Below, one piece after another: positions 1 through 36,750 of a stretch of 36,750 nucleotides of DNA. The position numbers and the translations under genes are program-made. Source of the stretch: a bacterium (GTDB lineage: Bacteria; Sysuimicrobiota; Sysuimicrobiia; Sysuimicrobiales; Humicultoraceae); NCBI GenBank assembly GCA_041497675.1, contig JBGQGY010000022.1, forward strand, positions 1 to 36,750. Reading direction: 5' to 3'. Every line of letters begins with the position of its first letter. Position 1 is the first letter of the stretch. The notes under the pieces are model-generated. The model had not been told where the DNA came from and made no database searches. It saw only the letters and a program-made list of their open reading frames with translations.

Positions 1-2
1 TT

Positions 3-1172
3 ACCGGTGACGCGGACGGTGCTCAGCGCGTCGCCTGGACCGAACCCTGGGCCAAGGCCCGTGAATGGCTCAAAGCGAAGATGACCGCGCTTCCCGTCGA
101 GCATGAAGTGGATGAAGCCGGCAACCTGTGGTTCACGCTGAAGGGCAAGCGCAAGCAGGCGCTGCTCATTGGCGGGCACCTGGACAGCGTACCGAACGGC
201 GGTTGGCTGGATGGCTGTCTGAACGTGCTGGCCGGTGTGGAAGTCCTGCGGCGGATCGCCGGCGAAGGCACGCCGCCGTTCACGGTGCGGCTGGTGGATT
301 GGGCCGACGAGGAGGGCGCGCGCTTTGGGCGGAGCCTGTTCGGCTCGAGTTGCGTCTCGGGCGCGATCGAGCCGAAGGACGTGCGTGGACTCATAGATCG
401 CAACGGCATCACACTGCCGGACGCGCTGGCGGCCTACGGCGTCGATGTGAACAAAGCCAAGAAAGCGGGCAGGCAACTCAAGAACGCGGCGGCGTATCTC
501 GAATTGCACATCGAGCAGGGGCCCGTGCTGGAACGTCTCAAGAAGCCGATGGGCGTGGTGCTGGGCACCTTTGGCGTGGAGCGGCATGCGATCCGCTTCA
601 CCGGCCAGACTGCGCACAGCGGCAGCACGCCGATGGCGCACCGGCGGGATGCCTTGGGCGGCGTGAGCAAGCTGCACCTGGCGATCCGCGAGATCGCGGC
701 AAAACACGCCGGTGTCTGCACCGTGGGGAAAGTGACAACGGAGCCCGGCATCGCGACGGCAGTGGTGGGGCAGGCCGACATGTTGCTCGACCAGCGGCAC
801 CTCGACGCGAAGAAGCTGGCCCGGATGTACGCCGACGCGCGCAGGGCTAGTAAGAGGATCGCCAAAGACGAGAAGATCGGCGTGGCCTGGAGCACGTTGT
901 GGTCGATCCAGCCCTTCCCCTTCAACGCGGAGTTGATCATGCTGGGCGATGAGGCGATCCAGGAAGTCTGCGGGGTCTCTCACCGCCTCCCCAGCGGCCC
1001 CTTGCACGACGCCGCTGAGGTCTGCCGCGCTGGGGTGCCGACCGTGATGCTCTTCGTCCAAAGCCTGCGGGGCATCTCGCACAACAAGATCGAGGACACA
1101 AAGGAAGAGCACTTGAAGAAGTCGGTGCTGGCCTTTGACCGGCTGGCGACGAAAGTGATGAGGTGGATCTGA
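3..1172 (+). CDS. M20 family Zn-dependent amidohydrolase (allantoate amidohydrolase/N-carbamoyl-L-amino acid hydrolase-like), 5' partial
   Basis: Frame is open from position 3 (TGDADGAQRVAWTEPWAKAREWLKAKM...). Motifs GGHLDSVPNGGWLDG, DEEGARFG, YLELHIEQGPVL, TAHSGSTPM, SGPLHDA and GISH are typical of the hydantoinase/carbamoylase M20 family. Confidence 0.92.
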   Translation, partial: TGDADGAQRVAWTEPWAKAREWLKAKMTALPVEHEVDEAGNLWFTLKGKRKQALLIGGHLDSVPNGGWLDGCLNVLAGVEVLRRIAGEGTPPFTVRLVDWADEEGARFGRSLFGSSCVSGAIEPKDVRGLIDRNGITLPDALAAYGVDVNKAKKAGRQLKNAAAYLELHIEQGPVLERLKKPMGVVLGTFGVERHAIRFTGQTAHSGSTPMAHRRDALGGVSKLHLAIREIAAKHAGVCTVGKVTTEPGIATAVVGQADMLLDQRHLDAKKLARMYADARRASKRIAKDEKIGVAWSTLWSIQPFPFNAELIMLGDEAIQEVCGVSHRLPSGPLHDAAEVCRAGVPTVMLFVQSLRGISHNKIEDTKEEHLKKSVLAFDRLATKVMRWI

Positions 1173-1174
1173 CG

Positions 1175-2014
1175 TTATCTCCGTTGCGACAATCGCGGGT
1201 CCAGCGCGTCGCGCAACCAATCGCCGACCAGGTTGATCCCAATCACCAGCACCATCAGCGCCAGACCCGGCGTGATCGACGGCCACCAGGCCCCGCTGAA
1301 CAGATACTTGTAGCCACCGTCGATCAGCAGTCCTAGCGACGGCGTGGTGAGCGGCATCCCCAACCCCAAGAACGAGAGCGTGGCCTCGGCGACGATCACC
1401 CGCGGCAGGGCGACCGACATCAAGACGATCACCGGGGTCAGCACGTTGGGGAGGATGTGGCGGGCCATGATCCGGCGGTCGACCGCCCCGAGAGCGCGCG
1501 CCGCTTCGACGAACTCCTTTTCGCGGATCGCCAGCGTGCTGCCGCGCGCGGTGCGGGCGAATTCCGCCCAGCCAATCACGCCGATCACCACGATGAGTTT
1601 GTACAAGCCCCGACCCCAGATCGCTGCGGCGGCGAGCGCGACGAGAAGAAACGGGAGAGAGAGCTGCATGTCCGCCGCGCGCATCAGCGCCGAGTCGACG
1701 CGGCCCCGGTAGAAGCCGGCCACGATGCCGGCGCCGACGCCGATGATGACAGAGATGATGAGCGACAGCACGCCGAAGATGATCGAGATTCGCAGCCCGT
1801 AGAGGATGTTGCTGAACAGGTCGCGGCCGACGGCGTCCGTGCCCAGATGGTACGGACCGGCGAGCCACGTCGGCGCCATCAGCCGCCGGCTGAGGTCCTG
1901 CGCCTGCGGGTCCCAGGGTGCGATCCACGGCGCGAACAGGGCCATCGCGGCCAGCGCGAGCAGCAGCACGGCGCCGGCGCTGGCCGTCGGGCTCGCGCGA
2001 AGACTCCGCGCCAC
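1175..2014 (-). CDS. Peptide/nickel ABC transporter permease (DppC/OppC-like)
   Basis: LGTDAVGRDLFS, EAA loop (FVEAARALGA...RHILPN), EATLSFLGLG, C-terminal GDWLRDALDP; multiple TM helices. Confidence 0.95.
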   Translation of the reverse strand: MARSLRASPTASAGAVLLLALAAMALFAPWIAPWDPQAQDLSRRLMAPTWLAGPYHLGTDAVGRDLFSNILYGLRISIIFGVLSLIISVIIGVGAGIVAGFYRGRVDSALMRAADMQLSLPFLLVALAAAAIWGRGLYKLIVVIGVIGWAEFARTARGSTLAIREKEFVEAARALGAVDRRIMARHILPNVLTPVIVLMSVALPRVIVAEATLSFLGLGMPLTTPSLGLLIDGGYKYLFSGAWWPSITPGLALMVLVIGINLVGDWLRDALDPRLSQRR

Positions 2015-2019
2015 GTCGT

Positions 2020-2937
2020 CTACTCGTACCGGATGCGGGGATCGATCAGCGCGTAGAGCACGTCGACCGTCAGGTTGATGACGACGAAGAGCGCGGCGGT
2101 GACGATCGCATACGCGACCACGATCGGATAATCCAACCGCTCAATCGAGATCAGCAGCAACCGTCCCATCCCCGGCCACGCAAAGATCTTCTCGGTCACG
2201 ACGGCGAAGGCGATCAACCCTCCCATTTGGATCCCCGCGATGGTCGTGAACGGGATCAACGTGTTCTTCAACGCGTGGCGGTAAATGATCACACGCTCGT
2301 ACAACCCTTTCGCGCGCGCCGTACGGATGAAGTCCTGGCTCAGCACGTCCAACATGCCGGCCCGGATGAGCCGGACGAACAGGGCGAGGCGGTAGAAGGC
2401 CAGCGTCGCCACGGGGAGCACAAGATGCTGCCACCCGCCGCGCCCCGACGACGGCAACAGGTGCAGCGTCACCACGAACAGCGCGATCAGCACGATGCCG
2501 ATCCAAAACGTTGGCGCGGAGATACCCACCAAAGAGCCAAGGAGAACGCCGCGGTCGTACCACGAGTTGGGCCGCGCGGCCGCCAGCACCCCAAGCGGGA
2601 TCGCGATTGCGGTGGAGATCAGCATCGTCCAGATGACGAGTTCGAGCGACGCGGGCAGCCGCTCCAGTACCAGCCGGATCGCCGGCTCATGAAAATAGAA
2701 CGACGTGCCGAGGTCGCCGCGTATCGCGCCGCGGAGAAACTTGACGTATTGGACGTACCAGGGCTGGTTCAACCCCAGCCGTTCGCGCATGGCCTCGACC
2801 TGATCGATGCCGGCCGCGGGCGGCAGCAATAGCTCGATCGGGTCGCCGGTGAAGACCAAGAGCATGAAGATGACCATCGAGATGACCAGGAAGACCCCGA
2901 TCATCTGCACGAGCCGGCTAACGAGAAAACGCGTCAT
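2020..2937 (-). CDS. Peptide/nickel ABC transporter permease (DppB/OppB-like)
   Basis: GDP...LGLNQP..VQY, GDLGTS, DFIRTARAKGL, HALKN, TEKIFAWPGMG, DPRIR. Confidence 0.95.
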   Translation of the reverse strand: MTRFLVSRLVQMIGVFLVISMVIFMLLVFTGDPIELLLPPAAGIDQVEAMRERLGLNQPWYVQYVKFLRGAIRGDLGTSFYFHEPAIRLVLERLPASLELVIWTMLISTAIAIPLGVLAAARPNSWYDRGVLLGSLVGISAPTFWIGIVLIALFVVTLHLLPSSGRGGWQHLVLPVATLAFYRLALFVRLIRAGMLDVLSQDFIRTARAKGLYERVIIYRHALKNTLIPFTTIAGIQMGGLIAFAVVTEKIFAWPGMGRLLLISIERLDYPIVVAYAIVTAALFVVINLTVDVLYALIDPRIRYE

Positions 2938-2949
2938 GCGACGAAGAGA

Positions 2950-2974
2950 GGGGCGGGGGCTCGAAGACCGCCCC
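2950..2974 (-). other. GC-rich stem-loop between SBP and permease genes (possible mRNA-stabilising/attenuating hairpin)
   Basis: ggggcgg (2950-2956) pairs with ccgcccc (2968-2974), just downstream of the SBP stop; no U-tract. Confidence 0.4.
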
Positions 2975-2988
2975 CACCACCTGTGAGC

Positions 2989-4572
2989 CTATTTGAAGAC
3001 GATCTCCTGCGCGAGTATGTACTCGTCGACCCGCACCGGTATCGAGATGCCATCCTTGACCCCGCGGATCAACTCTTCGAAGTAGAGGGGGATCTTGCCG
3101 ACGTCCTGCCGCGTGAACTCTGCCGCCCTGGCAAAGGCCTCCATCCGCTTCTTCTCGTCCATCTCGGTGCGCATGACGTCAATGATCCTGTCCAGGTCGG
3201 GGTTGCAGTACCGGCCGTAGTTGGCTCGCCCGTAGCCCGTCTTTGGATCGACACAGCCCATGAGTGCGGCCCAGTTGGTGCTGGACACCAGCGTCAGCCA
3301 GCCGCTCATCTGCATCGACGTATCGAAGGCGCGCATCCTGGGGAAGTAGATCGCCCGCGGCAAAGCGTTCAACTGTACGGTGATACCGACCCGGCTCAGC
3401 ATACCGACCAGCGCCAGACCGACCTCGCGGTCGTTGACGTAGCGATCGGTGGTCACGTCGAGACGCACCGTGAACCCGTTCGGATACCCGGCCTCGGCCA
3501 GCAGGCGCTTCGCCCGCGACGGATCGTAGATAGGCCGGCGGACCCGCGGCGTGTAGCCGAGCATGAACGGCGGCAGGATTTGCTCGGCCGGCGACGCGGC
3601 GCCACCCATCACCTGCTCGACGATCTCCTTTGTGTTCAGGGCCGCATAAATGGCCTGCCGGACGCGCACGTCTTTGAAGGGATTGGGCTGGCCCGCGGCC
3701 ACGCCGGGGCTGGCCTGTGGATGGGCGCCGCCGCGATCGCGAAACGTGTCCATCGCCAAGAAGATCAGACGCGGGCCCTGTTTGCGCACCACCTTAAACC
3801 CTCTGGTCTTCGCGACGCGCGGGACATCGGGGATCGGCACGCTCTCGATGACGTCGGCTTCGCCGGCGAGCAACGCCGCGACGCGCGTCGCCCCCTCAGG
3901 GATCGGCCGGATCGTCACACGCGTGACCTGCGGTTTCGGTCCCCAATACTGCGGGTTCGCTTCAAGCACGATGCGCTCATCGCGGACCCACTCGACAAAT
4001 CGGTAGGGGCCGGTGCCGATCGGACGGCGGTTCAACCCTTCGTCACCCGCCTCGCGCGCATAGCGCGGCGAGAGCATCTGGATCGCGCCGATATTGGCGA
4101 CCAAGTCGGGTGAGGGCTCGGTCAGCGTGATGCGGAGCGTGAGGTCGTCGACGGCGCGGACGTCCTTGATGAGGCTCACGTACGCCTTTTGCAGCGACCG
4201 TTCGTGGTCGCGTGACCGCTCGATGCTGAACTTCGCGGCGGCTGCGTTGAAGGGGTCACCGTTGTGAAAACGCACGTTGGGACGCAGCTTGAATTCCCAG
4301 TTGAGAGTGTCGAGTGCGCGCCACGAGGTTGCCAACACGGGAACCAGCTTACCGTCCGCGTCATTGTCCACCATCGGCTCGAGCATGTGCCGCTGGACGC
4401 TGCCGGTGGTGCTGATCGCCGCGAGGATCGGATCCATCGTCTCCGCATCCCCCGTGATCGCGATGACGATGGGGCGGCCTTGAGCGAAGTTCTTGGGGGT
4501 CAGGCTGGCGGCCAACACCAGCGCGAGTCCGGCGATGAGCAGGGTCCGTGCCGTCCACGGCTTCATCTCCAT
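2989..4572 (-). CDS. ABC transporter substrate-binding protein, family 5 (DppA/OppA-like)
   Basis: N-terminal signal-like segment; PVLATSW, FKLRPNVRFHNG, PIGTGPYRF, NPFKDVRVRQA, LLAEAGYPNGF; SD gaggaggg just upstream. Confidence 0.95.
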   Translation of the reverse strand: MEMKPWTARTLLIAGLALVLAASLTPKNFAQGRPIVIAITGDAETMDPILAAISTTGSVQRHMLEPMVDNDADGKLVPVLATSWRALDTLNWEFKLRPNVRFHNGDPFNAAAAKFSIERSRDHERSLQKAYVSLIKDVRAVDDLTLRITLTEPSPDLVANIGAIQMLSPRYAREAGDEGLNRRPIGTGPYRFVEWVRDERIVLEANPQYWGPKPQVTRVTIRPIPEGATRVAALLAGEADVIESVPIPDVPRVAKTRGFKVVRKQGPRLIFLAMDTFRDRGGAHPQASPGVAAGQPNPFKDVRVRQAIYAALNTKEIVEQVMGGAASPAEQILPPFMLGYTPRVRRPIYDPSRAKRLLAEAGYPNGFTVRLDVTTDRYVNDREVGLALVGMLSRVGITVQLNALPRAIYFPRMRAFDTSMQMSGWLTLVSSTNWAALMGCVDPKTGYGRANYGRYCNPDLDRIIDVMRTEMDEKKRMEAFARAAEFTRQDVGKIPLYFEELIRGVKDGISIPVRVDEYILAQEIVFK

Positions 4573-4815
4573 CCCTCCTCATGAATCTTCTCGTGCGCGA
4601 TATTGCGCGAGCGCGCAACCTGTTCCCCGAGGGGCGTTACCATGAGCATACCTCCTCGACCGGTGACCTGGCCATCCGCGAGAACGGGTCGTCCCCGCGC
4701 GAACGACCAGACCGCGCGGCCGGCGTTGACATCAACCACCGTGACACTTCGGCGGCGGGATCACCGTTGATCTCACGCCCTCACCGCCGATTGGCCGGGC
4801 GGCGGACTTGCCCTT

Positions 4816-4824
4816 TGCTATAAT
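4816..4824 (+). promoter_or_regulatory. Extended -10 sigma70 promoter of tRNA-Ser
   Basis: TGcTATAAT (TG at 4816-4817, TATAAT at 4819-4824) followed by a GC-rich discriminator gggcgcc, 7 nt before the mature tRNA 5' end. Confidence 0.75.
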
Positions 4825-4831
4825 GGGCGCC

Positions 4832-4922
4832 GGAGAGGTGGCTGAGCTCGGTTTAAGGCGGCGGACTTGAAATCCGTTAGGGCCGCAAGCCCTCGTGGGT
4901 TCGAATCCCACCCTCTCCGCCA
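4832..4922 (+). tRNA. tRNA-Ser (anticodon TGA)
   Basis: Acceptor stem GGAGAGG/CCTCTCC, anticodon arm GCGGA-CT TGA AA-TCCGT, long variable arm AGGGC-CGCAA-GCCCT, T-arm GTGGG-TTCGAAT-CCCAC, discriminator G and encoded CCA. Confidence 0.96.
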
Positions 4923-5007
4923 CGCGTTGATGCGGCGCACGGCCTAGGCACAATTGACCCGCGCCCTACGTCTTGACTCCCCCTGGCTGGGGTACGCAAT
5001 AGAAGGA

Positions 5008-6045
5008 ATGTCCACGTCCATTGAGGTCGGAACCGGCATCACCTGTCCGCGTTGCGCCACTGAGAACCCGGCCAACGCCAAGTTCTGCCAGCGTTGCTGG
5101 GCCTTTCTGCGCGGGCGGCACTGCCCTCATTGTGGCAAGCAAGCGACCCGGGCGGGCGCGAGATACTGTGAGCACTGTAACCGGGATCTCGAGGCCGAGC
5201 CAACGACACCGCTGCCGCGCGTCGACGACGATCCCGCCGAGCCGCAGGTGCGGTCTGTCCCGTGGCTCCAGCCACTTGACCCAGTCGACGAGCCCAGCTC
5301 GTTGGACGAACCTCCTATGGCCCACGCGGGCGCCGTCATGACCGGGCCCGTGCCTGAGCTCGCGCCTGTTGTGGAAGCGGCGCCGGACGATCAGCTTGTG
5401 CCGATCCCCATCGAATTGCCAGAAGCGCCCGTAAACCGTCCTGTCGTCCAGCTGTCGCCCCAGCCGGCCGCGCCGGCACCTGCGGCCCCACAACAGCGGC
5501 AAGAGCCGAAGCGCTCCAAGAAGACCCCGCAACCGCAGCGGCGTTCGGGGTCGCCCACGGTGACGGTCGCAGTCGTCCTGATCGTGGTTGCCGTGATCGG
5601 AGCGATGTTGGCCCTGCGCAAGCAGCGCGGGGAAATCGCCAGCCAGGCCGCGGCGTCGCCGACCCAGCGTGCGGCCGCGAGTCCCGCACAGCCCGCCGCC
5701 GCGCCCTCATCGCTGCCGGCATCGCCGGCGGGCGCGCCGACTCAGACCGCGCCTGTGGGGGGTACGGTGAAGATTACGACCACGCCCGCAGGGGCGCAGG
5801 TAGAGCTCGACTGGGTACACGTGGGCGTGACGACCACGTCGCTCACGCTGGCCGACGTCAGGCCCGGCAGGCATACGATCAAGGTCAGCAAGACCGGCTT
5901 CCAATCACAGACCCGCGACGTCCAGATCACTCCGGGAGAAATGATCGTTCTCGAACTCACGCTGCCCGGATCACCGTCGCCGTCCGGTTCACGCCGGCGG
6001 CCCGCGGTTCCACCACCGCCACCGCCACTCCCGCCCCCGCCATAA
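5008..6045 (+). CDS. Double zinc-ribbon / single TM / PEGA-domain membrane protein with Pro-rich linkers
   Basis: Four CxxC pairs (CPRC, CQRC, CPHC, CEHC), Pro-rich linker, hydrophobic helix VTVAVVLIVVAVIGAMLAL, PEGA-like GTVKITTTPAGAQVELD...PGRHTIKVSKTGF, poly-Pro tail. ATG at 5008 preferred over TTG at 4954. Confidence 0.8.
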   Translation: MSTSIEVGTGITCPRCATENPANAKFCQRCWAFLRGRHCPHCGKQATRAGARYCEHCNRDLEAEPTTPLPRVDDDPAEPQVRSVPWLQPLDPVDEPSSLDEPPMAHAGAVMTGPVPELAPVVEAAPDDQLVPIPIELPEAPVNRPVVQLSPQPAAPAPAAPQQRQEPKRSKKTPQPQRRSGSPTVTVAVVLIVVAVIGAMLALRKQRGEIASQAAASPTQRAAASPAQPAAAPSSLPASPAGAPTQTAPVGGTVKITTTPAGAQVELDWVHVGVTTTSLTLADVRPGRHTIKVSKTGFQSQTRDVQITPGEMIVLELTLPGSPSPSGSRRRPAVPPPPPPLPPPP

Positions 6046-6140
6046 CGGACCACGCCTAGCACGGGGCGGCGCTGGGCATCCGGTAAGGTGCGGGACCTGC
6101 AATGTCGGCGGGTCGCTCACACGGGAGGTGACACCACACG

Positions 6141-7169
6141 ATGCTGCGCGTTGCGCAGCGGGCCCATGCCCTTTGGGTGCTGCTCGCCCTCGGAATCATC
6201 TTCATCAACTCTTGGACTCCAACCGCGCCGGTTCACGCCGGACCGTCGGCCCAGGCCTATGTGGAGCAGGCCATCGCCTTTTACAATAAGGGCGAGTGTG
6301 TCAAGGCGATCGATCTGCTGAAGAAGGCCGTGGCGATTGACGCGCGGTATGTGCGTGCATACACGTGGCTTGGATTCTGTTACGCGAGGCTCGGGAAAAA
6401 GCAGGAGGCCATCGAGGCGCTCAACCGGGTGGTCACGCTCGCGCCGAAGAGCGACGATGCCCGGGTGGCCAAGCAATGGATTGCAAGACTGCAGGCGCCG
6501 GCCCCAAGATCCGCCGCAGCCCCCCGCCCGAACCCACAGCCGGCCGCGCAATCCGCGCCGATCGGTCTGGTCTACGCCGTCTCGATGCCGGCGGCCGCCG
6601 GCGTGACGGAGGACAACATGGTCCGGCAGGTGCAGCTGTTTGGCGAGACCTACAAGAAGTCCCTCGTCGACCGCCGCAACTGGTGGCAGGGCCGGCGGCC
6701 CAACGAACGCGAGTGGCGGGTTGTCTACAATCTCCAGCGGCGATTCGTGCGATTCAAGACGCTCGTCGGCGTGGAGGATGGCTCGCCGCCTGAGTTCATG
6801 GCGATGTTTGCGGTGCGGGGCGATGGCACGACGTTGTTCGAAAGCAGACTCAAGCGGGCCGGCGACGTACCCGACACGATCGATCTCGACGTGACGGGCG
6901 TGCTGCAGCTCGAACTGATCGTGCGGGGACGCGACCCGCTCTACACGAGGGACCTGACCGTGGTGTGGGCAGATCCCTCGATGGACACACGAACGGTTCT
7001 GACACAGCCCGCGCCGGCAACCCCTGCGGCACCGGCCCCGACACCCACGGTCACGCCGACTCCTGGAGCCTGGCGTGCCCCAGCCCCGGGACGACGAACC
7101 TACGCGGACGTCATGTACTTCTTCGCCCAGTCGCTGACGATGGGAATGGTGACTTCCTTCCCGTTGTAG
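6141..7169 (+). CDS. Secreted TPR + NPCBM/NEW2-like carbohydrate-binding domain protein
   Basis: SD ggaggtg; signal peptide; TPR repeats (AIDLLKKAVAIDARYVRAYTWLGFCY..., AIEALNRVVTLAP); NPCBM-like YNLQRRFVRFKTLVGVEDG...GDGTTLFES...IDLDVTGVLQLELIV...VWADP. Confidence 0.75.
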   Translation: MLRVAQRAHALWVLLALGIIFINSWTPTAPVHAGPSAQAYVEQAIAFYNKGECVKAIDLLKKAVAIDARYVRAYTWLGFCYARLGKKQEAIEALNRVVTLAPKSDDARVAKQWIARLQAPAPRSAAAPRPNPQPAAQSAPIGLVYAVSMPAAAGVTEDNMVRQVQLFGETYKKSLVDRRNWWQGRRPNEREWRVVYNLQRRFVRFKTLVGVEDGSPPEFMAMFAVRGDGTTLFESRLKRAGDVPDTIDLDVTGVLQLELIVRGRDPLYTRDLTVVWADPSMDTRTVLTQPAPATPAAPAPTPTVTPTPGAWRAPAPGRRTYADVMYFFAQSLTMGMVTSFPL

Positions 7170-7435
7170 GCCTGAACGGCAAAGTAGATTGAGAGGACCA
7201 GCCACACTAGGCGAAGCGGCAAGGTCAGCGCCCACAGGAATGGGACGATAGCAAGCGCCACGTAGATGATCAGCCAGCCGATCCCCCAAAAGAGCGCGGT
7301 CCACCCGTGATGCCGCATGAACGCGTCTTTTTTCATGTCGGTGAAAATGATGACGAGGGCGATGATCCAGATCGGGTATGAGAGCGCGGCGAGCAGCCGG
7401 TTCGTTTGGTCGGTCGGTGCCGGTTGGATGCTCAT
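7100..7435 (-). CDS. DUF4870/Tic20-like small membrane protein
   Basis: NRLLAALSY...KKDAFMRHH..AL...AVQAYNGKEVTIPIVSDWA pattern, three TM segments; strong SD aggaggagg before ATG at 7435. Confidence 0.8.
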   Translation of the reverse strand: MSIQPAPTDQTNRLLAALSYPIWIIALVIIFTDMKKDAFMRHHGWTALFWGIGWLIIYVALAIVPFLWALTLPLRLVWLVLSIYFAVQAYNGKEVTIPIVSDWAKKYMTSA

Positions 7436-7539
7436 AATCCCTCCTCCTGATCTCCGTGTCGTGTCCCTTACGGTTTCGAACCCGTGTCGCAACTTCCCTC
7501 CATTCAACGTCACTCTATCCCGCCATGCTTGGCCCCTCG

Positions 7540-7545
7540 TATAAT
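7540..7545 (+). promoter_or_regulatory. -10 box for a probably leaderless transcript of the long operon
   Basis: Perfect TATAAT 9 nt upstream of ATG 7555; no SD between them. Confidence 0.6.
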
Positions 7546-7554
7546 CAAAACGTT

Positions 7555-8526
7555 ATGAGCGTCCTGCTGGCCGAAGACCTTATGACCGACATTCGCCAGG
7601 TCACCGGCAGCGCGCCGGTCGCTGTCGCATTCAGTGGCGGGCTCGATTCGTCGACTGTGGCGGCGCTCGCACGCGAGGCGTTGGGCGCGCCGAACGTCCT
7701 GTTGGTCACCGTCAACATGGGTGACTACGCGTACCGACGCGGCAACCAAATCGTGCTGGAGATGGCCGAACAGCTGGGTCTGCAGCAGCGGTGTCTGTTG
7801 GGTCAGAAGATGCAGCATGAGGTGCAACGTGGGGGCCCGGCCTGCAACCGGTGCACGCGCGAGATCAAACTCGGCCTGGTCAAAGCGGCCGCGCGCGGCC
7901 GCCTGGTGCTCACCGGGTCGAACCGCAGCGACACCTGGGGTCAGATGGGCGTGAAGGTCAACAATGGCTTCTACGCCCCGCTGTTGGATCTGGACAAACC
8001 GGACATCCGCGCGCTCGCCGATCACCTGGGCCTGGTGATCCCGCGGATCGGCGAGCACTCCGGTCGCGAGGGCTGCAAGCTCAAGCACCTGCTCAAGCCG
8101 TTGATCAATCCCGACTACCACGGCCGGGCGGTGGCCGACGCCAACGAAGTGCTGCTGAGCCTTCTCGCCGACGCGCGATTTGCCGCGACACTGGCCAACG
8201 TGAAGATCGCCGGGCCGATGAAACGCAACATCGCCCTGGTCAACGTGCGCCCCGATCCCCCCGAAGGCCTGAAGACGCGGATCGGCGACTCACTGGCCGC
8301 TTTGCCGTCTATTGATGAGGTGCGGTTCATCGAAGGGCCGACGCGGCTGGTGGTCAGGGCGGGGCCCGCGCTGGCCGGCGATGAGCGGGCGCGGTTCTGG
8401 GTCCACCACGGTCGCCTGGCGCCGGATTTTGCGTATCCTGTTAATGTTCAGTGGTTGCCAGGTCGCGATGGACGGTTGCACACTTTTCATGTGATTGACG
8501 CCGTTCCAGAGCCGGTGAGCCTATGA
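7555..8526 (+). CDS. PP-loop (adenine nucleotide alpha-hydrolase) ATPase, LarE/ExsB-like, with CxxC...C motif
   Basis: VAVAFSGGLDSS PP-loop; PACNRCTREIK; LTGSNRSD; YAPLLDLDKPDIR; third Cys in REGCK. Confidence 0.8.
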   Translation: MSVLLAEDLMTDIRQVTGSAPVAVAFSGGLDSSTVAALAREALGAPNVLLVTVNMGDYAYRRGNQIVLEMAEQLGLQQRCLLGQKMQHEVQRGGPACNRCTREIKLGLVKAAARGRLVLTGSNRSDTWGQMGVKVNNGFYAPLLDLDKPDIRALADHLGLVIPRIGEHSGREGCKLKHLLKPLINPDYHGRAVADANEVLLSLLADARFAATLANVKIAGPMKRNIALVNVRPDPPEGLKTRIGDSLAALPSIDEVRFIEGPTRLVVRAGPALAGDERARFWVHHGRLAPDFAYPVNVQWLPGRDGRLHTFHVIDAVPEPVSL

Positions 8527-9785
8527 CCCGATCACGTCTCCTGTACGCGGTGTCCGTCCTCTGCGTCCTCAGCGCGGTCCTGGCGATCGCGCCGGCCGGA
8601 CAGACGGCGCCAGCCACGACGCTGGAGTTTTGGACCATCTCGCTCCAGCCGTTCTTTACGGGCTACGTGAACGGTGTCGTCGAGGCCTATGAACGAACGC
8701 ACCCCGGTGTGAAGGTGCGCTGGGTCGACGTGCAGTTCAGCGCGGTCGAACAGAAGTTGCTCGCCGCGCTGGCCGGCGGCGTGCCGCCCGACGTCGTCAA
8801 CCTCAACACCGAGATGACGATCCGGCTGGCCGAGCGCGACGCCCTTGTCGACGTCGACACCGCGGTGGCGGCCGACGCGCGCGCCCGCTACTTCGAAGGG
8901 ATGTGGCGATCGACGCAGTATCGCGGGCGGTCGTACGGCATCCCCTGGTATGTCGCCCCCAACGTCATCGCGTACAACGCGGCAATCTACAAGCGCGCCG
9001 GATTGAACCCCAACGAACCGCCCTCGACAGAGGACGAGATGATCCAGCAGGCCCGCGCGATCAAGAACCGTGCAAAGGCCTACGGCTTCATGCCCAATGT
9101 TGACGGCGTCCGGATGTTGCACCGTTTCCAGGAGCAGGGACTGGCGATTCTGAGTCCCGACGGCAAGCGCGCCGTCTTCAATTCGCCCGAGCACGTGCGG
9201 TACCTGACCCGGTATGTCGATCTTTTCAAGGAAGACTACTTCCCCGAAGATACGCTGCGGCGGGGGTATCTGGGCGCCACCGAGCGGTACAGCGCCGGGC
9301 AACTGGGGATGCTGATCACGGGGCCGCAGTTTCTCCTGCGGGTCAAGAGCGACAGCCCTGAGGTCTACGCGCAGACGTTCGTCGCGCCCTACCCCAAGGG
9401 GAGGGGCAACACGCAGCATCTGGCGATCATGGTGGTCGCCGTGCCCAAGGCGTCGCGTAACGCCACGGCGGCGGTCGACTTCGCGTTGTTCGTCACCAAC
9501 GACGCGAATCAATTGGAATTTAGCAGACAGGTCGTCGTGTTCCCGTCCACGAAACAGGCGGCCGCCGATCCATTCTTCCGCCGCGGGGGCGCCGGCCCCG
9601 AGGATGTCGCGCGCAAAGTGGCCGCGGCCGATCTGGCAAACGCCCGCGACCTCAGCGTGGTGGCGCCGCATTCCGGCGATCTGTTTCGTGCCTTTCGCGA
9701 GGCGGTGGAGAGCGCGTTCTATGGCAAGCGCACCCCGAAGGACGCCCTCGACTGGGCGGTGGGGCAGTGGAATGCGCGGCTGTGA
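8523..9785 (+). CDS. Sugar ABC transporter substrate-binding protein (CUT1)
   Basis: Signal peptide, LEFWTISL, PPDVVNLN, YGIPWY, AVDFALFVTN; ATGA overlap with upstream gene. Confidence 0.92.
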   Translation: MTRSRLLYAVSVLCVLSAVLAIAPAGQTAPATTLEFWTISLQPFFTGYVNGVVEAYERTHPGVKVRWVDVQFSAVEQKLLAALAGGVPPDVVNLNTEMTIRLAERDALVDVDTAVAADARARYFEGMWRSTQYRGRSYGIPWYVAPNVIAYNAAIYKRAGLNPNEPPSTEDEMIQQARAIKNRAKAYGFMPNVDGVRMLHRFQEQGLAILSPDGKRAVFNSPEHVRYLTRYVDLFKEDYFPEDTLRRGYLGATERYSAGQLGMLITGPQFLLRVKSDSPEVYAQTFVAPYPKGRGNTQHLAIMVVAVPKASRNATAAVDFALFVTNDANQLEFSRQVVVFPSTKQAAADPFFRRGGAGPEDVARKVAAADLANARDLSVVAPHSGDLFRAFREAVESAFYGKRTPKDALDWAVGQWNARL

Positions 9786-11938
9786 AGAGCGTCGTTGCGA
9801 TCCTGGCGGCGGCGATCGTCGCCGCCGGCGGTGCGCCGGCCGTCGCGCAAACCGCAGGGACGCCGGGGATCGCCGGGCCGTTTGTCTGGTCTGACGCGTA
9901 CGTCACGCCACCCCGCGACCGCCGCATCATTCCACAACCAAAAACTGTTCGCTGGCGCGAGGCGGCTTTTGAGATTACGGCTACCACCCGCATTGTGGTC
10001 GGCGATGCCGCGCAGCCCGAGGATCTCTACGCCGCTCGCGAACTGAACGAAGAGGTCGTCGCATGGGGCCGCCCGCCGCTGGCGGTCGTCCGATCCTCGG
10101 CGGTCGCGGCGGGGACGACAAACGTCATTCTCGTCGGCGAACCGGCGTTGAACCCGCTCGTGGCGGGCGCGCTCGCGCAGACCGGTCTGCGCGTTGATCC
10201 GCAGAGCCCCGGTCCCGAAGGCTATGCCCTCAGTGTGTCGCCCACGCTCGTGGTTGCGGGCGGATCCGACCGGCGGGGCACGTTTTACGCGATCCAGACC
10301 GTGCGGCAATTGATCGACCTCGATCGCGACCGCCTCATCGTCCGAGGTGTCGAGGTGCGCGATTGGCCGGATCATGCCATTCGCGCGGTCCACGTCGTAC
10401 TCGACAACTACTCCGACGTGTTCCACGTCGCGTTGATCGACCGGATCTTCAGCCGGTACAAGTTCAACATGGTCATCGCCGAGTCGGAATACGTGCAGTG
10501 GGACAGCGCGCGAAACATCCGGCATCCGGGCGGGGCGACGAAGACACAGGCGGCGGCGGTCGTCACCGCGGCCCGCGAGCACTTGATGGAGCCCGTGCCG
10601 TTGATCCAGACCCTCGGTCATTCGGAGTGGCTGTTCAACAACGCTCAGAACCTCGATCTCCTGGAGATGCCGGCAGATCTGGCGCCGGTGCGGTACGTGT
10701 ACAATCCATTGACCCCACGCGTCTACGACGTCGTGCTGCCGATCTTTGATGAAGCGCTCGATCTCTTCAAGTCGCGATACCTGCACATTGGTCACGACGA
10801 GGTGCGCAACGTCGTGCCGTTCCCATGGTCCGAGGAAGGCCGCCGGCTGGGCTTTGGCGAGCTGTACACGCGCGACATCCTGCGGCTGTATACCCACCTC
10901 CGCAACCGCGGTGCCGGCACGATGATGTGGGCCGACGTGGTGTTGACCGGTGACTACCTGCCGGAGTTTTCGCGCCTACCGAGAGACATCGTGATGGTGG
11001 ACTGGCAGTACCACGACGCGGGCCGGTATCCCAGCCTGGCCAGGCTGCGCGAGATGGGGTTCCCGGTGCTGGGCGCTTCGTGGTTCAATCTCGGCAACAA
11101 CGCGTCGCTGTCGCTGGAAGCCCACCGTGCGGGCGCCGCCGGGATGGTGCGCACGACGTGGACGGGGTACTTTGGCAACCGCGCCGCGTTGATGCAGTTC
11201 GAGCAGATGTACAGTTACGTCGTCGCAGCCGATCACTTCTGGAACACCGCGTCGGGCGGCTCAGGGTCGAACGGCCCCTTGGGGGCGGTAGATGCCGCGC
11301 GACGGTTTGCGGCCGACTGGCAGGAGCGGCGCGCGCCGCCGCGGACGGCTGCGGGGTTCCCGGTGGACCTGCGCGGTGTCGCCACCCGCAGTCACATCGA
11401 CGATGGAAACGGGTGGTTGGGGAAGGGGCCCGCGTACGATCTCCGGAATCTTCCGACGGGCGCGCAGCGGTTTGCAGGCGTGCTCTTTGACGTGATCGAT
11501 CCGGCCGCGAACCGCGGGCGCAGCGCAGTGATGCTGCGCGGGGCGGGGGAGGCACTGGAACGCCTCCCCGATCGGGTGGCGGTGGTCGTCAGGCGGCCCG
11601 CCGCCGCGCTGTGTTTCCTGCACGCGCTGCCCTATCCGGCGAGGACCGGAGATCTGGTGGCCACGTATCGCGTGTACTTCGATGATGGGGGAAGCGCCGA
11701 CATCCCGGTGCACTACCGGCGCACCATCGGGACGTGGCTGGACGATCCCGCCGCGCTCGAGCACGAGATCGCCTGGAGCGGTTCGACGCGATCGGGGATC
11801 GACGTCCGGCTGTCGATGCTGTGTTGGACAAATCCCGATCCGCGGCGCGCGATCATGACCATCGACCTGATCGCGGGGACCGCTGAGGCGGCGCCTGCCA
11901 TCTTTGCGATCACGGCGCTGGACGGACCGCGGCGATAG
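9782..11938 (+). CDS. Secreted GH20 beta-N-acetylhexosaminidase with GH20b N-domain and C-terminal beta-sandwich-like domain
   Basis: IIPQPK, PEGYAL, GTFYAIQT, VRDWP..IR, VPLIQTLGH, catalytic HIGHDE, MMWAD, DWQY; GTG start overlapping SBP stop (GTGA). Confidence 0.88.
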   Translation: MKSVVAILAAAIVAAGGAPAVAQTAGTPGIAGPFVWSDAYVTPPRDRRIIPQPKTVRWREAAFEITATTRIVVGDAAQPEDLYAARELNEEVVAWGRPPLAVVRSSAVAAGTTNVILVGEPALNPLVAGALAQTGLRVDPQSPGPEGYALSVSPTLVVAGGSDRRGTFYAIQTVRQLIDLDRDRLIVRGVEVRDWPDHAIRAVHVVLDNYSDVFHVALIDRIFSRYKFNMVIAESEYVQWDSARNIRHPGGATKTQAAAVVTAAREHLMEPVPLIQTLGHSEWLFNNAQNLDLLEMPADLAPVRYVYNPLTPRVYDVVLPIFDEALDLFKSRYLHIGHDEVRNVVPFPWSEEGRRLGFGELYTRDILRLYTHLRNRGAGTMMWADVVLTGDYLPEFSRLPRDIVMVDWQYHDAGRYPSLARLREMGFPVLGASWFNLGNNASLSLEAHRAGAAGMVRTTWTGYFGNRAALMQFEQMYSYVVAADHFWNTASGGSGSNGPLGAVDAARRFAADWQERRAPPRTAAGFPVDLRGVATRSHIDDGNGWLGKGPAYDLRNLPTGAQRFAGVLFDVIDPAANRGRSAVMLRGAGEALERLPDRVAVVVRRPAAALCFLHALPYPARTGDLVATYRVYFDDGGSADIPVHYRRTIGTWLDDPAALEHEIAWSGSTRSGIDVRLSMLCWTNPDPRRAIMTIDLIAGTAEAAPAIFAITALDGPRR

Positions 11939-11958
11939 AGCGACGGAGGAGGATCGAC

Positions 11959-12453
11959 GTGAACGAACGCGGCGTCGTGCTCTCGATCCAATTGTCGAAG
12001 GTGCACGGTCAGCTTCCCGTCCCGGTCGAGGAGACCCGGGCGCTGGTCGGACACGGTCTCGAAGGCGACAGTCACGGCAAGCGCAGGCCCAACACGGGAC
12101 GCCAGGTGGTGCTGGTAGATCGGCGCACCCTGGAGGCCTTTGGGTTCGCGCACGGCGCGCTCCGAGAGCAGCTGACCGTCGATTTTCCTGGGCTGGATAC
12201 GCTCGTTGCGGGCACGCGCCTTCGGGTCGGCGAGGCGGTGCTCGAGGTCAGCGGGCCGTGCGATCCCTGCGTGGGTATCGGCACGCTCAACGGCGTCGAG
12301 GACCCACACGCGCTGCGCGACGCGCTGGCCGGGAGACGCGGGATGTCCGCCAAGGTCGTCGCGGTTATAGGCACCGCTCTCATCCGCCGCGGCGACATGC
12401 TCGTGGTGGAGGCGGGCCTGCCCACTGCGGCCACGGAACGCGTTCCAGGATGA
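11959..12453 (+). CDS. MOSC domain-containing protein
   Basis: GLEGDSH, RQVVL, LREQLTV, LRVGEAVLEVSGPCDPC, RRGMSAKV...IRRGD; SD ggaggagg. Confidence 0.85.
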   Translation: MNERGVVLSIQLSKVHGQLPVPVEETRALVGHGLEGDSHGKRRPNTGRQVVLVDRRTLEAFGFAHGALREQLTVDFPGLDTLVAGTRLRVGEAVLEVSGPCDPCVGIGTLNGVEDPHALRDALAGRRGMSAKVVAVIGTALIRRGDMLVVEAGLPTAATERVPG

Positions 12454-13463
12454 GCGGGCCGGGGCGGGTGATCGTCGAGCACATCGAAAGCCGGGCGCTC
12501 GTGGGCAACCGGATGGGCGACCCGCACGTTCGGCAGATCCCCGTGTATCTGCCCCCGGGCTACGATGGGGGGCGCGCGGCCTATCCCGTCATCTACTGGT
12601 TGCACGGGTTTAGCGGCACCGGTCTCGCCGCGATCAATCACAATCCGTGGGTGCCGTCGCTGCCCGAATGTATGGACCGCGTGATGGCGGGTGGCGCGCC
12701 ACCCGCCATCCTGGTGATGGTCGATGGGTTCACGAAGTTTGGGGGCAGCCAGTACCTGAACTCCGACGCCAACGGCCGGTATGAAGACTTCACGACGGGT
12801 GAGGTCGTGGCGCACATCGACAGGCGCTACCGCACGCTCGCGTCGGCGCCGCACCGTGGCATCAACGGCAAGTCGAGCGGCGGGTATGGGGCGCTCGTCC
12901 TCGCGATGCGCCATCCCGATGTCTTTGGAGGCGCCGCGTCACACTCGGGCGATCTATTCTTTGAAGCCTGCTACAAACCCGACTTCTGGAAGTTCTGCAA
13001 CACGGCCGCGAAGCACGGCGGTGTCGACGCGTTTCTCCGCGCGTTTCTGGCGATGCCCAAGAAGACCGACGCGGCCGTCACGGCGGTCAACATCGCGGCC
13101 ATGGCGATGGCCTACTCATCGAACCCCAACCGGCCCCCGTTCTACTTCGATCTGCCGTTTGACGCGCACACCGGTGAACTCGATGACGCGGTATGGCAAC
13201 GCTGGCTGGCCTGGGACCCGGTCGTCATGGCCGAGCGCTACGCGGACAACTTGCGGCGGCTGCGGGTGATCTACTTCGAATGCGGATCACGCGACCAGTT
13301 CTATCTACACTTGGGGGCCCGGCAACTCCACGACCGGCTCAGCCGGCTCGGCATCACCCACGAGTATCAAGAGTTCGACGACAACCATACCGCCGTCAAC
13401 TACCGCTACGTCGAGTCGCTGCGCCGGCTGTGCGAGGCGCTGGCCGGCCCACATGGAGGCTAG
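12450..13463 (+). CDS. Alpha/beta-hydrolase esterase (enterochelin esterase/CE1-like)
   Basis: VYLPPGY, YPVIYWLHG, nucleophile elbow GKSSGG, GSRDQF, DDNH; ATGA overlap with MOSC gene. Confidence 0.88.
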   Translation: MSGPGRVIVEHIESRALVGNRMGDPHVRQIPVYLPPGYDGGRAAYPVIYWLHGFSGTGLAAINHNPWVPSLPECMDRVMAGGAPPAILVMVDGFTKFGGSQYLNSDANGRYEDFTTGEVVAHIDRRYRTLASAPHRGINGKSSGGYGALVLAMRHPDVFGGAASHSGDLFFEACYKPDFWKFCNTAAKHGGVDAFLRAFLAMPKKTDAAVTAVNIAAMAMAYSSNPNRPPFYFDLPFDAHTGELDDAVWQRWLAWDPVVMAERYADNLRRLRVIYFECGSRDQFYLHLGARQLHDRLSRLGITHEYQEFDDNHTAVNYRYVESLRRLCEALAGPHGG

Positions 13464-14367
13464 ACCCAGACCGCCCGTTCTTGGATGTACACGACGGCAG
13501 TGGCGCACAATCGCCGTCGCGTACGTGTTTTTAGGGCCCGCGCTCCTGCTGCTCGGCGTCTTCACCTTCTACCCCGTAGTCTTTGGCGCCGCGCTCAGCC
13601 TGTTCAACTACGATGTGATCTCGCCGCCCCGGTTCGTCGGGTTGGCGAATTTCCGCGCGTTGTGGGCGGACCGCTATCTCTGGCTGGCGCTGGGGAACTC
13701 GCTCAAGTTTCTGCTCGTGGTACCGGTGCTGCAGATCCTGTCGATCGGTCTGGCGGTTTCGGTCAACGCGCCGCTGCGCGGGATCCGCTGGTTCCGCGCC
13801 GCCTACTACGTCCCCGTCATTACGTCGATTGTCGTCGCAGGGCTGGTGTGGCGGTGGCTGTACGAACAGGACGGTCTGCTCAACTACTTGCTGATCCGTC
13901 TTGGCGTACTCACGCGCCCGATCGCCTGGCTGGGGCAGCCCGATCTGGCCCTCTACGCCGTGATGTTCGTGACCCTCTGGAAGGGCTTGGGTTACTACAT
14001 GGTGATCTACCTGGCCGGGCTGCAGGGCATCCCCCCGGAGTGCGAGGAAGCGGCGATCACCGACGGCGCGACGCGCTGGCAGGTCTTCCGTCACGTCACG
14101 CTGCCGTTGCTGCGGCCGTCGATCCTGCTGGCGTCGACGATTTCGGCGATCGCCGCGCTCAAGGTCTTCGAGGAAGTGTACGTCATGACCGGCGGCGGGC
14201 CGATGTTTAGGACCTACACGATGTTCTACTACATCTTCGACAAAGGCTTTCAGCAGCTCGAGCTGGGCTATGCGGCCGCGATCGCCGTGGTGCTGGCCGC
14301 GGTCACGCTCGTGCTCTCGGCGGTGAACTTCCGCATCTTCCGGCAGGGAGGGTGGACGTATTACTGA
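13453..14367 (+). CDS. Carbohydrate ABC transporter permease 1
   Basis: FVGLANF, YYVPVITS, WKGLGYYMVIYLAGLQGIP..EEAAITDGA EAA loop, TGGGP, LGYAAA. Confidence 0.95.
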   Translation: MEARPRPPVLGCTRRQWRTIAVAYVFLGPALLLLGVFTFYPVVFGAALSLFNYDVISPPRFVGLANFRALWADRYLWLALGNSLKFLLVVPVLQILSIGLAVSVNAPLRGIRWFRAAYYVPVITSIVVAGLVWRWLYEQDGLLNYLLIRLGVLTRPIAWLGQPDLALYAVMFVTLWKGLGYYMVIYLAGLQGIPPECEEAAITDGATRWQVFRHVTLPLLRPSILLASTISAIAALKVFEEVYVMTGGGPMFRTYTMFYYIFDKGFQQLELGYAAAIAVVLAAVTLVLSAVNFRIFRQGGWTYY

Positions 14368-14374
14368 GGGTCTC

Positions 14375-15202
14375 TTGAGTCGACCACCCCGCCCGCTCGC
14401 GCTCGCGGCGCGTTATGTGGGTTTGATCCTACTGGCGATCTTTACCACGTTTCCGCTCCTCTGGCTGGTGTCTACCGCGCTACGGACGAGCGGTCCGGTC
14501 TTCGGTTTCCCGCCCAACCTGCTGCCGTGGCCGGCCTCTTTGGGGAACTTCCTTACCGTATGGAAGACGATGCCGCTGCCGCGGTATTTCCTGAACACCG
14601 TGGTGCTGGCCGGACTGGGTGTCGGTCTGAACCTGATCTTGTGCGCGCTGGCCGCGTACCCGCTGGCACGCATGGAGTTCCCGGGGCGGAAGCTCATCGC
14701 CGGCCTGCTGCTGAGCACGCTGCTGCTGCCGGGGCACATCGGCCTGATCGTCAACTTTGTGACGCTGCTTCGGCTGCGTTTGGTCGACACGTACGCCGGC
14801 GTGTTGTTGCCCGGCGCCGTGAGCGTGTTTGGGATCTTCCTGCTGCGGCAGGCCTTCCTGACGGTGCCGCAGGATCTGGAGGACGCCGCGCGGATCGACG
14901 GCGCCGCGGAGTGGACGATCTGGTGGCGGGTGATGCTGCCGGTGATCACGCCCGCGCTGGGCGCGCTCGCCCTCTTCGAATTCGTCGCCGTCTGGAATTC
15001 GTTCCTATGGCCGCTGATCGTGCTCAAGAGCCCGGAGAAATATCCGCTGGCCGTGGGTCTGCTCTATTTGTCGGGGCTCTTCGCCCACAATACGCGCGCC
15101 GTCGCGGCCGGCGCCGTGATGATGACGTTGCCAATCATCGCGGTGTTTCTCTTCACGCAACGATACTTCATGCGGGGTTTGACGTCAGGAGCGATCCGGT
15201 GA
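14375..15202 (+). CDS. Carbohydrate ABC transporter permease 2
   Basis: AAYPLARMEFPGR, FLLRQAF, DLEDAARIDGA, WNSFLWP, QRYFMRGL. Confidence 0.95.
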   Translation: MSRPPRPLALAARYVGLILLAIFTTFPLLWLVSTALRTSGPVFGFPPNLLPWPASLGNFLTVWKTMPLPRYFLNTVVLAGLGVGLNLILCALAAYPLARMEFPGRKLIAGLLLSTLLLPGHIGLIVNFVTLLRLRLVDTYAGVLLPGAVSVFGIFLLRQAFLTVPQDLEDAARIDGAAEWTIWWRVMLPVITPALGALALFEFVAVWNSFLWPLIVLKSPEKYPLAVGLLYLSGLFAHNTRAVAAGAVMMTLPIIAVFLFTQRYFMRGLTSGAIR

Positions 15203-15206
15203 GGGC

Positions 15207-16715
15207 GTGAAGCGGCTGCTATTTGTGCCGCTCGACGACCGGCCCGCGACCCGGGAAACGGTCCTCGACCTGCTGCCGCTGACCGGCGCCGCGTGGGACA
15301 CGCCGCCAAAGGAGATCCTCGGTCACCGGCGCCGCCCGGCCGACCTGGACGCACTGTGGCGGTTGGTGGAACGCGAGGCCGGAATGATCGACGCGCTGAT
15401 CGTCTCATCGGAGGTGCTCATTCACGGGGGGCTGGTGGCCTCAAGGCTGAGCGTCGATCCATTAGATGTTCTCTGGCGCCGGGTGGATCGGTTGGGGCGG
15501 CTGGCCGCGCGCGTGCCGACCTACTTGAGCGCGATCAACATGCGCATCCCCACCGGCGGCAGCGATGAGGAGCCCCCGTATTGGGGACCGCACGGCGACG
15601 CGCTCCGCCAGTACTCGGCAGAGCTCGATGCCGGGGAGCAAACCGATGATCACGCCAGGATCCAGCGCGCGATCGAGACGCTCGGGACCGTCCCCGCCGC
15701 GGCGATCGATGACCTGCTGCGGCGGCGGCGGCGGCAGTTGCTGTTGAACCTTGAACTAATCCAGATGGCGGGGAGCGGCCCGTTGCGCGACCTACTGATC
15801 GGTCAAGACGACGCGCAGCCCTACGGGCTGACGCGGGCCGATTTCTCGGTGCTGCGGCGGTTCCGCGATCGCAACGCCGCCGCGCGCGTGCACATCTCAG
15901 CCGGAGCCGACGAACTTGGGGCCCGGCTGCTGGCCAGGGTGGTCAACGACGCGGCGCAGAAGACCCCGAAGGTGGCGGTCCGCTACACGCACCCGGAGGC
16001 CCGCCGCAGCATCCCACGCTACGAGCCCTCGCCGCTGGAAGAGACCGTCGCCGCGCATCTGGAGGCCGCCGGTTGCACGATCAGCGATGACGAACCAGAG
16101 ATCCTGCTGTGGATCCACAACTTTCCCGGCGTGCAGCAGCGCGAGTCGATCGACCAGCGCGGCGCGCCGCCGGCGCCGACCCGGACCGTCGCGGCGGCGA
16201 TCGCCGAGGCGGTCACCCGCGGCATCGTCTGCGGCTGCGCCGACGTGCGGTATGCAAACGGCTCCGACGACGCCATGGTACGCTCGCTGTTGGCGCGAGA
16301 GGATTTTTGCGGGCTGGCCGGCTACGCGGGCTGGAACACCTGCAGCAATTCGCTGGGGACAGTCGTGGCGCAGGTCGTGCTCTCGTATCACGCGCGGGCG
16401 CTGCTGAGCCAGGTCCGGTATCGGCAGATTCGGCGGCGCTATCTGGCCCGGCGATTGCTGGACGACTGGGGGTACCAGACGATCGTACGCCCCTACCTGG
16501 CGCGTGAAGTGATCCCTCCGCTCGGCGCCGACCCGACGGCGCTCGGTCCCGCGCTCGGCGCCGTCCGCGAGGCGGCCCTGGCACGATATCGTGAACAGGT
16601 GCTGCCCTCGGTGGAGCGGCAGTTTGGATCACCAATCCTCATGAATATCTCCTTCCCCTGGGACCGCCTCTTCGAGATCGACGTGCAGATGCCCGATGAC
16701 GCCGCGCCCGTCTGA
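15207..16715 (+). CDS. DUF4127 family protein (function unknown)
   Basis: VPLDDRP, GGLVASR, MRIP, GQDD, GADE, YE, ADV.YANG.D, YAGWNT..NSLG, DDWGYQ, FPWDRLFE motifs recalled as characteristic of DUF4127. Confidence 0.8.
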   Translation: MKRLLFVPLDDRPATRETVLDLLPLTGAAWDTPPKEILGHRRRPADLDALWRLVEREAGMIDALIVSSEVLIHGGLVASRLSVDPLDVLWRRVDRLGRLAARVPTYLSAINMRIPTGGSDEEPPYWGPHGDALRQYSAELDAGEQTDDHARIQRAIETLGTVPAAAIDDLLRRRRRQLLLNLELIQMAGSGPLRDLLIGQDDAQPYGLTRADFSVLRRFRDRNAAARVHISAGADELGARLLARVVNDAAQKTPKVAVRYTHPEARRSIPRYEPSPLEETVAAHLEAAGCTISDDEPEILLWIHNFPGVQQRESIDQRGAPPAPTRTVAAAIAEAVTRGIVCGCADVRYANGSDDAMVRSLLAREDFCGLAGYAGWNTCSNSLGTVVAQVVLSYHARALLSQVRYRQIRRRYLARRLLDDWGYQTIVRPYLAREVIPPLGADPTALGPALGAVREAALARYREQVLPSVERQFGSPILMNISFPWDRLFEIDVQMPDDAAPV

Positions 16716-18093
16716 CACGCCGCGTCCCACGGGCCAGCGCGGGTACGACGTCGTCGTGATTGGCGGTGGCCCGGCGGGGTCGGTCGCCTCGGTGGCCGCC
16801 GCGCGCGAAGGGGCGCGCGTCGCGTGCGTCGAGCGGTACGGCTTTCTCGGCGGGACGCTGACAGCGGCCATGGTCGCGCCGATCATGGGTTTTCACGCCG
16901 GGAGCCAACAGGTCGTCCAAGGCATCCCGCAGGAGATCGTCGGCCGCATGATGGCCATCGGCGCCTCGCCGGGACACGTGCCCGATCCCATCGATTTCTG
17001 CGACACGGTGACGCCCTTCGACTACGAAGGGCTCAAGCGGGTGCTGCTCGAGATGGCCGTGGAGGCGGGCGTCGATCTCTGGTTCCACACGGTCTTTCTG
17101 GACGCGGAGGCGCGTGACGGCGAGATCGAGGCGGTGCGCGTCTGGCAGAAGGACGGCATCAAAGAACTCCGCGCGCCGGTGTTTATCGACGCTTCGGGCG
17201 ACGGCGATCTGTCGGTCGCGGCGGGCGCCGCGTTTGAGATGGGCCGCCCCGGCGATCGCCGCCCGCAGCCCATGACGCTGATGTTTCGTCTGGGCGGCGT
17301 CAATTGGGACGAGGTGATGGAGTACCTCTCACAGCACCCCGACGAAGTGCAGCACGGTCAGGGCATCCACGGCCCGATCGACATCGGCTGGCTGCGCCGC
17401 CTGCCCAGCCGGGGCTTCGCCGGGTTCAAGACCACGGTGCTCGAGGCGCGGGCGCGAGGGGAGTGGACGATCCCGCGCGACCGCCTGCTGATCTTCGAGG
17501 GTGTGCGGCCCGGTGAGGCCGTGGTCAACACGACGCGGGTGCTCGATCGACTCGGCGTGGTCGGCGAGGACCTGGCGCGCGCGGAAGTCGAGGGCCGCCA
17601 GCAGGCCTATACGGTCGCCGATTTCCTGACGCGCCGCATCCCCGGCTTCGCGGGTTCGTATCTGCTCGAAACGCCGGCGCAGATCGGTGTGCGAGAGACG
17701 CGGCGGATCGTCGGTGACTACACGCTAACGGCCGACGACGTGCTCGGCGCGCGAAAGTTCGACGACGCGATCGCGTGCGGCGCATACCCGATCGACATCC
17801 ACGACCCGGCCTCGGAGCGGCTGGTGACGAAACGCCTGCCCCAGGGCGAGTATTACACGATCCCCTATCGCTGTTTGCTGCCGCGTGACGGCAAGAACTG
17901 GCTGGTCGCGGGGCGGTGTATCTCGGCGACGCACGAAGCGTTCGCGGCGTTTCGGGTCTCGGCGATCGTGATGGCGATCGCGCAGGCAGCCGGGACGGCG
18001 GCGGCGATGGCGGTGGAGCGGCGATTCTCACCCAGGAGACTCGATCCGCGCGATTTGAGACGGATCCTCGCGCAACGATCTGCATTCGTCTGA
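16696..18093 (+). CDS. FAD-dependent oxidoreductase (PF12831-like)
   Basis: YDVVVIGGGPAG, FIDASGDGDL, QPMTLMFRLGGV, IGVRETRRIVG, YPIDIH, YTIPYRCLLP, VAGRCIS. Confidence 0.9.
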   Translation: MTPRPSDTPRPTGQRGYDVVVIGGGPAGSVASVAAAREGARVACVERYGFLGGTLTAAMVAPIMGFHAGSQQVVQGIPQEIVGRMMAIGASPGHVPDPIDFCDTVTPFDYEGLKRVLLEMAVEAGVDLWFHTVFLDAEARDGEIEAVRVWQKDGIKELRAPVFIDASGDGDLSVAAGAAFEMGRPGDRRPQPMTLMFRLGGVNWDEVMEYLSQHPDEVQHGQGIHGPIDIGWLRRLPSRGFAGFKTTVLEARARGEWTIPRDRLLIFEGVRPGEAVVNTTRVLDRLGVVGEDLARAEVEGRQQAYTVADFLTRRIPGFAGSYLLETPAQIGVRETRRIVGDYTLTADDVLGARKFDDAIACGAYPIDIHDPASERLVTKRLPQGEYYTIPYRCLLPRDGKNWLVAGRCISATHEAFAAFRVSAIVMAIAQAAGTAAAMAVERRFSPRRLDPRDLRRILAQRSAFV

Positions 18094-18112
18094 TTGGCTT
18101 AGTCTATGATTT

Positions 18113-18276
18113 GGCGAGGAGATCACCATTGCCAAGGCCGGTAAGCCCATTGCTAGACTCGTCCCGCTGACCGCCCGCATCGCAGGATTCTGGGAAGCGC
18201 GCGTGGGAAGATCTCCGTGGCCGATGATTTCGACGCACCGCTTCCCGACGAGGTCCTTCGAGCCTTCAACGAATGA
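18113..18276 (+). pseudogene. Phd/YefM-type antitoxin remnant (N-terminus missing, internal frameshift)
   Basis: One frame reads GEEITIAKAGKPIARLVPLT from 18113, with an in-frame TGA at 18107 and no start codon. After a frameshift near 18170-18180 it reads RRILGSARGKISVADDFDAPLPDEVLRAFNE* (stop 18274-18276). Confidence 0.85.
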
Positions 18277-18329
18277 GGCTGCTGCTCGATACGCACGCAT
18301 TCCTGTGGTGGATCTCCAGTATCCGGTAG
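18273..18329 (+). pseudogene. Truncated VapC/PIN-domain toxin N-terminus
   Basis: MRLLLDTHAFLWWISSIR*; LLLDTHxxLWW is the canonical start of this PIN family; ATGA overlap with the antitoxin stop; ends after 18 codons. Confidence 0.85.
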
Positions 18330-18345
18330 AGGTGGTGTGGTAGCG

Positions 18346-19026
18346 ATGAGCGCCGTCGGCGATCCACTTGGCCGCCGCGGTCTGCTGATCGTGAGCCTGC
18401 CGCGCAATGACGCGGCGCTGGCGAAGGCCGCCGCGTCCGCCGGTGCCGACCTGCTGAAAGTGCACATTAACGTCCACCACCGGGCGTCGGGAACCCGGTT
18501 TGGGTCGCTGGAAGATGAAGAGGACCGGCTGGACGCCATTTTGAAGGTGGGAGTCCCCACCGGTCTGGTGCCGGGCGAAGAAATGATGGTCACCAGGGAG
18601 GAAATCCCCCGTTTGCGGCGATTTGCTTTCCTCGATGCCTATGTGCACCGGCTACCGCTGTTTCTCTACGACGTGGGGGTGCCCGTGATCCCGGCCATTC
18701 CCCACAACTATCCGCACGACGCTATGGGATCGGTGACGGCGCTGCCGGGCGACTGGTTGGAGGCTGCGCTGGTCCCGCCCCAGGGCTACGGCGCCGAGCC
18801 GGTGGCCGACGATCTGGTCGCGCTCGCCCGCCTGGGCTCGCTGACCCGGCGCCGGCTGATCGTGCCGAGCCAGCGCCGCCTTCGCCCCGAGGATTTGGGC
18901 CGGTACTTCGCGATCACGCACGTGTGGGCCGTGATGATCGGCGTGATCGTCACCGGGCGCGCCGCGCGCTCGCTTGGCCGCGCAACCGAAGCCTTCCGCC
19001 GCGCGCTCGATGGGCTGCTCGGATGA
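18346..19026 (+). CDS. Uncharacterised protein, probable TIM-barrel (ribulose-phosphate-binding-barrel-like)
   Basis: LIVSLPRND..LAKAA..AGADLLKVHINVHHRASG, GLVPG, IVPSQR, AVMIGVIVTG alternating beta/alpha pattern; alternative GTG start at 18337. Confidence 0.65.
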   Translation: MSAVGDPLGRRGLLIVSLPRNDAALAKAAASAGADLLKVHINVHHRASGTRFGSLEDEEDRLDAILKVGVPTGLVPGEEMMVTREEIPRLRRFAFLDAYVHRLPLFLYDVGVPVIPAIPHNYPHDAMGSVTALPGDWLEAALVPPQGYGAEPVADDLVALARLGSLTRRRLIVPSQRRLRPEDLGRYFAITHVWAVMIGVIVTGRAARSLGRATEAFRRALDGLLG

Positions 19027-20030
19027 TCATCGACGCGCAGGCGCCCACGAGGGTCGATCTCGCCGGTGGGACGCTCGACATCCATCCCATCTGCCTGATC
19101 GAAGACGATGCCTGGACGATCAACGCCGCCGTCGATATCCCGGTCTCGGTCCGTCTGGCCACGGCGCGGAGCGGCATTACGATCACCTCACAAGACATGC
19201 GGCAGCGTCTCAAGGCCGACTCACTCGACGCCCTGCCGGCCGCGGGCCCGCTCGATCTCGCGTGCCGCGCGCTTCGGTTTGCCGAGCCCAAGACCGGGGT
19301 GAACGTCACGCTCACCTCGACCGCGCCGCCGGGGTCGGGTCTGGGCGCGTCGTCGGCCCTGCTCGTCGCGCTGCTGGGGGCGCTCGACCGGCTGCGCCGC
19401 AAGCCGCGGCCGCTCGATGATCTGGTCGCGGTGGCGTGGCGGCTCGAGACGCAGTCGATCAGGACACTGACCGGGCGGCAGGATCACCTGGCCGCCGCGC
19501 ACGGTGGTGTCAGCGCGATTCGATTTGGCGCCGACGGCGATCACGTCGAGCGGTTGCTTGACACACCAAAGCTGCGCGTGGCCCTGCAGGATCGGCTCGT
19601 GCTCGTCTACAGCGGGCAACCACACGCCTCGGGCGTGACCAACTGGGGCGTCGTCCGCGCGTATCTCGACGGGGCGCCCGCTGTGGTCAGCCGCATGCGC
19701 AGCATCGCCTCGGTGGCGCGCCAGATGCGCGACGCCCTACGCGCCGACGACATCAACGCCGTCGGCGAGTTGCTCACCGAAGAGTGGACGCATCGCCGCG
19801 AGTTGTCGGCCGGTGTCTCGACGCCGGAGATCGAAAAGGCCCTCTCGATCGCGCGCCGGCACGGCGCGATCGGCGGCAAGGCCTGCGGCGCCGGCGGCGG
19901 CGGGTGCGTGGTGATCTTCACACGCGATGGCGCCAAGCGCGCGGTGGAGAGCCAACTCCGCGGCGCCGGCTATCAGGTCCTCAAGATGGAGATTGCGCCC
20001 AAGGGCCTGCAGGTGCGCGCCGCGTCCTAG
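19023..20030 (+). CDS. GHMP-family sugar kinase (HddA/fucokinase-like)
   Basis: APTRVDLAGGTLD, PPGSGLGASSA, GRQDH..AAHGG, GGKACGAGGGG; ATGA overlap. Confidence 0.88.
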   Translation: MIIDAQAPTRVDLAGGTLDIHPICLIEDDAWTINAAVDIPVSVRLATARSGITITSQDMRQRLKADSLDALPAAGPLDLACRALRFAEPKTGVNVTLTSTAPPGSGLGASSALLVALLGALDRLRRKPRPLDDLVAVAWRLETQSIRTLTGRQDHLAAAHGGVSAIRFGADGDHVERLLDTPKLRVALQDRLVLVYSGQPHASGVTNWGVVRAYLDGAPAVVSRMRSIASVARQMRDALRADDINAVGELLTEEWTHRRELSAGVSTPEIEKALSIARRHGAIGGKACGAGGGGCVVIFTRDGAKRAVESQLRGAGYQVLKMEIAPKGLQVRAAS

Positions 20031-20039
20031 CGGCCCGGC

Positions 20040-21179
20040 ATGCCGCTCCGCACCGACCGCAACCTGCAACTGCTGTTCGCCGCCATCCTCTTCTGGACGT
20101 TTGGCGTCGCGCTCTACGACGGGCTGGTCCCTATTTACGCGCGGCAGCTCGGCGCGTCACCCGTGCAACTGGGAACGCTGTGGACCGCGCGGCACATTGT
20201 GCTCGCGATCGGCTATTTGATCGGCATGCTGGTCGCCGATCGGGTGAGCCCGCGTACCGTCATGCTCGCCTCGTGGCTCGTCGGCACGCCGGTGCCGCTG
20301 CTGCTCGCGGCCGCCCCCACGTATGCGTGGCTGCTGCCCGGTCTGCTGCTGTACGAGCTGACGTTCTTTGGGTTGCCGATCGTCTACGCGTACATCAGCC
20401 AGCGCGTGCCGGCGTCGCAACTCGCCACCACCTTTACGACGCTTGGGGCCACCTCATCGGTCGCGTTTCTGGTCGGCCCGACGATTGGGGGTCTCATCGC
20501 GGACGCGTCCGGGATTCCCACGACGTTGAGGCTGGCGGCGGGGTTCTTCGCGCTGTCGACGGTTTTGATTTTGGCGCTCCGGCGCGGTCAGGACCGACCG
20601 CGCGCCGATGTGGCGCCGCGTGCCTTCGTGTGGGCCGAGATCCGACCGGTGGCCCCCGTGTTGTTGATCCACGCCGGGATCCAGTTCGTCATGCTGATCA
20701 CGACCCCGTTTGCGACGCCGTTCCTGCGCGAGGCCCGCGGGCTCTCGCTCTCCGAGATTGGTTTTCTGAGTTCGATGCAGGCGGTGGGAGGCATCGGGCT
20801 GACGGCGTTGGCCGGCCGGATCGGGGACCGGGTGGGGATCCTGCTGGCGCTCACCGGCGCAACCCTCCTCTACGCGGCCGGCATCTCGGGGATCGTCTTC
20901 GGGCCGGCCGTGCTCCTCCCGCTGACGTCCATCTTCAGGGCGCGCGCGCCGATGAACTCGCTTGGGCAGGCCATGATCGGCTCGCGCGTGCCGGCCGCAA
21001 TGTTCGGTCGCGCGTTTGCCATCGCTGGGGTGCTCTCGGCGCTCGCCTCCGCCGCGGGTGTCTTCGCCGGTGGATTCGCCTACCGCGCAAACCCAGGGCT
21101 ACCGTTGCTCATCTCGGCGAGCCTTGCGGTCGGCATCGCCGCTGCCGTCCTATGGATCCGCCCGGGGCTGCGGGCATGA
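20040..21179 (+). CDS. MFS transporter
   Basis: About 12 hydrophobic helices; GMLVADRVSPR and AGRIGDRVG motif A variants; VGPTIGGLIA. Confidence 0.88.
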   Translation: MPLRTDRNLQLLFAAILFWTFGVALYDGLVPIYARQLGASPVQLGTLWTARHIVLAIGYLIGMLVADRVSPRTVMLASWLVGTPVPLLLAAAPTYAWLLPGLLLYELTFFGLPIVYAYISQRVPASQLATTFTTLGATSSVAFLVGPTIGGLIADASGIPTTLRLAAGFFALSTVLILALRRGQDRPRADVAPRAFVWAEIRPVAPVLLIHAGIQFVMLITTPFATPFLREARGLSLSEIGFLSSMQAVGGIGLTALAGRIGDRVGILLALTGATLLYAAGISGIVFGPAVLLPLTSIFRARAPMNSLGQAMIGSRVPAAMFGRAFAIAGVLSALASAAGVFAGGFAYRANPGLPLLISASLAVGIAAAVLWIRPGLRA

Positions 21180-22309
21180 GCCTCGAGGCCGCGATCAAGG
21201 ACGAGGCCCGCGGGCTGGGCTTCGATCTCGTGGGGATCACGACGGCAGAGTCTCTTGGAGAGGCAGGCGCGGCTTACAGGCAATGGATCGACGCCGGCAT
21301 GCACGCGGGCATGGAGTACCTGGCGGTGAGGGCTGATCGCGTGGCGCACCCGCAGCGGGCGAAGCCCTTGGCCCGCTCGATCATTGCCGTCGCCATGAAC
21401 TACTACGCCGGCGAAGCGGCACCGCCCGAGGACGGCACGCTGCGCGGGCGCATCGCCCGCTACGCCTGGGGCGACGACTATCACCTCGTCATGTGGAAGC
21501 GGCTGCGTGCGCTCTGTGCGTCGTTGAAGACGCGCGGCGCGGCGCTCGCGCACTACTACGTCGACACCGGGCCGATGCTCGACCGCGCGATCGCGCAGCG
21601 AGCCGGACTCGGGTGGTGCGGCCGGCACGGGTGTCTGATCACGAAGGCGTTTGGAACCTGGGTGGCACTGGGTGAGGTCTTGACCGATCTGACGCTGCAG
21701 CCCGACCCGCCGGCCTCAGGGGACTGCGGATACTGCGAGGCGTGTCTGCGGGGCGACGAGGCCTGCCCCACGGGCGCGATCGTGGCGCCGGGCGTCGTGG
21801 ATTCGCGCAAGTGCATCTCGTACTGGACCATCGAGCACCGCGGGTGGATTCCCCGCGAGGTGCGGCCGACGCTGCAAGACATGATCTTTGGCTGCGATCT
21901 CTGCCAGGAGGCGTGCCCCTTCAATCGTTTGGCGCGGCCAACGACACATTCCGAATTTCAGCCGCGGCCTGATGTAGGGCCGTATCCGGAACTGTTGCCC
22001 CTACTGAACATTGATGAGAATGAATATCAACACCGATTCCGCCGTAGCCCGGTCAAACGCGCGAAACGCGGCGGGTTACGGCGCAACGTCGCCGTCGCGT
22101 TGGGCAACCTTGCCGACGAGCGCGCGGTGCCTGAGTTGATTCGCGCCTTGAACGACCCCGATGATCCGATCGTCCGAGGCCACGCCGCCTGGGCGCTGGG
22201 CCGCATCGGCGGAGAGGCCGCACGGGCTGCATTGCAGGCCGCGGCCGGTGGTGAGCAAGACCCGCGTGTGCTCGAGGAGATCCGCGTGGCGCTGGCGCCC
22301 GCGGCCTAG
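21176..22309 (+). CDS. queG: tRNA epoxyqueuosine(34) reductase QueG with C-terminal HEAT repeats
   Basis: LGFDLVGI, IARYAWGDDYH, VDTGP, CGYCEAC...CPTGA, CISYWTIE, FGCDLCQEACPFN, LRRNVAVALGN, VRGHAAWALG; ATGA overlap with MFS gene. Confidence 0.93.
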   Translation: MSLEAAIKDEARGLGFDLVGITTAESLGEAGAAYRQWIDAGMHAGMEYLAVRADRVAHPQRAKPLARSIIAVAMNYYAGEAAPPEDGTLRGRIARYAWGDDYHLVMWKRLRALCASLKTRGAALAHYYVDTGPMLDRAIAQRAGLGWCGRHGCLITKAFGTWVALGEVLTDLTLQPDPPASGDCGYCEACLRGDEACPTGAIVAPGVVDSRKCISYWTIEHRGWIPREVRPTLQDMIFGCDLCQEACPFNRLARPTTHSEFQPRPDVGPYPELLPLLNIDENEYQHRFRRSPVKRAKRGGLRRNVAVALGNLADERAVPELIRALNDPDDPIVRGHAAWALGRIGGEAARAALQAAAGGEQDPRVLEEIRVALAPAA

Positions 22310-23274
22310 CCGGGCACGGTGACCGGGCGTCCAGTCGCGTGCGACGCGACGATGGCTAGGGCGATCTCCAGGGCGGCGCGTCCGTCGTCACCGGACGGGA
22401 TGACGCGGCCGTTGCCCTCGATCGCGTCAAGAAACGCGGCGACTTCCTCGTCGAAGCGCCGGTCGGGCCCCGCATCCTCGCGCCAGGTCCGGCTCGGCGT
22501 GATGATCTCGAGGTTCTCACCGGTGCGCATCCGGATCAGACCGTCGGCCCCGTAGATGTCCGTCTCCCACTGTGGCGAAATCGCGATGGCATGATAGTGG
22601 TGGGTGATCGCCGCCCGCAGACCCTCCTCGAACGCCAGCAGCGCCGCAAACGACGAGTCGGCGTCGCTCCCAGGCAGCAAGGCGGCGGTGGACCCGTACA
22701 CGGTGGTGACGCGACGCCCGAGCAGCCACCGCGCACGATCGATTCGATGTACCCCGGAGTAGAGTAGCGCGCCACCGCCGTCTCGGGCGCGCTGCACCCA
22801 TGCGGGCCACGCCGTCTGGCCGCCGCCGGCGCTGTGGTCGGTGAGGAAGCAAGGCTCGCCGATGACCCCGGAGGTGATGAGCTGATGCGCGCGCTGAGCT
22901 TCGGGGCGATACCGGTGGACGAACCCAATCATCAAGACGACGCTGGCCTCGCGCGCGGCGGCCGACACCCGATCGGCGTCTTCGAGCGTCGTCGCCATCG
23001 GTTTTTCCAGGATCATGTGGACTCCCGCCCGCGCCGTGTCGATGGCAATGCCCGCAAGCGCCGTATGCGGCACGCAGATCGTGACGGCGTCAACCTCGCC
23101 CAGTACTCCCCGGTGGTCGGGAGAGTAGCGAGCGCCGGTGTCGGCGGCGAGGCGTTCGCCGCGACCGCGATCCGCGTCGACCACGTGCGTCAACGTCGCG
23201 CGCGGGCTTGCCGCCACCGCGCGAGCATGCAGGAGACCGGCCTGGCCGGCGCCGATGATGCCCATCCGGATCAT
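22306..23274 (-). CDS. Gfo/Idh/MocA family NAD(P)-dependent oxidoreductase
   Basis: GIIGAGQAG, ICVPH, LEKPMA, IGFVHRY, GGGALL..GVHRID. Confidence 0.92.
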   Translation of the reverse strand: MIRMGIIGAGQAGLLHARAVAASPRATLTHVVDADRGRGERLAADTGARYSPDHRGVLGEVDAVTICVPHTALAGIAIDTARAGVHMILEKPMATTLEDADRVSAAAREASVVLMIGFVHRYRPEAQRAHQLITSGVIGEPCFLTDHSAGGGQTAWPAWVQRARDGGGALLYSGVHRIDRARWLLGRRVTTVYGSTAALLPGSDADSSFAALLAFEEGLRAAITHHYHAIAISPQWETDIYGADGLIRMRTGENLEIITPSRTWREDAGPDRRFDEEVAAFLDAIEGNGRVIPSGDDGRAALEIALAIVASHATGRPVTVPG

Positions 23275-23362
23275 GGTGCCGGCTGGTTCGACGGCCGCGG
23301 CAATGGTCCCTCGGAGGACTTCGGCGCCGGAGACTCGTACTGTGCAGCACCGTGAGCGACAC

Positions 23363-24181
23363 GTGAATCATCCCTTGAAGGACAATGGCCTGGGCGATCG
23401 GATCGTGCTGGTCACGGGCTCCGGCCGCGGTATCGGCCGCGGGGCGGCGGTGGGTCTGGCCCGCCGCGGCGCGCGGCTCGCGCTGCTCGATGTCACGGAC
23501 GACGAACTCGATAGGACGGTCGCGCTAGCGCGGGCCGAGGGTGCGCAGGTCATGGCGATCCGCGCCGACCTCCGGCGGCGTGACGAGATCGATCGGGCGC
23601 TCGCGACGTTGGCCGCTGCTTGGGGGCCGCCCGACGTCGTGGTCAACAACGCCGCCGTGCTGCACTTGAAGTCGTTTGAGGACACCGATCCGGGCGTGTG
23701 GGACGATACGATCCGCGTCAATCTCGAGGCCGCATACTACCTGACGTGGCGCGTGTACCGGCAGATGCTCGAAGGCGGGCGCGGGCACATCCTCAGCATG
23801 TCGTCGAACGCCGGGGTCCGGCCCTTCGCCTTCGAGACCGCCTACTGCGCGGCGAAGTATGGCATCGAGGGTCTGTTCAGATCGCTCGCGACCGAAGCCT
23901 CTGAGCGCGGGGTGTTTGTTGTGTTGTGCACCCCGGGCAAGACTACCAAACCCACCTCGATGACGGATGCGGCCTTTGCGACGCTGGCCCCGGAAGACCA
24001 ACGCCGCTACGCGGATCCCGAGGTGTTTGCGGAAGCCTTTGGGTATCTTGCCGCGATCTCGGATCGCGCGCTCTCGGGGCGGCGGTTTGATCTGTTTGCC
24101 CTCGCCGAACTCGTGCGCGAGCAGGGCTGGTCGGTGCCGGGTACCCTGGCGCTCCAAAGGGCCGAGCGCGACCACGTGTAA
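23363..24181 (+). CDS. Short-chain dehydrogenase/reductase (SDR)
   Basis: VLVTGSGRGIG, VVNNAA, SMSS, catalytic YCAAK, PG; start uncertain (GTG 23363 or TTG 23375). Confidence 0.88.
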   Translation: MNHPLKDNGLGDRIVLVTGSGRGIGRGAAVGLARRGARLALLDVTDDELDRTVALARAEGAQVMAIRADLRRRDEIDRALATLAAAWGPPDVVVNNAAVLHLKSFEDTDPGVWDDTIRVNLEAAYYLTWRVYRQMLEGGRGHILSMSSNAGVRPFAFETAYCAAKYGIEGLFRSLATEASERGVFVVLCTPGKTTKPTSMTDAAFATLAPEDQRRYADPEVFAEAFGYLAAISDRALSGRRFDLFALAELVREQGWSVPGTLALQRAERDHV

Positions 24182-24227
24182 GTAAGAGGAGCGGTGCTCT
24201 CGAGTCCGGTTGCCTTTGGAGGCAAGC

Positions 24228-25148
24228 GTGGCGGCCTACGTTGGTCGGCGCGTCCTGGCAAGCATTCCTGTCCTGCTGCTGGTCGTCACGGCGGTCTTCT
24301 TCGTGTTCCAGCTGATCCCGGGTGATCCCGCGCGCGCCTTCCTGGGGCCCGAAGCGACGCCCGACACCGTTGAGCAGGTCCGCCGCGACCTGGGGTTGGA
24401 CAAACCGGTGGTCGTGCAATACGTGACGTACCTGCGGCGGTTGCTCCAGGGGAACCTGGGGAAATCGATTTCCACGCGGCGCCCTGTGGCGGTGGAGCTG
24501 GGATCGCCGTTTCGCAACACCGTCAATCTCTCGCTGGCGAGCATCGTCCTGGCCACCGTGGCCGGTGTGCTGCTCGGGACGGTGGCCGCCGTGAATCAGG
24601 GCAAGACGTGGGATCACGTCGCGACGATTCTGGCGCTCCTAGGGATCTCGATCCCCGTGTTTTGGCTCGGTCTATTGATGATGTATTTCTTTAGCGTGAA
24701 CCTGCACATCCTGCCCAGCGCCGGCAACGATACCTGGCGGCACTATTTCATGCCGACCGTCGCCCTATCGGTGTTTTCGCTGGCATTTATCGCGCGGATG
24801 ACACGGTCGTCCCTGCTCGAAGTCATCCGACAAGATTACGTGCGCACGGCCCGCGCAAAGGGCGTGCCCGAATGGATGGTGGTGGGGTATCACGCGTTGC
24901 GCAACGCGCTGCTGCCCGTGGTCATCGTGGTCGGGCTGCGGTTCGGCTACATGTTGGGCGGCGCGGTCGTGACCGAGCAGGTCTTTGCGTGGCCCGGCTT
25001 GGGCCGGCTGCTGGTGCAGGCCGTGGGGCAGCGCGATATCCCGCTGATCCAGGGTATCTTGCTGCTCTTCGCGGCCGCGTTCGTGTTGGTCAATCTCGTG
25101 GTGGATCTCCTCTATGGCTTCCTCGACCCCCAGATCCGATACCGCTAG
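24228..25148 (+). CDS. Peptide/nickel ABC transporter permease (DppB/NikB-like)
   Basis: PGDPA, LGLDKP, GNLGKS, DYVRTARAKGV, HALRNA, TEQVFAWPGLG; SD ggagg before GTG 24228. Confidence 0.95.
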   Translation: MAAYVGRRVLASIPVLLLVVTAVFFVFQLIPGDPARAFLGPEATPDTVEQVRRDLGLDKPVVVQYVTYLRRLLQGNLGKSISTRRPVAVELGSPFRNTVNLSLASIVLATVAGVLLGTVAAVNQGKTWDHVATILALLGISIPVFWLGLLMMYFFSVNLHILPSAGNDTWRHYFMPTVALSVFSLAFIARMTRSSLLEVIRQDYVRTARAKGVPEWMVVGYHALRNALLPVVIVVGLRFGYMLGGAVVTEQVFAWPGLGRLLVQAVGQRDIPLIQGILLLFAAAFVLVNLVVDLLYGFLDPQIRYR

Positions 25149-25161
25149 CACGGCCGAGCGC

Positions 25162-26055
25162 GTGCCGGCAGCGCGCGTGGCGACCCCCAACGCGCTGCGC
25201 GTGTTCGTCCGCCTGCACCGGCTGGCCGCCATCGGCACCTTCCTGGTCCTGCTGTTCGTGTTCGCAGGCGTGTTCGCGCCCATGCTCGTCCCCTTCGACC
25301 CCGACCTGATCGACGTGCGCTCGACGTTGCAGCCGCCCAGCCACGCGCACCTGCTGGGCACGGACAACCAGGGCCGCGATCTGCTGAGCCGGATCATCTT
25401 CGGCGCGCGCATGTCGCTATTCATCTCGATGGCGTCGGTGGGCGCGGGGGCGGTCACCGGCGTGGCGCTGGGTACGCTTGCCGGATACTACCGCAGGCTC
25501 GACGGTCCGATCATGCGGCTGAACGAGGTGATGCTGGCGTTTCCGGGGATCGTCGTGGCGCTGACCGTAGTGTCGATCCTCGGCCGCGGTCTGGAGAACC
25601 TGATCGTGGCCATCGCGATCGTGCAGATCCCCCAGTACATCCGGCTGGCGCACGGGTTAACCCTATCGGTCAAGGATCGCGCGTATGTCGAAGCCGCCGT
25701 TGCTTCCGGCGCCACAGACGGCATCATCCTGCTGCGCCACATCATGCCGAACTCGCTCGCGCCGATCATCGTGCAGACCAGCCTCCTGGTCCCAGGAGCG
25801 ATCATGACGTCGGCCACCTTGAGCTTTCTCGGGCTGGGCGTGTCGCCCCCGACGGCCGAGTGGGGGGCGATGCTGCAGAACAGCCTGCAGTGGTCGCGTC
25901 TCGCCCCACACGTGATGGTCATCCCCGGGGTGGCGCTGATGCTCGTGGTGTTTGGGTTCAACGTGCTTGGCGATGGGCTGCGCGACGCGATGGACCCCCG
26001 CCTGCGGCGGATGAGCGGTGGGTCGCCCGGGTCGACCGCCGGCGCGGGAGGCTAA
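25162..26055 (+). CDS. Peptide/nickel ABC transporter permease (DppC-like)
   Basis: HLLGTDNQGRDLLSR, YVEAAVASGA...RHIMPN, LSFLGLG, EWG, GDGLRDAMDP; start uncertain (25114-25177). Confidence 0.92.
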   Translation: MPAARVATPNALRVFVRLHRLAAIGTFLVLLFVFAGVFAPMLVPFDPDLIDVRSTLQPPSHAHLLGTDNQGRDLLSRIIFGARMSLFISMASVGAGAVTGVALGTLAGYYRRLDGPIMRLNEVMLAFPGIVVALTVVSILGRGLENLIVAIAIVQIPQYIRLAHGLTLSVKDRAYVEAAVASGATDGIILLRHIMPNSLAPIIVQTSLLVPGAIMTSATLSFLGLGVSPPTAEWGAMLQNSLQWSRLAPHVMVIPGVALMLVVFGFNVLGDGLRDAMDPRLRRMSGGSPGSTAGAGG

Positions 26056-26062
26056 GAGCGAC

Positions 26063-27226
26063 ATGGCGCGCCAGACCGCTCGGCTGAGAGTGCCGTTCAA
26101 CGACGTGCGCGTCCAGAACCAGCGCCTCCGCGCGGAGATCAATGCCGCGATCCAGGCCGTCATTGATGACGGTCGATTCGAGTTGGGGCGCGAAGTCTAC
26201 GAGTTCGAGGCGGAGTTTGCCGCGTACTGCGGCGTCCGCCACGCCGTCAGCGTCCACTCGGGCACCGCGGCGCTCCACGTCGCCCTGCTGGCGATGGGCA
26301 TCGGCGCCGGCGATGAGGTGATCACGGTCGCCAACACCGATCCCTCGACGGTGGCCGCGATCCGCTTTACGGGCGCGCGGCCGGTGCTGGTGGATATCGA
26401 CGCGTCGAGTCTCAATATGGATCCGGAGGTGCTGGCCGCCGCGATCTCACCCCGCACGAAGGCGATCATGCCTGTGCACATGTACGGCCGGCCCTCGGAG
26501 ATGGCGCCGATCCTGCACGTCGCGCGGGATCATCGTCTGCTCGTGATCGAAGATGCGGCCCTGGCGACTGGGGCGACGTATCGGGGCGCCAAGACCGGCA
26601 CGCTCGGCGACGCCGCGGGTTTCAGCTTCGCGCCTGGGAAGGTTCTCGGGGCGTTTGGGTGGGGCGGGATGATCACGACCGGCGATCCTGAGATCGCCCG
26701 CCGAGCGCGGATGTTCCGCGCGTACGGTGAGGATCCTGACCAGTACCCGCCGCCGGCCGCCGGTTTTCGGTTTGCGGGGCTGCACCCCGAAGTGGTGGGC
26801 TGGAACGTGCGGATTGACACGATCCAGGCGGCCGTGCTGCTGGTGAAGCTACGCCACCTCGAGCCCTCGATCGAGGAGCGGCGCGCGATCGCCGAGCGCT
26901 ACCGGCGCGGCCTTGCCGGGTTGCCGGTCGTCGTACCCGATGACCCGCCGCACATGCGGTGCGTCTACCGCAATATCGTTGTCAGGGTTCAGTACCGCGA
27001 CGCAGTGCGTCGGGCGCTCTACGACGCGGGGATTCCCACAGGCACGCACTACATCCCACCGGTGCACCTGCAGCCGGCATATCACGACCTGGGGTATGCG
27101 ATGGGATCGCTTCCCGAGACTGAACGCGCAGCCGACGAACTGCTGACGCTGCCGATCTATCCGGGCATGCCCGACGGCGACGTCGATGTCGTTATTGGGG
27201 AGATTGCGCGCTTCGTGTCGCGGTGA
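26063..27226 (+). CDS. DegT/DnrJ/EryC1/StrS sugar aminotransferase (copy 1)
   Basis: SGTAALH, GDEVIT, IMPVHMYG, IEDAA, FSFAPGKVLG (PLP Lys), GWNVRIDTIQAA, HYIPPVHLQP, LTLPIYP. Confidence 0.9.
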   Translation: MARQTARLRVPFNDVRVQNQRLRAEINAAIQAVIDDGRFELGREVYEFEAEFAAYCGVRHAVSVHSGTAALHVALLAMGIGAGDEVITVANTDPSTVAAIRFTGARPVLVDIDASSLNMDPEVLAAAISPRTKAIMPVHMYGRPSEMAPILHVARDHRLLVIEDAALATGATYRGAKTGTLGDAAGFSFAPGKVLGAFGWGGMITTGDPEIARRARMFRAYGEDPDQYPPPAAGFRFAGLHPEVVGWNVRIDTIQAAVLLVKLRHLEPSIEERRAIAERYRRGLAGLPVVVPDDPPHMRCVYRNIVVRVQYRDAVRRALYDAGIPTGTHYIPPVHLQPAYHDLGYAMGSLPETERAADELLTLPIYPGMPDGDVDVVIGEIARFVSR

Positions 27227-27240
27227 CCGGTTGGCCGGTC
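27225..27240. terminator. Short inverted repeat spanning the gap between convergent DegT stops
   Basis: gaccgg-ttgg-ccggtc; 6-bp stem, no U-tract. Confidence 0.3.
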
Positions 27241-28394
27241 TACGCCGCCGTCTGCGCGACGGCTTCCAACACGGTCTCGGCAACCTCGTCAACATGCTCG
27301 GGGAGCAATCCCGCGTACATCGGCAGCGCGAGCAGCCGGTCGGCCGCGTGTTCGGCTACCGGACACGTCCCCGGTCCCAAGCCCAGGTGATGATAGACGG
27401 GCTGTAGATGCACCGGCGGGATGTACCGCAGCGCGGTGGCGATGCCCCGATCGGTCAGGACGCGCCGGACATGGTTGCGGCCGGGCACGAGCACCACGTA
27501 CTCGCGCCACGCGTGGGTGCACCCCGGTCTGACAACGGGCGCCCTGACCGGCGTGCCCTGAAAATGTCGCGCGTACCGCTCCGCCACCGCCTGCCGCTCC
27601 GCCTGCCACGCCGCGACTTGCGGCAGCTTGAGACGCACGATCGCGGCCTGCAAATCGCTCATGTACACGAAGTGGCCTTCCCGAAGGTTCTGCTGTCCCT
27701 GCTGGCGCAGCCGTTGTTCAGGCGGAGCCTCCGAGAGTTCGGGGTCCTGACCGACGCCGCGCAAGAGCAGCGCTTCACGCGCGACCACGGGGTCTCGTGT
27801 CACCAGCATGCCCCCGTCGCCGCCCCCGCCGATCACTTTGCCGATGCCGAAGCTGAAACACCCCACAGACCCGATCAGCCCGGTGTGCCGGCCGTTGTGC
27901 GTAGCGCCGAGCGAGAGGCAGGCATCCTCGATGACGGCCAACCTGTGACGTGCGGCGATGTCCATGATCGAGGTCATGTCTGCCGGGTGACCGTACATGT
28001 GAACGGGGAAGATCGCGCGGGTCCGTGGTGTCATGTGCTGTTCTAACAGGTTGGGGTCAAGGTTCATCGTGTCGGGTTCGATGTCGCACAGGACGAAGCG
28101 GGCGCCGGTCCGTGTGACCGACGCGGTCGTCATCAAATCCGAGTTGGGGACCGTGATGACCTCATCGCCGGGTCCGATGCCCAATGCCTTCAACGCGAGC
28201 AGCATCGCCGCCGTGCCCGACTGCACGGCGACCGCGTGACAGCCGCCGAGCATGTCGCTCACGTCCTGTTCCAACAGTGGGCTTTGGAACCGGCCCGGGG
28301 TCACCTGTCCAAGCAGGATCTCGCGCAGCGCGGCCTCGATCTGCGGGAAGAGGCGGCGGTTCTGGATGCTGTCGTCGGAGACCGGGATGCGCAC
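27240..28394 (-). CDS. DegT/DnrJ/EryC1/StrS sugar aminotransferase (copy 2, divergent)
   Basis: SGTAA, GDEVIT, FPVHMYG, IEDAC, FSFGIGKVIG, GDGG, YIPPVHLQP, LALPMY. Confidence 0.88.
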   Translation of the reverse strand: MRIPVSDDSIQNRRLFPQIEAALREILLGQVTPGRFQSPLLEQDVSDMLGGCHAVAVQSGTAAMLLALKALGIGPGDEVITVPNSDLMTTASVTRTGARFVLCDIEPDTMNLDPNLLEQHMTPRTRAIFPVHMYGHPADMTSIMDIAARHRLAVIEDACLSLGATHNGRHTGLIGSVGCFSFGIGKVIGGGGDGGMLVTRDPVVAREALLLRGVGQDPELSEAPPEQRLRQQGQQNLREGHFVYMSDLQAAIVRLKLPQVAAWQAERQAVAERYARHFQGTPVRAPVVRPGCTHAWREYVVLVPGRNHVRRVLTDRGIATALRYIPPVHLQPVYHHLGLGPGTCPVAEHAADRLLALPMYAGLLPEHVDEVAETVLEAVAQTAA

Positions 28395-28420
28395 GGCTGG
28401 GATTCCGCGGGCGGAGGGGA

Positions 28421-28449
28421 GGGGCGCCGCGGCGAGGCCGCGGCGCCCC
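28421..28449 (-). terminator. Perfect 13-bp GC hairpin downstream of SBP gene (stabiliser or attenuator)
   Basis: ggggcgccgcggc-gag-gccgcggcgcccc; possibly extendable via gagggg (28414-28419)/cccctc (28457-28462); no poly-U. Confidence 0.6.
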
Positions 28450-28469
28450 GTCTCAACCCCTCAGGCGCG

Positions 28470-30107
28470 CTAGCGCTTTTCCTTCCAGGCGTACTTGACC
28501 GGCCACATGTTGTACGCAGGGTCCAGATAGACGCCCTGGACGGAGTCTTTCATCGGTGCCTGCATCTGGATGTCGAAGAGCAAGATCCCCGGCGCGTCGC
28601 GGACAACCTGCTTGATGATTTGCGAGTAGTAGATCGAGTTGCGCCCGGACAGGTTACGGACGCGCAGCGAGTCCTCGATCAGGCGGTCCACCTGCGGGTT
28701 GGAGTAGTGCGAGTAGTTGAACCCGTTCGGCGGGAAGTCGACGCTGCGGTAGAAACCGAGCATGACATACTCGGCGTCGGCGGTAAACGTGTTGTTGCCC
28801 AGGTTGAGCATGTCATATTCGACGGCCACGCCGCCCGGCGCGTTCAGCCGGGCGAGCAGCGTCGCGCTGTCGGCCACGACGAGGTTGGCGTCGACGCCGA
28901 CGGCTCGCAGCATGCCCTGAACCAGTTCGGCGACCTCAAAGTCGCCGGGGGCGCCGCCTTTGCGCGTCACATAGGTGATCCGCAGCGGCTGGCCGTCGCG
29001 CTGGCGGATCCCACCCGCGCCCACGCGCCACCCGGCTTCTTCCAGCAGAGCCCGTGCCTTGTCCGGGTTGTACGGGTAGCCTTCCGTCGGCGTGAAGCCG
29101 GTCACCTGCGGGCCAAACAGCCACACCGTCGCCGTCTTCCCATTGCCCAACAGGACCGTGCGGATGATGCCCTCTTTGTCGACCGCGTAGTTGAGCGCCT
29201 GCCGGACGCGGACGTCGCTGACCAGGGGCCGGCGCGTGTTGATGTAGATGCAATACTGTCGCGAACCCACGCGTTCCAGCACCTTGAAGCCGGACCTCGT
29301 CTTGAACCGCTGGGCGTCGGGGAACGAAACCTCGCGGGCGATGTCGACGTCGCCCGCCTCCAGCATCGTGGCCCGCGTGTTGATGTCATCGGCCACGCGG
29401 TAGACGATCTCATCGAGGTATGGCAGCCCCTTCTGCCAGTAGTTGGGATTCCGCCGCAGCCGCAGTATTTGGTTCGGACGGAACTCCGCGACCGTGAAGG
29501 GGCCTGTCCCGGACGCCTGCAGCCGGATGCCGTCCTCGCCGACCTGTTGGACGAACCGGGGACTGTACATCGCGTTGTTCCCCATCGTCAGGATCGCATT
29601 CAGGTTGGGCGCCGTCCGGCTCAGGCTCACCCGGACCGTCAGATCGTCTACCACGTCGATAGATTTGAACGGCAGCAACCCGTACTGGATCTGCCGTCGG
29701 GAGATGCGGCGATCAAAGTTCCACTTCACGACCTCGGCGTTGAACGGCGAGCCGTCGTGGAACTTGATGTTGGGCTTGAGCTTCCAGGTGACGGTCAGGC
29801 CGTCGGACGAGACCTGCTCAGACTCCACCAGGAGCGGTTGGACCTTCCCGGTGCTGTCGCGCTCGAAGAGGCGTTCGTAAAAGTTGCCGATGGCCTCGAC
29901 GATCAGCGTTTGAGACACCGAGTTCGTGTCGAGATGGGGGAGGCCGGACGGGTACGACAGGGTCAGCGTCCCGCCGCGGATGGGCTCACGGGCCGGGGCC
30001 GGTGCGGCCGTTCCTGAGCCAAGGCCCACGAGCACAAGGATGCCGACGAGGCCGAGCGCCGCGAGAACACGCGAGACATGCAGACGTCCGTTCAACATAC
30101 GGGTCAC
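28470..30107 (-). CDS. ABC transporter substrate-binding protein, family 5
   Basis: Signal/anchor helix, RGGTL, WKLKPNIKFHDGSPFNAE, SGTGPF, LPYLDEI, DVRVRQALNYAVD, ARALLEEAGW, NYSHYSNP; SD aaggag. Confidence 0.95.
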   Translation of the reverse strand: MTRMLNGRLHVSRVLAALGLVGILVLVGLGSGTAAPAPAREPIRGGTLTLSYPSGLPHLDTNSVSQTLIVEAIGNFYERLFERDSTGKVQPLLVESEQVSSDGLTVTWKLKPNIKFHDGSPFNAEVVKWNFDRRISRRQIQYGLLPFKSIDVVDDLTVRVSLSRTAPNLNAILTMGNNAMYSPRFVQQVGEDGIRLQASGTGPFTVAEFRPNQILRLRRNPNYWQKGLPYLDEIVYRVADDINTRATMLEAGDVDIAREVSFPDAQRFKTRSGFKVLERVGSRQYCIYINTRRPLVSDVRVRQALNYAVDKEGIIRTVLLGNGKTATVWLFGPQVTGFTPTEGYPYNPDKARALLEEAGWRVGAGGIRQRDGQPLRITYVTRKGGAPGDFEVAELVQGMLRAVGVDANLVVADSATLLARLNAPGGVAVEYDMLNLGNNTFTADAEYVMLGFYRSVDFPPNGFNYSHYSNPQVDRLIEDSLRVRNLSGRNSIYYSQIIKQVVRDAPGILLFDIQMQAPMKDSVQGVYLDPAYNMWPVKYAWKEKR

Positions 30108-30139
30108 GCTCCTTTGGTGGTCAAAGTGCCTCTACGCTG

Positions 30140-31294
30140 TCAACTGCCGAGCTTCCTGTATGGTTTCCCCAACGGTGACAGCACGCGGCCGCCGTTGCGG
30201 GTGACATGGTAGTTGTCCGAGATCAAGAACGCGAGATCGCCCTTCAGCCACGTCGACGGATGGAAGGAGAGGACCATGTTCTCCTTCATCAGTTCGTCGG
30301 GTGGGGGCGGGGTGATGCCGTCGGCCTCGTCGGTGCCGATCGTATGACAGTTCGGTGTGTGATGGCCGATGACATCGTAGCCGGCGTCCATGAACACCTT
30401 ATCGGCGGTCTCGGCGATGAGGCCGTAGCGGTTCCCGGGTCTGGCGACGGCCGCGGCGGCTCGGACCGCCTGCCACGATGTCTCGAACCGCTTGGCCGCC
30501 GGATCGGGCAACGGGCCAAACGAGTACAGACAGGTGATCTCGTGCCAGTAACCCAGGGGGCCCGTGTAGACGAGTTCGAAGAGGATGACGTCGTCTCGCT
30601 TCAGCGGGCGATCCAACAGCGGGGGGATCGTGTAGGGGCGCTGGTCCAGCGAGTACTTCGATCGTCCCCAGAAGCATCCGCGTGCTTTTGCGTACCGCTC
30701 GGACTCCGCGGCGGCCTCCCACGCGGGCATCCCGGGTTTGGCGATCTCGCCGAACCGCTCGAGGGCGCCGGCGAGAATCGCCCCGGTCTCCTCCATGGCC
30801 TTGATCTCAAACGGCGACTTGATCTGGCGGACCGCGTTGACCTCGGCGTTGAGTTCTTGGAACGTGACACCGGGCAGGCCTTGCGAGAGCACGGCGTGCT
30901 CGCTCAGCGAGAGCACCGACAACATGTTCAAGGTGCCGATCTTCTGGCCCGGCTTGACCACCTTCTTGAGTTCATCGATCACCCGCGCTGTCGGCGGCTT
31001 ATTCTCGAGAATCGTGCTGACGACAGACGGCGTGGTCGCGATCTGCTTGGCCCACGCGGCGCCGTAGTTGGAGAACATGATGACCAAGGGATCGGGGTCC
31101 TGCAGCGTGACGATGAAGAACGCCCGCCCCGCCCACAGCTCGACGTTGGTGAAATAGCGGAGGAACCCGGTCTGCCCTGGCGCACCGCCCGCAATACCCA
31201 GTACCGCGGGCACGTTGTTGGCGGCCATGATCTTCTTGAGTTCGGCTATCCTGCGCTGCACATCGGCGCGGTGCTCGGGCGTTGGTGTCAGCAT
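30140..31294 (-). CDS. M24 (pita-bread fold) family hydrolase, Xaa-Pro peptidase/creatinase/ectoine hydrolase-like, atypical metal ligands
   Basis: Creatinase-N-like LRYFTN, RQIKSPFEI, RPLKRDD, GYWHEIT, HTIGTD, MKENMVLSFHP, ISDNYHVT..G...LS. Confidence 0.82.
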   Translation of the reverse strand: MLTPTPEHRADVQRRIAELKKIMAANNVPAVLGIAGGAPGQTGFLRYFTNVELWAGRAFFIVTLQDPDPLVIMFSNYGAAWAKQIATTPSVVSTILENKPPTARVIDELKKVVKPGQKIGTLNMLSVLSLSEHAVLSQGLPGVTFQELNAEVNAVRQIKSPFEIKAMEETGAILAGALERFGEIAKPGMPAWEAAAESERYAKARGCFWGRSKYSLDQRPYTIPPLLDRPLKRDDVILFELVYTGPLGYWHEITCLYSFGPLPDPAAKRFETSWQAVRAAAAVARPGNRYGLIAETADKVFMDAGYDVIGHHTPNCHTIGTDEADGITPPPPDELMKENMVLSFHPSTWLKGDLAFLISDNYHVTRNGGRVLSPLGKPYRKLGS

Positions 31295-31338
31295 CGGTGC
31301 GGCCCCCCTTTCGTGTCAACGTGCGGTCGTGCGCGCGG

Positions 31339-32415
31339 CTACAGCGGGAACGGTACGCTGAGATCCGCCGCGATCGGACGGAGTTTTTCGACGGTCTCGG
31401 CGTCGACGGGGATACCGTTCTTGAGCCGGTCCTGCATCCGGCGCTGCTCGGCTTCGCCGGGCAGCAGGATCTCTTCGCCGGGGGTAATCGGTGACGCCGA
31501 CTTCACCTCGCGGATGAGCTGTTCGAGGCGATCGAAGAACTGTTGTCTGGGCATGAACGCCTCGACATTCACGGCGGTCATCACGTGCGCCACGTCGAAG
31601 TGGCTGTCGTCTTGAAACACCGACATCCCGAACTGCGCGCCCATCATGACGCCGGTCATGACGTCGGTCATGAAGCTCAACCCGTATCCCTTCGCGCGGC
31701 CGATCGGGAGTTGCGTGCTGCCGTTGAGCAGCTCGGCGGGATTCGTCGTGCGGCGGCCGTCCGCGGTCAGCGCCAGGTCGTCGGGCACCGTGCGCCCCTC
31801 ACGATGCGCCCACGCAATCATGCCGATCCCCGACATCGTGAGCGCCATGTCCAGGATGATCGGGTACGCGTTTCGGCGTGGCACCGCCCAGCCCCAGGGG
31901 TTCGTGCCCAGCACCGCGTTCTTCGCTCCCCACGGCGCCATTTCCGCTTTCGCGTTGGTCATGGCCAGGCCGATGAAGCCGGATTCCGCGGCGGTCTTCG
32001 CGTGATAGCCGGCGATCCCAAAATGGTTGCTGTTGCGCACACCCACTATGCCGATCCCCGACTTACCCGCCAATTCGATCGCCTTGCGCATCGCGGTGTT
32101 GCCGGCATGATACCCGAAGGCCCTGTTGGCCTCGAGCAGCGCATACGCCGGGCCTTCCCTGACCCACGTGAGTTTCGCGCGCGGGACGTACCCGCCGTTC
32201 TTGACGCGCCGGTGGTAGCGAAAGAACTTCTCCAGACCTTGTCCCTGCCCGGGGTGCCACCAGAGGCTCGCCGTCGTGATGCCGTCGCTGACGACGTCGG
32301 CCTCTTCGGGGCTCCCGCCGAGGCCGAGGATGAGATCGCGCGCGAACGTCCGCACGACCGGCTCCGGGTACCGCTTGACCAGCGACTCTTTCAGTGGTAC
32401 GTGGATCTCTTTCAT
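31339..32415 (-). CDS. Ldh_2 family (malate/L-lactate/ureidoglycolate/DpkA-type) NAD(P)H oxidoreductase
   Basis: VRNSNHFGIAGY, MAPWGA, LGTNP, ILDMA, KGYGL, LLPGE; SD gaggagg. Confidence 0.9.
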   Translation of the reverse strand: MKEIHVPLKESLVKRYPEPVVRTFARDLILGLGGSPEEADVVSDGITTASLWWHPGQGQGLEKFFRYHRRVKNGGYVPRAKLTWVREGPAYALLEANRAFGYHAGNTAMRKAIELAGKSGIGIVGVRNSNHFGIAGYHAKTAAESGFIGLAMTNAKAEMAPWGAKNAVLGTNPWGWAVPRRNAYPIILDMALTMSGIGMIAWAHREGRTVPDDLALTADGRRTTNPAELLNGSTQLPIGRAKGYGLSFMTDVMTGVMMGAQFGMSVFQDDSHFDVAHVMTAVNVEAFMPRQQFFDRLEQLIREVKSASPITPGEEILLPGEAEQRRMQDRLKNGIPVDAETVEKLRPIAADLSVPFPL

Positions 32416-32425
32416 CGTGTCCTCC

Positions 32426-33610
32426 TCATGCCAGCCTGGGGATCGCGTCCGCGATCCGGCGTACGGCCTCGGCGATCAGGTGCTCGGGCTGCAGAAAGGT
32501 CATGCGGATGAAGCCGCCCCACGCCTCGCCGTACCCGACGCCGGGGAAGACGAGCACGTGGGTCTCTTCAAGGATGCGGCGCGCAAACTCGACAGACGAG
32601 AGACCCGTCGGCCGGATATCTACCAGGATGAACTGCCCGCCCTTTGGCGTGCCGTACGGCAGCCCGATGCGGTCAAGGCCCTCCATGATCAGGCGGCGTC
32701 GCCTGGCGTAGGCGGCGCGCATCTCGTGCAGCGGCTCCTGCGGGCCGGTCAGCGCCGCGATGCCCGCGCAGTGGCTGAGCACGGAGGTCCCACCGCTCAC
32801 CGCTTCTTTGATCCGCCGGACCTGCTGCATGATCTCCGCGGGTCCGGCCACCCAGCCGAGCCGCCAGCCGGTCATCGCGTACGACTTCGACAGCGCATTG
32901 AGCGTCAACGTGCGTGCCCCCATTCCCGGCAGCGAGGCGGGTGAGGTGTGCACGGCACCATCGTAGAGGAAACGGTCATAAATCTCGTCCGACAGGATGA
33001 TCAGGTCATGCTCCTCGGCAATGGCCGCCAGTTCTCGAACATCGCCGGGTGGCAGCACGGCCGCGGTCGGGTTGTTGGGTGAGACCAAGACGAGCGCGCG
33101 CGTCTTCGGCGTGATGGCGGCGCGCACGCGGTCGGGATCCAGGACGAAGTGGTCTTCCACCGACAGGTTCAGCGACACTTTGACCGCGCCGGCAAACGGG
33201 ATCGCGTCCCGATAACTGTTGTACGTCGGTTCGGGTAGGATAATCTCCTCACCCGGTCCGACGGCGGCCTGTACCATCACGAAGAGCGCCTCCTGGCCGC
33301 CCTGCGTGAGGACGATCTCCGTGCGCGGATCGACGTCGATGCCGTTGATGGTTTTCAGACGCGCCGCGATCGCCTCGTGGAGTTGCGCGCGGAGCACCTC
33401 GGGCGACGCGCGGTCGCGCTCGTCCGCTTCAAGCCACTGCTGCACCGCCCGGCGGATGTGTACCGGGGTGTCGAAGTCGGGGTCGCCTCGCCCAAGGGTG
33501 ATCGCATCGGGAAACTGTTTGGCCCGCGCGGTGAGCGAGTACAGAAGCGACGTCCCAGCGCCACCGGCCGAGGCGCCCGCAGAGGGCGCGTTGACGGCTC
33601 CACCGCTCAC
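32426..33610 (-). CDS. Class I/II PLP-dependent aminotransferase (catalytic Lys retained)
   Basis: LGRGDPDFDTP, GGQEAL, PTYNSY, SPNNPT, SDEIY, ALSKSYAMTGWRLG, FIRMTF; GTGA overlap with upstream gene. Confidence 0.92.
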   Translation of the reverse strand: MSGGAVNAPSAGASAGGAGTSLLYSLTARAKQFPDAITLGRGDPDFDTPVHIRRAVQQWLEADERDRASPEVLRAQLHEAIAARLKTINGIDVDPRTEIVLTQGGQEALFVMVQAAVGPGEEIILPEPTYNSYRDAIPFAGAVKVSLNLSVEDHFVLDPDRVRAAITPKTRALVLVSPNNPTAAVLPPGDVRELAAIAEEHDLIILSDEIYDRFLYDGAVHTSPASLPGMGARTLTLNALSKSYAMTGWRLGWVAGPAEIMQQVRRIKEAVSGGTSVLSHCAGIAALTGPQEPLHEMRAAYARRRRLIMEGLDRIGLPYGTPKGGQFILVDIRPTGLSSVEFARRILEETHVLVFPGVGYGEAWGGFIRMTFLQPEHLIAEAVRRIADAIPRLA

Positions 33611-34713
33611 GGTGAGTCACCGCGTCTGGTTTCGCTCGCCGCGAGCGCGCGCATGGCGCCGACGACCTCGCCGGTCGGCGTCACGGTGAAGCGCAGCACT
33701 CCCGGCGCACCGAACGCCTCACCCGGCATTGGTCGTGCCTGCAACTGCGAGAGATCGACGCCGGCGGCCGGCCGAACGGCCAGCACCGCCGCGGCTTCGC
33801 CGGGCAGAACGCGCGAAGGGAGGAGGCCGGCGGCCTCGGCCTTGATCTGCTGCAACAGCACACGCTGATGGTTCAACGCGGCAGGGCCGGCTTGCAGGAC
33901 GCCGAGCACGCCCCACTGCGCCGGCGTCGTCGTGCAGATCGCGATGATCTGTTTGAGGCTGAGGGCCCGTTGAAAGAGCGCCGGCGGGCCGGCGAGATAC
34001 GCGGCGAGCCAGCCTTCCACACCCGCACCCGACCACAGCGTCCCCAGCGTGATCGTGCGCTCAGCCATGCCCGGAAGCGCGCCGATCAGCTCATACGGCG
34101 TGCCGTCCCGCACCCAAGGCGCCAGCGTCGCATCCCAGACGACCACCGCATCGGTCTGGATGACGGCGTTGGCGATGGCCTCGACCTGCGGCCGGTCGAT
34201 GAGTTTGCCGGTGAGCCGGTTTGGCGATTCAAGGTACAGGGCCGTCTTGCCCGGCGCCACCGCGCGCGTGATGTCATCGATCACCGGCGTCATCGCGAGC
34301 GGATCGAGCGTGAGCCGATCCGCCATCATCTGACCCAACGACGCGGCCTTGCGCGCGCCCGGGTGCACGATGGACGGGAGGACGACCCGATAACCCGCGT
34401 GCGCGAGTGCGTGCATCGCCAGGAAGCGCGCCTCTTGCTCACCCGACGCAATGATCAGACCCGCTTCGGCGTCCACGGGCAGGCCCTGCAACGCGAGGAC
34501 GCCTGCGACCGCTTCAAGCAGCGGCGCGATGCCCGGCACGTCGGCATAGTGCGTCTCGCCGGCCTCAAGCGCGGCCGACGCGGCTTTGCGAGCGACGGGT
34601 GCGAGGTCGAAGACCGGGTGATCGCCCGAGAGGTCCTGGCCCGACGCCAGCGGCTCTGGCATCTCTAATTGCAGCGCCTGGTTCCGCTGCAGCCTGCCGA
34701 CCGCCTGCGACAT
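33607..34713 (-). CDS. Class I aminotransferase-fold protein lacking the PLP lysine (pseudo-enzyme subunit)
   Basis: GETHYADVPGIAPL, SGEQEARF, ESPNRLTG, WDATL, ERTITLGTLWSGAGVEGW (no K, no R), PGEAFGAPGVLRFT; intact ORF; start ATG 34713 or GTG 34731. Confidence 0.8.
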   Translation of the reverse strand: MSQAVGRLQRNQALQLEMPEPLASGQDLSGDHPVFDLAPVARKAASAALEAGETHYADVPGIAPLLEAVAGVLALQGLPVDAEAGLIIASGEQEARFLAMHALAHAGYRVVLPSIVHPGARKAASLGQMMADRLTLDPLAMTPVIDDITRAVAPGKTALYLESPNRLTGKLIDRPQVEAIANAVIQTDAVVVWDATLAPWVRDGTPYELIGALPGMAERTITLGTLWSGAGVEGWLAAYLAGPPALFQRALSLKQIIAICTTTPAQWGVLGVLQAGPAALNHQRVLLQQIKAEAAGLLPSRVLPGEAAAVLAVRPAAGVDLSQLQARPMPGEAFGAPGVLRFTVTPTGEVVGAMRALAASETRRGDSP

Positions 34714-34748
34714 CCGCGCTGATCCTGACACGGCGTGCGCTCGGGTTG

Positions 34749-35738
34749 CTAGCCCCCGATCTCCTCCTCGATCACGCCGTAGAAGATGCACCAGTCACCG
34801 AGCTGCACGCTCGGGTTCGTCCGCATCCCAAACGGGATGCCGTCGCACGGCGCGCGGACTTCCGCCGCGAGATCGCCGTCGAGGGTGTAGATACGGGCCA
34901 TGATCGTGCCCTCGCGGATGCGCTCGCGCAACACTTCGGGCACGGGCACCCAGAACCCCGACGTCGGCGCCAGCACCACCGTCTTCTGCTGGCCGACCAT
35001 CCATCGCCGAGCGTATTGCGGCGTGCCGTCCACCATCTTGTAGTGGCGCATGATGTTGAGCAGGGCGCGCGCCAGCGCGTTGCCATTGTCACGGAAGCGC
35101 GCGGGGAAGGTGTCGCACAGCCCGCCGAGCTCCACCGTGATCGCGGGTTTCCCCTTTTGCTTCATCGCCGCCATCGGGCTGCCGCGGTCGCTGAACGACT
35201 TGAGTAAGAGGTCCCACTCGGGCCCCATCGCCTTCGCCAGTTCGAGACCTTCGGGGGTGGGATTGTAGAATTGCGCGTAGGCGAGGTAGGAGTGCGCGCC
35301 ACCGGAATGGATCGAGACTTCCATGTCCGCGTGCTCGATCATCGTGACATGATGCGCGTGCGCGATCCGCTCGGTGAGGTGGCCGTCGGGGCGGCCGGGG
35401 TAGATGCGATTCAAGTCATACGTGAAGAGGTCGGTGGGATTCCCGCGTTGAGAGTGCTCGAACGCTCCCACGTTCACGACCGGAACGGCTACGAGGGCGC
35501 CGCGCATCGAGCGTGGGTCGAGTTGCGACAACAGGGTGAAGAGGGCCATCGGCCCTTCGGGTTCGTCGCCGTGGATCGCCCCGTTGACCCACAGCACCGG
35601 ACCATCGTCTGCGCCGTTGAGCACGATTAGGGGGATTTCGATCGGGCCGCCGCCGGTCCGCTGCCCCACGGGAATGACGCCCTTCGACTTGCCGGCGCGA
35701 GGTGCGCGCGCCGTTCCAACGGCAAGTTCCTTTTTCAA
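34749..35738 (-). CDS. M14 succinylglutamate desuccinylase/aspartoacylase family deacylase (DoeB-like fold)
   Basis: IHGDEPEG (HxxE), VPVVN, DLNRIYPGRPDG..TER, SIHSGG, ITVELGG, C-terminal APTSG...APCDG hybrid motif; TTG start. Confidence 0.9.
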   Translation of the reverse strand: MKKELAVGTARAPRAGKSKGVIPVGQRTGGGPIEIPLIVLNGADDGPVLWVNGAIHGDEPEGPMALFTLLSQLDPRSMRGALVAVPVVNVGAFEHSQRGNPTDLFTYDLNRIYPGRPDGHLTERIAHAHHVTMIEHADMEVSIHSGGAHSYLAYAQFYNPTPEGLELAKAMGPEWDLLLKSFSDRGSPMAAMKQKGKPAITVELGGLCDTFPARFRDNGNALARALLNIMRHYKMVDGTPQYARRWMVGQQKTVVLAPTSGFWVPVPEVLRERIREGTIMARIYTLDGDLAAEVRAPCDGIPFGMRTNPSVQLGDWCIFYGVIEEEIGG

Positions 35739-35786
35739 ACGAAGTCACCCCCGGATGCAATGACCGGCGCGGTCGAGACTGAGCGG

Positions 35787-35792
35787 TATACT
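35787..35792 (+). promoter_or_regulatory. Candidate -10 box in divergent intergenic region
   Basis: TATACT, overlapping the palindrome gtatac (35786-35791), so it also reads TATACC on the minus strand; no clear -35. Confidence 0.35.
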
Positions 35793-35917
35793 CGGTGTGT
35801 GCTGCTGGCGCTTCGAATCGTTCGTTGCCCGTTAGCGGGCTCCTTCCGATCACTCGATTCGTTAACGGTTGATGGCCTGCGGCACCGGCGCCCGGAGCCG
35901 GTGCAGAGGAGGAAGTG

Positions 35918-36750
35918 ATGCCAACCGGACGAGCTCCCGACCCCGTGGATCTCCTGGTGCGGGGCGGGTACCTGCTGACGATGGACGACCAGGATCGCAT
36001 CTACGATCCCGGTGCAGTGGCGATCCACGGCGACCGCATTGTGGCGGTTGGTCCGGCCGGCGAGGTCGGTGCCCGTTTCCGGGCGCGGGAAGTTATCGAC
36101 GTGCCGGGCCATGCCGTGATGCCCGGTTTGATCGATGCGTATTCGCACGCCGGCCACGGGATGATCAAGGCGCTGCACACGCCGCGTCTCGGGTGGCCCA
36201 CCAACAAGGTCTACTTTCACGCGACGACGCCGGACTGGTGGCACGCCGAGGCGCAACTGAGCGCGCTCGAGCGCGTGCGGTTCGGGACCACGACCGGGCT
36301 GACCGTCTTGGGTGCGACACCGGCGCGCGCCGACGACGCCGCATACGCCGACGCGCATCTCAACGGACTGCTGGCCGTCGGCACTCGGGAGATGCTGTCG
36401 ATCGGCCCGCCCGATCCGTTCATCGACCACGTGCCGAAGCCGTGGAGCGCCACCGACTGGCGTACCGGTCAAGCTGTGGAGAAGCCGTTCACACACGAGC
36501 AATGTATGCAGGTCACCACCGACGTGATCAGCCGCTGGCACCGGACGCACAACGATCGGATCCGCGTCTGCGTCCACCCGCCCTATCTGCTGGGGCGCTT
36601 CGCGCCGCATCCACGGTTTCCACACGAGTATCACCCGGAAGACACCCCGCAAATGATCCGTCACGCCGAGGAGATGCGCGAATTTGCCGGCCGCCGGCAG
36701 GTCATGATCCACACGCATGCGTTTCGAGGGTCGCTGGCCTGGGGATTCAA
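35918..36750 (+). CDS. Amidohydrolase family protein (MTA/SAH deaminase/AtzB-like fold), 3' partial
   Basis: Absent from the ORF track because there is no stop in the window. SD aggagga, ATG 35918: MPTGRAPDPVDLLVRGGYLLTMDDQDRIYDPGAVAIHGDRIVAVG...VMPGLIDAYSHAGHG...FGTTT...MIHTHA. Confidence 0.9.
   Translation, partial: MPTGRAPDPVDLLVRGGYLLTMDDQDRIYDPGAVAIHGDRIVAVGPAGEVGARFRAREVIDVPGHAVMPGLIDAYSHAGHGMIKALHTPRLGWPTNKVYFHATTPDWWHAEAQLSALERVRFGTTTGLTVLGATPARADDAAYADAHLNGLLAVGTREMLSIGPPDPFIDHVPKPWSATDWRTGQAVEKPFTHEQCMQVTTDVISRWHRTHNDRIRVCVHPPYLLGRFAPHPRFPHEYHPEDTPQMIRHAEEMREFAGRRQVMIHTHAFRGSLAWGF

Follow-up and report, generated by a model that had tools for sequence, protein, structure and literature searches.

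Two adjacent reverse-strand genes in the 36,750-nucleotide window (the whole stretch analysed here, positions 1 to 36,750 of contig JBGQGY010000022.1 from assembly GCA_041497675.1) probably encode the two halves of one aminotransferase. Judging from their sequences, the product of the upstream gene, A, and that of the downstream gene, B, would form an A:B pseudo-homodimer with one pyridoxal phosphate (PLP) site, located in B and completed by A. We draw here on sequence features, the conservation pattern, synteny, selection, fold and natural fusions, and infer from these that A physically binds B, that the pair holds a single active site and that activity depends on A. This supports the heterodimer interpretation given in a preliminary description of this DNA; that the pairing is obligate and that A shapes substrate specificity, as was also proposed there, may likewise hold.

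Two paralogous genes with complementary active-site residues

Both open reading frames lie on the minus strand with B directly after A, and the overlap between them as well as every motif quoted in the preliminary description was recovered (Table 1). The two proteins are 28% identical over 290 residues (BLASTP, E 2e-23), and both are class I aminotransferase paralogues; their arrangement is not a matter of chance because it recurs in 68 other genomes. A and B are predicted to be co-transcribed and, in the window genome, probably also translationally coupled. The predicted start of A may lie slightly further upstream (33607-34731, 374 aa), since its nearest homologues are 374 aa long and begin six residues earlier, and an in-frame GTG at 34731 fits this length.

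Table 1. Positions of the A/B genes, their diagnostic residues and the neighbouring genes in the window.
Feature	Position	Strand	Remarks
Gene B, class I aminotransferase, subgroup Ib-like, predicted catalytic subunit	32426..33610	(-)	394 aa, GTG start; PF00155 214.7 bits
Gene A, Lys-less predicted pseudo-subunit, aminotransferase fold over full length	33607..34713	(-)	368 aa from ATG; PF00155 59.8 bits
Stop/start overlap GTGA (TGA of A, GTG of B)	33607..33610	(-)	four shared bases
Schiff-base Lys242 of B (LSKSY)	32885..32887	(-)	Lys in 68/70 B rows
Degenerate Tyr70 region of B, residues 62-73, ADERDRASPEVL	33392..33427	(-)	no Tyr, no closing Gly
Tyr70-type motif of A, G52-G61, GETHYADVPG (Tyr56 at 34546-34548)	34531..34560	(-)	Tyr in 71/71 A sequences
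Ser228 of A, at the Schiff-base Lys position	34030..34032	(-)	Lys never seen in 71 A sequences
Second conserved segment of A, K254-Q266, KQIIAICTTTPAQ	33916..33954	(-)	K254, Q255, C260, Q266 invariant
AstE/AspA-family deacylase, DoeB-like, upstream neighbour	34749..35738	(-)	PF24827 95.7 bits; homologues in related loci
Ldh_2-family 2-oxo/imino-acid dehydrogenase, downstream neighbour	31339..32415	(-)	PF02615 335 bits
M24-family hydrolase (creatinase/prolidase/ectoine-hydrolase fold)	30140..31294	(-)	PF00557 68.9 bits
ABC transporter solute-binding protein, family 5 (peptide/opine type)	28470..30107	(-)	PF00496 298 bits

B is a member of PF00155 over its full length (profile positions 2-361 of 361, cut-off 19.7 bits), with nearest database proteins that are likewise 394 aa long and with close matches among solved aminotransferases (best 1DJU, 4.8e-82; Thermus thermophilus aspartate aminotransferase, AspAT, 1BKG, 3.7e-73). 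The motifs SPNNPT, SDEIY, LSKSY, GWRLG and FIRMTF are all present, and Lys242, Asn180, Asp208, Tyr211, Arg250 and Arg369 align with the own-site residues of the solved enzymes, namely the Schiff-base Lys and the equivalents of Asn194, Asp222, Tyr225, Arg266 and Arg386. In the same alignment, no Tyr of B stands opposite the Tyr of T-x-Y, the region reading ADERDRASPEVL, and the protein does not conform to the Tyr70-type G-x-T-x-Y...G pattern of class I/II aminotransferases. This confirms the earlier observation of an intact own site next to a missing Tyr70 motif. In such enzymes, the contact of Tyr70 with the PLP phosphate is made from the neighbouring subunit (PMC6715241).

For A, the quoted motifs (GETHYADVPGIAPL, SPNRLT, WDATL, TLWSGAGVEGWL) were likewise found, and the BLASTP alignment to B together with the motif check bears out the reported loss of the Schiff-base Lys (K to S), the phosphate Arg (to L), the DxxY Tyr (to L) and the NP motif (second Asn of NNPT to R) alongside a retained GETHY. 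The same alignment adds two retained residues that the preliminary description did not list, the Asp of WD and the C-terminal Arg. At the equivalents of Lys, Ser255 and Arg266, A of the window carries Ser228, Trp227 and Leu236, so that neither the Lys nor the PLP phosphate cup remains. Family-wide, the Lys is replaced by Ser or Pro, Asn by Arg, Tyr by Leu, the phosphate Ser by Trp, Phe or Tyr and the phosphate Arg by hydrophobic residues; the Lys position itself holds Pro in 52 of 71 A sequences, Ser in 10, His in five, Ala in two, Thr in one and a gap in one. As the Schiff-base Lys and phosphate cup are gone and none of the 71 orthologues has the Lys, we class A as a pseudoenzyme and not as an aminotransferase. 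A relocated catalytic Lys (K254 or K122) is unlikely, K254 being equally conserved in B and other aminotransferases and the phosphate cup being lost.

The fold of A is nonetheless predicted with confidence over its full length (AF2 model, pLDDT 89, pTM 0.89), and this model superimposes on class I aminotransferases with TM scores of 0.81-0.84 (Foldseek). The A family profile matches T. thermophilus AspAT, the reference proposed earlier, over its full length (5e-35; 1BJW residues 27-377), and Pfam, profile, AF2 and Foldseek evidence places both aminotransferase-fold domains in A. By sequence and fold, the closest solved relatives of A and B alike are T. thermophilus AspAT (1BJW/1BKG) and the P. 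horikoshii aromatic aminotransferase (1DJU). Some 35 residues precede the aminotransferase fold in the profile match of A; a MocR/GabR-type regulator was considered and rejected, the N-terminal winged-helix GntR domain being absent and the Pfam matches being confined to aminotransferase-fold families. Among the 25 NCBIfam families listed for each protein, none reached its own cut-off for A or B: the top match was in both cases GntC (NF041364, a PLP-dependent cyclodehydratase; cut-off 415), at 300.2 bits for B and 88 bits for A, and this assignment was discarded for both.

Two elements of A are kept where its cofactor site is lost. Residues T54, H55, Y56 and G61 of the Tyr70-type motif are invariant or almost so in A alignments, and in a comparison of groups the K254-Q266 segment is kept in A and other Lys-less relatives and relaxed in B-type enzymes. 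We propose the following organization: B would supply from its own chain Lys242, the ring-holding Asn, Asp and Tyr, Arg250 to bind the phosphate and Arg369 to bind the substrate carboxylate, and A, its own cofactor site destroyed, would retain what is lent across the dimer interface to the partner's site, namely the K254-Q266 segment and the T-H-Y motif, whose Tyr56, the Tyr70 equivalent, is predicted to hydrogen-bond the PLP phosphate of the partner. The assembly would resemble an ordinary class I homodimer built of two different chains, and the pocket in A would be empty, facing the degenerate Tyr70 loop of B. Ordinary subgroup-Ib homodimers have two equivalent sites with the Lys and the Tyr70 motif on each chain, whereas here these are divided between two genes. 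A also retains the Asp222 and Arg386 equivalents (70/71 sequences each) and has invariant residues specific to it (His117, Arg166, Arg96 and an HPGARK motif), which a pure Tyr-donor role leaves unexplained; they could serve to occupy the empty pocket or as a binding site for a ligand.

Conservation, linkage and selection across genomes

Close homologues of A form 45 clusters and occur in 70 GTDB species genomes from the Chloroflexota and Armatimonadota. In 68 of these, B is the next gene downstream on the strand of A, and the remaining two loci stop at a contig end. From the stop of A to the start of B, the 68 loci range from overlap to +269 nt, with 61 overlapping or at most 30 nt apart and seven separated by 31-269 nt. 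The GTGA overlap, earlier taken as a sign of 1:1 co-expression, is present in the window; however, a 4-base overlap was found in only 9 of the 68 related loci, most having short gaps. Across these 68 loci, pairwise distances of A and B are correlated (r = 0.92), with a median of 0.50 for A vs. 0.31 for B. The ratio of non-synonymous to synonymous substitutions (dN/dS), estimated on 42 pairs restricted to 0.05 < dS < 0.8, has a median of 0.239 for A (range 0.109-0.444), which corresponds to purifying selection, and of 0.083 for B, with A above B in every pair. Consistent with this, 37 columns are invariant in an alignment of 35 A sequences. The preliminary description had proposed to test for a conserved linkage and for purifying selection on the Lys-less gene, and had named rare, decaying or unlinked homologues of that gene as evidence against it; the homologues are none of these.

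The two families differ in what they keep. In A, the Lys is found in 0 of 71 sequences, the Asn194 equivalent is Arg in 70 of 71, Tyr225 is retained by none of the 70 rows that have a residue there (66 have Leu), and Tyr56 is universal. In B, the Lys is absent from two rows only (L031, a 114-aa fragment, and L055, a broken gene), and Asn, Asp, Tyr and Arg are each found in 69 of 70 rows. At the Tyr70 position, by comparison, only 40 of 68 B orthologues have a Tyr and the others show 13 different states, and at least 12 Tyr/non-Tyr changes map onto a tree of 63 B orthologues; in a control set of ordinary class I aminotransferases (71 sequences, median identity 34%), the Tyr is found in 70 and the Lys in 71. 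More generally, T-H-Y, Q255, I259 and C260 are kept in every Lys-less group and relaxed in every Tyr-less Lys-bearing group.

The complementary motif loss reported for the pair is thus complete in the window's clade and only there. The Tyr has been retained by 40 of the 68 B orthologues, and in the species concerned a B homodimer might be competent. Aspartate aminotransferase with Tyr70 changed to Phe retains a sizeable share of its activity, and for this reason loss of the Tyr alone would be expected to leave B active. The Tyr loss in the window's clade could be a late consequence, and not the cause, of a dependence on A.

Natural fusions and alternative explanations

Eight protein clusters (577-653 aa, 47-51% identity to the query fusion P0303) represent natural fusions, in which a reduced N-terminal A-like module is followed by a linker and a complete C-terminal B-like enzyme. 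The A-like module has lost the small domain and much of the core, its middle being variable or deleted, yet it retains the THY and KQ..IC elements (GATHYT.RAG and ELKQGLNICT) and has no Lys. The C-terminal module has the Lys, Asn, Asp, Tyr and Arg, with the Tyr70 residue present in none of the eight. An AF2 model of one fusion reached a pTM of 0.82 despite a disordered linker; its Foldseek matches in the PDB (TMq 0.51-0.55) involve only the C-terminal enzyme module, and for that reason do not bear on the pseudo-dimer arrangement.

A similar division is seen more widely. In the set of 116 full-length representatives that lie closest to the A profile, 71 are without the Lys, and 70 of these 71 keep the Tyr; among close Lys-bearing relatives of the fusion C-terminal module, the Tyr is absent in 41 of 41. 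A tree of 108 rows, built with a quick method and with long branches among the Lys-less rows, gathers all 36 Tyr-relaxed Lys-bearing rows in one clade (SH-aLRT 99), and a single branch (98) splits all 45 Lys-less from all 63 Lys-bearing rows. It is tempting to see here a large unrecognized superfamily of heteromeric class I amino-acid aminotransferases, to which we give even chances: an old duplication would have produced a Lys-bearing, Tyr70-relaxed lineage with only the own-site residues and a Lys-less lineage with only the partner-facing THY and KQ..IC elements, whose members co-diversified as gene pairs in several lineages and underwent at least one fusion, the pseudo-subunit being indispensable and contributing to substrate specificity. 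In wider searches, a tblastn of another Lys-less protein (P0328) against plasmids returned only matches below 37% identity, and the ESM Atlas yielded generic aminotransferase clusters only. Only one plasmid record, from Haloprofundus halobius, showed two adjacent "aminotransferase" features, and these are one gene split in two.

These observations can be set against other explanations of the pair. A might be a duplicate on its way to becoming a pseudogene, placed upstream of an active paralogue by chance, and its faster evolution relative to B (about threefold, as seen in dN/dS, and with a larger median pairwise distance) would fit this; but an unbroken reading frame is found in 70 genomes from two phyla, its dN/dS does not exceed 0.44 in any of the 42 pairs, and the invariant columns and confident predicted fold add to a picture that contradicts decay, which we find hardly credible. 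Alternatively, B could be a self-sufficient homodimeric aminotransferase and A a separate non-catalytic homodimer with a ligand-binding or regulatory function and a remodelled pocket (His117, Arg166, Asp194, Arg341). The retained Asp222 and Arg386 equivalents and A's own invariant residues are what one would expect of such a pocket, which Tyr56 could also serve within an A2 homodimer, and the Tyr kept by many B orthologues points the same way. The phosphate-binding residues of A are gone, however, and two independent homodimers would leave unexplained both the relaxed Tyr70, I259 and C260 equivalents of B, which ordinary aminotransferases keep, and the fusions, where a reduced A-like module has retained exactly THY and KQ..IC. 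We consider this separate-function explanation quite improbable.

The last alternative accepts the contact between the two proteins and alters its meaning: B2 would be the basic enzyme, and A would bind B as a modulator, the A:B form differing in specificity, stability or activity, possibly downward. Some pseudoenzyme partners do lower the activity of their partner. Linkage, selection and fusions fit modulation as well as they fit a shared site, and both the B orthologues with a Tyr and the activity of the Tyr70-to-Phe enzyme are in its favour. On the other hand, the fusions tie each catalytic module 1:1 to a pseudo-module and leave no room for a B2 enzyme, B was never seen without an adjoining A in the 68 testable genomes, and B shows relaxed conservation in two segments that would face the partner, which leads us to predict a defective B2. 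A purely modulatory A is in our opinion unlikely, and we retain the single site shared between A and B as the probable arrangement.

Known systems, significance and operon context

A Lys-less partner that completes a single site has been documented or proposed for SerTA (PMC11726168) and for the LCB1/LCB2 subunits of serine palmitoyltransferase (PMC3794620). SerTA (Ser4/Ser5) of Serratia sp. ATCC 39006, described in 2024 as the first reported heterooligomeric aminotransferase and belonging to the sugar-aminotransferase family, resembles A/B in being encoded by tandem fold-type I paralogues of which one is complete and one Lys-less; according to its description, the Lys-less chain supplies residues needed for activity, and a heterodimer that holds a single active site is the functional unit (FEBS Lett 2024, PMC11726168). 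There are several differences: SerTA is of the DegT/DnrJ/EryC1 family, whereas the best Pfam match of A and B is PF00155; Ser4 is shortened at its N- and C-terminal ends, whereas A is full length and truncation is seen only in its fused relatives; SerTA forms a heterotetramer, uses a substrate bound to a carrier protein and belongs to a secondary-metabolite cluster, whereas A/B sits in a catabolic operon; and the residues supplied are those of helix alpha-8* in SerTA and of the Tyr70 motif in A. A/B would thus work like SerTA outside SerTA's family, through a proposed complex and a proposed dependence of activity on A.

Eukaryotic serine palmitoyltransferase similarly has two homologous fold-type I subunits, one with the PLP-binding Lys, and a single active site per LCB1/LCB2 heterodimer is given as a working hypothesis (PMC3794620). 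It differs from A/B in its family (alpha-oxoamine synthases), in being membrane-bound and eukaryotic, and in catalysing a Claisen-type condensation as opposed to a transamination. A further parallel is the alpha/beta type of the glycine decarboxylase P-protein (e.g., of Thermus thermophilus), a fold-type I pseudo-dimer of homologous chains with PLP on one of them, for which single-chain fused forms also exist, parallel to the split and fused forms seen here; family and reaction differ, the P-protein being part of the glycine cleavage system. In the part of the open-access literature covered by our search, no report of class I aminotransferases with a Lys-less partner came up; SerTA did.

Fold-type I aminotransferases are treated in reviews as homodimers or homotetramers, and according to one of these there is little knowledge on whether different aminotransferases combine their monomers into heteromultimers (PMC9309667). 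If the proposed arrangement is true, the principle of a Lys-less partner would extend to classical AspAT-like amino-acid aminotransferases and would be widespread, given its occurrence in 70 species genomes and the existence of numerous other Lys-less families, with natural single-chain versions already in existence. B expressed alone may then fail, and the split in conservation would provide a natural map of cis- and trans-acting residues in a class I subunit. Source annotations name both A and B "aminotransferase", so that metabolic reconstructions would count one enzyme too many.

A conserved operon unites the pair with genes for deacylases and peptidases (AstE/DoeB-like and M24, with S9 in relatives) and for an Ldh_2 reductase acting on 2-oxo or imino acids. 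Given this company, the substrate is most likely an amino acid freed from peptides or N-acyl amino acids. Of 71 loci, some 40 are listed with an Ldh_2 homologue downstream of B, and a separate comparison gave 37 loci besides L017. The AstE/AspA-family neighbour scores 114.6 bits against TIGR02994, below the cut-off of 402.7, and the M24-family hydrolase is a weak match to DoeA (27.5 bits). The gene for the ABC transporter solute-binding protein closes the same-strand run.

Conservation and co-inheritance of the gene pair

Gene A, the Lys-less class I aminotransferase-fold pseudo-subunit, and gene B, its downstream Lys-bearing paralogue, are arranged head to tail (Table). The nearest A homologues are 374 aa long and begin six residues before the ATG of the window ORF, and an in-frame GTG is found at 34731, 3' of the TAG stop of the preceding gene, so that this GTG may be the true A start. 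Both proteins match PF00155 (Pfam; 214.7 bits for B, 59.8 bits for A), and they align to each other at 28% identity over 290 residues (E 2e-23). Among solved structures, the best relative of B is the P. horikoshii aromatic aminotransferase (1DJU, 4.8e-82), with T. thermophilus aspartate aminotransferase (AspAT) at 3.7e-73. No NCBIfam model reached its own cut-off for A or B, and an identity as GntC, the top NCBIfam match, was rejected at 300 (B) and 88 (A) bits vs. a cut-off of 415.

Every motif quoted in the preliminary description was found in the two ORFs. B carries SPNNPT, SDEIY, LSKSY, GWRLG and FIRMTF, which correspond in turn to Asn, Asp/Tyr, Lys and the phosphate and carboxylate Arg residues of class I enzymes, and reads ADERDRASPEVL at the position of the G-x-T-x-Y...G motif of solved enzymes. 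In the pairwise alignment, A has Ser at B's Lys, Leu at both its phosphate Arg and its DxxY Tyr, and Arg at its second Asn. Despite these losses GETHYADVPG is retained in A, as are the Asp (WD) and C-terminal Arg, which the preliminary description had left out.

A word-based search recovered 45 protein clusters 37–93% identical to A, with scores falling sharply from 197 to 104 bits where ordinary aminotransferases begin; source names for A-family proteins, where given, are generic (e.g., “aminotransferase class I/II-fold PLP-dependent enzyme”). A scan with one genome for each GTDB species found 71 loci, 70 of them with an A-type gene (62 Chloroflexota, 4 Armatimonadota) and one, L069, with an ordinary aminotransferase instead. 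The co-occurrence of the pair across genomes was borne out: 68 of the 70 loci have a B-type gene immediately 3' of A in the same orientation, and in the remaining two (L012, L054) the contig stops at A or shortly past it. Measured with longest-ORF starts, these 68 junctions comprise a 4-base overlap (9 loci), gaps of 0–30 nt (39) or 31–269 nt (7), and other apparent overlaps (13) that are probably over-long ORF starts. Pairwise distances for A and B are correlated across the 68 loci (r = 0.92), which indicates that the two genes are inherited together, and the pair is a conserved arrangement rather than a local accident. In two loci B is split into two overlapping ORFs, through a frame break or an assembly error (Table).

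The Lys-less gene, which the preliminary description had read as a functional partner, is under purifying selection, with a median dN/dS of 0.239 (range 0.109–0.444; Nei-Gojobori, 42 locus pairs in which both genes have 0.05 < dS < 0.8). The corresponding ratio for B is 0.083 (0.013–0.143), and A exceeds B in all 42 pairs, as between the window and the related locus L002 (A 0.222, B 0.087). The alignment of 35 A sequences has 37 invariant columns, and its profile matches T. thermophilus AspAT over residues 27–377 (5e-35). An AlphaFold2 model of A (mean pLDDT 89, pTM 0.89) superposes on class I aminotransferases at TM 0.81–0.84. By profile and model, A keeps the aminotransferase fold intact over its full length but has no cofactor site.

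Features of the window and of related loci
Feature	Locus	Position	Strand	Remark
Peptide-type ABC transporter parts and M20 peptidase	Window	81-4572, 24210-26055		
tRNA-Ser	Window	4832-4922	plus	Anticodon TGA; RNA gene search
DegT/DnrJ/EryC1-family aminotransferase	Window	26018-27226	plus	Convergent with next, adjoins operon
DegT/DnrJ/EryC1-family aminotransferase	Window	27240-28394	minus	44% identical to previous
Family-5 ABC binding protein	Window	28470-30107	minus	Same-strand run
M24 hydrolase	Window	30140-31294	minus	Same-strand run
Ldh_2 dehydrogenase	Window	31339-32415	minus	After B in run
Gene B	Window	32426-33610	minus	GTG start, 394 aa
GTGA overlap	Window	33607-33610	minus	Common to A stop (TGA) and B start (GTG)
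Gene A	Window	33607-34713	minus	ORF from ATG, 368 aa
AstE/AspA-family deacylase	Window	34749-35738	minus	First of run, before A and B
Conserved cluster	Window	28470-35738	minus	
Conserved cluster	L017	7285-17060		
Conserved cluster	L013	6502-17072		
Split B	L015	9129-10296		Two overlapping ORFs
Split B	L055	2291-3437		Two overlapping ORFs
Rejected tandem pair	L072	2860-3980		Haloprofundus halobius plasmid NZ_CP083667.1

Residue conservation and the heterodimer reading

The pair had been described as a candidate obligate heterodimer in which a single PLP site in B is completed by A. Tyr70 (AspAT numbering) is described as acting from the adjacent subunit, where it contacts the PLP phosphate (PMC6715241), so that in an A:B dimer the Tyr of A would be essential, serving the site of B, and the Tyr of B would face the dead pocket of A and be free to drift. 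The split in conservation between the two proteins is what such a single-site heterodimer would be predicted to leave. In a joint alignment of 71 A sequences and 70 B rows, no A sequence has Lys at the Lys position (P 52, S 10, H 5, A 2, T 1 and one gap), Asn194 is replaced by Arg in 70/71, Tyr225 by Leu in 66 and the phosphate Ser by Trp, Phe or Tyr in 63, and in every sequence the phosphate Arg has given way to another residue, hydrophobic or otherwise; all 71 keep the T-H-Y Tyr. B has its Lys in 68/70 rows (the exceptions being a 114-aa fragment in L031 and the broken gene of L055) and Asn, Asp, Tyr and phosphate Arg in 69/70 each, and at the Tyr70 position has Tyr in only 40/68, with 13 other residues also found. 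In a control set of 71 ordinary class I aminotransferases drawn from distant matches (median pairwise identity 34%), the Tyr is present in 70 and the Lys and closing Gly in all 71. A segment K254-Q255...I259-C260-T261 likewise shows no variation in A and is relaxed in B, which has Gly at the I259 position and variable residues at those of Q255 and C260; by a rough count from the Lys position it would correspond to about residues 284–296 of AspAT, a region with residues (Arg292*, Ser296*) that reach into the partner's site.

The proposed complementary loss of motifs holds in the window's clade (window, L001–L005 and L007), where the entire Tyr70 motif is gone from B, but not throughout the family, as the 40 Tyr-keeping B orthologues show. 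The Tyr/non-Tyr state of B changed at least 12 times on a FastTree phylogeny of 63 full-length B orthologues, from which L069 and six rows that are partial or split were excluded. A Tyr70->Phe aspartate aminotransferase keeps activity, and this, together with the Tyr in many B orthologues, calls for caution over the word “obligate.” The heterodimer reading also has still to explain the residues that A conserves on its own account (His117, Arg166, Arg96, and the Asp and Arg that it retains), which perhaps fill the empty pocket. Overall, the sequence observation on the pair is confirmed, and the proposed A:B heterodimer has strong backing from independent comparative lines of evidence.

Lys-less partners are already on record among heteromeric fold-type I PLP enzymes (PMC11726168, PMC3794620). 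These include eukaryotic serine palmitoyltransferase LCB1/LCB2, with a proposed single active site (PMC3794620), and SerTA (Ser4/Ser5), a DegT-type sugar aminotransferase presented by its authors as the first heterooligomeric aminotransferase studied (PMC11726168). A 2022 aminotransferase review describes it as little known whether different aminotransferase monomers form heteromultimers (PMC9309667). In the open-access literature searched, we found no report of a class I amino-acid aminotransferase with a Lys-less partner and no match to the phrase “heterodimeric aminotransferase.” A Lys-less partner is also known from the alpha/beta type of glycine decarboxylase P-protein, another fold-type I enzyme.

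Natural fusions and wider Lys-less families

A profile built on the A alignment and searched against 1.84 billion representative proteins gave 194 proteins at E <= 1e-30, including two long fusions (P0303, 653 aa; P0308, 630 aa), and a follow-up search added six more of 577–641 aa, one encoded on a 1.4-Mb contig, that are 47–51% identical to P0303 across 95% or more of that protein. All eight share one build: an N-terminal A-like module, a low-complexity linker and an entire B-like enzyme. The enzyme part retains Lys, Asn, Asp, Tyr and both Arg, and none of the eight has Tyr at the Tyr70 position (0/8). The N-module (~170–260 residues) keeps GATHYT.RAG, the G-x-x-E-x-L-F helix, the Lys-less GDF...GL.GW strand and ELKQGLNICT; it has no small domain, and its central part varies or has been deleted. 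These fusions are Rosetta-stone evidence that both kinds of chain would work as one unit, and they indicate which pseudo-subunit parts matter, amounting to a putative natural minimisation. In P0392 and P0393 most of the central sheet is gone from the pseudo-module, and THY, the Lys-less strand and KQ..ICT remain. An AlphaFold2 model of P0308 (8-row alignment; mean pLDDT 74.6, pTM 0.82), with the linker disordered at 213–250, is consistent with fixed packing of the two modules; a Foldseek search with it matched the C-terminal module alone.

Among 116 representatives of at least 320 aa from the best 150 of the 194 profile matches, Lys is absent in 71, of which 70 keep the Tyr; 43 have both and two are fusions. 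About 44 of the Lys-less proteins have Arg at the Asn194 position, the signature of A, and 26 more belong to other Lys-less groups with G[EA]THYT.RPG and LKQA.SIC..SQ.AALA. The THY and LKQ..SIC motifs are thus kept in at least 26 Lys-less representatives outside the A family (other Lys-less representatives: P0301, P0305, P0306, P0316-P0320, P0327-P0334, P0340-P0346, P0361, P0363, P0369-P0380). The Tyr is missing from each of the 41 Lys-bearing proteins nearest to the fusion C-module (P0396-P0436) and present in 31 of the next 59. A quick-search IQ-TREE phylogeny (LG+C20) with 108 rows places B, the fusion C-modules and the other Lys-bearing rows with a relaxed Tyr, 36 altogether, in a single clade (SH-aLRT 99) that is nested inside the standard enzymes; in it, fusion C-modules stand beside unfused Tyr-less enzymes. 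Fusion N-modules cluster with unfused Lys-less proteins (98), and a single branch (98) parts all 45 Lys-less from all 63 Lys-bearing rows, a grouping possibly inflated because several Lys-less rows are long branches. The other Lys-less families and the Tyr-less clade may represent further two-gene heteromeric aminotransferases, a claim to be taken with caution given its basis in residue patterns and a quick tree. The apparent tandem pair on the plasmid locus L072, annotated as two adjacent aminotransferases, was rejected as two pieces of one split gene.

Operon setting

The deacylase that opens the same-strand run has DoeB as its best match (114.6 bits vs. a cut-off of 402.7), and an amidohydrolase gene is divergent from the run. 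In Chloroflexota the cluster order is GntR/FCD regulator, A, B, SDR, Ldh_2, AstE-like, peptidase S9, two AstE-like and M24; each conserved cluster has one to three AstE/DoeB-like deacylases. L013 has a D-2-hydroxyacid dehydrogenase after B, and no Ldh_2 homologue was found there. The joint presence of amino-acid-freeing hydrolases, a transaminase and a 2-oxo/imino-acid reductase points to a role in breaking down peptides or N-acyl amino acids. A class I aminotransferase gene beside one for an Ldh_2 reductase brings to mind D-lysine aminotransferase and piperideine-2-carboxylate reductase, paired in Pseudomonas putida, an analogy that is only a lead.

The two DegT/DnrJ/EryC1-family paralogues were rejected as another pseudo/active pair, since both have Lys in the aligned GK(V) motif, the PLP site of that family. 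The RNA gene search found no RNA gene in the window besides the tRNA-Ser. In total, the window encodes two family-5 binding proteins and two permease pairs, and is rich in genes for peptide uptake and hydrolysis.
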